Made by a program: the position numbers and the translations under genes
Source of the DNA: Eledone cirrhosa
Taxonomy: Eukaryota
Direction of reading: 5' to 3'
Length of the DNA: 64,000 nucleotides
Assembly (NCBI GenBank): GCA_964016885.1
Contig: OZ024766.1
Coordinates: 15,004,001-15,068,000, forward strand
In this document: positions 1 to 64,000 of the stretch, one piece after another
Position numbering within the stretch: the first letter of the stretch is position 1
Layout of the letters: the number at the start of each line of letters is the position of its first letter
The notes under the pieces: generated by a model
Told to the model about the DNA's origin: nothing
Database searches by the model: none
Seen by the model: the letters and a program-made list of their open reading frames with translations, nothing else

Positions 1-505
1 GCCTCCCTTTTCCGCTTCGTGACGCTGTGATATTCCTCAGTCTAGGACTGCTGGAATTTCAAATTTGGCGGTCATTATGATGCGTGAAGGGACGACTTAG
101 CTGACACGAAAAATAACTGCGGTAAGAAATGTTTTCTTATATCAATGTTTGAAGGGCATCCACTGATGATTTATAAGTGCCCACCTGCATATGTTCTTAC
201 AGGAAAATATGTAGGCTTCTACATAAACAAGAAACATTCTCCCAACTTGTAGAAAACTTATAATGAAACAATTGTTTGGAAAGAGAGATATATTTTAATT
301 TTAATTATATCTCATATAAAATAATACAACTGGCTTTCCACAAAATACATATAGTTAGCACCCCAAACACAAAATTGGGATTATACTAAGGTATATCCTA
401 ATGTTTGTTGAGTGAGATGGTAGCCAGTCAGAGTTTAGCTTAAAGCTTTCTCTGTTACTGTATTAAATATATGTATATATATATATATATATGTATCTAT
501 ATATA

Positions 506-3338
506 TCACCTTGACCGACCAGTCTGTCGGGCGTCCATTCGACGCCGCTGGTCACAGCACGCCATCCATTCCTCTCTGGATTGTGCTTTCCTCATCCATG
601 TAGTCCCAATCATATTCCTAAAATGATCTGCCACCTTCATGGAGGCCTTCCGAGTGGTCGCTTCCACTCGCACGGGTACCACTCGGCAACTGCGCAGGTC
701 CAGTGATTATCGGTGAACCGGGCGACGTGTCCAGCCCATCTGAACTTGCTGCGTATATATTGCGCGATGACGTCCCTCACACCGGACTTCTGTCTAATGA
801 CTTCGCTCCTGATGTGCTCTCTCAACGAGATTCCTAGCATTGATCTCTCCATGGCTCTTTGAGCCGTTACCAGCCTCTGCTCTTCTCTCTTCGTTGTAGC
901 CCAAGTTTCACTGCCATATAACTTTGTAGGTAAAACTGTGCTATTGAAGAAGTTTTCATGCTGTTCATCTTGAGGCCTACTGCAGAGCTTTTGATGTCGA
1001 GCTCCGTCAGCATGGTCTGAAGCCGATCCGTGGTTTCAGCGATGAGTACGATGTCATCAGCGAAACGGAGGTGGGTAAGTATCTCCCCATTGATGGTGAC
1101 ACCGCCTTGCCAGTCAATGCCTCTGATGATCTGCTCGAGACACGCGGTGAAAACTTTTGGAGAGATCGTATCTCCTTGCTTCACTCCCTTCTCGACCGGC
1201 ACTCGTACGGGTGATGACAGCAGAGCTGTGTCGGTGGTGCATCCGGAATTCACCTCCTTGAGCAGTTGAACGTATTGCGCCTCGACTCCTTGCCTCTGCA
1301 GCGAGTTCAGCAATGCGTTGATTTCGACGCTGTCGAAGGCCTTCTTGTAGTCTACGAACGCGACGCAAAGAGGCATCTTGTACCCTTTTGCTTGCTCAAG
1401 CAGTTGTGTCAGAGTAAATATGTGGTCCATCGTGCTGTAGTTCTTCCGGAAGCCGGCTTGCTCTTTCGGTTGCTGTTCGTCCAGATGATGTGATAACCTG
1501 TTCAGGATTATCTTCGTGAACAGCTTGTACACGTGAGACAGCAGGAATATGGGTCGGTAGTTCTTCAGATCTTCTCTATCGCCCTTCTTTTATAGCAGGA
1601 TCGTATTCGACTCTTTCCACTGCGAGGGTATTCTTCCCTCGTCCAGATCGTGTGTGAATCGCTCGGCGAGGATTTTCCAGAGCTGTTCTCCGCCTGACTT
1701 CAACACCTCCGATGTTATGCCGTCTTTCCCTGGCGCCTTTCCGCTTTTCATTACACCGACGGCTCTTTCGACCTCACCGACAAGGATGGGTGGCACATTT
1801 TCTTCCTGTTGGAGTGACGGCAACGGCTGCACATTCCTGGCAGACTTGAAGAGCTTGGTGTAGAAGTCTTCGTAAATCTTTTCCATCTCATTCTTGTCGC
1901 TGACCGGTACTCCAGCTGTGTTCTTCAGGGTCGTCACCTTCGATCTGTACATTGCCATGTCCGTCTCGCATTTCTTGAGGCTCTTCTTTTCCTCTGCGGC
2001 CTTCAGGAGCTTCCCCATCCGGTATGCCTCGAAGTCTCTCTTCAGTTGCCGTATCACTCTGCTGAGAAGGGAATATTCGAGGTGATTTTCAGGTGTCCTC
2101 TTCATAATCTTCCTCTTCTCAGGCAACTTCATAGTTTCCTCCCAGACTCTTCCCTTCCGCTCCTTCGGGCACACACTCTTAGCCTTCCTCAAGCACTCCT
2201 TCAGTTTCCTTATCAGTGAGTCGAAGTCAGCGTCTATGCCGTCTCCTTTACACCACTTTTCCTGCATGATGGCTTCCTGCTGCTGCGCCTCGTTGAAGAC
2301 CCAGACGCGTTCTCCCTTCGACGCCAAATGCAGCGCCTTCTTTTCCCTCGTCCGATCGATGACGACCTTCGCCCTCAACAGACGATGATCACTGCCAGTG
2401 TTAAATGGCGTTATGACGGAGACGTCCTGCAGTATACGTCGCTTGTCGACCAGGATGTAGTCGATCTCGTTTCCGTGCTCAGAATTTAGCGATACCCAGG
2501 TCCATCTTTTCTCCTCCTTCTTCCTGAATAGGCTGTTTCCGATGTAGAGCCGTCTCATCTCCGCCATGGTGACCAGACACTCTCCTCTCTCATTTCGATC
2601 TCGTAGGCCGAATTTTCCTACATACTCTTCCCCTTGCCGTCCCTGTCCGACCTTTGCGTTGAAGTCCCCCATCACGACGGTGTAAGTGGACTTCACAGCT
2701 AGCACTTTGTCTAGCTGGCGATAGAATTCTTCCACTTCCTCGTCGTCGCTGGCACTTGTGGGAGCGTAGGTCTGGATGATCTTGAGGGTGGCCTTCCCTG
2801 AGAGGTTTACGTTCACTACACCAATCCATGACGATATGAACTGGCAAGAAGCGACCTTCGAAGCCCATTCCTTGCTTACGATAAACCCTATACCAATATG
2901 GCATCCTCTGCTTTCCCGAGTCTCACGGCGCATCCATCTTGCCATCGGGAATTCGCCTCCTTCTTCTGGCGGGTCTCGCACAGCCCTAACACGTCCCACC
3001 TGATCTTCTTCTTCTCCTCCATTAGGTGGTTCAGTCCTTGCCCCCCTGCCAAAGACCTGCAGTTGTATGTGCATATGGCAAGGTTAGTCCTGTTCCATGG
3101 CGGCCTTCGGGAACCTGCGATTCTTAGCAGCCTCTCGTCGCTCGGGTTGCACTCCGCCGTCATGGAGCAGCCCGATTGACTCGCAGGGTACTGAGGCCCT
3201 TTTCATCGTGCTGTTTTAACTATAAGATGACGCCATCCTATTGGCTGGGCGGGCAGGCCGGTACCTCTTCAGTTTAGCTAGCTTTTGAACTCTAGAAGAT
3301 GATGAATCATCTCTAGGACCCAATTCAGGTCAAACAAA

Positions 3339-3340
<2 letters not shown>
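506..3340 (-). mobile_element. RTE-clade LINE (family A), near full length, decayed
   Basis: Minus-strand ORF pieces: APE endonuclease (ICTYNCRSL, GDFNAKVG, EIDYILV, SDHRLL; 1590-3163), RT ([33 protein letters not shown]; 867-1532) and C-terminus (RWAGHVAR, RPLGRP; 637-852). It has frameshifts and an internal deletion near 950, and is flanked by (TA)n on both sides. Confidence 0.9.
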
Positions 3341-3376
<36 letters not shown>

Positions 3377-3380
<4 letters not shown>

Positions 3381-6360
3381 CTATATAATTATTGCAGGCG
3401 ACCCAAACGGTCACGTTGGACAACATTGTGACGGCTATGATGAAATCCATGGAGGCTATGGGTTTGGTACTAGAAATGAGGAAGGCTCCAGAATCCTGGA
3501 ATTCTGTGACGCAAATAACCTAACAATCTGTAACACTAACTTCAAAAAACGAGACAATCACTTGATCACCTACAGATCAGGGGAACATACCAGCCAGGTA
3601 GATTATATCCTTACCAGAAGACGTGACAGAGTGACTGTTGTAAACACTAAATCCCTCCCCCATGAAGAATGCACCTCCCAACATAGACTGATAATTAGCG
3701 ACCTAATAGTCAGGACGAGACGTACTAGACAACAGAAGAGGACTATCCTCAGGAGAAAAATATGGAAGCTAAAGGACCCCACAGCCAAAAATAAATTTCA
3801 AAGCATATTACTTGATGCTTTCGACAGTAAGGAAGAGCAATTAGAATCGTACAAGGTAGAGGAACAGTGGGAATTCCTGAAAGCAAACCTGCTGATGGCG
3901 GCAGACGAAGTCTGTGGCTGGAGCAGGCCTGTAGGCAGGAGGAGAGTAACATGGTGGTGGAACAGTAAGGTGGAGGAGTCAATTAAGGCCAAAAAACAAG
4001 CTTGGAAAGTATGGCGGGATGGGGGAAGCAGAGAAGACTATCAAGTGGCCAGGAGGGAAGCTAGGAGACAAGTATACTTTGCAAGAAGGGAAGCAGAGGA
4101 AAGAAAGTTCAAGCATGTTCTATAACGCGAGGACCAAAAACGTGAGGTGTTCAGGATTGCTAGGCAATGTGTCAAGGAAAACAGTGATATTGTTGGGGAG
4201 AAGTGTGTACTTAATGATGACGGCGTACTTGCCATCACCGACGCTGATAAGAAGGTAGCTTGGAAGTGTCACTATGAAAGGCTACTAAATGAGGAGAATA
4301 AATGGGAGAAAGACAGTCTCCCCCACATCGAGCCAATAGAGGGACTAGCAGTGTTAGTCGAGGGTAGTATAATAAGTAAGGCAATCAAAGATATGAAGAC
4401 GGGTAAGGCGGCTGGGCCTTCGGAAATAGTTGCCGAGATGCTGAAGGCATCTGGTACGGTGGGACACACCATGGTCACCCGGATAGTCAACCAAGTCATA
4501 CAGAATGGGGTTGTTCCGAAGGACTGGCGTAGCAGCATCATCGTTAACTGTTATAAGGGTAAAGGAGATGCCCTAGATAGGAGTAACTATAGAGGCATTA
4601 AATTAATCGACCAGGTCATGAAGGTCATGAAATGCAGTTCGGGTTTGTGTCAGGAAAAAGTACCACAGACGCTCTTTTCATTGTACGACAACTACAGGAG
4701 AAGTACCTAGCTAAAAGTAAAACCCTATACTTAGCTTTCGTCGACTTGGAGAAAGCCTTCGACAGAGTCCCCCGTTCCATTATCTGGTGGGCTCTTAGAA
4801 AACTAGGTGTCGATGAATGGCTTGTGAGAGCTATACAAGCCATGTATAAAGAAACAGTGAGCAAGGTTAGAATTAACAACGAATATAGTGAAGAGTTTAG
4901 TGTAAAAGTTGGTGTACATCAGGGCTCTGTTCTTAGCCCCCTACTATTTATTATTGCCCTCCAGGATCTAACAGTGGAGTTCAAGACCGGCTGCCCGTGG
5001 GAACTCTTTTACGCAGATGATCTAACGCTCATAGCTGAATCAATGGCCGAGCTAGAGAAGAAATTCCAAACATGGAAGCATGGCCTAGAATCAAAAGGCC
5101 TTAAAATTAACCTGGCTAAGACTAAAGTTCTAGTTTGTAAGAAAGAAAATAAGGCGGCGGTCCCCTCCGGGAAGTGGCCATGCTCAGTGTGTAGGAAAGG
5201 CGTAGGTAGAAACTCCATTTTGTGTCCCAAATGCAAAGTATGGGTGCATAAAAGATGTAGTGGGATCACAGGTAAGCTAACTAAGAACATAGATTTTACA
5301 TGTGGCCGGTGTTCTGGGGCAATAAGTAGCAGCAAGTGCCCACAAAATAATAGCCCTTTCAACTGCGCAGAGGGTTCTATAGAAATAGTGGACAGCTTCC
5401 GTTACCTGGGTGACAAAATCAGCAGTGGGGGAGGGTGCTCTGAAAGTACAGTAGCTAGAGTCAGAACTGGGTGGAAAAAGTTCAGTGAGCTTATACCGCT
5501 ATTAGCCGCTAAAGGGTTCTCCCTAAAAATGAAAGGCAGGTTGTACGATGCCTGCATACGAACAGCAATGTTGCATGGCAGTGAGACCTGGGCATTGTGT
5601 GCAGAGGATATACGCAGACTAGAGAGCAACGAAGCTTGCATGATCCGCTGGATGTGTAATAGTAATATACGTGAACGGCAAAGCATAAACGAACTAAGGG
5701 AAACATTAGAAATAAGAGGGATCAGATGTTGTTTATTCGAGAGAAGGCTACATTGGTATGGTCACGTGATGCGCATGAAAGTTGATAGCTGTATAACAAA
5801 GTGCAGGGCAATAAAGATAGACGGTAGCCACGGAATAGGCAGACCCAGAAAAACCTGGGACGAGCTGATAAATTCCGACCTCACACACTTACACCTCACC
5901 AAGACAATGTCACTGGACCGAGACCTTTGGCGGTACTCAGTAATAGAGAAGACCCCGCCTTACCTAAATACAAAGTAAAACCTACTACAGTCAGTAGGCA
6001 TCTCTAACAAAATACACCCCCGTCCCACCACCCCCACCCCATCCACACCGCCCCTTTCAATGTAAAGTTATGTTGGTGCCACAACATCCAGCCCGAAACA
6101 AATGAGGTCGTGTAGGTGTCACGTCAAAAAACACACAGTCCACGCTGTAATGTGGCCGTGTAGGCAACACGGTAAAAACCTCCCAGCCCCACACTGTAAA
6201 TGTGGTTGTTGTTAGGAAGGGCATCCAGCTGTAGAAAACCCGCCAGGCAGTCCTATGCGAGCAAGATAACCACTCTTGCCTCAAGTGGGAAAACCCTCCG
6301 TCCAAACCCATGCAAGCGTGGAACACGGACGTTAAACGATGATGATGATGATGATGATGA

Positions 6361-6364
<4 letters not shown>
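3377..6364 (+). mobile_element. RTE-clade LINE with PHD finger in RT (family B), 5'-truncated copy
   Basis: Nearly collinear with 24116-27093. Stop at 4123-4125 and a 46-bp deletion at 4627/4628. RT motifs FVDLEKAFDRV, GVHQGSVLSP, YADDL. Ends in a (GAT)n tail followed by (TA)n. Confidence 0.93.
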
Positions 6365-6825
<461 letters not shown>

Positions 6826-6986
6826 AACAATATATATATATATATATATGTACGTTATTCCGGGTTGAATCGGAGGTAACCACAGTAAGTAAGGTACTCA
6901 ATACATAGCAGAGTATAAAAGTTTTAATATAGATGAGATTCTACAGGACTAGAACTGTTTCATACATTAGAAATCATCAGGAATCA

Positions 6987-7039
6987 GGGATTCCTGATGA
7001 TTTCTAATGAATGAAACAGTTCTAGTCCTGTAGAATCTC
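6987..7039 (+). ncRNA. Type I hammerhead ribozyme motif (mirror copy on - strand at about 6935-6985)
   Basis: Stem I gggattc/gaatctc; CTGATGA 6994-7000; short stem II; GAAA 7013-7016; stem III cag/ctg; GUA cleavage triplet 7030-7032. Lies in inverted repeat 6919-7055. Confidence 0.75.
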
Positions 7040-7052
7040 ATCTATATTAAAA

Positions 7053-7094
<42 letters not shown>

Positions 7095-7209
7095 TATACA
7101 CACATATATATATACACACACACATATATATATACACACACACATATATATACACACACATATATATACACACACATATATATATATATATACACATATA
7201 TATATACAC

Positions 7210-7548
7210 ATCATCATCATCATTTTACGTCCGCTTTTCCCTGCTTGCAAGGGTGGGATGGGAACTGATCCTGGCTTGATTTCTACAGCTGGATGCCCTT
7301 CCTAACACCAACCTCATATACAGTGAGTGCTGGGTGCTTTTTTTGCCGTGGCACCTCCACGACCACTTTACAGTGGAATGATAGGGACCCCAGTCCCTAT
7401 CATCTCATTTCTACAGCTGAGTAAACTGGAGCAATGTGAAATAAAGTGTCTTGCTCAAGGAAACAACGCATCACGTGGTCTGAGAATTGAACTCACAACC
7501 TTTCGATTGCAAGGCCAATGCTCTAACTACTAAGCCATGTGCCCCCAT
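7210..7548 (-). mobile_element. tRNA-derived SINE with RTE-like 3' tail (other copies 22632-22956 +, 53300-53608 -, 56095-56393 +)
   Basis: A/B-box-like head (tggcttagtagttagagc ... gagttcaattc), central ccttgagcaagacacttt motif, tail gaagggcatccagctgtagaaa ... cggacgtaaaa(tga)n shared with RTE 3' ends. Confidence 0.85.
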
Positions 7549-7589
7549 TCATATATATATACATATATATATATACACACACATATATA

Positions 7590-7876
7590 TCTAAGTCTAA
7601 AGTCTGTCTTAAGCCAGCAGGCTCATTTGGCCGGTGCTTATACCGGTTTCATGGCGTGAAGTGAGTGAGAGTACAAGACTACATCCTGGACAGGACGCCA
7701 GTCCATCGCAGGGTTAAACCTCCAGCTATTGCTGGTACACATTTTCAGCTGAGTAAACTGGAGCAACGTGAAATAAAGTGTCTTTCTCAAGGAAACAACA
7801 CATCACCCGGTCCAAGAATGGAACTCACCACCTTTCGATTGAAAGCCTAATGCTCTAACCACTAAGCCATGTGCCT

Positions 7877-7880
<4 letters not shown>
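7590..7880 (-). mobile_element. tRNA-derived SINE, same head and centre as the 7210 family but a different 3' half
   Basis: Head and central ~130 nt match 7410-7548; it then diverges into ccctgcgatggactggcgtcctgtccagg. Confidence 0.8.
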
Positions 7881-7938
<58 letters not shown>

Positions 7939-8157
7939 AGTATGTATGTATGTATACATACATACATATATGTATACAGACGTATAGTAGTATGTATATA
8001 TATACATACATGCACACATATATATATGTACGTATCAGTTTACCAAACATTTATTATAATGCTCGGTTTGTTTGTTTGTAAACAAACAAACAGCCCGAAT
8101 TACGCCGTACAGTGTTTAGGCAACCACGTCACCTTTTTATTCAACACTGACACAGGA

Positions 8158-8200
8158 ATGATGTACTAGTTTCAAGCTTATTAGCTATCGTCAGCATTGT
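8158..8200 (-). ncRNA. Minimal type I hammerhead motif with palindromic stem III
   Basis: Minus strand reads acaatg CTGACGA t-agct-aata-agct-t GAAA cTAg TA catcat; ACTAGT palindrome. Confidence 0.7.
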
Positions 8201-8718
8201 ATAGCTTCCTGCCAGATGGTTGAACGTCTGAAAGTATATACTTTCCTTATGCATATTAACGGCTGAGCAGCCTAATTTGCATATCGAGTGAGATCAGTCG
8301 GCTGGGCACACCGAAAACGATAAATGGAATAGAATGAAACGAAATTTCATTTCTCACTCTTAGTAAGGCACTTACTTAAATGTAAGTATGTATGTATACG
8401 TACATACATATATGTATACAGACGTACAGTAGTATGTATATATATACATACATGCACACATATATATATGCACGTATCGGTTTACCGAACATTTATTATA
8501 ATGTTCGGTTTATTTGTTTGTAAACAAACAAACAGCCCGAATTACGCCGTACAGTGTTTAGGCAACCACGTCACCTTCGTTTCATTCTATTCCATTTATC
8601 GTTTTCGGTGTGCCCGGCCGACTGAACTCACTCAATATGCAAATTAGGCTGCTCAGCCGTTAATATGCATAAGGAAAGTATATACTTTCAGATGTTCAAC
8701 CATCTAGCAGGAAGGTAT

Positions 8719-8761
8719 ACGGTGCTGACGATAGCTAATAAGCTTGAAATGAGTACATTGT
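8719..8761 (+). ncRNA. Minimal type I hammerhead motif (inverted sister copy, stem III mutated)
   Basis: acggtg CTGACGA tagctaataagctt GAAA tgag TA cattgt. Confidence 0.6.
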
Positions 8762-8970
8762 TCCTGTGTCAGTGTTGAACAAAAACGTGACGTGGTTGCC
8801 TAAACATTGTACGGCGTAATTCGGGCTGTTTACAAACAAACAAACCGGACATTATAATAAATGTTCAGTAAACCGATACGTGCATATATATATGTGTGCA
8901 TGTATGTATATATATACATACTACTGTACGTCTGTATACATATATGTATGTACGTATACATACATACATA

Positions 8971-9076
<106 letters not shown>

Positions 9077-9204
9077 ATTATATAGAACAATAAAATATGG
9101 CACCAGATGTTCAACCCAAGACCTTATGATTGAGAACAGCACACCTGTAACCTCTAAGCTATATATCTTCACACAGACTTTCTGATAAAGACAGAAGTAC
9201 CCAC

Positions 9205-9342
9205 CTGACTGATAGTTGTCTCCCCTGAAACCAGCTGCACATCCAACACTAGAACACACCCCAGATTTAATGTCGCAATGATCGTTGTCAGCACAGTGGC
9301 ACAAATACTGACAGTTCAAGCCAAAATAACCCTTTTTACATT
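9205..9342 (-). CDS. EGF/laminin-EGF-like exon of a MEGF10/11- or SCARF-like multi-EGF protein
   Basis: 138 bp, phase 1-1, poly-T-cag acceptor, gtgggt donor. Encodes ECKKGYFGLNCQYLCHCADNDHCDIKSGVCSSVGCAAGFRGDNYQS. Confidence 0.85.
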
Positions 9343-9467
9343 CTGAAAAAAAAAAAAAAAAGAAAATAGAATTATATACACAACATATATATAAAATTAT
9401 ACACAATAACACATATATACAATTATACACAGCTATAACATACATATACACAATTATACATAACTAT

Positions 9468-9828
9468 AATGCCAATGTGCGTGAATGACCAAGCATAGAC
9501 GAGTTGAGAAAGAAACTGGGTATAAGAGGGATAAGTTGTGGTATGCAGGAGAGAAGGCTGAGCTGAGATGGTATGGACATGTGATGTGCATGGAGGATGA
9601 CCGCTGGGTAAAGAAGTGCCAAGAAATCCCAGTAGAAGGAAGACGCAGTAGAGGTAGACCATGAAAAACATGGTCGGAGGTGGTGAGAGGAGACCTCAAA
9701 TTGCTGAAACTCACAGAGGAGATGACAAGGGACCGTGACGAATGAAGAGATGCCATGCTTAATAAGACCCGTCCCACTCTTGCAAGCAGGGAAAAGCGGA
9801 CGTAAAATGATGATGATGATGATGATAA
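9468..9828 (+). mobile_element. RTE LINE 3' fragment (family C)
   Basis: Matches 30450-30800; WYGHV motif; (TGA)n tail. Confidence 0.85.
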
Positions 9829-9829
9829 T

Positions 9830-10385
9830 AATAAAATTATTGTGTACAGTGCTCAGGTGCACTACAACTCATCAATGGTGAATTTATAGTACATTAGTGA
9901 ACAGACAGTGAACAGTGTATGAGTCATGAGATACACACAGACATGCATGCGTGTGTATGGAGGGGGAATATCAGGTGTAGTGTTGGCGCAAAAAAAAAAT
10001 AAAAGGAAATGCTTACAGCACCTAGGTTTCTCAAGTGGTTTCCCATCTAAGTACTAACTAGGCTCGAGTCAAGATATATGTGTGTGTGTGTGTATGTATG
10101 GAGGGGGAATATCAGGTGCAGTGTTGGCGAATTTCAGGCAACATGGAGGTTTTAAAGGATGCAGTGTCCCGGCAGCTAACAACTGATGCAGGTAGTTTGT
10201 TCCATGCTTCAGTGAATTTCAGGAAGCATGGAGGTTTTAAAGGATGCAGTGTCCTGGCAGCACACAACTGATGCGGGTAGTTTGTTCCATGCTTCAGTGA
10301 ATTTCAGGAAGCATGGAGGTTTTAAAGGATGCAGTGTCTTGGCAGCACACAACTGATGCGGGTAGTTTGTTCCATGCTTCAGCAA
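9830..10385 (-). mobile_element. CR1-like 3'-end fragments, internally repeated (also 48030-48313 and 59190-59472)
   Basis: Minus strand encodes a EAWNKLPASVV-type CR1 terminal motif; the segment is present about 3 times in tandem. Confidence 0.65.
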
Positions 10386-10769
10386 ATTTTTATATATATC
10401 GATTGACCAACAGTTAAAAAATATAAATATAAATATAGTTTCTCAGAGTTTTTTCATCACACATCTGTGACATCATCAGTGATATTTCTATGCTTGTCAT
10501 ATTCCTGTGATGTTTTCTTATTCTATTTTATTTATTTGCAGTGGTTCCAACGTAAAAGACTTTCATAATAGTTGATCACTATAAATAACAGTTAGGAAAA
10601 CCAGATAAAGTACATGTGGAGATAGAAAGAAGTAGACGGAGGGTCCTGTAAGGAACAGGTGCAAGTTTGCTTCCTTGCAAATACTTCTGTCTACATCTAC
10701 CTTTCTCCTGAGATACTTTACTACCCACATTAACCTGTCACCTGTGGTCCAATACTGTCTACCAGGAAT

Positions 10770-10950
10770 AATAATTGTTTCTACTTTAGGCACAAGGTCA
10801 GAAATTATCCCAGTGTATTACTGGTACTTTATTTTATCGACCCCGTAAGGATGAAAGGCAAAGTTAACTTCGGCGGGATTTGAACTCAGATTGTAAAGGG
10901 ACATAACTATGCTGGAAAGCACGGCATCCGACTCTCTACCGATACTGCCA
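10770..10950 (-). mobile_element. SINE, second family (other copies 38317-38481 +, 41385-41574 +)
   Basis: B-box gagttcaaatccc, then ctttgcctttcatccttacggggtcgataaaataaagtacc. The 38.3-kb copy has a 19-bp TSD (38298-38316 and 38482-38500); the 41.4-kb copy has a 14-bp TSD. Confidence 0.8.
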
Positions 10951-11665
10951 TAATACAGTTATACTAGTTAGAAGTAGAAATAAAAGACTATTAAACATAT
11001 GTAGTCATTAATAATATAGTTACACTAGTTAGTAGTAAAAGAAAAAGAGTAATACACCTATGTAGTCATTAATAATATAGTTATACTAGTTAGTAGTAAA
11101 AGTAAAAGAGTAATAAACCTATGTAGTCATTAATAATATAGTTACACTAGTTAGTAGTAAAGGTAATAGAGTAATAAACCTATGTAGTCATTAATAATAT
11201 AGTTAGACTAGTTAGTAGTAAAAGTAAAAGAGTAATAAACCTATGTAGCCATTAATAATATAGTTATACTAGTTAGTAGTAAAAGTGAAAGAGTAATACA
11301 CCTATGTAGCCATTAATAATATAGTTATACTAGTTAGTAGTAAACGTAAAAGAGTAATAAACCTATGTAGGGATTAATAATATAGTTATACTAGTTAGTA
11401 GTAAAAGTGAAAGAGTAATAAACCTATGTAGCCATTAATAATATAGTTATACTAGTTAGTAGTAAAAGTGAAAGAGTAATACACCTATGTAGTCATTAAT
11501 AATTTAGTTATACTAGTTAGTAGTAAAAGTGAAGAGTAATAAACCTATGTAGCCATTAATAATATAGTTATACTAGTTAGTAGTAAAAGTAAAAGAGTAA
11601 TAAACATATGTAGACATTAATAATATAGTTATACTAGTTAGTAGTAAACGTAAAAGAGTATTAAA
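10950..11665. repeat. 61-bp AT-rich minisatellite, about 12 copies
   Basis: Unit taataatatagttatactagttagtagtaaaagtaaaagagtaataaacctatgtagtcat. Confidence 0.95.
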
Positions 11666-11670
11666 CCAAC

Positions 11671-11808
11671 CAGTTTGACAATCAGTTCCTATATAGCCTG
11701 GTTCACAGTTGCCCTCTTCACAAACACCATTGGTTCTGTTGCAGTATTTACTTTCTTCACAATGACAAACCTTTTGACAGTTAGACCCAAAAGTATTGCT
11801 TGGACAGA
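11671..11808 (-). CDS. EGF/laminin-EGF-like exon, same gene as 9205-9342
   Basis: 138 bp, phase 1-1, ccag acceptor, gttggt donor. Hand translation VCPSNTFGSNCQKVCHCEESKYCNRTNGVCEEGNCEPGYIGTDCQT (8 Cys). Absent from the ORF track. Confidence 0.88.
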
Positions 11809-12922
11809 CTGGATGAAATAAAGGATCAAACAGAAATTTAGTAAATTTAACCCTTTAGCATTTACATTACTTTATATATATATACTTTTGTATTTTTACA
11901 GTAAACACTTTATCACATATTATGGAATCTACGAGATTTTGATGATGATATTATTTATTTTGAGAAGAATACCTTAATGTCAGTATTGGTGACCGGTTAT
12001 TGAAAGAAGTCAATATATAACCCTTTAGCATTTACATTTCTCATAGACATTCAATGTAGAAGAGAACTGGGAGTTCCTAAAAAATAACTTACTAGAGGCG
12101 ACGGATGAGGTCTGTGGCTGGAGTAAGACCTCAAGCAGGAGGAGAGTGACTTGGTGGTGGAACAATAAGGTATATGAGGCAGTTAAGGCCAAGAGACAGG
12201 CATGGAAAGAATGGAAGAATGGGGGGAGCAGGGTACATTACATAGAGACCAAGTACAACCTGTCTCATGGCGACTAAACTGGCAACCCCACCAAGGTTTC
12301 TTGGTGAGGAGGGTGACTTTGGACATCCTGCAGGACTAAAAACAAAACCTGTCAAAGGGCAAAGGAGCTCTTAAGAGTCAATGGCCATCCAAAATCACCG
12401 GGAGAGATGACCCCTTAGCCTTTGTCAAGGCAGAATTCTAGGAGAAGGAAAACTCTGATATAACACCTACAACCCTGATGGTATCCAATGATGTTGACTT
12501 GTTCTTCTTTTTGGTAAATATCATCTTGGTTAAGAGAGTGGGACTGGCTTTGTGCAGTGCCTTTGCTCACTATAAAAGCTTCACGTCACAGGCATTGCTT
12601 TATATCTGGAGATATATATATATATATTAACATGTATGTATATATATACATGTATATATATATATACATGTATGTATATATATATACAATAATTGTATAT
12701 ATATATATATATACATATATACACGTATATATATATATACATGTATGTATATATATATATATACATATATACACGTATATATATATATACATGTATGTAT
12801 ATATATACATATATACATGTATGTATATATATACATGTATGTATATATATATATATACATATATACATGTATGTATATATATATATACATATATACATGT
12901 ATATATATATATATATACATAT

Positions 12923-12967
<45 letters not shown>

Positions 12968-13096
12968 TACACGTATGTATATATATACATGTATATATAT
13001 ATACATATATACATGTATATATATATATATACATGTATATATATACGTGTATATATATATATACATGTATATATATATATACATGTATATATATAT

Positions 13097-14499
13097 AGAT
13101 CGCGATGATCGCGAATGACCCACTTCCTTGAGAGTAACAATATGCTGAACTCCAACCAGCATGGATTCCGTAATGGAAGGGATTGCCTGACGCAACTACT
13201 GCATCACTTTGATGACATTTTGAGAGCCTTGGGAGAGGGTTCCAACACTGATGTTATCTACCTTGATTTCAGCAAGGCCTTTGACAGGGTTGATCATAAC
13301 ATTCTACTGAGAAAGCTGTCCAATATTGGTGTCACTGGAAAGCTGCTGCAGTGGATCAAGAGCTTCCTGTCAAACAGAACCCAACATGTTGTAGTTGAGG
13401 GAGTCAAATCAAGCCCAGCCAAAGTCAGTAGTGGAGTCCCACAAGGCACTGTGTTGGGCCCACTTCTCTTCATCATCTATATTAATGACATCACTGACAT
13501 CATCAAACACAGCAACATTAAAATTTTCGCTGATGATTCCAAGCTCCAAAAGGTCATCAATGGCGTGGATGACCGGATAAGCCTTCAGTCAGACCTACTG
13601 GCTGTTACCCAATGGGCAGAAAAGAACAACATGTTACTGAACGAAGACAAATTCGAACTGATCCACTTTGGAAAAGAGGATGCTCTGAAACTCCCGTACT
13701 CCCTTCCCTCCGGGGAAACTCTCGTGGCATCTAACAACATCAGAGACTTGGGAGTAACCGTGGACAGCAACATAAGCTGGACCACGCATATAAGCAGCAA
13801 AGTTGACATGGCCCGCAGAATGTGTTCCTGGATCCTCAGAACCTTCCAGTCGAGAGATTCCCGCACCATTATCCTTCTCTTCTCTACTTTCGCCCGACCA
13901 CACCTTGAATACTGTTGTCCACTGTGGTCTCCCCACACGAAACAAAGTATCATGAAACTTGAAGCTCCTCAAAGGGCAATCACGAAAAAGATAGATGGCA
14001 TGTCAGACCTTGACTACTGGGGTCGATTGGAAAACCTGAAACTTTACTCACTCCAACGTCGCCGTGAGCGTTATATTATCTGCATGATGTGGAAAATGTT
14101 CCATCATCACTGCCCAAATGATGTTGGCATCGCCTTCAAGATACACCCAAGGCTTGGGCCCCGTGCTATCCGTCCCATTCAAAAATCTAAATCGCAACTC
14201 ATAACAACAATACGGCACAATTATTTCACCTCAATCGGCCCTGCTCTCTTCAACATCACACCAGGACACGTCAAAACAGAAACTGACCACACAAAATTCA
14301 AGAAGTCTTTGGACAAATTCCTCCAAGTAATCCCGGACAAACCACCCACACCCGGATATGTCTCCGCAAACAGTAATTCTCTTCTCGAATGGGCCATGGT
14401 GCCCAAATCCTGAATTGAAAGACTTCGCCAGGTGGTGCTATTAAGTTAGACATGGCCTGGGCCAATACTGGCCAAAACATTTCAAAGTTATTCAAAGTT
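13097..14499 (+). mobile_element. CR1-like LINE, 5'-truncated copy 1
   Basis: Almost identical to 17476-18870; RT ORF 13115-14413; TA-rich flanks. Confidence 0.93.
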
Positions 14500-15011
14500 A
14501 TATATATACATGTATATATATATATATATATACATACATGTATATACATATATACACGTATGTATATATATACATGTATGTATATATATATACATATATA
14601 CATGTATATATATATATATACATGTAAATATATACATGTATATACATATATACATGTATATATATATATATATATATACATACATGTATATATATATATA
14701 CATGTATATATATATATGTATATATATACATACATGTATATATATATATACATGTATATATATATTTGAAAACTCGATCTGAACAACAGATTCAAAATAA
14801 ATTAAAGCAAATCGAAATTGCTTTTAAATTAATCAATAAACATTTGGATAAACTACGGTGTGTTTTCTCTTCGAATGCTGTCCAGCAGCAGCAACAACAA
14901 CAACAGTAGCTACAACGGCAACAACAACAACAGCTACAACAACAACATCAACAACAGCAACAACAACAACAACGACAACAACAGTGTGAACCACTCCTTG
15001 ATTCATCAACA

Positions 15012-15776
15012 ATGGCCGATCTACTAAATGAAACTATTGACCCCCCAGTAGCCTCTGTCTCACAGCATGAAACGCCACATCCTTTCTCTAGCCCAGCAGT
15101 CCAATCATCACCACTGCCAACATCTCTGCCTACTACTACTACTACTACTACAACATTTTTGTCTACTGCTATGTCAAGGAATTTACCTTCTAATACCAGA
15201 ACAAGAACTCTCCCTCCCACAGTCCACAAAGGTCGTCAAATCCTACCCAAACCATCATCTACACCTCTCACAACACACACACCCACATACCCACCCACTC
15301 GAAACCCCATCATTTGCCGCTACTCTCTACGCTATAGAATATGTACGGATAGTGGCTGCAAATTCACCCATTTACCTAGGACAAAACGATCTATCCCCAC
15401 AAACAGCCACCACCATAATACATACTCTAATTTAACACCAACACAACCACCAATAACTCAAACAAGGAATCCACAAATCTGCGGCTTTTCCCTGCGAGAC
15501 AGATTGTGTTTAGACCGGGATTGTCCCTTTACCCATCTCCCGGGGACCCGTCGGACAAATGAAAATAAAATTAAAAATAAAAGCAAAAACAAAAACCATA
15601 ACCTACATAAAAATAACCACTACCACAGTCACCAACAGTCTTCTAAACAGGAAACTTCTTCCTCTTTTTTAGCCATAATGAATCTGGCAAAAGAACTGGA
15701 AAAAAACATTCGAGCTATCACCCAGCACCACCCTCCACTATCACCCCACTGCACAAACTCCCATTGCTGCCATTAA
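15012..15776 (+). CDS. LINE ORF1 with two CCCH zinc fingers
   Basis: 254 aa; CRYSLRYRICTDSGCKFTH and CGFSLRDRLCLDRDCPFTH (C-x8-C-x4-C-x3-H). Confidence 0.8.
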   Translation: MADLLNETIDPPVASVSQHETPHPFSSPAVQSSPLPTSLPTTTTTTTTFLSTAMSRNLPSNTRTRTLPPTVHKGRQILPKPSSTPLTTHTPTYPPTRNPIICRYSLRYRICTDSGCKFTHLPRTKRSIPTNSHHHNTYSNLTPTQPPITQTRNPQICGFSLRDRLCLDRDCPFTHLPGTRRTNENKIKNKSKNKNHNLHKNNHYHSHQQSSKQETSSSFLAIMNLAKELEKNIRAITQHHPPLSPHCTNSHCCH

Positions 15777-18700
15777 CAAACAAACAAATTAACAACACAC
15801 CAAAACAATTAAAACCATCCACTCTCGCCTCTACATTTTTGCTTAACGCCCAAGGCATCAGCCCTTCCACCAATACTCAAAAATGGAAGATCAAATTCCT
15901 GGAGGACTGGATTGATGTCCATCCAAACTACATCCCTTTCTTCGTCCTCACTGAAACCCATCTCAGTAACCTCCACTTGGAAGCCGAGGTGAAAGTGAAA
16001 AATGTCAAAGCCATCCGTGCTGATCGCGCTGGCAGAAGAAAGGGCGGAACTGCCATTTATGTCCATAATTCTTTCTCAATAGAGGCTATGAACATATTCA
16101 CTAATGGATACTGTGAGGCAGTCACTGTATTCAGTCAAACCAACAACCTATTAGTAGTTGGGCTCTATAGGCCACCCCAAACGCCTGTACCATGCTTCAA
16201 GGAATGCCTCAACAGCATAAAGTGTTTCATCCAAGAGTGTCACCCTGACAACATCTTAATGATGGGGGACTTCAACCTCCCCGGAGTTGACTGGTCCACA
16301 AACAGCCTGCCACCAGGTTCTTCTGCCTCAACCTCTGACAGGGAAGCTGTGGAATCGCTTCTTGACTTCATGGATGATTTCTTCCTATCCCAACTGGTGC
16401 TCGAACCAACGAGGTGCCACAAAAACGTCCTAGACTTAATTTTCAGCAATCACACTGACAATATCCACAATATTGCAGTGGAGAAAACTCTACTCTCTGA
16501 TCATGACATGGTTCTCTGTGATCTGAGATTCCACCGTCCAATATACAAACCCAATGTCATCTCTCCTGTCCATCCGTTTGACGCTATGGATTTCCACAAT
16601 GCAAACTGGGAAGCGATCAGTCATGATCTTGCACATGTCGACTGGTCCTTCACGCACACTCATACACCCACTAACATCAAAAAGTCCTGGCAGACATTTG
16701 TGGACACTGTTACAAACATATGTGCTAAACACACCCCATTAAGAACTATAAACAAATCTAAGAGCAGAATCCCTAGAAATAGAAAAACGCTCATCAGAAA
16801 AATTAAGAGAACGAACAAAAAAATCAACAAGCTGAAATACTGTCAGCAGCAACACATCAACTTGACTGCCATTTCATCACTAGAGATTAAAAAACATAAC
16901 CTCCAAAACAACATAATGTCCCTCATCAACAATCAGAGAAGAGCTGAAGAGGCCTGGGCCATTGAGAAGATCAAACTCAATCCCAAAGTGTTCTTTTCAT
17001 TTGCAAAAAAACACAAAATCACTGGCTCTACTGTTGGCCCTCTAATTGATGAAAATGGCACTCTTCAAGACAATGCTAAAACCATGGGTGAGATACTGCA
17101 GAAACAATACTGCTCTGTTTTCAGCAATCCTGATATGGCCGATCTGGGCTGTATCGGCGATGTTACTCCCCATTACACCTTATCGGACATAACGTTTGGC
17201 GCCCCTGATGTCTTGGCGGCAATAAAGGAAATCAAGCATAATTCAGCAGTAGGTCCCGATAGGTTCCCTGCTTGTGTCTTGAAGGCGTGTCAACACCAAC
17301 TTGCATCTCCTCTTGCCAATCTGTGGCGGAACTCACTGGATGCTGGATATGTGCCAGAAAACCTTCTATCCCAGTCTGTTGTCCCAGTTTTCAAAAAGGG
17401 AAACAAATCCCTTGCCGTGAATTACCGTCCAATCTCACTCACCTCTCATATCATTAAGGTATTTGAGAGAGTGGTGAGATCGCGAATGACCCACTTCCTT
17501 GAGAGTAACAATATGCTGAACTCCAACCAGCATGGATTCCGTAATGGAAGGGATTGCCTGACGCAGCTACTGCATCACTTTGATGACATTTTGAGAGCCT
17601 TGGGAGAGGGTTCCAACACTGATGTTATCTACCTTGATTTCAGCAAGGCCTTTGACAGGGTTGATCATAACATTCTACTGAGAAAGCTGTCCAATATTGG
17701 TGTCACTGGAAAGCTGCTGCAGTGGATCAAGAGCTTCCTGTCAAACAGAACCCAACATGTTGTAGTTGAGGTAGTCAAATCAAGCCCAGCCAAAGTCAGT
17801 AGTGGGGTCCCACAAGGCACTGTGTTGGGCCCACTTCTCTTCATCATCTATATTAATGACATCACTGACATCATCAAACACAGCAACATTAAAATTTTCG
17901 CTGATGATTCCAAGCTCCAAAAGGTCATCAATGGCGTGGATGACCGGATAGGCCTTCAGTCAGACCTACTGGCTGTTACCCAATGGGCAGAAAAGAACAA
18001 CATGTTACTGAACGAAGACAAATTCGAACTGATCCACTTTGGAAAAGAGGATGCTCTGAAACTCCCGTACTCCCTTCCCTCCGGGGAAACTCTCGTGACA
18101 TCTAACAACATCAGAGACTTGGGAGTAACCGTGGACAGCAACATAAGCTGGACCACGCATATAAGCAGCAAAGTTGACATGGCCCGCAGAATGTGTTCCT
18201 GGATCCTCAGAACCTTCCAGTCGAGAGATTCCCGCACCATTATCCTTCTCTTCTCTACTTTTGCCCGACCACACCTTGAATACTGTTGTCCACTGTGGTC
18301 TCCCCACACGAAACAAAGTATCATGAAACTTGAAGCTCCTCAAAGGGCAATCACGAAAAAGATAGATGGCATGTCAGACCTTGACTACTGGGGTCGATTA
18401 GAAAACCTGAAACTTTACTCACTCCAACATCGCCGTGAGCGTTATATTATCTGCATGATGTGGAAAATGTTCCATCATCACTGCCCAAATGATGTTGGCA
18501 TCGCCTTCAAGATACACCCAAGGCTTGGGCCCCGTGCTATCCGTCCCATTCAAAAATCTAAATCGCAACTCATAACAACAATACGGCACAATTATTTCAC
18601 CTCAATCGGCCCTGCTCTCTTCAACATCACACCAGGACACGTCAAAACAGAAACTGACCACACAAAATTCAAGAAGTCTTTGGACAAATTCCTCCAAGTA

Positions 18701-18784
18701 ATCCCGGACAAACCACCCACACCCGGATATGTCTCCGCAAACAGTAATTCTCTTCTCGAATGGGCCATGGTGCCCAAATCCTGA
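15764..18784 (+). CDS. LINE ORF2: APE endonuclease plus reverse transcriptase
   Basis: 1006 aa uninterrupted; LTETHL, MGDFN, LDLIF, SDH; [33 protein letters not shown]. No ATG start. Confidence 0.95.
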
Positions 18785-19202
18785 ATTGAAAGACTTCGCC
18801 AGGTGGTGCTATTAAGTTAGACATGGCCTGGGCCAATACTGGCCAAAACATTTCAAAGTTATTCAAAGTTATATATATATATGTATATATATACATACAT
18901 GTATATATAAATATATATATATATACATACATGTATATATATACATGTATATATATATATGTATATATATATACATACATGTATATATATATATATATAT
19001 ACATACATGTATATATATATATATATACATACATGTATATATATATATATATACATACATGTATATATATATATATATATACATGTATGTATATATATAT
19101 ATATATACATGTATATATATATATACACATGTATATATATATATACATGTATATATATATATATATACGTATATATATATATATATATACATGTATATTA
19201 TA

Positions 19203-20241
19203 CTAGCAGTAAAGCCCGGCGTTGCTCGGGGTCGCTCAGTAGCTGTGTTAAAGTTACAATGTTAAGTTTCTTTATTGGCTTAAAAACTGTAATGTCTACT
19301 GTGCAGACTTGCATGTGGTGTTTTTGATTAATATTCCCTCAACCAACAATATGCCTTATGAAGTTAAGAAAACATAACGATAACCCGAATGTTATAACAA
19401 AAGAGGATGCTGGGGATAAAAACTGCACTGGTTATTTATTAACAAAGATCGAAAATGTAAACACTGCAACGCAGAGAAAAACATTAGCGTAACCAAATTA
19501 TCAGTTATGTCTGTCTGCACGCCTATATCACCTCTCTGCACGACTGTCTGTCTGCACGCCTATATCACCTCTCTGCACGACTGTCTGTCTGCACGCCTAT
19601 ATCACCTCACTGCACGACTGTCTGTCTGCACGCCTATATCACCTCTCTGCACGACTGTCTGTCTGCACGCCTATATCACCTCTCTGCACGACTGTCTGTC
19701 TGCACGACTGTCTGTCTGCACGCCTAACGAAATTTACAGACACATATATTTTAAATAAACTTATATAATTTTTGCTTTTTTTTACGAAATATTTGCTTGT
19801 TTTACGTAGTCTTTAAATAGACTTGTTTTCAAGTAAAAATATTGTTTTAAAATGCTTTTAAATGGAAATGAAGCAAAACGGAAGCTTAGTGTTCGAACTG
19901 ATGAATTTTGCAGGTCAATATTTTGCTGGCTCGACAACTGTTCATGTATTGTGTTAATGTCATTTTAAACGCTGAGAAAGCCAGCGTAATTTTTTACGTA
20001 AGACGCTCAATGTAAACAGAATAAAAGGAAATAACTGATAACTTACGCTCAAAAATCGATACATTATATTCGATTTCGTCACATAGGGTGGGTCAATTTG
20101 AAATATTTTTTTTCCGATGTCTTCGCTAGGGCTCAATGTACAAGTATAGCAATTTCGGTGCAATTCCGTCAGAGATTCTAAGAGGAGATGTGTGCCAAAA
20201 ATCGATAGACAGACAGACAACCACAGTTTTATATATATAGA
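19203..20241 (-). mobile_element. Non-autonomous Helitron, complete
   Basis: Minus strand begins TC(tatatatataaaac) and ends with a cccg...cggg hairpin followed by CTAG; inserted between A and T; carries a 37-bp minisatellite. Confidence 0.85.
19508..19725. repeat. 37-bp minisatellite inside the Helitron, 5 copies plus partials
   Basis: Unit tgtctgtctgcacgcctatatcacctctctgcacgac. Confidence 0.95.
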
Positions 20242-20264
20242 TATATACATATATATATATATAT

Positions 20265-20353
<89 letters not shown>

Positions 20354-20453
20354 TACATGTATATATATATATGTATATATATAATCAAGGTTTAGCAAAT
20401 AATGAAAACGTTTCAAAATAAATTTTAAAAAATTAACTTTACTTACTATAGTT

Positions 20454-20537
20454 ACCTTTACCGAATCGGTTTCGAATCTCAAAAATAAACGGAGACCATA
20501 CGGCCTTCGTTGCAAAGAAAGATTCTCGTCAGAAGGT
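20454..20537 (-). ncRNA. Type I hammerhead ribozyme, intact core with extended stem II
   Basis: Minus strand: acctt CTGACGA gaatctt...gagattc GAAA ccg-att-cgg TA aaggt. All three stems pair; GUA cleavage site at 20459/20458. Confidence 0.88.
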
Positions 20538-20587
20538 TCTTTATACATGTATATATATACATGTATATATATATATATATATATATG

Positions 20588-21206
20588 TCTCTACTTTTGC
20601 CCGACCACACCTTGAATACTGTTGTCCACTGTGGTCTCCCCAAACGAAACAAAGTATCATGAAACTTGAAGCTCTCCAAAGGGCAATCACGAAAAAGATA
20701 GATGGCATGTCAGACCTTGACTACTGGGGTCGACTAGAAAAGCTGAAACTTTACTCACTCCAACGTCGCCGTGAGCGTTATATTATCTGCATGATGTGGA
20801 AAATGTTCCATCATCACTGCCCAAATGATGTTGGCATCACCTTCAAAATACACCCAAGGCTTGGGCCCCATGCTATCCGTCCCAAACAAAAATCTAAATC
20901 GCAACTCATAACAACAATACGGCACAATTATTTCACCTCAATTGGCCCTGCTCTCTTCAACATCACACCAGGACACGTCAGTACAGAAACTGACCACACA
21001 AAATTCAAGAAGTCTTTGGACAAATTCCTCCAAGTAATCCTGGACAAACCACCCACACCCGGATATGTCTCCGCAAACAGTAATTCTCTTCTCGAATGGG
21101 CCATGGTGCCCAAATCCTGAATTGAAAGACTTCGCCAGGTGGTGCTATTAAGTTAGACATGGCCTGGGCCAATACTGGCCAAAACATTTCAAAGTTATTC
21201 AAAGTT
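20588..21206 (+). mobile_element. CR1-like LINE, 5'-truncated copy 3
   Basis: Near-identical to 18252-18870 with the same 3' terminus. Confidence 0.92.
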
Positions 21207-21292
21207 ATACATGTATATATATATGTGTATATATACATGTTTATATATATGTATATATATATATACATGTATATACATGTATATATATGTAT

Positions 21293-21323
<31 letters not shown>

Positions 21324-21353
21324 CATGTGTATATATATATATATATATATACA

Positions 21354-21535
<182 letters not shown>

Positions 21536-21579
21536 CATACATATATATATATACATACATATATATATATACATACATA

Positions 21580-21615
<36 letters not shown>

Positions 21616-21620
21616 CATAC

Positions 21621-21655
<35 letters not shown>

Positions 21656-21782
21656 CATACATATATATATATATATACATACATATATATATATATATAT
21701 ATACATACATATATATACATATATATATATATATATACATACATATATATATATATATACATACATATATATATATACATAC

Positions 21783-21817
<35 letters not shown>

Positions 21818-21912
21818 CATACATATATATATATATATACATACATATATATACATATATACATACATATATATACATATATACATACATATATATACAT
21901 ATATATATATAT

Positions 21913-22035
<123 letters not shown>

Positions 22036-22137
22036 CATGTATATATATATACATATATATATATACATGTATATATATATACATATATATACATGTATAT
22101 ATATATACATATATATATATACATATATATATATACA

Positions 22138-22346
22138 TATGGTGGCTGCCAACTCGTTTTCGAGTACGGCCACTACTTTATATCCATGTAGGAGAACTCC
22201 TACCGATGCGCTGAACGAGTGTGACTTTTTAGTCCAGCCAGCGACTTGAAAACTCTGGTACAAACACTACACCTGTGACAATTATTGACACATAGTGCTG
22301 GGCCCATGGTACCATGTGAGGACAAGTGCAGAGAGATCTCCAGATC
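22138..22346 (-). mobile_element. 3' end of a BovB-like RTE LINE with terminal C2H2 finger
   Basis: [22 protein letters not shown] then a stop, short 3' UTR with a ctcg-aaaa-cgag hairpin, then TA repeats. Confidence 0.65.
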
Positions 22347-22559
22347 ATATATACATATATATATATACATATATATATATACATGTATATATATATACAT
22401 ATATATATATATACATGTATATATATATACATATATATATATATATACATGTATATATATATACATATATATATATACATATATATATACATGTATATCT
22501 ATATACATATATATATATATACATGTATATATATATACATATATATATATATATACATG

Positions 22560-22609
<50 letters not shown>

Positions 22610-23005
22610 CATGTATATATATATATATATATGGAGGCACATGGCTTAGTGGTTTGAGCATTGGCCTTGCCATCGAAAGGTTGTGAGTTCAATTCTCAGA
22701 CTGGATGATGTGTTGTTTCCTTGAGCAAGACACTTTATTTCACATTGCTCCAGTTTACTCAGCTGCAGAAATGAGATGATAGGACTGGGGTCCCTATCAT
22801 TGCCCTGCAAAGTGGTCGTGGAGGTGCCACGGCAAAAAAGCACCCAGCACTCACTGTAAATGAGGTTGGTGTTAGGAAGGGCATCCAGCTGTAGAAATCA
22901 AGCCAGAATCAGTTCCCGTCCCACCCTTGCAAGCAGGGTAAAAGCGGACGTAAAATGAATACATATACATGTATATATATATACATGTATATATATATAT
23001 ACATG

Positions 23006-23048
<43 letters not shown>

Positions 23049-23189
23049 GTATATATATATATCTATATATATATATACATGTATGTATATATACATGTAT
23101 ATACATATCTATATATATATATGCATGTATGTATATATACATGTGTATATATATATATATATACATGTATGTATATACGCATGTATAAA

Positions 23190-26100
23190 TGTCTAATTAC
23201 GGGGGACTAAACCCCAGAATTTGTCTACTATTATTGATGGTCGCTTGTTCAGTTTTCTTCTACGAAATGTAACGTACATATTTCATTTTCTTCTCAATTC
23301 TCCACATTCGGTTCATTCATCTATATATCTTACAATCCCCCAATCGTATTCAAAATTGGCTTTCTATAATTCTGTTCTGTCTCACCGTTGTTCTAAAAAT
23401 AATTCTGCTCCTCGCAAACTACCCCTCCCGCCCCCACTCTCCACCTTATTATTTGGACCAATCACAAGTAAACGACCTATGCTAGCACCTCTGGTTGCTT
23501 TTTCGATATGATGGATGAACTAGGGAATTTCTGGAGAGTCAGAAGAATCTGGACACCCGAAGACAATGCAAAAGATAACGACAAATTCACCTCATGCTGC
23601 CAGACGAAAGGGCAAAGCCCCACCCTCTTTGTTGCAGCCGCGGATGGCCAACATAACCCCAACCCCATCAACCTCACCCCTCCCTGCACCCCACCCACCA
23701 AACGCAATCCAAAACTTCACAGTTGGTACCATGAATGTAGGGACCTTAAAAGGCCGCTCAAACGAGGTTGTAGAAATGCTTGAACGTAAGGAGGTTGATG
23801 TCTGCTGCATCCAAGAGACCAGGTGGAGGGGCGGGTCTGCTAGATTCATTGTGGGTAAAAAACGATGCTATAAGTTTTTCTGGGTGGGCAATGACAATGG
23901 GCTGGGTGGGGTAGGATTCATGTTAGCAGAAAAATGGGTGGATAAGATAATAGAGGTAAATAGAGTAAACGACAGAATAATTAAAATAAGACTTGTTCTA
24001 AATAGAACTACTGTGACGATAATATCTGCGTACGCGCTTCAATCCGGACTGCCTGGCGCTATAAAAGACACTTTCTATGAGACACTGATGCTCGCTACCT
24101 CCCAAATAACTGACAGTGACTATATAATTATTGCTGGCGACCTAAATGGTCACGTTGGACAACATTGTGACGGCTATGATGAAATCCATGGAGGCTATGG
24201 GTTTGGTACTAGAAATGAGGAAGGCTCCAGAATCCTGGAATTCTGTGACGCAAATAACCTAACAATCTGTAACACTAACTTCAAAAAACGAGACAATCAC
24301 TTGATCACCTACAGATCAGGGGAACATACCAGCCAGGTAGATTATATCCTTACCACAAGACGTGACAGAGTGACTGTTGTAAACACTAAATCCCTCCCCC
24401 ATGAAGAATGCACCTCCCAACATAGACTGATAATTAGCGACCTCATAGTCAGGACGAGATGTACTCGACAGCAGAAGAGGACTATCCTCAGGAGAAAAAT
24501 ATGGAAGCTAAAGGACCCCACAGCCAGAAATAAATTTCAAAGCATATTACTTGATGCTTTCGACAGTAAGGAAGAGCATTTAGAGTCGTACAATATAGAG
24601 GAACAGTGGGAATTCCTGAAAGCAAACCTGCTGATGGCGGCAGACGAAGTCTGTGGCCGGAGCAGGCCTATAGGCAGGAGGAGAGTAACATGGTGGTGGG
24701 ACAGTAAGGTGGAGGAGTCGATTAAGGCCAAAAAGCAGGCTTGGAAAGTATGGCGGGATGGGGGAAGTAGAGAAGACTATCAAGTGGCCAGGAGGGAAGC
24801 TAGGAGACAAGTGTACTTCGCAAGAAGGGAAGCAGAGGAAAGAAAGTTCAACCATGTTCTACAACGCGAGGACCAAAAACGTGAGGTGTTCAGGATTGCT
24901 AGACAATGTGTCAAGGAAAACCGTGATATTGTTGGGGAGAAGTGTGTACTTAATGTTGATGGTGTACTTGCCATCACTGACGCTGATAAGAAGGTCGCAT
25001 GGAAGTGTCACTACGAGAGGCTACTAAATGAGGAGAATAAATGGGAGAAGGATAGTCTCCCCCAGATCGATCCAATAGAGGGACCAGCAATGTTAGTTGA
25101 AGGTAGTATAATAAGTAAGGCAATCAAAGATATGAAGACGCGTAAGGCGGCTGGGCCTTCGGAAATAGTTGCTGAGATGCTGAAGGCCTCTGGAATGGTG
25201 GGACACACCATGGTCACCCAGATAGTAAACCAAGTCATACAGAATGGGGTTGTTCCGAAGGACTGGCGTAGCAGCATCATCATTAACTGTTACAAGGGTA
25301 AAGGAGACGCCCTAGATAGGAGTAACTATAGAGGCATTAAATTAATCGACCAGGTCATGAAGGTCACGGAAAAAGTAATAGTGCAACTAATCAGAGAGAG
25401 AATCGATCTAGATGAAATGCAATTCGGGTTTGTGTCAGGCAAAAGTACCACAGACGCTTTTTTCATTGTACGACAACTACAGGAGAAGTACCTAGCTAAA
25501 AGTAAACCCCTATACTTAGCCTTTGTCGACTTGGAGAAAGACTTCGACAGAGTCCCCCGTTCCATTATCTGGTGGGCTCTTAGAAAACTAGGTGTTGATG
25601 AATGGCTTGTGAGAGCTATACCAGCCATGTATAAAGAAAAAGTCAGCAAGGTTAGAATTAACAACGAATATAGTAAAGAGTTTAGCATAAAAGTGGGTGT
25701 TCATCAGGGCTCCGTTCTTAGTCCCCTACTATTTATTATTGCCCTTCAGGCTATAACAGTGGAGTTCAAGACCGGCTGCCCATGGGAACTCCTATACGCA
25801 GATGATCTAACGCTCATAGCTGAATCAATGGCCGAGCTAGAGAAAAAATTCCAAACATGGAAGCACGGCCTAGAATCAAAAGGCCTTAAAATTAACCTAG
25901 CTAAGACTAAAGTTCTAGTTTGTAGGAAAGAAAATAAGGCGCCGGTCCCTTCCGGGAAATGGCCATGCTCAGTGTGTAGGAAAGGCGTAGGTAGAAACTC
26001 CCTTTTATGTCCCAAATGCAAAGTATGGGTGCATAAAAGATGTAGTGGGATCACAGGTAAGCTAACTAAGAACACAGATTTTACATGTGGCCGGTGCTCT

Positions 26101-27093
26101 GGTGCAATAAGTAGCAGCAAGTGCCCACAAAATACTAGCTCTTTCAATTGCGCAGAGAGTTCTATAGAAATAGTGGACAGCTTCCGTTACCTGGGTGACA
26201 AAATCAGCAGTGGGGGAGGGTGCTCTGAAAGTACAGTAGCTAGAGTCAGAACTAGAGAGGAACGAAGCTTGCATGCTCCACTGGATGTGTAATAGTAATA
26301 TACGTGAACAGCAAAGCATAAAGGAACTAAGGAAAAAATTAGAAATAAGAGGGATCAGATGTTGTTTACTCGAGAGAAGGCTACGTTGGTATGGTCACGT
26401 GATGCGCATGAAAGACGACAGCTGTATAGCAAAGTGCACGGCAATAAAGATAGATGGTAGCCACGGAGTAGGCAGACCCAGAAAAACCTGGGACGAGCTG
26501 ATAAGTTCCGACCTCACACACTTACACCTCTCCAAGACAATGTCACTGGACCGAGACCTTTGGCGGTACTCAGTAATAGAGAAGACCCACCTTACCTAAA
26601 TACAAAGTAAAACCCGCCACAGTCAGTAGGCATCTCTAACAAAATACACCCCTGTCCCACCACCCCCACTCCATCCACACCGCCCCTTTCAATGTAAAGT
26701 TATGTTGGTGCCACAACATCCAGGCCGAAACAAATGAGATCGTGTAGGTGTCACGACAAAAAAACACACAGTCCACGCTGTAATGTGGCCGTGTAGGCAA
26801 CACGGTAAAAACCTCCCAGCCCCACACTGTAAATGTGGTTGGTGTTAGGAAGGGCATCCGCTGTAGAAAACCCGCCAGACAGTCCACGCTGTAATGTGGC
26901 CGTGTAGGAAAACACGGTAAAAACTTCACAGCCCCACACTGTAAATGTGGTTGGTGTTAGGAAGGGCATCCAACTGTAGAAAACCCGCCAGACAGTCCTG
27001 TGCGAGCAAGACAACCACTCTTGCCTCAAGTGGGAAAACTCCCGTCCAAACCCATGCAAGCGTGGACCATGGACGTTAAACGATGATGATGAT
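23190..27093 (+). mobile_element. RTE-clade LINE with PHD finger in RT (family B), near full length
   Basis: Single ORF 23566-26292 (908 aa; EN, RT, PHD), broken only by a 152-bp deletion at about 26253. C-terminus in 26273-26599; duplicated 3' UTR segment; (GAT)n tail. Confidence 0.93.
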
Positions 27094-27101
27094 ATATATA
27101 T

Positions 27102-27945
27102 TTGCGCGTACCATCCTGACTAGGACATAGTCCAAAAGATGCCATTCCTTAGATGCAGGATGCATCCATGTGGTCTTGAATTTGTTCTTTTGTTGGAACA
27201 TGGTGTTGGTAACACACAGATCCAGCTCCTCACACATCTGCAGCAGGAGCATACCATTGTTGTTACACTTTCCCACCCCATGCCTTCCGATTACATTCCA
27301 TGTGTTAAAATCCCTACCCACTCTAGCATTAAAGTCACCAAGCACGATGACTTTGTCTGCCTGAGGGATATTTCTTAAAACACCTTTCAAGGCATGGTAG
27401 AAGGACACTTTTTCTTCATCGACAGAATTCATAGTTGGAGCATACACACTCACCAGGGTCGCATATCTTCCTTTGTCCAGCGGAACTCTCATGTACATAA
27501 GACGCTCACTAATCCCTACTGGGAATTCTACTAATTTATTCACAAGTACAGTCTTAACAGCAAATCCTACCCCAGCCTCTCTTCTGGTTCCTTCATCTCT
27601 TCCTTTCCAGAAGAATGTATATTCTCCACAAAATTCTGTAAGATGACCATCTCCAGCTAACCTCGTCTCAGATAAAGCCACGATGTCAAGATCGTAACGT
27701 CGAAGCTCCTTTGCAACAAGAGCGGTCCTTCGTTCAGGACGCTCCAAGGAATCCCTGTCAAGCAGCGTCCGTACGTTCCAGCAGCCAAGACTAAATGCCT
27801 TGTTTGGCTCTATTACAATGGCACGATGACGAGCGGGCCCCGGCTGTGATAACCTGGGGCCCCTGCCCTTATTGCCAATTATCTTTTTTGTTCCAGAACC
27901 TAAATTGCCAATTATCTCTTTTATATTGTTCTGGAACATCATTGA
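27102..27945 (-). mobile_element. BovB-like RTE LINE 5' fragment (APE endonuclease)
   Basis: GCWNVRTLLDR..RPERRTALVAKELRRYDLDIVALSETRL, GDFNARVG, TTWMHP..WHLLDYVLVR. Confidence 0.85.
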
Positions 27946-27989
27946 ATTGGAAGAAGAAAAAAAAAAAAATAATAATAATAGTAACAATA

Positions 27990-28977
27990 ATAATAATGAT
28001 TTCATTTATTAGCCACAAGGGCCGACATGTAGGGGACAATACAAAGACAGGGACAGTGGGGGTTTACAATAAGGTCGAGTAAAAGTGCACAATGGCAAGT
28101 CTAATTTAACAATGAAGATATAAAAATATAAAATAAACTATGCATAAATATAACAAAATAAATTCCCCGATAGGGGGTGGACGACCCTGAACCACCCTGT
28201 GCTTCTAGGGCACCCAGGGAGAGCACCCCTCTCCTCAACTTAGCTAGCCTATAGGCACATGGTCAGAGTAGGGCCATTCACACGGGCCATTCTCGCCACA
28301 TTCACCCACCTTTTAGAAAATGTACTGGGGGGCAGCACTTCTCTCTCCACCCTCACCTTCCTTTCCAGGTGAAACTTGAAGAAGTTGATGAGGGATTGGC
28401 TGAAGAGAAAAGTGTCTGTCTTTAGTCCATTCAACCTGGTCCACCATATAATCTCTTTCTCAACTTCCACCAGACAGAGGAAATGTCCTGCTCTTTCTGA
28501 CCTAAGGAAGGCGGTGGATCGATCTTCACTATGGACTCGGCCGATAGCCGGATTCGTTCCACACGTGACAGTAGCTGTTCGACATAACTCCACAAGTCAG
28601 TAATGCACGGACATTGGACAAGTGCGTGCAGAACGGTTTCGTCGTTCTGTGCGCATCTTGTGCAGGTTCGTCTGACAGCACTTCCGTGCCTGTAGAGTTA
28701 ATCCCGAACCGGCAGTGCCCCCCGGTAGCACTGCCAAGCGAGGGATTTCTGGAAATTGTCCATCGTCCCCGGCTCAAAAGTCCTCCGGTACAGACTGGTC
28801 AGTTCGACTTCGTCGAGGCCCAAAGCTTCTCCGAGTGCGTCATTGCACTTGCCCACCATTAATCCTCTATAGAACTCGAGAGTGGAAGTTCCACTGATCG
28901 CATTGCCCGCTTGGTAGAGGGCAGTGAGTGCCTGGCAACATTCCAGGTGCCAGTCACCCACTCTCGGTCTCTTCTTG
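27990..28977 (-). mobile_element. L1/Tx1-like LINE 3' fragment
   Basis: Frameshifted WQCYRGALPVRD ... C-x2-C..ETVLHALVQC zinc-knuckle region; AATAAA followed by an (ATT)n-like tail. Confidence 0.65.
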
Positions 28978-29253
28978 CTAGTACAGCGTTCCTTTGTCAG
29001 TGTTGAACAAACGAGCAACGATGGTTGCTGGACACTACGGCTTCATGCGGGATGTTTGTTTACAAACACACCGAGCATTATAATAAATGTTCGGTGAATC
29101 CATACGTACATATATATATGTGTGCATGTATGCATATATATATATACATGCTACTGTACATCTGTATACATATATGTATGTACGTGTACATACTTATATT
29201 TAAGTAACAGCCGTACTAAGAGTGGGAAATGAAATTTCGTTTCATTTTTTTCC

Positions 29254-29257
<4 letters not shown>
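28978..29257 (+). mobile_element. Diverged relative of the 7936-8973 hammerhead element
   Basis: Begins ctagtacagcgttcc (compare ctagtacattgttcc), continues tgtcagtgttgaacaaa, cattataataaatgttc and gaaatgaaatttcgtttcatt. Confidence 0.75.
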
Positions 29258-29312
<55 letters not shown>

Positions 29313-29317
<5 letters not shown>

Positions 29318-30800
29318 AAGGTAAAGGGGATGCTCTGGAGAGGAGCAATTATAGGGGCATAAAGCTGATGGATCAGGTTATGAAAGTGGCAGAGAGAATA
29401 TTAGCGCAACTGATTAGAGAAAGGGTCAATTTAGATGAGATGCAGTTTGGTTTTGTGCTCTCGGAAAAGTACAACAGATGCCCTCTTCTTAGTGAGGAAA
29501 CTACAAGAGAGGTTCTTAGAGAAGAACAAGCAACTATACTTAGCTTTTGTTGACCTAGAGAAGGCCTTTGATAGGTACCCCGATCTGTCATCTGGTGGTC
29601 CCTAAGGAAACTAGGTGTAGAGGAATGGCTTGTGAGGACAGTGCAAGCTAAGTACAGGGGTGCTGTCAGTAAAGTGAGAATAGGAATGGAGTTTAGTGAG
29701 GAATTGCAGATGCAAGTAGGTGTAAATCAAGGTTCGGTCCTCAGCCCACTCTTGTTCATTATAGTCCTCCATACCATAACAGAGGAGTTTAAGATTGGAT
29801 GCCCATGGCAACTTCTCTATGCTGATGATCTGGTTCTTATAGCATAATCAGTAGAGGAGCTAGAGAATAAATTCTGCCTATGGAAACAGTAGTTGGAATC
29901 AAGAGGCCTGAGAGTGAACATAGCTAATACAAAAGTGTTGATGAGTAGAAAAGAGGACAATACTCTGATTCCATCAGAGAAATGGCCATGTTCGATATGT
30001 AGGAAAGGAACTGGCATAAATTCCATAAAATGCAGATCTTGGGTACACAAGAGATGTAGTGGGATAGTAGGCAAACTAAGAGGTAGGGAAAACTACATAT
30101 GCAGTAGATGTACAGGGACATTTGACAGTAGGAGTCGCAGTGATAGACACATTTTTCAAATACAGGTGGGTTCTATAGAAGTGGTTGATAGCTTCCGGTA
30201 CCTAGGTGATCAGATTAGCATGGGAGGGGGGTGTTCCAAGGCTATAGTCTCCATAATAAAGACGGGTTGGAAGAAGTTTAGGGAGCTGCTTTCTCTGTTG
30301 ACAAAGAAGGGTTTCTCCCTGCATACGAAAGGGCGGTTATATGATGCCTGTGTGAGATGCGCGATGCTGCATGATAGTAAGACATGGGCCGCAACTGCAG
30401 AGGATATGCACGGCTGGAGAGAAATGAAGCAAGCATGCTCTGTTGGATGTGCAATGTCAACGTGTGTGAACGACCAAGCATAGACGAGTTGAGAAAGAAA
30501 CTGGGTATAAGCGGGATAAGTTGGGTGTGCAAGAGAGAAGACTGAGATGGTATGGACATGTGATGCGCATGGAGGATGACCCCTGGGTAAAGAAGTGCCA
30601 AGAAATCCCAGCAGAAGGAAGACGCAGAAGAGGTAGACCACGTAAAACATGGGCGGAGGTGGTGAGAGAAAACCTGAGATCACTGAAATTCACAGAGGAG
30701 ATGACGGAGAACCGTGACAAGTGGAGAGATGCTGTGCTGAATAAGACCTGTCCCATCCTTGCAAGCAGGGAAAAACGGACGTATGATGATGATGATATAT
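29313..30800 (+). mobile_element. RTE-PHD LINE (family C), 5'-truncated, decayed
   Basis: RT motifs with stops; WPCSICRKG...WVHKRC...CSRC; TA flanks. Confidence 0.88.
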
Positions 30801-30984
30801 ATATATATATATATATACTAGTATTCAAGTGTTTAGGGAGAGACCGATAACATTGTTAGAACTCATTGCAGCCTTGAAGAGATGGTTTCAACAAGATTGG
30901 GTGGTGAAAGTTATAGTTTTTGTAGAAGGATCTCATCACATAAGGTTCCTTCAAAGATTCTTCTAGAGTTACAGAGTCATTTAT

Positions 30985-31283
30985 ATATATGTGTGTGTTT
31001 TGAACAATGAAAATAAAACTTGAGACAAAGATATGTTCTTAATTAGTTCATTGTTTTACGGTCATTTCAGAGGTTTGATTGATCATGGTTGATTGATGTA
31101 TTGACAAACAGGTAGTTGTCATGTCACTAACTATTTCTAGTCTCAAAATACCTGATCAATCACACCATATCAATATATTGATTTACCATGATCAATCAAC
31201 CCTCTGAAACGATCGTAAACAATGAACCATATCTCAGACTTTTGTTTTATTTTCAATGTTCAATACCCACAAACACACATATA
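30985..31283. repeat. Degenerate inverted repeat
   Basis: tttcagaggtttgattgatcatggt pairs with accatgatcaatcaacccctctgaaa; ttgaacaatgaaaataaaac pairs with gttttattttcaatgttcaa. Confidence 0.7.
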
Positions 31284-31309
31284 TAATTGATAATTTCTTT
31301 GGAATAATT

Positions 31310-33012
31310 TATGAGACTTGTGGCTGGAACAAAGTACCAGCCAGACAGAGGGGGACCTAGTGGTGAAACAGCACAGTAGATAGAGCTATTAACCCTTTAG
31401 CATTTACATTACTCTATATTTACTATTATATTTTCATGGTAAAGTCTTTATTTCACATAATATTGAATCTATGAGACTTTGATATTACTTATTTTGAGGA
31501 CAATACATTAACATCAATATGAGCTGCGAGTTACAGCCGGTTTGAACAGAAAGAGGTGAGAGAACTTTGGCTGGATACGGCCAATTTAAATGATAAAGGG
31601 TTAAAGATAAGTGACAGGCATGGAAAGACTGGAAAAATAAGGGTATCAGACAAGGACCAGGTAGCTAAGAGAGAAGCTAGAAGACAGGTATACATAACAC
31701 AGAGAGAGGCTGAAAAAAGAAAGTTTGCCAAAGTCTTGAGACGTTAGAATCAGAGGTGTGAAGTGTTCCACGTTGCAAGACAGGGAAAGGTGTGTTAAAA
31801 ATGACACTGGTACACTTAGCACCACTGATGCTAAAATGAAAGAGGCCTGGAAATGTTATTATGAGAGATTGATGAATGTAGAGAATAAATTAAGAATCAA
31901 TCTTAGACTTTTGTTTTATGTTCATTGTTCAACACACATACACATATAATTAACATTCTCCTTGGAATTACTGATGAAACTTGTTAGTGGCACAACTACA
32001 AAAGAGGTTCCTAGCCAAGATTAAGCTGCAATATTTAGCTTTTATAGATGTAGAAAAGGCCTTTGGCAGAGTACCTTACTCTGTTATCTGGTGGTCCTTC
32101 AGAAATTTAGGTGAAGAATGGCTTATGAGAGCAGTGCAAGCCATATACAGAGGAGCTGTCAGTAAAGTGAGAGTAGGAAGGGAGTTTAGTGAAGAATTCA
32201 ATGTACAGGTAGGTGTTCATCATGGTTCAGTTCACAACCCACTGCTGTTCATCATAGATCTCCAGGCCATAACCAATGGGTTTAAGACTGGCGCTGTTCA
32301 TGGGAAACAGTCTATGTGAATGATCTGGTCCTTATAGCTGACTCCATAAAAGAACTAGAGAATAAGTGACCCTACTGCATATGTAGAAAAGGAGTAGGCA
32401 TAAATTGTACACAATGATAGCTTCCGCTATCTAGGTAACCTAATTAGTAGTGGAGGAGGGTGCTTCATAAGAGAGGATAGGATTGAAGTTTAGAGAGCTA
32501 CTTCCACTGTTGGCAAATAAAGTTTCTCCCTACGTACAAAAATGTTGGCTGTACAATGCCTGTGTGTAAAGTGCAATACTGCATGGAAGTGACACATGGG
32601 CAGTAACTAAAGAAGACATGCATAAGCTGGAGAGAAATGAAGCAACCATGCTTCGTTGGATGTGCAACGTAAATGTGAGAGGAAGGCAGAGCTTGGATAA
32701 AATGAGGAAGAAATTGGACATCAGAGGAAACCGAAGTGGTGTTCAAGAGAGAAGACTGCTTTGGTAGGAATATGTGATATCCATGGATGGTGATCACAGG
32801 TTAAAGAATTGCCACGGAATACCAGAAGAGGGAAGCCATACTAGAGGTAGACCAAGGAAGACCAGGGTAGATGTGGTGAGAGCTGATCTCAAATTGCTGA
32901 GACTCACAGAGGAGATAAAGAAGGAACAAGCGAGTGGGGAGATGTTCTGCTTAAAAGAACCCATCCAACCCATGCCAGGATTGAAAAACGGACGTGAAAC
33001 TATGATGATGAT
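31310..33012 (+). mobile_element. Old RTE LINE remnant
   Basis: Degenerate AKREARRQVY, FIDVEKAF, GVHHGS and RGRPRKT motifs; (TGA)n tail. Confidence 0.8.
31393..31600. mobile_element. piggyBac-type MITE with TTAA TSD (partial copies at about 11850 and 12020)
   Basis: ttaa|ccctttagcattta ... taaatgataaaggg|ttaa, interrupting the RTE remnant. Confidence 0.8.
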
Positions 33013-33069
33013 GTAGATGAAGTAAACTAACTCTAAACAGATTTCGACTAAAACGAACAAAGCTTCCCT

Positions 33070-33395
33070 GAAACAACAAGGTACAGCTAAATATAAACTA
33101 TATTTTATAATGTAAAGTAGTGAACGAGATAATTAAATAGACGGAGGTAACTTAGATAATAAAAATATCTTTAATTTACTTAAAGCAATAACAAGGTACA
33201 GCTAAATATAAACTAGATTTTATAATGTAAAGTAGTGAACCACATAATTAAATAGACGGAGGTAATTTAGATAATAAAGATATCTTTAATTTACTTAAAG
33301 CAATAACAAGGTACAGCTAAATATAAAATATATTTTATAATGTAAGGTAGTGAACAAGATAATTAAATAGACGGAGGTATTTTAAATAATAAAGA
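33070..33395. repeat. About 114-bp tandem repeat, 3 copies
   Basis: aacaaggtacagctaaatataaa...aattaaatagacggaggta repeated. Confidence 0.9.
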
Positions 33396-34614
33396 CAGTC
33401 ATGATAATATATTTTATATCACATGTAACAGTGGAATCGGTTAATTACTGGATCGTTGAAGAGTTCACGTAATTCTATAATTTACACACATTAATATAGA
33501 CATTAAGTAAATCTTTGTCAACTGTACATGGCTTGCACTGCTCTCACAAGCCATTCTTCTACACCTAAAAGCGGAAGAGGAGGCGCTCCATTTGTGTCAG
33601 ATTTGGGCTGGGGCAATATTTCCCAATTCCACTTAATTCCATTAAATATTCAATCTTGGTCGAAATAAATATTTTCATCGGTGACGATCTGTACAACCAA
33701 TAATAGTAGGAGTCACGTTACATGATATATATACAGGGTGTCCCTAAAATATGTATACACATTTACATAGACTGTAGTTGAAGTGTGTATACATGTTTGG
33801 GGAGACCCTGTATATATTTTAAAAGATGATTGATATATATATCTACACTCAAATGTATATTTATATATATATAAATATATGTATATATATATAAAGATAT
33901 ATATACTCTTACGTGTATACGTCTGAAAATGTATATATGTATGTAAACACATACCTAAACATACATGTTTACATATAGATGGACAGTTATACATATACAA
34001 TAACTTATTTCTATACATACATATACCACAAGTAAGGCATGGTGTTGCCAACTAACCAGAGCTCCCTCATAATGGACCAGCTAGATCCCAAAATACAGGC
34101 CTGCTAGCCAACACACAGTCCCAATAAGTGTAAACTACAGCGCAGCTATCTGGACAGACTTGTCTTAAGACTACTCATTATCCCACTACATCTTTTGTAT
34201 ACTATATATATACTGTGTATATACTGTTTATATATATATACACACACACATATAATTGTGTATTCACACATTATCTTAGTAATGAAATAATAATTTTAGT
34301 AAATTGTTCAAAATTCTTCATTAACCCTTTTGGTAGAAACCCAGCCAAAATAGGTTCTCCTTCTATGGAAATGGTTCCTATCTAAATTAAAGTCTTCCAA
34401 CGAAATTCGATATAACAACCATATGTTAAGTTACTATGTTAGTAATTAACTAACAATTGTGATAAATAGCTCATAATTATTCATAATTAATTGAAATACA
34501 AGGTTCATAATTATAATAAAATCTTCGAATAGGCTACGAAGCCGGTAAACCTTAAAGGTACGCAACACACACGTCGCTATAGCGTTTCACCAGCCCCCTC
34601 CTTCCTCAATCATT

Positions 34615-36760
34615 ACATAGATGTGTGTGTATGTAATAATTATTTTGTATTGTGTGTCTATTTATGAATATATATGTGTAGATGTGTGTGTGTGTAACAC
34701 AGTAGATGTGTGTGTATGTAACTGAGCAGATGTGTATGTAACACAGTAGATGTGTGTGTGTGTAACACAGTATATGTATGTGTGTGTAACACAGTAGATG
34801 TGTGTGTATGTAACTCAGCAGATGTCTATGTAACACAGTAGATGTGTGTGTGTGTAACACAGTATATGTATGTGTGTGTAACACACTAGATGTGTGTGTA
34901 TATATGACACAGTAGATGAGTATATATAACATGGTAGATGTGTGTATATGTAACACAGTAGATGTGTATATATAACACAGTAGATGTGTATGTAACACAG
35001 TAGATGTGTATATATAACACAGTAGATGTGTATATATAACACAGTAGATGTGTGTATATATAACACAGTAGATGTGTGTATATAACACAGTAGATGTGTA
35101 TGTAACACAGTAGATGTGTATATATAACACAGTAGATGTGTGTATATATAACACAGTAGATGTGTGTGTATGTAACACAGTAGATCTGTGTGTTTGTAAC
35201 ACAGTACATGTGTGTATGTAACACAGTAGATGTGTGTATGTAACACAGTAGATGTGTATGTAACGAAAGTGTAACGTACGTTACGAATGGACAACTAAAA
35301 GATTTTAAATTGTTTTTTAACAATTGTTGGTGGAAAAAAATTTTAATTGTCTTAATTCAGACCATAAAGGGCCGCAACACACTTACCGGCTACATAGCCT
35401 CGGAGTCTATTTTACTGAGACCGGCGACATATCTTCTTCCTAAGTAGATGTGTATATATAACACAATAGATGTGTGTATATATAACACAGTAGATGGGTG
35501 TGTATGTAACACAGTAGATCTGTGTGTATATCACACAGTACATGTGTGTGTATGTAACTCAGTAGATGTGTGTGTATGTAATACAGTAGATGTATGTGTA
35601 TGTAATACAGTAGATGTGTGTATGTAACACAGTAGATGTGTGTGTATGTAACACAGTAGATGTGTGTATGTAACCCAGTAGATGTATGTAACACAGTAGA
35701 TGTGTGTGTATGTAACACAGTAGATGTGTGTATGTAATACAGTAGATGTATGTGTATGTAATACAGTAGATGTGTGTGTATGTATCACTAGATGTGTGTA
35801 TGTAAGACAGTAGATGTGTGTGTATGTAACACAGTAGATGTGTGTGTATGTAACACAGTAGATGTGAGTATGTAACACAGTAGATGTGAGTATGTAACAC
35901 AGTAGATGTGTGTATGTAACACAGTAGATGTGTGTATGTAACACAGTAGATGTGAGTATGTAACACAGTAGATGTGTGTATGTAACACAGTAGATGTGTG
36001 TGTATGTAACACAGTAGATGTGTGTATGTAACTCAGTAGATGTGTGTGTATGTAACCCAGTAGATGTGTGTATATAACCCAGTAGATGTGTGTAACTCAG
36101 TAGATGTGTGTGTATATAACACAGTAGATGTGTATGTATGTAACACAGTAGATGTGTATATGTAACACAGTTTATGAGTGTGCATGTAAGTCAGAAGATG
36201 TGTGTGTATGTAACACAGTAGATGGTGTGTACGTAACTCAGTAGATGTGTGTATATAAGACAGTAGATGTGTGTGTATGTAACACAATAGATGTGCGTGT
36301 ATATGTAAGACAGTAGATGTGTGTGTATGTAACACAGTAGATGTGTGTATATGTAACACAGCAGATGTGTATGTAACACAGTAGATCTCTGTATATGTAA
36401 CACAGTAGATGTATGTATGTAACACAGTAGATCTCTGTATATGTAACACAGTAGATGTGTGTATGTAACACAGTAGATGTGTATGTAACACAGTCGATCT
36501 ATGTATATGTAACACAATAGATGTGTGTATGTAACACAGTAGATGCGTGTGTATGTAACACAGTAGATCTCTGTATATGTAACACAGTAGATGTGTGTAT
36601 GTAACACAGTAGATCTCTGTATATGTAGCACAGTAGATGTGTGTATGTAACACAGTAGATGTGTGTGTATGTAACACAGTAGGTGTGTGTGTATGTAAGA
36701 CAGTAGATGTGTGTGTATGTAAGACAGTAGATGTGTGTGTATGTAACATAGTAGATGTAA
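34615..36760. repeat. AACACAGTAGATGTGTGTATGT-type minisatellite, two arrays each followed by a related ~170-bp block
   Basis: Arrays at 34615-35265 and 35440-36760; blocks 35267-35443 and 36768-36960 are similar. Confidence 0.92.
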
Positions 36761-37299
36761 ATATAACTAAAGTGTAACGTAAGTTAAAATGGACGACAAA
36801 ATGACTTTAACTTGTTTTTTAACAATTGATGGTGGAAAAGATTTTAAATTGTCTTAACTCAGACCATAAAGGGCCGAAACACATGGAGTCTGACACTCTT
36901 ACCGGCTACTTAGCCAGGGAGTCTATTTTACGGCGTCCGGTTACATAGCTTCTTCCTAAAAGTCTTCCAACATAATTTTATACAAGAACCACATGTTAAG
37001 TTACTAATAAAATAATTAATAATTAAAAACTTCAGTAAATCCTTCAAATGATATCTCAGTAATGAAATAATTAATAATTGTTATAAATACCTCAAAATTC
37101 CTCATTAATTAAACCCAAGACAGGTAAAAACTCCAGAGTCTTTCAATCGGACATGAAACAAATTAATTTCTAATGGAAGAAGTAAAGATTTTAAAGTCAG
37201 CCAAGGGAGATCACTCTCAGCGACTTATTGTAATTCTCGTTCCTGAATTAATCCGGATTAAAATATTCTGGTGCATTTTGTGTGGGGGAAACCGGATTT

Positions 37300-37620
37300 A
37301 GGCGGTGATAGCACGCAGTACATGAACGTATGGTTCGTGAGTTCGAATCCCAGACCGGGTGGTCTGTACGTCGGGGCCTTGAACAAGACACTTTATTTCT
37401 CATTGTTTTATTTCACCCAGCTGGCAAAAATAATAAGTTGTAATAATTATAGTGGAAACGTTGTTACATAGAATTGTCACACTGAATCTCCCTGAGAAGA
37501 ATGTCAACGGTATACGTGTCAATGAAATGCTCAGACACATTATAATATAAGATGGGTTCTACATGTATTTCAAAGGGAAGCCATGCCATACGTCTTGCTG
37601 AATCTCCCTGAGAACTACGT
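37300..37620 (+). mobile_element. Degenerate tRNA-SINE, third variant (also about 47030-47520 -, 53850-54060 +)
   Basis: gagttcgaatccc B-box, ccttgaacaagacacttt, repeated gaatctccctgagaa. Confidence 0.65.
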
Positions 37621-37624
37621 ATAT

Positions 37625-38297
37625 ACTAGTGACTATCAGACATAGTGTATCTAGGATTACATTATCTAATGTACAGTACAGTAGTTAGTATTAGTGGCTA
37701 TAAGACATAGTTTATCTAGGACTACATTATCTAATGTACAGTATAGAAATTAGTATTAATGGCTATCAGACATAGTGTACCTAGGACTACATTATCTAAT
37801 GTACAGTATAGTGGCTATCAGACATAGTGTACCTAGGACTACATTATATAATGTACAGTATAGTGGCTATCAGACATAGTGTACCTAGGACTATATTATC
37901 TAATGTACAGTATAGTGTCTATCAGACATAGTGTACCTAGGACTACATTATCTAATGTACAGTATAGTAGCTATCAGACATAGTGTATCTAGGACTACAT
38001 TATCTAATGTACAGTATAGTAGCTATCAGACATAGTGTACCTAGGACATTATCTAATGTACAGTATAGTGGCTATCAGACATAGTGTACCTAGGACTACA
38101 TTGTCTAATGTACAGTATAGTGGCTATCAGACATAGTGTATCTAGGACTACATTATCTAATGTACAGTATAGTGGCTATCAGATATAGTGTACCTAGGAC
38201 TACATTATCTAATGTACAGTATAGTAGCTATCAGGCATAGTGTATCTAGGACTACATTATCTAATGTACAGTATAGCAGTTAGTATTTGTGGCTATC
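37625..38297. repeat. 52-bp minisatellite, about 12 copies
   Basis: Unit gctatcagacatagtgtacctaggactacattatctaatgtacagtatagtg. Confidence 0.93.
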
Positions 38298-39082
38298 ATT
38301 ATTATAGACTTCAAGTCGGTAGAGGGTCGGACGCCATGCTTTACAGCATAGTTACGTCCCTTTACGATCTGAGTTCAAATCCCGCCGAGGTTGACTTTGT
38401 CTTTCATCCTTAGGGGGTCGATAAAATAAAGTACCAGTAATGCACTGGGTAATTGCTGGCCTTGTTCCTAAAGTAGAAACAATTATTATAGACTTCAAGT
38501 AAATCTTTGTCAACTTACCTCCTTCACATATAATCAATGTGTTGTGTTGTTAGTTGTTACTAAACAACCAAAGAAATAATCTCTTTGTTATCAAATTAGA
38601 AGTTTCAAAGATGTTATCAGCTTTATTTCACGACATTAACGTTGGTGTATCTTCTTCATCCTTAGTCATAAATTGATATCTTGTCAGAATGAAGTAGTGA
38701 GGCTGACTTTATGTCTTTAGCTACAGATTTGATAGGAAATATATATATATTAGGTTGATATGTGGTCTAAAATATATATATTGTCTATAAATGACTGATA
38801 GCAGATGTTCTGGTGAAATAGTAGTTTTACTACTACAGATTGTAATGGAACTCTTAGTAGACACAATTGTAAAGTAAGAATAGATATGACAGTGTATATA
38901 ATTGTTACACAAGATATAATTAGATTAATTAAAGTTCTAATGAAGGCAGCAGGTACTCGGTGTCATTGACAATGTTTCACCCCTATTACCGGTGTCATAC
39001 GTTCTTATATTTGGACACTTTTACTGTATCTGCTGCGATATTTTGTGCCTGCTTTTACTGCAAGTGCAAGAAGGAGAACAAA

Positions 39083-39515
39083 AAGTACCCAGTGCCCACT
39101 GTAAAGTTGTCATTTTGGTGACATGATAGTACCCAGTGCCCACTGTAAAGTAGTCATGTTGGTGCCATGATAGTACCCAGTCCACACTGTAAAGTAGTCA
39201 TGTTGGTGCCATGATAGTATCCAGTCCACACTGTAAAGTTGTCATGTTGGTGCCATGATAGTACCCAGTCCACACTGTAAAGTAGTCATGTTGGTGCCAT
39301 GATAGTACCCAGTCCACACTGTAAAGTAGTCATTTTGCTGATACTGCAGAAAGCACCCAGTACACACTGCAAATGTAGTTGGCGTTATGAAGGGCATCCA
39401 CTCATGGAAACCAAGACACGGTCATCTGATCTGAATTGTCTCACAATAGGACAACTCATCTAACCCATGCTAGCATGGAAAAATGGACGTTAAACAGTGA
39501 TGATGATGATTATGA
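39083..39515 (+). repeat. RTE 3'-UTR fragment with 44-bp tandem expansion
   Basis: gtacccagtccacactgtaaagtagtcatgttggtgccatgata about 6 times, then cccatgctagcatggaa...ggacgttaaa and a (TGA)n tail. Confidence 0.8.
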
Positions 39516-41841
39516 TGTTGAAAGTCTACGGTGCTGAGACCACAAATCAAGGGAGTAGTCTATGTGAAGAAGTAGAGTGGGTATAGAGGAAGGTAAAAAC
39601 ATACCTGAGACATGAGTGTGTAACCTAGTAGTTAGTGACTTTATAGTTATGTCTAGAGGAACTCAGAGACAGAGGGCAACCTGGAGAAGAAGAATATGGA
39701 AGATAAAGGAGCCCTCAGCCAGTAACAAATTTAGAGATATTTTGTTTGACAGTTTTCACAGTAAAGAAGAAGATATAGAGACTCAGAAGATAGAGGAGGT
39801 GTTGGTGTTATATATATGTATGCTCTGATGGATGAGCAGCATTAGGAAACTGAGGGAATAAGTTGCTATAAGAGAAAGTAGATGTAGTGTGCTAGAGAGA
39901 AGACTACGTTGGTATGGACATGTGATGTGTATGAAAGATAGCAGCTGCATAAAGAAATGGAGAAAAACTGATGTGGTTAGGACCATTGGAAGAGGCAGAC
40001 CCAGGAAGACATGGGATGAGTGTGTGAAGACCTTAAAAGATCTCACAACAGAAATGACAAAGGACCACAAGAGCTGGCACTATGTTATGATAGTGAAGAC
40101 CTGGTCAACAGCATACAGTGGCCTGACCTATCCCCTTATCTTCCCTCTCCCTAGCACACCCGAACAGGTATTTCTCACTACACCACCCCAACTCCTTATC
40201 TGCTGCCCCTTCAAAACCTCTAGAATCCCTCACAGTTCACAATCTAGTAGACACTCCCCTCACTGTTATGTTCTCCATCCATGCCCCCTCCACTAGTACT
40301 CCCTAGCAGCTCCCCTCATCTCCACTAAATACCCTCACTCCATCCATGCCCCCTCCACTAGTACTCCCTAGCAGCTCTCCTCATCTCCACTAAGTACCCC
40401 CACTCCATCCATGCCACCTCCCTCTAGTATTTATCCCTTAGCTTCTGTCTCCCCCACTATAAACCCTTAGAACCCTTCACTATCACACCTTAGTAGCTAC
40501 CATGCCCCCTTCCCTATCCCTCTGCTATTCTCTCCATCACTACACCTCCCCATTTCTGACATTGGTGTTCTCATCTTCATGGAGAAAGACAGGAGACAGG
40601 TGAAGAGGACCCTTCAGTGGTGCCAAAGACAGGACAATGTTCCTAGTGTTGGTGATCTACAAGATAAACACACCCACTACATGCTATACAGTTGGTGCTA
40701 GGAAGGGTATCCAGCCATAGAAAGCTTGCCATACAAAGTGCTGGGAGGACCCTTCACTTGTGTTAAAGACATGAAAACCTCTCCTGTGTACTTGATAGTA
40801 TGTGAGATCATACATAAGAGAGATAACAGACTCCTAACCATCCTGGAAGGTCAGCAGCCATGCATCAGTACTGACTTAGTCTATCTATACCCATCTATCC
40901 CTTACTAGCAAGGTAAGCAGACATTAAAACTATGATGATGATGATAATATATGTATATGTGTGTGTAGTGAAAGAAATGTTTTCCCACAGTCTTCTCTTA
41001 TGGACATGGCCACCAAAAAGTGACTTGTGACCTTGCAGAGAAGACAACAGTTCAATTTTCTGGAGGCTAGGTTTACAGCACCATTCCTACAAAGAAGAAC
41101 ATATTCTGGGGCCATCTGTTATTTATCAAAAATAACTAGCTGTCATTATAAATAGGCTGTCCTGTGGTCCTAACTCAGTCATCTGGCTCTTCATATAAAC
41201 ACAGCTCCTTTGCCAGTTCTTACTACTACCTCAACTGGTACATACTGTCTGACTACAACTTGTCAATTTTTAATCAAACATAGCATATTAAACAAAGATT
41301 CTCCAGTACAACACTATATTCATTTGTAAATATACAACACTATATTCATTTGTAAATACTACAATCAAACATTATATTTATGATATGAGGGTGGGGAATT
41401 GGCAGTATCGGTAGAGGGTTGGACGCCATGCTTTCTAGCATAGTTACGACCCTTTACAGTCTCAGTTCAAATCCCACCGAGGTTAACTTTGCTTTTCATC
41501 CTTACGGGGGTCGATAAAATAAAGTACCAGTAATGTACTGGGAAATTGCTGGCCTTGTGCCTAAAGTAGAAACAATTATATTTATGATTTGAAGTAATCA
41601 GATTTTTTTACCTTTTTGCTGAAGTGAAGTAAAATTATATCTAACCAGAATTATTGTTATTTGTCTTGTTTATCATCCTCTTTCATAACAACCACTAACT
41701 TCCCTTCATGTCTACACACAGCCACATGTCTAATTCTCTTAATTTAAAATGTTTAAAAGTGAGTTGGCTGCTATTTCTAGCACATCGAGTAACAAGTTAA
41801 GAGACTGCTTCGTTGATATGTAATAATTATTTTATTGGTGA

Positions 41842-42009
<168 letters not shown>

Positions 42010-43435
42010 TGATGCACATGAAGGATGACATCTGTATAAAAAGGTACAGGGAACTCGAGGCTGTAGGGTGCCTCAAAAGAGGAAGACCTAGGCAGAAGTA
42101 GGATGTAATGACAAAAGGCCAACCTGGCTCAGCTGAACCCTCTCAATGGAGATGACACAGGACTGAGATATCTGGTACTACAACATACAACAAAGGACCA
42201 GAGTGAACCTCACAAGGTGCAAGGCATGGTGCAGCCAATTGGCCTGACATCCCTCATAATGGGACCTCTCAGCTCCCAAATTACGGTTCCCCTGTGAACA
42301 GGGTACAGCAAGGCCAGCTGGCCAGACATTCCCCAAAACAGTGCCACCCAGTTCCACACTGTAAAAGTGGTTGGTACTAGGAAGGGCATCCAACAACTGT
42401 AAAGACACAGCCACTACATAGTCAAAGCATGAGAGAACTGAGAGAGAAACTAGACATAAGAGGGATCAGATGTAGTGTGCAGGAGAGGAGATTGTAGTGG
42501 TATGGGGTGTGTATGGAGGGTGACCGCTGTATAAATATATTTAGGGCTCTCAAAGTTGATGGTAGCTCTGGAAGACTTCGAAGGAAGTGATAAAAGCTGA
42601 CCTCACACAAATTCTCAAAGGAGACGACACAGTATTGAGATCTCTGGATCATGCTGTACTTCAGAAGACCTGCCCCACCTCCCATGTAAAATGATATGAA
42701 ACAAACATGTAGAGTACACACTAATCTGCACCAATCTTCTCCCTACACCTCACCATTCACCCAGTCCACACTGTAATGTGGTTGGCATTAGGAAGGGCAT
42801 CCAGCTGTAGAAACCAAACCAAAATACAGATCCATGTGAACAAGACATGTTCACATGACCTGACATGTTTCATAACATGACACCTTGTCTAACATATCAA
42901 GTGTGAAATAACAGACGTTAAATGATGATGATTATGATGATGATATACACATATATATATATTTGTATGTATATATATGTGTGTGTGTATACAGAAATAA
43001 TATATACACTACTTAATTATATATATATATACAACATATCAAAATAAATCAAATAAATTTAACAAACGACTGAATTTACCAAAATAGAATATTTTATTTA
43101 TTTATAATTTGGTGATAAACAAATATTTGGTAAAAGTAATTCTTCTTTTTCACGCTTTCTTTCCATCCTTTTTCCACACACACACACACATTATATATGT
43201 ATATATATACACACACACACAAGGGTATAAAGTGGTGGTGTAAAGTGATAGAGTTGCTGCCACAATAAAATACACCTTGTTCACTCTGTAAAGTAGTCAT
43301 GAGGGTTCCACAATAAAATGCACCCTGTCCACTCTGTAAAGTGGTTGTCATTGAAAACATCATCCAGCAATGTCTGGTCTTGTTCCATGACAACACAACC
43401 CATCCAGTTAATGCTAGAATGGAACACAGATATAA

Positions 43436-43466
<31 letters not shown>

Positions 43467-43467
43467 A

Positions 43468-43673
43468 CTAGTTTTTCTCTGAATCTAGACAACCAAGAGC
43501 CTCAAAACAATCTGCTGTCTTTAGAGCCTCTTTCAGAGTGGCTATGGTGCATTCTTCTGGCTCACATTTTTCACCCCATCTGCGTAACATATGAAAAGCC
43601 TGTTTCACAACACTCTTAGGATTGTCATGCTCTATTTTGTCAAGTTCAATAGATGGAACCTCTAATTGAATAC
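43468..43673 (-). CDS. Terminal exon of RING-ankyrin-Death gene: Death domain C-terminal part
   Basis: ttttacag acceptor, phase 1; GIQLEVPSIELDKIEHDNPKSVVKQAFHMLRRWGEKCEPEECTIATLKEALKTADCFEALGCLDSEKN*. Confidence 0.85.
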
Positions 43674-44029
43674 CTGTAAAATATAAAACAATAAGAAACC
43701 AATACTACAACAACAATAACAACATTAAACAGATTAGTTATATAAAATATGTATACCACAGGTTGTTGTAAATAACAAAGTAACTAGCTGTAGAGTAATA
43801 GAAATAATTAACATAAAAATTCTAAAATATTGTTCTATGTTTCCAAGGTTACCGACAAAAATAAAGAAGTTGAAGTGAGGAGAAGAAAGAAGAACAAGAT
43901 TAAAGAAAATAGACTTGAGAAAATTATGGCAAAGAAATGGCAGAAGTTTTTGTATTGTCAGAACTGGTGAAATAGTCAGGGTTCTGCCTAAAATCTACCA
44001 AGACATAAATGACAAGTGACAAATATTTC

Positions 44030-45365
44030 CTCATCATCATCATCATCATTTTACATCCTCTTTTCACTGCTTGCAAGGGTGGGATGGGTCCTATTCATCA
44101 TCTCTCCATTTGACATGGTCCTTTGTCATCTACTCTGTGAGCTTCAGCGATCTGAGGTCTGCTCTCACCACCTCTCCCCATATTTTTTGTGGTCTTCATC
44201 TACTGCGTCTTCCTTCCACTGGGATTTCTTGGCACTTCATTACTCAGCAGTCACCCGCCATGCATATCACACATCCATACCAACGCAGTCTTCTCTCCTC
44301 CACGCTACATCTTATCCCTCTTATACACAGTTTTTCTCTCAACTCGTCTATGCTGGGTCATTCACACACATTGACATTGCACATCCAACGGAGCATGCTT
44401 GCTTCATTTCTCTCCGGCCGTCACATTTCCTCTGCAGTTGCTGCCCATTTCTCACTACCATGCAGCATCACACATCTCACACAGCCATCATATAACCGGC
44501 CTTTCGTCTGTAGGGAGAAACCCTTCATTGTCAGCAGAGGAAGCAGCTCCCTAAACTTCTTCCAACTCGTCCTTATTCTAGATACTACGGCCTCGGAACA
44601 CCCTCCTCCCTTACTAATCTGATCACCTAGGTATCAGAAGCTATCAACTACCTCTATAGATCCTACCTGCATTTGAAAAATGTGTCTATCACTGCAATCT
44701 CTGTCAAATTTCCCTGTACATCTACTGCATACGTATTTCTCCCTACCTGTCAGTTTTCCTGCTATCCCACTACATCCCTTGTGTACCCAAGATCTGCATT
44801 GCGTACATTTTATAGAATTTATGCCAACTCCTTTTCTACATATCGAACATGGCGATATCCCTGACAGAATCAGAGTTTGGTCCTCTCTTCTACTTATAAA
44901 CACTTTTGTCTTAGCTAGGTTCCCTCTCAGTCTTCTTGATTCCAACTACTGTTTCCATAGCCAGAATTTATTCTCTAGCTCCTCTACTGATTCTGCTATA
45001 AGAACCAGATCATCAGCATAGAGAAGTTCCCATGGACAGCAAGTCTTAAACTCCTCTGTTATGGCTTGGAGGACTATAATGAACAAGAGCGGACTGAGGA
45101 CCGAACCCTGATGTACACCTACACATATCTGGAATTCCTTACTAAACTCCATTCCTACTCTCACTTTACTGACAGCACCCCTGTACATAACTTGGACTGT
45201 CCTCACAAGCCATTCCCCTACACCTAGTTTCCTTAAGGACCACCAGATGACAGATCGGGGTTCTCTATCAAAGGCCTTCTCTAGGTCAACAAAAGCTAAG
45301 TATAGTGGCTTATTCTTCTCTAAGAACCTGTCTTGTAGTTGTCTCACTAAGCAGAGGGCATCCTT
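44030..45365 (-). mobile_element. RTE-PHD LINE (family C), intronic, decayed
   Basis: RT motifs; CSICRKGVGINSIKCTQCRSWVHKGC...CSRC; (TGA)n tail. Confidence 0.88.
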
Positions 45366-45999
45366 GCTGCTAAATTTAATGGACATGTTGAGTAGCACGA
45401 AGATGACTCTTTTGGAGTACATGATGGCTAGAGGTATGGCTTGAGGGATCAAGACTCCTACAGTTCTGTGGTGTAAATGACTTCAAGATATCAGCCAGTC
45501 ATTTGATCAGGTAGACATACAAGCTAGATTAACTTTATTCTCATCAGAAAACAAATAGACAGATGGTTGTGAATATTAAATCTGTTTCCAGAGAAGGAAG
45601 CGTTTGGTAGAGAGTGTGGACAAAGGAAGACCATAACCTTAACAATAAGACTACACCATCTCATAAGACAAAGATGACTGAAGAACGAAAGAGTAACAAT
45701 CTCTAGGAATAATGTAGGGTGGTCACACCTGGAACACCCTCCATTATAAATCTGCAGATCATGGCAGAACCGAGACTAAATAACAATAACAACCTATCTG
45801 TAGATTGAATGTTTCAATAAAAACAAACAAAAACATTCCCATTAACTCACATGTTTACCCCAATACACCAACAGATTTTTATTCCCTGTTTTAGAAGACA
45901 ATATTAGTTATATTGTGTCTTCTAATTTATTCATTTTTACCAATTCAGTTAAAAGTAAACTTTATAGAAATCAACAAGATACTGTAATCTTATACTCAC

Positions 46000-46071
46000 C
46001 AACTGCATACCAATTTTCCACTAACAGTCCTGCTACCTTCCACAGGACTTTCTCATTCGGCTTTTGAGACC
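46000..46071 (-). CDS. Death domain N-terminal exon
   Basis: 72 bp, phase 1-1, ttttcag acceptor and gtgagt donor; SQKPNEKVLWKVAGLLVENWYAV. Confidence 0.82.
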
Positions 46072-47028
46072 CTGAAAAAATATTTCCAAGTTTTTTCATT
46101 TTACTGTAAAGATTTTCTATTCCTGTTTATAATCTATATTTTATATTTTCAGACATTCCTATAATCAGAAGTCAACTAGTGATCACAATGGCTTTAGTCA
46201 ATATTTTCTCTTCTTGTTATATCAGGTTATCTGAGTATTTAGACCCACAACAAAATATATTAAACTTTATAAATATTTTCTATCTATAAAAACATCTTAT
46301 ATATTCTAACAATGTTGTAATTATCACATTCCACTATCAGCTGATTATACATTTGTTTTTCTCATAGCTTTGTCTTTCACTTATGCCAAATCTACAATAT
46401 AGCAACACTGTCCTCTCCTCTCTGTATTTTACTAATAAATATTCTGTTTATTTTCTTCTTAATTCTAATATCAGCCAAGTTGGTTATCAAAGACCTAACA
46501 ACAAATTCATGATAGCCGACATGAAATAGGAGTAGATACACCTGCTTTCCTTGAGAAAGGTTGATGTTGGCAATCTTTAGTGTAAACTGACCACATCTGT
46601 GTTCACCAGAATGTCATCTGATTCATGTAATATTTACAAATATTTACATGTCATGTGTCCTCCATAATGATACAGGATCTTATCGGTGAGCACTGATTAT
46701 TCTATACAGGTGAGAAGGAAAGTGATAACAGGTGTCCTAAAACACTGTACACTTACACAAATCCTCATTAGCTCCCTTTAACAAGTCATCTCTACATTAA
46801 TGCAGTGAAAATATCTGAAAAGGATCCATGAAATGACCCCAACATTATAAATTATCTCCTACAGACCCCTTATATAAATAAATCATAGTTTCTCAAATCT
46901 TTGCTGACCTCTCCATCAATACAATGGACATCAGTAGCTGGAGAAGCCAACTACCTGAAAATTTGAGGAAGTAGAAGTTACACCTGTCTTTTAGACATCT
47001 GTCAGTTCTAACAATGAGTGTTCCAATT

Positions 47029-49025
47029 GTTTGAATAACAGAACAGTTTACTCATGTAATTAAGGTGCAAATGGCTGAGTATTCCATAGACATGTACACC
47101 CATAGCGTAATTCTCAGGGAGATTCAGTATGGCACAGTGCGTGACAAAGCTGGTCCTTTTAATTACAGGTACAGTCCATCTTGTATTATAGTGAGAGTGA
47201 CTGAGTATTCCACAGACATATGTTCTCTTAACGTGATTCTTAGGGAGATTCAGTGATATGTTGTATGTGATATAGCTGGCCCATTGAATTACAGTAACAA
47301 TAACGGTCACCATTATTATAATTCTCAGGGAGATTCAGCATAACAAAGTATGAAACAAAGCTGGTCTTTTGAATTACAAATACAACTCATTTTCCCATCT
47401 AAGTAGACTGAAGTAACATGAAATAAACTGTCTTGCTCAAAGATACAATATGTTCCTGGGAATTGAACTCAGAACCTTATGATCATGAGACAAACACACT
47501 AACCACTAAGTCATGAATGGAAATATACAGACAGATTATCAAATAATTACTTACTAGATCCATCCATGGATTTATTGGTGGCTTTATTAACCTTACATAG
47601 GTGACATACAGATCTGTAAAAGGAAATAAAGATACAACTCACCAACATTAATTTACACCAAATATTACATTGTATACAAGTTTACAGAGATTATGTGTGA
47701 AGGGCACAACAACCTCTCTAGTATTGGTGACATGATAAAATACAACCAGTACACTCTGTAATGTGGTTGCTAATAGGAAGGGCTTCCTGTCATACAAAAC
47801 TTTCCAAACAAAGGATAGAGAGGATTCTGTAGTGGTTTCAAAGACATGACAACATCCCTAGTGCTGGTGCCATGATTAAATCAGCAGTGCCTTTCATGAT
47901 GATGCTGATGATGATTTATAATAAAAGGTGGGATTTGAACTCAGAACGTTCAGGGCCATAACTCTATGCTGCAAAGCATGGTGTGTGACGCTCTACTGAT
48001 ACTGCCAATCCATAATCAATAATAATAATGAAAATTATTGTGTACAATGCTCAGGTGCAATACAACTCATCAAAGGTTCATGTATTGTACATAGAGTAAT
48101 GTAGAAATATCAGGAAAGTGAACAGTGATTGAGTCATGATATACACACACATGCGTGCATGTATGGAGGTGAGGATATCAGGTGTAGTGTTGGAGAATTT
48201 CAGGAAGGATGGAGGTGTTAAAGGATGCAGTGTCCTGACAGCTAACAACTGATGCAGGTAGTTGGTTCCATGCTTCAGTAACTCTGAGCATGAAAAGATG
48301 TTTCTGAAAGTCATGGGGTCTGTACTGTTTTCCTGCTATTTCTTGGCTTAAAGCAGAAATCAGTTGTCAAACTTCCACAACTTCTGTATTGAGGGTCTAT
48401 TTTTTGTTGTTGTTATTGATGTTCTTCAACAAGAATGGTAGGGGAAGACATGGTAGTTGGTTTGTGTTGTTGTTCAACAGCAATGGTATAGGAAGATATA
48501 CAGGCCAGGGACTGAAAGGACCAATTTGGTAGCTGCACCTTTTCCTAGAGTCCATCCATCATCGAAATATGGTGTCTCTTTTTTTGACCTGGGATCTTTG
48601 GAAAGTTTATGGCACATTGAAGACAGAGAGAAACATGACATTTACCACATTGAATCTATTTTGGAAATAGTTCTTGGGTTCGGTACATAGATGACAGACG
48701 TGATTTTCCTGGCAATCTTCTATTTTGGGACAGTGAACAGTTTTATTACACACCTCTCATCTATGGATGTCACCATAGCAATTATGTTCTGTCTGTCCAT
48801 CCATACAATACAACAATAGGTAAACAAATAGATATGTCTAAGTATAACACACTTGTTAAGGAGATAAATAAAATATATTTTCTTTCTGTTTTCCCATTCT
48901 ACGTGTGTGTGTATATAAAAAGATCTACAGATGTATATATAATTAAGAGATGTATATAGGCTAGAAATGTAGTCTATGTCCAGAGTTTATAATGTAGGTA
49001 CGATAGTTACTATAGTTTCTCACAC
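47029..49025. repeat. Intragenic segmental duplication, copy 1 (copy 2 at 58264-60183)
   Basis: About 1.6 kb of direct, highly similar sequence including a RING exon and its upstream intron. Confidence 0.92.
47555..47613 (-). CDS. RING-remnant exon (in-frame deletion)
   Basis: 59 bp, phase 2-1, tttacag acceptor and gtaagt donor; SVCHLCKVNKATNKSMDGS; paralog of 58426-58784. Confidence 0.72.
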
Positions 49026-49582
49026 ATGAAATAGTAGGATATGTTGTTGTTTAGAGAATTTGGGATGTACATGCAGTGATCCCTATAGTGATTCATACGA
49101 GACAGGGATTTATTTTCATTCATGATGTCTACACCTTGTTTGTTGGTCACCTTCAATTTACTTTGTTAAATGATGTTATATTAAAAATAGTTCTACTAGC
49201 CAGGCAATAGTGAAGATATTTGCCATAATAAATATTGTAATCCATGTGAAATGTGGTAAAAGGGTAGTTTGCAGTGATAGAATTATGTTTAGATAGGAGA
49301 GCCGAGATCATACATCTTTACATTGATCTTGTGTTATTCATTTGAAGTTGTCAGCATTTTACAGAGTGTACTGGGTGTATTTTATTGTGAAAACAGCTCC
49401 ACCACAATTAACAATAATAATAATGATGATTACATCAGTAAGTATATTTATTAAGTTACATTATTAAAAAGACAACTTAACGATGACCCATGGAGGGATT
49501 TTGACATTAATGACTGAATAAAAAACAAACATTATTGAGTAAAAGAAACAAATGTTGATATTCCAGATCATTGTTAACTTAC

Positions 49583-50136
49583 TGTTCAACTGTTTCTCCT
49601 ACAGCTCTGTCACCTTCGTTAGGAACAGGGCTGACATGTGACAACAACTCCACTATTTCAGAGTGATCTCTATCGTTGGCCAGTTGTAGAGCTGAATGAC
49701 CACACTTATTCTTCACATTCACATCTATTGTCGACATTTCTAACAATATTTTCACACACTCTATTGCTTCCATCCCACTTCTACAGGCCCGATGTAGTGG
49801 GGTTTCACCATCAACATTCACAACATTCACATCTATTGTCGACTGTGACAACAACATTTTCACAGCCTCTATCTCTCTCTCACTACAGGCCAGATGTAGT
49901 GGGGTGTTATCATTATCATTCACAACATTCACATCCACTGTTGACAGTGACAATAGCATTTTCACAGCCCCTATCTCTCCCCCACCACTACAGGCCCAGT
50001 GTAGTGGGGTGTCACCGTCACAATCCACAACATTCATATCAGCTCCACAATCTACCAACATTGTCAATATGTCTAAATTCCCGAGATATGCAGCAATATG
50101 TAAAGGTGCTCGATTAAGTTTATTTTGTTGATTGAT
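49583..50136 (-). CDS. Ankyrin-repeat exon (5 repeats)
   Basis: Phase 0-2, ttttcag acceptor and gtaagt donor; APLHIAA, TPLHWAC, TPLHLAC, TPLHRAC, SALQLA. Confidence 0.92.
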
Positions 50137-50489
50137 CTGAAAATGTAAAAATATATTTATATATGGTGGGTGTGAGAGTGAAGGGGAGAGTGTGTAGTAA
50201 GAGAGAGAGAGGGGGAGTGGAGGTATGGGGAGAGAATTATAAACAGACACACACATACACATATTATAAACAGACACACTTAGAAAGCATATTACATACA
50301 TACACGATAGGGGACTGTGATAAAGTATAGAAAACAGTGGACAGTGTTTGCTACACCTGTCTTACTCATACATATAAATGTATACACACATACATATATG
50401 TTTGTGTATGTAATAATTATTTGCTCTAATGAGTCTGTTTATATATGTGTAGATGTGTGTGTATGTAATAATTCATTCAAATATGGAAA

Positions 50490-50880
50490 TGAAGCTTTCA
50501 TACCATGAGTTGACCTGCATCTGAGTGAAACAGACCTACCCTTCAATATGAGCAGACAGCAGTTCCCTGTGATACCAGTTTTTGCCATCACCATAAACAT
50601 ATCACAAGGACTGAGCTTCAAAATGTTGGTATTTACTTGCCAGCTCCCGTATTTAGTCAGACCCAGCTTTATGTGGCTTTAAGTTGTACAAGAAGGAAGG
50701 AAAACTTTAAAATTCTTTTGAAGGAAACAAGCAGCCAGGGCATGTTTGTTGCAGAAAGATTTTTCACGAAAAAATTTTGTAATAGAAGAATTATTAAACT
50801 AAAAACTTGGTCTTGTACACTTTTTATATGTAAAATACTACAATTAGCCATCATTTTTGACGGCACGGGGCCAGCAAGTA
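50490..50880 (+). mobile_element. Helitron 3' remnant (PIF1-like helicase C-terminus)
   Basis: RQQFPVIPVFAITINISQG...VFSQTQLYVALS; degenerate GC hairpin near 50862-50875. Confidence 0.7.
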
Positions 50881-50899
50881 TATATATATATATATTTAT

Positions 50900-51313
50900 A
50901 TATATATAAATGAAAATATCTGTCTGTATGCAGTCTATGCATTTCCATCAAATTTTGTTCAAATTTGATACATAGGCTATTTAGCTCCCAGATCATGTCA
51001 ACATATAGTTTAAATCCTGCTGTCCCCTAAAATAGCAGCAGAGTTCTGGGGTTATTTAAAGACAGTCTTTCATGACATTGGTGAAGTTGGAGAGAGCCGT
51101 GGTAGCAGTAAGAGTAGAGACAACAGTGACAGTAGGAGTAAGGTGTGTGACATCATAAGATAGACGCTACAGAAGAGTAATAGCATACAGTTGAGAAGGG
51201 AGATAATCAATTGGACAAACTTGGTGGTATTTCGTTTTGAAAGAACATTTTTTGAGAGAGAGAGAGAGAACATGAGAGAGAGAGAGATAGAGAGAGAGAG
51301 CGAGAGAGTAGAG

Positions 51314-51362
<49 letters not shown>

Positions 51363-53050
51363 ATGCGTGAGAGACATATAATTATAGAGATTTGCCAAAA
51401 CACAAAATACCAATATTACTATATCTCTAAATTATATTTTGTATAGATCCAATAGAATTGCTCTCAGAAACAGACCATCAACAAATTCATTGTTCACAAC
51501 TCCTGGAGCTGCTTTAAGATATCATCCATCCCATTTGACTAAAAATCATAATTCTGTCCAAATTGGTGTGCTCAGGCGGTAAAGTAAGATTACCAGCACT
51601 ACCAGCTACTCCTCAACATCTTATGGATATTCTGGAAGGCACTCCCATCCAGTCAAAGGATTTTCTAAACAATATTAGATTCTGCATTTCAAATGACATC
51701 ATTTGGAAAGGGGGAGAGATGTTGAATGTTGGCCTGGAATTAAGAGAGATGATGCACTTAGACGGGTCTATATTCATTTCATGTTAAAACTCCCTCTAAA
51801 AGTTGTAAAAGAATCTGAAACATTCAACATTTCCAAAGGCTCAGCATTGGCAACAGCTCTCCAAAGAACTTGCTTCATTGTTTGGGATGAGTGCACTATG
51901 TCACATCGTGGAGTTCTAGATGTACTTGACCATACCCTCCAAAACATAAAAAACAATAGCATGCTCATGGGAGGAGTAACAGTTCTTTTTGCAGGAGATT
52001 TCTGTCAAATGTTGCCAGTTATATCCAAAGGAACACAAGCTGATGAGGTCAATGCATGCTTTAAAAAATCATACCTTTGGAGACATGTGAAAAAACTTCA
52101 CCTTACAAACAACATGAGAGTACATCTACAAGATGATCATACAGCTGGTGAATTGTGAGAGGAGCTTCTTAAGATTGGTAATGAGATATTAACATTCAGC
52201 TACATGGAATTACATGTGATCGAATGGTACTTTCTCTTAATGATCTTATGGATAAAGTATTTCCTAATTTATCTGTCAATTACACTGATATAAACTGGCT
52301 ATATGAAAAAGTTATACTGGCTCCAACTAATGAAATGATTGATAAACTCAATCATGAACTTCTTCAAAAGTTAACACATACATCAAAAATGATTTTGCAA
52401 TCAACTCACACATCAGTCAATCAAGTTCAGGCTGTTCAATACCCTGTTGAATTTCTGAACACACTTAAACCCACTGGGATGCCACAGCATAACTTGACAC
52501 TAAAGCTGGGTGCTCCCATTATGTTGCTTAGGAATCTTTACCTACCTAGCCTGTGTAATGAAACTCACTTAATTGTTACTTACCATGAAGCCCCATGTCC
52601 TAGAGGCAACAATCATAACAGGTAGTCACAAAGGAGAAAATGTTTTTATTCTAAGAATTCCTCTCATACCTACAGCTGTTCCATTTGAATTTAAAAAACT
52701 TCAGTGTCCAGTCAAACTAACTTTTGTTATCTCAATTAACAAATCTCAGGGTCAATCCCTCAAGGTAGTTGGACTTGATCTCTCTACTACATGTTTCAAC
52801 CATGGCCAACTCTATGTTGGTTGCTCGAGAGTTGAAAGCAACAACAATTTATTCATTTGGACGCCAACAAAAAATTACACAATGAATATTGTTTACCCTG
52901 AGGTGCTTCAAGATTGACAGATTTTCATTTCTAAATTCTTTTACCCTTAATATTTTGATATTTTAAATAAAATATAGGTGTTTTGAAATAATTATGAGAA
53001 AAAAAAATCTGCATATTTATTGTTCACTAATCAGCAGTAACCTGGTAGAT
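50900..53050 (+). mobile_element. Decayed Helitron with RepHel fragments
   Basis: CSGGKVRLP..FLNNIR (N-terminal), IVWDECTM, FAGDFCQMLPV, ILAPTN, SINKSQGQSL, HGQLYVGCSRV; stops and frameshifts; ends approximate. Confidence 0.82.
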
Positions 53051-53663
53051 AGATATACAGATAAATAGAGTGATAGTGAGACATAGGTAGCTAGACAGAC
53101 AGATAGATATATAGATTGCCATAGATAGGTGGATATTATAGATAAATAGAGTGATAGTGAGACATAGGTAGCTAGACAGACAGATAGATATATAGATTGC
53201 CATGGATAGGTAGGTGGATATTATAGATAAATTGATACATAGATTGATAAATATACAATGATTTGGAAACATTTTCAGTATTTATCAATAGTGATGGTCA
53301 TCATCATCATCATCATCATTTTACGTCCACTTTTCCCTGCTTGCAAGGGTGGGACAGGAACTGATTCTGGCTTGATTTCTACAGCTGGATGCCCTTCCTA
53401 ATACCAACCTCATTTACAGTGAGTGCTGGGTGCTTTTTTGCCATGGCACCTCCACGACCACTTTACAGTGTGGGCTGGGTGCTTTTTTGCCATGGCACCT
53501 CCACGACCACTTTACAGTGGAATGATAGGGACCCCAGTCCTTTCATCTCATTTCTACAGCTGAGTAAACTGGAGCAATGTGAAATAAAGTGTCTTGCTCA
53601 AGGAAACATTGAACAATAATCAATAGAATCAGACAAATCTACAGAGTATATATGTTGACCCAC

Positions 53664-53811
53664 CTTAATAGCAGGTGTGTTAATTAACAACTGTGCAATA
53701 GCTGTACACCTGTTCTCAATGGCTGTGTAGAGGAGAGTGTCCCCTTCTTTATTCTGACTATTTACATCCCCTCCAGAGGACAGCAAGGATTTCACCTCTT
53801 CATAGTTTTTT
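53664..53811 (-). CDS. Ankyrin-repeat exon
   Basis: 148 bp, phase 2-0; KNYEEVKSLLSSGGDVNSQNKEGDTLLYTAIENRCTAIAQLLINTPAIK. Confidence 0.88.
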
Positions 53812-54099
53812 CTGAAAGTAGTAGAAATAAATACAAATACACATATATGAAGGCACATGGTTTAGTGGTTAGTGTGTTCTACTGAAGATCATAAGGTTGT
53901 GAGTTTGATTCCTGGGGATGGCTTGTGTCCTTGAGCAAGACACTTTATTACATGATGATCCAGTCTAATCAGCTAGCAAAACTGAGTTGTACCAGTAATA
54001 CAAAGGGTCAGCCTTGTTAATCTGCTTATCCTTGAGAACTACAATAAAGGTACACATCCATGTCTGTAAAGTGGTTGGTGATAGGAAGGGCATCCAGAC

Positions 54100-54545
54100 C
54101 AGGATACTGGAATAGTCTAGCACCCTCATCTAGGAGAATAAACTAATACATTAGTAAGGCCTAGTGATGGTGAGGCTGAGATGCTGAAAAAGCCAAGCAC
54201 CTTCACCGAGGAGCATCAAGTGATACATCAGTAAAGCATGGTGATGGTGAAACTAAGATACTGCAATAGCCAAGTACCCTCACCTATGAGTATCAACTGA
54301 TATTTCAATAAAGCCTGGTGATGGTGAGGCTGAGATACTGGAATAGCCAAGCACTTTTACATAAGAGCACCATGAGATACATCAGTAAAGCCAGGTGATG
54401 GTGAGACTGAGATACTGGAATAACCAAGCTCTCTCACCAGCGAGTATCAACTGGTATGACCGTAAGACCTGGTGATGGTGAGGCTGAGATGCTGGAATAG
54501 CCAAGCAGCCTCACCACCAGGAACATCACCTGATACATTGGTAAG
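54100..54545. repeat. About 77-bp degenerate tandem repeat, 5-6 copies
   Basis: ggtgatggtgaggctgagatactggaatagccaag recurring. Confidence 0.85.
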
Positions 54546-54650
54546 TGAAGCCACCAACAAGAACAAGAGCCTCATTGTCAATGGCTACCAACTCCCCCAT
54601 GAAAGTATGAAATGAATCAAACAGAATAGAGATAATTGTTGTAAACTTAC

Positions 54651-54741
54651 TGTGAAACAGCTTCATGTATTCGTGGGTTACCAGTTCTGTCTTCCTTTAC
54701 CTGTAAACCAGTTGCTGCTCCACGTAATTTCTCCATTTTAG
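54651..54741 (-). CDS. Linker and first ankyrin half-repeat exon
   Basis: 91 bp, phase 1-2, aacag acceptor and gtaagt donor; KMEKLRGAATGLQVKEDRTGNPRIHEAVS, continuing in frame into QKNYEEV. Confidence 0.78.
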
Positions 54742-54762
54742 CTGTTAATATATATATATATA

Positions 54763-55735
54763 TCATCATCATTTAACGTCCATCTTCCACGCTAGCATGG
54801 GTTGGACGGTTTTGTTTCACTTAAGGCAAGATTTGTCGGGAGACCGTGTCCTGCTCATACAGAACTGTCCCTGGCAGGTTTTCTATGGCTGGATGCCCTT
54901 CCTAACACCAACCACATTTACAGTGTGGACTGGGAGCCTTTTTACCGTGTCTCCTACATGACCACTTTACAATGTGGACTGGGAGCTCTTTGTCGTGTCA
55001 CCAACATGACCACTTTACAGTGGTCCTCCCATTTCTATGGGAGGACAGAGTAGGGTGTGTGGAGTGGGGTGTATATTGGGTTAAGAGGTACCTACTGACT
55101 GTAGGTTTAAGTTTGTATGCCAGAGAAAGCAGGTCTCCTGTACAACTGCATAGTACCAAAGATCTCGATCCAGTGATATTGTCTTAGAGAGGTTTAAGTG
55201 AACAAGGTCAGTTTTTACAGCTCGTCCCAGGTTTTCCTTGGTCTACCCACTCCGTAGCTTCCATCAATGTTCATTGCCCTGCACTTTTTTATACAGCTGT
55301 TGTCCTCCATACGCATCACATGACCATACCAACACAATCTCCTCTCCAGAACACAACATTTGACACCTCTTATGCTTAGTCTCTCTCTCAATTCGTTTAT
55401 GCTTTGCCATTCGCTCACATTACTATTACACATCCATCGGAGCATGCAAGCTTCATTTCTTTCTAATCTACACAAGCCTTCAACACACGACACCCAAGTC
55501 TCACTACCATGTAACATTGCTCTTCGTATACAAGCATCATACAATCTGCCTATCACTTTTAGAAAAAAGCCTGTTGCCGCCAACAGCGGTATTAGCTCTC
55601 TGAACTTTTTCCATCCCGTTTTAACTCTGGCTACTTCAATTTCAGAGCACCCTCCACTACTGCTGATTTTGTCACCCAGTTAACGGAAAGTGTCTACTAT
55701 TTCTATAGAACCATCTGGGCAGTTGAAATGAGATA
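54763..55735 (-). mobile_element. RTE LINE 3' fragment related to family B
   Basis: ORF 55215-55583 (LYDACIRRAMLHGSETW...WYGHV...GRPRKTW); family B-like 3' UTR. Confidence 0.85.
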
Positions 55736-56391
55736 GAATCCAGTAGTTCTATAGAAATCATCATCATCAGTTTTACGTCCATTCTTCCACACTAGCATGG
55801 GTTAGACAGATTGTCCTGCTGTGGGCGATGTTAGGTCAGGTGACCTTGTCTTGCTCATACGGGAACTGATTTTGGCTTGATTTCTACAGCTGGATGTCCA
55901 TATATATATATATATATATATATATGCAAGTGTATTTTATTAAATGTAACTTAAAATTAAAACCTTCAATGTATGATTTTTGCCTATTAAAAATAATCTA
56001 AAAAAAGGGGACACCATTGCCTATGTGACTCAAACTGACATTTGCCTTATACAGGACATCTTTACTTACCAGTTACAATCGACATATATATATATGGAGG
56101 CATATGGCTTAGTGGTTAGAGCATTGGCCTTGCAATCGAAAGGTTGTGAGTTCAATTCTCAGTGATGTGTTGTTTCCTTGAGCAAGACACTTTATTTCAG
56201 ATTGCTCCAGTTTACTCAGCTGTAGAAATGAGATGATAGGGACTATCATTTTTGCCACAGCAAAAAAGCACCCAGCACTCACTGTAAATCAGGTTGGTGT
56301 AAGGAAGGGCATCCAGCTGTAGAAATCAAGCCAGAATCAGTTCCCGTCCCACCCTTGCAAGCAGGGAAAATGCGGACGTAAAATGAAATGA

Positions 56392-56434
<43 letters not shown>

Positions 56435-58425
56435 TACATACAAGGGTGAGTCAAAATATAATGCAATTTTTGTCATAGAAAACAACATCATACTTCGGGA
56501 CTGGGCATATCAAAAGATCAAAATAACGGAGGTAAACTTTGTTCCATCATTATGCTTTTCTTATTTTTCTGTTCAAGTTCTGATGAGATCATAGCTGTGG
56601 AATAATGGTTATCATCCGAAATATATATAACAGGGACTATGTATAAACAAAGTTAATTTTAACCTATTGACTTACACTTCTTGTTTATATATATGTGGAG
56701 GATATATAAAACAGGAAACAAGAAGGTGTAAATAGCAAGGGGCATAAATATGAGGGAAGGGAGATAATTTGACAACATAACATAACTAGTATTTAATAGA
56801 ATTTAATGTTGAAATACTAAGGAGATATTTAAAGAAAAAGGAAGAGAGGTGTTAGTATTATACTTAATGGTAGAATAAAAAGTGAATATAGGAGTGAAAA
56901 GAAATAGCATGCAAAATTAATGGAGAGGGTTAATATAGGAGGAATCATTAAAATTGAAATAATTAAGGGGAGTGATGTATATTAAGACAATGGAGGAAAG
57001 ATAAATAAAAGTATATTATAAAATAAAGGGTAAGAAAATGATAGAAGAAAAGAAAAGTAAGATTATCATGTTTAATGTCCAGGCTATGTATACGAGAGTG
57101 TAAGAGGTGAAATTATTAGGTAAATGTTCCTCAAGTGATTAATTTAAGTGTAGAGTTAAGGGGAGGTCTAGGTTGAGGGTCATACATAGGTGTGAAGAAA
57201 TAGAGTGAAGAAGAAAAGGAAAGACTAAAGAGATGAAAGGAAAATAGGTGTTAATAAGTTATGCTAAGGTAAAAGGAGATTCAGCAATAGGAATACTAAT
57301 TATAAAGATAAAAATAAAATATAGATAGAAATTAAAATATTTTAAAAGAAGGGGTTTATAAAGATATGGTCAAAGAGTATAAAATTAATCACAAAAGGGG
57401 AAAAGGCCTAGATAGGGAGGGTTAATACTAATAAGAAATAGGATAGAGGGATATTATAGGAAATGTATTATAAATAAATAATTATAATTCTCACAACTAA
57501 TCACCTATCTCTCCTCCTTGGTTAGTTGGTACACATAATATTGATATATATATATATAATGCAAGTATACAAACAGCAATAAATGTAAAGTAACTGAGAG
57601 AGACGCTGGGTATAAGAGGGATCAGATGCAGTATGCTAGAGTGGAGAATGTGTTGGTTTGGTCATGTGATGTATATGAAGGACAGCAGTTGTATAAAAAG
57701 GTATAAAAAGGTACAGGATGGTCAAAATTGATGGAAGCTATGAAATAGGAAGACCCAGGAAGACCTGGGATAAGGTGATAAAAGCTGACCTTGCACACTT
57801 GCACCTCTCAAAGACAATGACACAGGATAGAGATCACTGGTGTTAAGCAGTAATATACAATACACACTTTGCCATGTCCACAGACTCATACATCTAGTAG
57901 GCACCTCTTACTGTACCCACTCCTCTCCACACTACCTGTACACTGTGAATAAAACATATCCAGCCCACACTGTAAATGGTTGTGTAAGAGCCACAACAAA
58001 AAGCACCCAGCACACATTGTAAATGTGGTTGGCATTAGGAGGGACATCCAGCTGTAGAAGCCTAGCCAGAAACAGTTCTATGTGAGTAAAACACGGTCAC
58101 CTGACGCTACTTGCATCAAATGGGACAACCCGTCTAGCCCATGCTAGCATGAAAAATGGACAGTAAACGATAAAAATTTGTTTTTGTACAAGAAAACACA
58201 AATATAGGTGAAGATAGAATAAAAGTTCAAATATAAGATTTATGACTATAAACCATTTAGACAGGTTTGAATAACAGAACAGCTTACTCATAAAATTAAG
58301 GTGCAAAAGATACAATATGTTCCTGGGAATTGAACTGGGAATTGAACTTATGATCATGAGACAAACACACTAACCACTAAGTCATGAATGGAAATATACA
58401 GACAGATTATCAAATAATTACTTAC

Positions 58426-58784
58426 TAAATTCATCCACCGTACATACAGTCATTCCACACTGTGGACAATGTTCAATTGTGGAACAACATTTTCCACAAG
58501 CCACTTTATGTGGACATGGAGTGGATGTATTGGTGGCTTTATTAATCTGACATGGAGTGGATGTATTGGTGGCTTTCTTAATCTGACATGGAGTGGATGT
58601 ATTGGTGGCTTTCTTAATCTGACATGGAGTGGATGTATTGGTGGCTTTATTAATCTGACATGGAGTGGATGTATTGGTGGCTTTCTTAATCTGACATGGA
58701 GTGGATGTATTGGTGGCTTTCTTAATCTGACATGGAGTGGATGTATTGGTGGCTTTCTTAACCTTACATGGGGGACATACAGAT
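58426..58784 (-). CDS. RING-HC (IAP/Mind-bomb-type) exon with seven 12-aa repeats
   Basis: 359 bp, phase 2-1; SVCPPC-(xxxKATNTSTPC)x7-PHKVACGKCCSTIEHCPQC. Confidence 0.82.
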
Positions 58785-60207
58785 CTGTAAAAGAAAATAA
58801 AGATAAAACTCACAAACGACATTAATTTACACCAAATATTACATTGTATACAAGTTTACAGAGAAGGGTACAACAACCTCTCTAGTATTGGTGACATGAT
58901 AAAATACAACCAGTACACTCTGTAATGTGGTTGGTAATAGGAAGGGCTTCCTGTCATACAAAACTTTCCAAACAAAGGATAGAAAGGATTCTGTAGTGGT
59001 TTCAAAGACATGACAACATCCCTAGTGCTGGTGCCATGATTAAATCAGCAGTGCCTTTCATGATGATGATGATGCTGATTTATAATAAAAGGTGGGATTT
59101 GAACTCATAACGTTCAGGGCCATAACTCTATGCTGCAAAGCATGGTGTGTGACACTCTACTGATACTGTCAATCCATAATAATAATGAAAATTATTGTGT
59201 ACAATGCTCAGGTGCAATACAACTCATCAAAGGTTCATGTATTGTACATAGAGTAATGTAGAAATATCAGGAAAGTGAACAGTGATTGAGTCAAGATACA
59301 CACACACATGCGTGCATGTATGGAGGTGAGGATATCAGGTGTAGTGTTGGAGCATTTCAGGAAGGATGGAGGTGTTAAAGGATGCAGTGTCCTGACAGCT
59401 AACAACTGATGCAGGTAGTTGGTTCCATGCTTCAGTAACTCTGAGCATGAAAAGATGTTTCTGAAAGTCATGGGGTCTGTACTGTTTTCCTGCTATTTCT
59501 TGGCTTAAAGCAGAAATCAGTTGTCAAACTTCCACAACTTCTGTATTGAGGGTCTATTTTTTGTTGTTGTTGTTGATGTTCTTCAACAGTAATGGTAGGG
59601 GAAGACATGGTAGTTGGTTTGTGTTGTTGTTCAACAGCAATGGTATAGGAAGACACACAGGCCAGGGACTGAAAGGACCAATTTGGTAGCTGCACCTTTT
59701 CCTAGAGTCCATCCATCATCGAAATATGGTGTCTCTTTTTTTGACCTGGGATCTTTGGAATGTTTATGGCACATTGACGACAGAGAGAAACGTGACATTT
59801 ACCACATTGAATCTATTTTGGAAATAGTTCTTGGGTTCGGTACATAGATGACAGACGTGATTTTCCTGGCAATCTTCTATTTTGGGACAGAGAACAGTTT
59901 TATTACACACCCCTCATCTATGGATGTCACCATAGCAATTATGTTCTGTCTGTCCATCCATACAATACAACAATAGGTAAACAAATAGATATGTCTAAGT
60001 ATAACACACTTGTTAAGGAGATCAATAAAATATATTTTCTTTCTGTTTTCCTATTCTACGTGTGTGTGTATATAAAAAGATCTACACATGTATATATAAT
60101 TAAGAGATGTATATAGGCTAGAAATGAAGTCTATGTCCAGTGTTTATAATGTAGGTACGATAGTTACTATAGTTTCTCACACACTAAACAGGATTTCCTT
60201 GCACTTT

Positions 60208-60433
60208 CTGTGTGTATGTATATATATATGTGTGTGTGTGTATATATTTATGTGTGTGTGTGTGTGTATCTACATATATATGTGTGTGTATATCTAGGTA
60301 TATATATATATATGTGTGTGTATCTACATATATATATATATATATATATATATGGGTGTGTGTATGTGTGTGTATCTACATATATATATATATATAGATA
60401 CACACACACACCCATATATATATATATGTAGAT

Positions 60434-60474
<41 letters not shown>

Positions 60475-63400
60475 GACACACACATACACATATATATATA
60501 TATGTGTGTGTGTGTGATCTACATATATATGTGTGTATGTGTGTGTGTATCTACATATATACATATATGTATGTGTGTGTGTGTGTGTGTATCTACATAT
60601 ATGTGTGTGTGTGTGTGTATATCTACATATATGTGTGTGTGTGTGTATCTACATATATATATATGTGTGTGTGTGTATCTACATATGGGTGTGTGTGTGT
60701 ATCTACATATCTACATACATATGTGTGTGTGTGTACATATGTGTGTGTGTGTATCTACATACATGTATGTGTGTGTCTGTGTGTGTATCTACATGTGTGT
60801 GTGTGTGTCTACATATGTGTGTGTGTATCTACGTATATATGTGTGTGTGTGTCTGTGTGTATCTACATATGTGTGTGTGTGTATATCTACATATATATGT
60901 GTGTGCGTGTGTGTATCTACATATATATGTGTGTGTGTGTGTATCTACATACATATATGTGTGTGTGTGTGTATCTACATACATATGTGTGTGTGTGTAT
61001 ATCTACATATATGTGTGTGTGTGTATCTACATATATATGTGTGTGTGTATCTACATATGTGTATGTGTGTGTATCTATATATATGTGTGTGTGTGTGTAT
61101 CTACATATGTGTGTGTGTGTGTATCTACATATATGTGTGTGTGTGTATCTACATATATATGTGTGTATGTGTGTATATCTACATATATGTGTGTGTGTGT
61201 GTATCTACATATATATGTGTGTGTGTGTATATCTACATATATGTGTGTGTGTGTATCTACATATGTGTGTGTGTGTGTGTGTATCTACATATGTGTGTGT
61301 GTGTATCTACATGTGTGTGTGTGTATCTACATATATATGTGTGTGTGTGTGTATATCTACATATATGTGTGTGTGTGTGTGTGTATCTACATATGGGTGT
61401 GTGTGTGTGTATCTACATATCTACATATATATGTGTGTGTGTGTATCTACATACATATGTGTGTGTGTGTGTGCATATGTGTGTGTGTGTGTGTGTACAT
61501 ATGTGTGTGTGTGTATCTACATACATATATGTGTGTGTGTGTGTACATATGTGTGTGTGTGTATCTACATACATATGTGTGTGTGTGTGTGTATCTACAT
61601 ATATGTGTGTGTGTGTACATGTGTGTGTGTATCTACATACATATATGTGTGTGTGTGTGTGTGTATCTACATATATGTGTGTGTGTGTGTATCTACATAT
61701 ATGTGTGTGTGTGTGTATCTACATATGTGTGTGTTTGTATCTACATATATATGTGTGTGTGTGTGTGTGTATCTACATATATGTGTGTGTGTATCCACAT
61801 GTGTGTGTGTATCTACATATATGTGTGTGTGTATCTACATATGTGTGTGTGTGTATATCTACATATATATGTGTGTGTGTGTATATCTACATATGTGTGT
61901 GTGTGTATATCTACATATATGTGTGTGTGTGTAACTACATATATATGTGTGTATGTGTGTATATCTACATATATGTGTGTGTGTGTATCTACATATATGT
62001 GTGTGTGTGTGTATCTACATATGTGTGTGTGTGTATCTACATATGTGTGTGTGTATCTACATATGTGTGTGTGTATCTACATACATATGTGTGTGTGTGT
62101 ATATCTACATATATGTGTGTGTGTGTATCTACATATATGTGTGTGTGTGTATCTACATATGTGTATGTGTGTGTATCTATATATATGTGTGTGTGTGTGT
62201 ATCTACATATGTGTGTGTGTGTGTATCTACATATATGTGTGTGTGTGTATCTACATATATATGTGTGTATGTGTGTATATCTACATATATGTGTGTGTGT
62301 GTGTATCTACATATATATGTGTGTGTGTGTATATCTACATATATGTGTGTGTGTGTATCTACATATGTGTGTGTGTGTGTGTGTATCTACATATGTGTGT
62401 GTGTGTATCTACATATGTGTGTGTGTGTATCTACATATATATGTGTGTGTGTGTGTATATCTACATATATGTGTGTGTGTGTGTGTGTATCTACATAGGG
62501 GTGTGTGTGTGTGTATCTACATATCTACATATATATGTGTGTGTGTATCTACATACATATGTGTGTGTGTGTGTGCATATGTGTGTGTGTGTGTGTGTAC
62601 ATATGTGTGTGTGTGTGTATCTACATATATGTGTGTGTGTGTGTACATATGTGTGTGTGTGTATCTACATACATGTGTGTGTGTGTGTGTATCTACATAT
62701 ATGTGTGTGTGTGTACATGTGTGTGTGTATCTACATACATATATGTGTGTGTGTGTGTGTGTATCTACATATATGTGTGTGTGTGTGTATCTACATATAT
62801 GTGTGTGTGTGTATCTACATATGTGTGTGTGTGTATCTACATATATATGTGTGTGTGTGTGTGTGTATCTACATATATGTGTGTGTATCCACATGTGTGT
62901 GTGTATCTACATATATGTGTGTGTGTATCTACATATGTGTGTGTGTGTATATCTACATATATATGTGTGTGTGTGTATATCTACATATGTGTGTGTGTGT
63001 ATATCTACATATATGTGTGTGTGTGTAACTACATATATATGTGTGTATGTGTGTATATCTACATATATGTGTGTGTGTGTATCTACATATATGTGTGTGT
63101 GTGTGTATCTACATATGTGTGTGTGTGTATCTACATATGTGTGTGTGTATCTACATATGTGTGTGTGTGTATCTACATATATGTGTGTGTGTATCTATAT
63201 ATGTGTGTTTGTGTATCTACATATGTGTGTGTGTGTATCTACATATATATGTGTGTGTGTATCTACATATGTGTGTGTGTGTGTGTGTATCTATATATGT
63301 GTGTGTGTGTATCAACATATATATGTGTGTGTGTATCTACATATGTGTGTGTGTGTGTATCTACATATGTGTGTGTGTGTATCTACATATATATGTGTGT

Positions 63401-64000
63401 GTGTATCTACATGTGTGTGTGTGTGTATATCTACATATATGTGTGTGTGTGTGTGTGTATCTACATACATGTGTGTGTGTGTGTGTATCTACATATATTT
63501 GTGTGTGTGTGTACATATGTGTGTGTGTGTATCTACATATATGTGTGTGTGTACATATGTGTGTGTGTATCTACATACATATATGTGTGTGTGTGTGTGT
63601 GTATCTACATATATATGTGTGTGTGTGTATCTACATATATATGTGTGTGTGTGTATCCACATGTGTGTGTGTATCTACATATATGTGTGTGTGTGTATCC
63701 ACATGTGTGTGTGTGTGTATCTACATATATATGTGTGTGTGTGTGTATCCACACGTGTTTGTGTATCTACATATATGTGTGTGTGTGTATCTACATATGT
63801 GTGTGTGTGTATATCTACATATATATGTGTGTGTGTGTATATCTACATATGTGTGTGTGTGTATATCTACATATATGTGTGTGTGTGTGTATATCTACAT
63901 ATATGTGTGTGTGTGTGTGTATCTACATATGGGTGTGTGTGTATCTACATATCTACATATATATGTGTGTGTGTGTGTGTGTATCTACATATATGTGTGT
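60208..64000. repeat. Compound (TG)n-ATCTACAT-(AT)n minisatellite, more than 3.7 kb, runs off the window
   Basis: Repeating gtgtgtgtatctacatatat units of variable length. Confidence 0.97.

Follow-up and report, generated by a model that had tools for sequence, protein, structure and literature searches.

A PHD finger between reverse transcriptase motifs 6 and 7 of RTE-type LINEs in Eledone cirrhosa and other animals

A 64,000-nt stretch of the Eledone cirrhosa genome (hereafter the window) contains an RTE-type LINE whose reverse transcriptase (RT) is interrupted by a PHD finger, and comparison of homologous proteins indicates that this insert is a conserved, lineage-defining feature of an RTE branch found across several phyla. 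The C4HC3 finger occupies positions 25966-26097 (+), in frame within the stop-to-stop ORF 23524-26292; it lies 57 aa past YADD and is flanked by KTK (25903-25911) and FRYLG (26182-26196), that is, by RT motifs 6 and 7 (Table 1). An earlier note on this DNA, made from the sequence alone, had placed such a peptide between these two motifs and inside an RT, and the translation and the position of the finger bear it out on both counts. Pfam PHD (PF00628) matched the whole focal ORF at 27.2 bits (E 4e-6, cut-off 24) and the finger scored alone at 32.8 bits, and also exceeded its curated cut-off for L034, L078, P0008, P0017, P0130, and P0132. In an AlphaFold model, the finger resembles PHD proteins, with Pygo and TAF3 first. 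Both checks had been proposed in the note, and the segment is confirmed as a real PHD finger. Its C4HC3 ligands have the spacing of PHD fingers, and from these ligands it would be expected to bind two zinc ions.

Table 1. Features of the focal PHD-bearing element and of related copies in the window (aa, residues of the focal ORF; L033 and L078, reference copies of families A and B)
Feature	Position	Strand	Evidence or remark
Family A PHD-bearing RTE LINE, near full-length, dead	23342..27093	+	blastn to intact L033, 96-97.5% identity, three pieces
Single long stop-to-stop ORF of 922 aa; 1068-1075 aa in intact copies	23524..26292	+	
APE-type endonuclease domain, aa 69-304	23728..24435	+	Pfam PF03372 and PF14529
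RT core up to motif 6, aa 599-799	25318..25920	+	Pfam RVT_1 101 bits
YADD	25795-25806	+	
KTK	25903-25911	+	
Linker 1, predicted flexible	25921..25959	+	pLDDT <50 at model 742-744; colinear with R2Bm 6a loop position
PHD finger, W813-C858	25960..26097	+	C4HC3 ligands aa 815, 818, 829, 832, 837, 840, 855, 858
Linker 2, variable, predicted flexible	26098..26163	+	25% A-B identity; pLDDT <50 at model 801-806
RT motif 7 (FRYLG), RT fold resumes	26182..26196	+	
Internal thumb-region deletion breakpoint, ~150 nt	26251..26256	+	frameshift
Second family A copy, 5'-truncated, PHD 5181-5312	3376..6569	+	92.7% to L033; Pfam PHD 26.4 bits
Family B copy, decayed, PHD 29989-30111 one Cys short	29318..30817	+	88% to L078
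Family B copy, decayed, PHD 44718-44849 with eight ligands	44031..45362	-	87.7% to L078
Related PHD-RTE family, 3' fragment starting just past PHD	54762..55739	-	75.6% to L033

A six-frame scan of the window with the C4HC3 pattern, in which low-complexity and stop-containing matches were skipped, returned three matches: 25966-26097, 5181-5312, and 44718-44849(-). The second of these is the repeat of the pattern that the note had reported, and Pfam likewise recognizes it as a PHD. The note had also described a diverged family with conserved ligands, which holds for the match on the minus strand and fails for the copy at 29989-30111, where three residues including one Cys ligand have been lost and the Pfam score (16.2 bits) falls below the cut-off; the ligands are thus not all conserved in this decayed copy. 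The focal copy has a short 5' UTR, a 3' UTR of ~500 nt, and a (GAT)n tail at 27082-27093. Relative to intact L033, it lacks ~150 nt of the thumb region at ~26256, just past the PHD and motif 7; this deletion shifts the frame, so the copy is dead. In addition, short elements at 26740-27093, 22805-22950, 53360-53520, and 57948-58171 have the 3' UTR core and tail of the LINE, and are probably SINEs or non-autonomous copies mobilised by these LINEs.

The element consists of one ORF that encodes an APE endonuclease, the RT, the PHD, and the thumb, followed by a (GAT)n tail, which was present in 35 of the 40 family A copies examined. RTE elements are defined by a short tandem-repeat 3' tail, the absence of poly(A), and the absence of a C-terminal CCHC knuckle, and family A agrees with this definition in its tail and in the absence of a C-terminal finger from its Pfam matches. 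Neither an ORF1 nor a C-terminal zinc finger was detected in families A and B by Pfam and sequence comparison. Among the records compared, none of them a named Repbase reference, the RT groups with those from fish and plants, away from CR1-like and L1/R2 elements; Rex3-like, BovB-like, and RTE-1-like are the labels that we assume for the families compared. The pairing of an APE endonuclease with an RT in one ORF, the Pfam matches, and the tree grouping agree with the note's view of a single-ORF RTE-type LINE.

Searching the 3.0-Gb, 1796-contig genome with an RT-PHD query gave 75,969 first-look candidates for family A, and a C-terminal query gave ~152,000 for family B; neither figure is a copy number. 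The best 150 of the 75,969 family A candidates were scored and have 96-100% identity. Natural family A copies L033, L034, and L035 have uninterrupted frames of 1068-1075 aa, many young family B copies have 1024-aa frames, and a third PHD-bearing family is present among the PHD matches of this genome. By hand count, the four largest contigs take similar shares of the top matches of two element queries (102/150 and 91/150). No longer fused protein was found among 99 candidates in a weak search, and Rfam (E up to 0.1) detected no ribozyme in L033, L034, and L078, only sub-threshold hairpin matches in simple repeats. The arrangement of transposable elements seen in the window recurs several times on contig C27 at ~12.9-15.4 Mb, with arrays on C19 and C20, which suggests segmental duplication.

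Several other elements were noticed. A BovB-like RTE with C-terminal C2H2 fingers lies at 27076-28005 (-) in the window and at 870-4532 in L074, and its architecture resembles RTE-2_OV; it is very young, with dozens of intact ~1200-aa frames genome-wide and a 3' UTR that consists largely of microsatellites. An older RTE-1-like family (500-3083 (-)) has a longer tandem-repeat tail and ~83,000 first-look candidates. An intact, young, high-copy ORF2 of 1045 aa, which we take to be CR1/L2-like, occupies 15647-18784 (+), with further pieces at 13109-14413 and 20452-21120, and the frame upstream of it (14910-15776) contains two short Cys/His repeats. In a different repeat (L116-L121; G000 contigs C15, C14, C3, and C25), a Pro/Ser-rich stretch precedes a basic PHD, which in turn is followed by an RT-leader-like motif; many copies of this repeat are grouped at 19-24 Mb on C25. 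The window also contains an ankyrin-repeat ORF or exon at 49582-50361 (-) (Pfam Ank_2, 214 bits), a short Cys-rich stretch at 8972-9463 (-) that looks by eye like an EGF-type exon and has no Pfam match at E 0.001, and a fragment at 51697-52158 (+) that resembles a PIF1/Helitron helicase in its motifs.

A homologue search with aa 730-915 yielded 457 proteins, and in 118 of the 120 homologues listed the C4HC3 pattern stands at a constant distance from YADD. Named hosts among the matches listed are Octopus, Hydractinia, and the catfish Neoarius, the closest named homologue being from Octopus bimaculoides (64%); one match comes from a filarial nematode record and could be contamination. The note, which had reported the insert from a few families of this genome, underestimated its range, as it marks a whole multi-phylum lineage. 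In an alignment of 120 rows (the window plus 119; one row without YADD was left out), seven zinc-ligand columns are conserved at 120/120 and one at 119/120, at ~50% overall identity and across phyla. Non-ligand surface residues P814, G821, V822, G823, N825, S826, I827, W835, K838, S841, G845, and L847 are retained in 76-100%. Synonymous sites between families A and B are saturated; at the protein level, A-B identity is 63% in the PHD, 65% in the endonuclease, 67% in the thumb, and 25% in linker 2. The near-invariant ligand columns and the match between the PHD and the endonuclease and thumb bear out the purifying selection on the finger. Outside RT proteins, the Atlas clusters closest to the finger consist of short PHD or PHD_Pygo fragments from animals, which may be pieces of the same RTE family.

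Relatives without the PHD, obtained from a 50%-identity library, delimit the insert. Of 215 proteins with both motifs, 139 match the C4HC3 pattern and have a loop of 85-98 aa from KTK to F.YLG, 68 have a short loop of 25-38 aa, and eight have a long loop with a variant or decayed finger; from the two length classes, the insert is ~64 aa. Motif 7 covaries with the insert, reading C..D in 129 long-loop rows versus K..S in 63 short-loop rows, and families A and B have Arg in place of Cys (window 26182-26199). The fish and plant RTEs share with the PHD-bearing elements a single APE+RT ORF, a short tandem-repeat tail, and the lack of a C-terminal zinc knuckle, but between motifs 6 and 7 they have a loop of 25-32 aa instead of one of 85-98 aa with a PHD, and their motif 7 is F-K-YLGS instead of F-C/R-YLGD. 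We take the fish PHD-less relatives to be Rex3/Expander-like.

The first tree (62 rows, thinned at 68% identity) was built from an alignment that excluded the PHD insert. In it, the 46 PHD rows are monophyletic (99/96); they branch from within fish and plant RTE records and lie away from the BovB-like and RTE-1-like families of this genome. Of the relatives that lack the PHD, catfish, Hibiscus, Orobanche, and Capsicum records come closest. When one chimeric sequence or the CR1 sequence was taken out, the long-branch outgroup fell inside the PHD rows. In a mixture-model tree of 34 rows, a single branch (95/98) divides the PHD from the PHD-less ingroup and the root lies weakly among PHD rows; monophyly of the PHD rows was not rejected (AU p 0.26). 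The clean single gain seen in the first tree is therefore weakened by three further trees that place the outgroup among PHD rows. One event divides the two groups, and this may be a single gain, or an older gain followed by loss in the fish and plant RTEs; both are compatible with the trees. A neutral passenger, or a chance Cys-rich insert, might be envisaged from the sister RTEs without PHD and from the trees that permit secondary loss, but the ligands are near-invariant at ~50% overall identity and across phyla, and the constraint on the PHD equals that on the endonuclease. We consider this reading very improbable, and it appears to be largely refuted already.

We found no description of a PHD inside an RTE RT in the full-text literature, Repbase Reports and subscription papers lying beyond the search, so that a curator's note may exist. 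Nor was one seen in sections of PMC3849965, PMC3905857, PMC9004415, PMC5786205, and PMC5381603. The PHD+RT pairing is already present in automatic annotation, in Pfam lists, in a UniRef name, and in an Atlas cluster named PHD/RT. The relevant passages of Metcalfe and Casane (2014; PMC4120745) place the PHDs of CR1/L2 LINEs either in ORF1 or N-terminally, in ORF2 or in an element's only ORF; those passages propose general genome targeting, note no functional study, and call the ORF2 structure highly constrained. The finger described here shares with those elements a LINE-borne PHD with Pygo structures among the best matches (PMC4120745, same passages). Unlike in the CR1/L2 elements, it interrupts the RT of an RTE, and it does not lie upstream of the endonuclease (in ORF1 or at the N-terminus). 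RTE-2_OV of Octopus vulgaris is also a cephalopod RTE LINE; as described in part of PMC9115989, it has a C2H2 finger and no PHD, and it resembles the BovB-like L074 rather than the PHD-bearing element.

The structural setting of the finger was examined with an AlphaFold2 model of L033 aa 64-1075 (61 sequences; mean pLDDT 87, pTM 0.80), in which the RT is intact around the finger. The PHD blocks have pLDDT 75-89 and the linkers on either side fall below 50. The modeled endonuclease matches the L1 EN/APE1 fold at Z ~24.5, and the modeled RT matches L1 ORF2p over 556 aligned residues (Z 29.4, rmsd 4.0) and R2Bm over 512 (Z 27.9, rmsd 5.4). The model of the finger has pLDDT 75-87 in its core. Searched alone, the finger returned PHD-containing proteins among the rows listed by Foldseek and VIA, with Z up to 5.3; Foldseek gave no E <0.001 for this small domain. 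Its top wide fold match is Pygo (Z 5.3, rmsd 4.9, 53 aligned), with TAF3 and ARID5 tied, and the predicted model thus has a PHD fold.

The closest positional parallel is the 6a loop of R2Bm, residues 672-677 between RT motifs 6 and 7, which, in the sections consulted of PMC10499050, is judged a motif 6-7 insertion unique to R2. It reads upstream target DNA and is required for nicking (parts of PMC10499050 and of 10.1101/2024.11.11.623112). In both cases a non-LTR element has an insertion in the interval from RT motif 6 to motif 7, but that of R2 is a short base-reading loop, and R2 is site-specific and uses a different nuclease, whereas here a folded zinc domain is found in a dispersed APE element. 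R2-type base-specific upstream contact and site-specific insertion have no counterpart in the 3' junctions, which are diverse and lack a common motif. The HMMER alignment to R2Bm stops at query 798 / R2Bm 666, six residues short of the 6a loop. Among the target-DNA contacts named for L1 target-primed reverse transcription in excerpts of PMC7617806 are the thumb, wrist, CTD, and NTE, the motif 6-7 loop not being named there. By analogy with the 6a loop of R2, a restriction-like-endonuclease element, we infer that the PHD loop may face target DNA.

To what the finger might bind, its residues give some indication. We mapped 156 distinct fingers by sequence on the Pygo PHD (structure account in part of PMC2726290), which is also the top PDB sequence match of the finger (E 1.4e-4). 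At the pocket equivalents, W366 is kept in 152/156, an aromatic residue at Y341 in 148/156, V350 in 146/156, and a small residue (S/A) at A356 in 154/156, and the equivalent of I357 is also kept; by this mapping, the fingers retain four of the five positions that line the K4me2 cavity of Pygo, with an aromatic/hydrophobic cavity and a divider Trp. W835 may be retained for folding alone. The finger thus resembles the Pygopus PHD (as described in sections of PMC2726290) in its aromatic-P-C start and in the V, small-residue, I, and W pocket positions, and differs in a shorter loop 1 without the D352 lip, a short loop 2, the lack of an E360 equivalent, and a basic rather than acidic character. The residue after Cys3, equivalent to Pygo E360, is acidic in 7/156 fingers and Asp in none, and loop 1 has no acid in 146/156, so that neither acidic anchor of the H3 N-terminus is present as a rule. 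In Pygo, E360 is essential for binding and the histone face is acidic (PMC2726290, same sections). Each of the 156 fingers has a net positive charge, from +1 to +11 with a mean of +6.2, and eight full host PHD matches from the same genome have a mean charge of -0.5. Asp follows Cys3 in 14 of the 15 host PHD matches shown, which were picked by Pfam score and are thus biased towards the consensus.

These features bear on the reading of the finger as a canonical H3K4me2/3 reader that would draw the element to active promoters in the manner of the RAG2 PHD, which draws the RAG recombinase to such promoters. The best sequence and fold matches (Pygo and TAF3) and the retained cavity positions speak for such a reader, as does the binding of H3K4me3 by RAG2 without an acidic Arg2 pocket (from part of PMC3241642). 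Against it stand the rarity of an acid after Cys3 when compared with the host PHDs, the missing loop-1 acid, the basic face where Pygo has an acidic one, and flanks that are CpG-poor and not promoter-like (only 1/35 family A flanks exceed a CpG o/e of 0.8); we regard it as improbable. For an H3K4me0 reader of the AIRE/BHC80 type, the defining features are an acidic cluster before the first Cys and no aromatic cage (excerpts of PMC3241642); the six residues before Cys1 contain no acid in 62, one in 88, and two in 6 of the 156 fingers, and thus do not form such a cluster. Modeling the PHD together with zinc and the unmodified H3 1-30 of the same genome, with no alignment used, gave a score of 0.00, which speaks neither for nor against binding. 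Because the acidic anchors are missing, the fingers are basic, and no acidic cluster for unmodified K4 is present, a canonical H3 reader appears unlikely, and these sequences would fit better with a basic finger that binds nucleic acids or nucleosomes and has kept a residual pocket.

The note had inferred a possible chromatin- or nucleic-acid-reading module that could steer target choice. We propose, at a confidence that falls a little short of an even chance, that the finger is a tethered module that engages target DNA or nucleosomes beside the nick and would bias the place of insertion. Two linkers, both predicted to be flexible, would suspend the PHD between RT motifs 6 and 7; their low confidence in the model and the scant conservation of linker 2 suit a tethered domain better than a packed one. 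The basic face of the PHD would grip the DNA backbone, a contact that we consider slightly more likely than not, and the retained W/aromatic/V/S pocket might take up a methyl-lysine from the tail of a neighbouring histone, which we consider rather unlikely. The fine position of insertion would come from the endonuclease and from (GAT)n/(TA)n microhomology, leaving the element dispersed and not site-specific.

The basic charge of the finger would suit RNA binding equally well. As an RNA-binding module, it would hold the RNA of the element itself, or the RNA:cDNA hybrid, and replace the missing ORF1p chaperone and C-terminal zinc knuckle; the uniformly basic fingers, the absence of ORF1 and of a C-terminal zinc finger from families A and B, and the location on the RT palm together with the covarying motif 7 would agree with this role. 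It has low probability in our judgment, as close single-ORF PHD-less relatives do without the finger and as the retained hydrophobic pocket and the flank bias are left unexplained. The finger could also serve protein interaction or structure, docking a host factor in the way that the Pygo PHD docks BCL9, or packing on and tuning the RT, with no direct chromatin contact. Zinc binding does not explain the invariant KGVGxNSI surface, motif 7 covaries with the insert, and some PHDs bind non-histone proteins (PMC3241642, in part), but the low-confidence linkers and the barely conserved linker 2 point to a tethered domain, and no partner is known; this role, too, seems unlikely.

The proposed tether would account for a further observation, namely that the DNA flanking PHD-bearing copies is poor in CpG. 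CpG o/e of 3' flanks was computed after masking simple repeats, and flanks with <40 C or G were excluded, as were 5/40 family A rows without tail, 4/40 BovB-like rows without 3' end, and 4/30 rows of the first family B set (three near-duplicates, one without tail). At 50-2700 nt, CpG o/e was 0.40 for family A (35/35 flanks) and 0.54 for family B (18/20), compared with 0.67 for the PHD-less BovB-like RTE (34/36) and 0.72 for random sites (19/20); the differences from the BovB-like flanks have uncorrected p values of 3e-6 for A and 0.035 for B. Outside repeat hits, the values were 0.31 (A), 0.43 (B), 0.69 (BovB-like), and 0.73 (random), with p 1e-4 for A and p 0.005 for B against BovB-like in a post hoc, uncorrected test that was picked after the weak family B result had been seen. 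The first family B set alone gave 0.51 vs 0.58 (p 0.48), pooled 1.4-kb windows of family B against BovB-like p 0.094, and the 2.7-kb family B set against random p 0.10. Family A flanks contain more repeat hits than random DNA (p 0.02). A TA repeat adjoins the 3' end in 14/35 family A copies, the junctions being otherwise diverse, and TA-type repeats are also found at the 3' ends of examples from PHD-less families. The deficit of CpG is thus strong for family A and weak for family B; it is a correlation, not attributable to the PHD yet. As only two related PHD families, which have far more in common than the PHD alone, and one PHD-less control family were compared, the flank bias is a lead and not proof of PHD targeting.

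Copy ages are alike (0.7%, 0.6%, and 0.4% divergence). Only 4-7% of CpG has been lost within copies, so the flank deficit was not created after insertion. In O. bimaculoides, 5mC marks the bodies of expressed genes (from part of PMC9476566), which together with the CpG-poor flanks suggests a bias towards insertion into gene bodies. The further equation of low flank CpG with methylated gene bodies was not supported by CpG decay within copies (low- vs high-CpG flanks: 14/1210 vs 17/1251, p 0.72; 12/1056 vs 8/1001, p 0.50): copies in low-CpG flanks decay no faster, and low CpG is therefore not shown to equal a methylated gene body. The polymorphic RTE of O. bimaculoides, for which the part of PMC9115989 consulted has 74 'intronic' mentions among 211 calls, was compared with the PHD families through its variant positions, which had no consistent offset in any family, and it is not used here. 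The fullest form of the proposal, in which a hitherto unrecognised RTE lineage of several phyla has a chromatin reader in its polymerase, placed at the loop with which R2 reads DNA, that engages nucleosomes (basic face to DNA, Pygo-like pocket to methyl-lysine) and steers insertions into CpG-depleted, probably transcribed chromatin, is in our estimate rather unlikely.

The core of LINE ORF2 has been regarded as architecturally fixed, and a folded graft in the motif 6-7 loop departs from that; since the domain has been kept there in molluscs, cnidarians, and fish, the palm evidently tolerates a graft of 60 residues. The function of LINE-borne PHDs has been a standing question since 2003 and can now be tested, because in this lineage the PHD is part of the integrating protein, intact young copies exist, and PHD-less sisters are available for a swap. 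If the fullest form of the proposal is true, chromodomain integrases and RAG2 would have a counterpart among non-LTR elements, and the loop would offer itself as a place for grafts that retarget gene-insertion tools based on retrotransposons. If the PHD steers insertion, it would shape a large share of this 3-Gb genome.

Follow-up and report, generated by a model that had tools for sequence, protein, structure and literature searches.

The stretch of Eledone cirrhosa DNA analysed here (contig OZ024766.1; the window, 64,000 nucleotides) raises the question of whether the ankyrin, RING and Death-domain exons lying among its repeats belong to one gene, and whether the product of such a gene would be a ubiquitin ligase or a death-fold adaptor. 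An earlier note had proposed a seven-exon minus-strand gene with a RING, seven ankyrin repeats, a RING remnant and a terminal Death domain, and as an observation this is confirmed. All seven exons are preceded by AG and, apart from exon 7, followed by GT, their phases are compatible (2-1, 1-2, 2-0, 0-2, 2-1, 1-1 and 1-stop for exons 1 to 7), and the spliced sequence forms a single frame that stays open over 495 codons to the TAG ending exon 7. The splicing of the chain is predicted; a stop-to-stop list of open reading frames of at least 90 amino acids contains only exons 1 and 4 of the seven.

Exon 1: 58426..58784, minus strand, duplicated RING exon with a candidate join to exon 2
Exon 2: 54651..54741, minus strand, start of ankyrin repeat 1, the weakest exon
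Exon 3: 53664..53811, minus strand, ankyrin repeats 1-2 (Pfam Ank_2, 29.6 bits)
Exon 4: 49583..50136, minus strand, ankyrin repeats 3-7
Exon 5: 47555..47613, minus strand, in-frame RING stub with two of the eight ligands
Exon 6: 46000..46071, minus strand, 72 nt, start of the Death domain (24 codons)
Exon 7: 43468..43673, minus strand, remainder of the Death domain and stop (Pfam Death, 23.7 bits)
First AATAAA downstream of the stop: 43097..43102, minus strand, candidate polyadenylation signal

A Pfam scan covered six of the seven exons, exon 5 being too short to scan. It found strong ankyrin matches in exons 3 and 4 and a Death match above the cut-off in exon 7, with the RING of exon 1 sub-threshold and no match for exons 2 and 6. 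Under a crude splice filter with an acceptor threshold of 10 pyrimidines in 15, exon 5 is the sole open 2-to-1-phase candidate between exons 4 and 6, and exons 2 and 6 fail (7/15 and 9/15, respectively). Exon 6 is accepted despite this failure because it is rescued by homology. Exon 2, which tblastn and the profile of the family described below likewise left unmatched, is weakly supported, through the frame and through its completion of the first ankyrin repeat; an in-frame ATG at 54736 within it opens a 374-codon frame, and a form of that length could start there. In a search of sequencing runs, exon 4 was matched in four runs of one study, with no RNA run among the matches listed.

The terminal Death domain passes the Pfam cut-off of 22.6 bits and retains its core residues. 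A Death-domain search with exon 7 across 1.84 billion representatives returned 44 clusters, a figure that includes isoforms and partial models and is not a gene count, and the 30 clusters whose source was looked up come from Octopus (27), Argonauta (1), Branchiostoma (1) and Pinctada (1). The closest relatives form a family in Octopus vulgaris, O. sinensis and O. bimaculoides whose members carry the automatic names "MIB2-like" or "E3 ubiquitin-protein ligase MIB1/MIB2-like" (e.g., XP_029652081.1, XP_014782788.1 and CAI9744078.1). By Pfam, a RING is present in 21 of the 44 clusters and the full set of ankyrin, RING and Death in 10, and the ankyrins precede the RING in all 12 relatives that have both. 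The lineage restriction suspected from the sequence is upheld; the fusion itself, however, is not peculiar to the Eledone gene, since proteins of an Octopus family are ordinarily built in this way. An intact C3HC4 pattern occurs in 15 of 46 database proteins, many of the 46 being partial, and neither the MZM (MIB_HERC2, ZZ) nor REP was found in the six scanned exons, upstream of which more of the gene may lie outside the window, or, at E 0.01, in 48 database proteins that include many partial models. A family-profile protein search recovered only two proteins of at least 484 residues, both from O. vulgaris. The three best structural neighbours of a full-length family member are Mind bomb clusters (TM 0.58-0.60), and a PDB search with the member P0142 gave ankyrin-region matches only among the best 60 of 420.

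The Death domain of the Eledone gene shares 37-49% identity with the listed relatives. A tree of 42 rows, built after five of the 46 database proteins lacking a 60-column match had been left out, places it on a long branch among Octopus rows, in no starred or otherwise firm group. Other searches with exon 7 gave nothing among 15 candidates (word-indexed protein search) or Death clusters with scores under 0.9, to be taken as leads only (Atlas). When the family Death domain is compared with solved structures by profile, RIPK1 comes first (E 3e-12), followed by ankyrin-3, CRADD, PIDD and FADD. By fold RIPK1 is again first, narrowly (E 2e-3, with CRADD at 3.6e-3), and with no match better than 1e-3 the fold models suggest no clear winner; such likeness is in any case not the same as binding.

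The exon structure points to the same family. Exons 2-7 are collinear with family members in alignment and keep the order of ankyrin, RING exon and Death, with exon 1 falling outside it. The 72 nt of exon 6 equal a 24-residue cassette that separates the O. sinensis isoforms P0185 and P0143 at the same place, and isoform pairs of the family break immediately on either side of the RING and around this first Death exon, as in the Eledone gene. The exon 2/3 and 3/4 borders correspond to points at which family models begin or change, as judged from protein models rather than genomic DNA. Its terminal Death domain is of the family type, with the split after an exon of 24 codons, and it has no intact C3HC4 RING with a first loop of 10-11 residues, exon 5 holding two of eight ligands and exon 1 a loop of 83 residues. 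It is thus likely, on the evidence of sequence, a diverged derivative of the family rather than a canonical member, the origin of its ankyrins being a separate matter.

A simple motif count of repeat starts agrees with the proposed seven ankyrin repeats. Three of the repeats 3-7 in exon 4 form a 102-bp internal tandem repeat (49715-50040), among which dN/dS is about 0.6, 0.6 and 1.8, mixed values that are uninformative. The best score of the ankyrins is 112 bits against 13 family members and 137 bits (median 99) against 120 generic ankyrin proteins, the scores of the latter being inflated by their selection for resemblance to exon 4. The repeats show no detectable preference for the family over ankyrin proteins at large; all three family controls scored better against the family. 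Long generic ankyrin proteins dominated a word-indexed protein search with exon 4. It is accordingly conceivable, though rather doubtful, that the ankyrin exons came from an unrelated gene and were shuffled in front of family RING and Death exons, a proposal that concerns origin only and is compatible with the explanation preferred below. The last ankyrin block of the family is missing from the Eledone gene and the triplication in exon 4 is the gene's own, both of which would suit such shuffling; the linker repeats of the family are absent as well. Exons 2-4 nevertheless align in order with the early repeats of the family, their borders correspond as described, and the ankyrins run straight into the RING in the family models P0136 and P0159 as well.

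The two RING exons lie in duplicated segments, listed here with the repeats in and beside them.

Duplicated segment A: 58265..60191, minus strand, exon 1 flanked by 1.4 kb of intron on its upstream side and about 160 bp on the other
Duplicated segment B: 47029..49034, minus strand, holds exon 5 at the RING position of the family
Minisatellite in exon 1: 58513..58771, minus strand, 36-bp unit in 7.2 copies, bounded by two Pro-Cys codon pairs
Satellite array: 60209..64000, no strand assigned, runs to the last position of the window and conceals the 5′ end

Positions 58738-60191 and 47567-49034 are 96% identical over 1471 columns, the match resumes downstream of the exon in two short blocks at 93%, and the upstream intron shows 32 differences over 1404 aligned bases (2.3%). 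On this alignment, exon 1 is a recent copy of exon 5, taken together with 1.4 kb of intron. Gene conversion within the duplicate was considered, but the longest identical run (P 0.14) lends it no support. The RING-first order is seen in none of the 12 relatives with both domains and would be a by-product of the local duplication, the form carrying it being predicted and unproven. The interpretation in the earlier note therefore stands in part: Mind bomb-like ankyrins and a RING are joined to a Death domain, but the origin of exon 1 as a copy had been overlooked.

Both copies are damaged. Exon 1 measures 359 nt and exon 5 59 nt, of which difference 216 nt are six extra 36-bp units and 84 nt the RING core. 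In exon 5 the core was lost in frame with six of the eight zinc ligands, and the 19-residue stub between ankyrins and Death, recognised from the start as a RING remnant, retains the first two cysteines. Exon 5 is needed to reach the Death domain, because the frame ends at a stop within exon 6 when it is skipped. In exon 1 all eight C3HC4 ligands are kept, but the minisatellite has lengthened loop 1, between the second and third ligands, from 11 to 83 residues, a proline occupies the conserved hydrophobic position before Cys2, and the Pfam zf-C3HC4_3 score of 15.7 bits is below the cut-off of 27. The 15 intact RINGs of the family have a loop 1 of 10-11 residues and a Leu, Trp, Tyr or Phe before Cys2, at a position which we take to touch the E2 enzyme. 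An AlphaFold model of exon 1 has a mean pLDDT of 46, only the last 28 residues reaching about 70-80, so that this low-confidence model says nothing firm about folding. Since one RING has lost its core and the second is deformed, ligase activity appears unlikely, and of the two roles first suggested that of a death-fold adaptor is plausible whereas that of a ligase is weakened.

An active ligase would nonetheless follow if exon 1 belonged to the same mRNA through tandem duplication of an ankyrin-RING module extending past the satellite, its RING working and the second RING having decayed once replaced. Exon 1 does have eight ligands, both splice sites, an open frame and an in-phase join to exon 2, and redundancy would account for the loss in exon 5. 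The satellite begins about 18 bp past the upstream end of segment A, so the duplicate may run further upstream. This reading is quite unlikely in view of the loop, the proline and the order of domains in the relatives, and the join itself depends on exon 2. Nor does the intact repeat frame of exon 1 argue for function, since two Pro-Cys codon pairs 36 bp apart keep the repeat length in frame without selection. In MIB2, moreover, the second RING is needed for cFLIP ubiquitylation and the first, ankyrin-adjacent RING is dispensable (available text of PMC7815719); by its position, the single RING of the Octopus family would be the equivalent of the latter.

The same damage would also suit a recent copy now in decay, within a family that evolves by birth and death, its frame being open by luck. 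Both RING copies were impaired within some 2.3% of intron divergence, and of the exon bases common to both copies 6/59 differ, all six altering the residue, against 32/1404 in the intron (Fisher P 0.003, a post hoc comparison). Neither tblastn nor the profile revealed a family-type first exon in the 64-kb window, or any other family-type exon that had been overlooked. We consider such decay decidedly improbable: 495 codons lack a stop or frameshift despite wide divergence from relatives, the deletion in exon 5 is in frame (one chance in three), the Death-domain core is retained, and a RING-less ankyrin-Death model is also present in O. vulgaris (P0140). As the earlier note had supposed, the 5′ end of the gene probably lies outside the window, behind the satellite.

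The explanation that we favour, at slightly better than even confidence, is that exons 2-7 encode an ankyrin-stub-Death frame, a likely offshoot of a Mind bomb-derived family expanded in Octopus, and that the product is a ligase-dead Death-domain adaptor or decoy. The frame, its domains, the duplication of the RING exon and the damage to both copies are observed. A recent duplication would have been followed by loss of the core from the native RING exon, which may have been retained because the frame reaches the Death domain only through it, and the upstream copy, exon 1, would either be skipped or add a crippled RING. The ankyrins would scaffold partners, and the Death domain is predicted to dock on assemblies of the RIPK1, FADD or CRADD type. 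Molluscs, a cephalopod among them, are reported to have FADD and CRADD, and in the same report PIDD and TRADD were not detected (PMC11463336). For Octopus maya, there is a citation of RIPK1 (PMC8917759). Human MIB2 binds RIPK1 through its MZM region, ubiquitylates it and restrains death (PMC5912950), and the Death domain may take over this recruiting task. Without a working RING, the protein would then compete with RING-intact paralogs and ubiquitylate nothing. A broader scenario, which is speculative and on the whole unlikely, is that octopods rebuilt Mind bomb as a Death-domain-targeted regulator, a RIPK1-like Death domain replacing the substrate-binding front end, that the family expanded where bivalves expanded BIR-DD-RING IAPs, and that duplication and breakage of the RING exon turns ligases into decoys, the present locus being such a switch in progress.

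The Octopus ankyrin-RING-Death family is the more valuable lead and holds most of the interest. A full-text literature search, covering mostly open-access papers, showed no description of it among its listings; it is apparently undescribed, its proteins being already in NCBI under automatic names, and it may figure in orthogroup tables published with cephalopod genomes. Cell-death and immune signalling in octopuses, which have few IAP genes, is thinly mapped, and an expanded and mis-named family in which a Death domain is coupled to ankyrins and a RING of the Mind bomb type offers candidate regulators of death-receptor complexes, possibly convergent with the DD-RING IAPs of bivalves. The Eledone copy is a dated example of duplication and loss of a RING exon, a process that could yield ligase-dead decoys.

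Ankyrin-RING ligases and ankyrin-Death proteins are both already known, and the Eledone gene can be set beside each. The Octopus MIB1/MIB2-like proteins share with it the order of ankyrin, RING and Death and the exon borders that flank the RING and divide the Death domain; the Eledone gene differs in having a stub for its native RING and an extra, damaged RING copy upstream. Mind bomb proteins MIB1 and MIB2 have in common an ankyrin array followed by a zf-C3HC4_3-type RING, and MIB2 models are the best structural match of one Octopus family member, a likeness between models. For MIB2, the available text of PMC7815719 lists N-terminal MIB/ZZ domains, nine ankyrins and two RINGs, and no Death domain. 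In contrast, the exons scanned here contain no MZM, the RINGs are broken, and the seven ankyrins in the window, to which more could be added upstream, lead through a RING stub to a terminal Death domain where Mind bomb ends in two or more intact RINGs. The BIRC2/3-like IAPs of oysters (BIR-BIR-DD-RING), already known DD-RING proteins, are likewise an expanded mollusc family that combines a Death domain with an IAP-type RING, but have BIRs in place of ankyrins and the Death domain before the RING (available text of PMC8917759); Pfam found no BIR in the scanned exons or the relatives, likeness to XIAP/cIAP is confined to the RING half (E 0.007-0.3), and octopuses have the fewest IAP genes among ten molluscs, 10 and 11, in the same source. 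Finally, the ANKDD1A-like proteins, whose cluster name occurs among the Atlas feature neighbours of P0142 (0.92), have ankyrins and a terminal Death domain, which is the layout that the Eledone product would have without a RING, whereas the Eledone gene carries a RING stub between the two and its Death domain is nearest to that of the Octopus family.

The two copies of the duplicated RING segment, the upstream one carrying exon 1 and the other the RING stub of exon 5, differ by an insertion or deletion, listed here with the helicase frames in intron 3.

47072-47438: about 370 bp following exon 5, missing after exon 1 in the comparison of the two segment copies
51697-52917, plus strand: PIF1 helicase in three broken reading frames, inside intron 3 (Pfam PIF1, 116 bits)

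Since the missing stretch has a shared 4-base end, the sequence suggests that a microhomology deletion removed it from the upstream copy. The PIF1 frames we take to be a likely Helitron remnant. Further repeats and exons lie elsewhere in the window.

867-3083, 4126-5978, 13109-18784 and 23524-26292: several LINE-type reverse-transcriptase frames, class assigned by eye
6364-6852: long inverted repeat flanking an AT microsatellite (97%)
7882-9027: long inverted repeat flanking an AT microsatellite (93%)
about 9210-9345 and about 11670-11810, minus strand: EGF-like exons sharing a cysteine pattern

The LINE-type copies are 93-97% alike, and some of their frames run on at length with no stop, reaching 1045 and 922 codons in the window's ORF list. 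The EGF-like exons probably represent a separate multi-EGF gene, downstream of the ankyrin-Death gene on the same strand.

Among the Octopus ankyrin-RING-Death relatives, five O. bimaculoides proteins (P0161, P0132, P0122, P0127 and P0186) have an identical longest-contig size on record, 10,083,081, a hint that their genes form a single tandem cluster. One O. sinensis family cluster holds 14 isoforms, and in many members (P0123, P0126, P0131, P0138, P0183) the RING-Death linker is repetitive, being made of short alternative cassettes.
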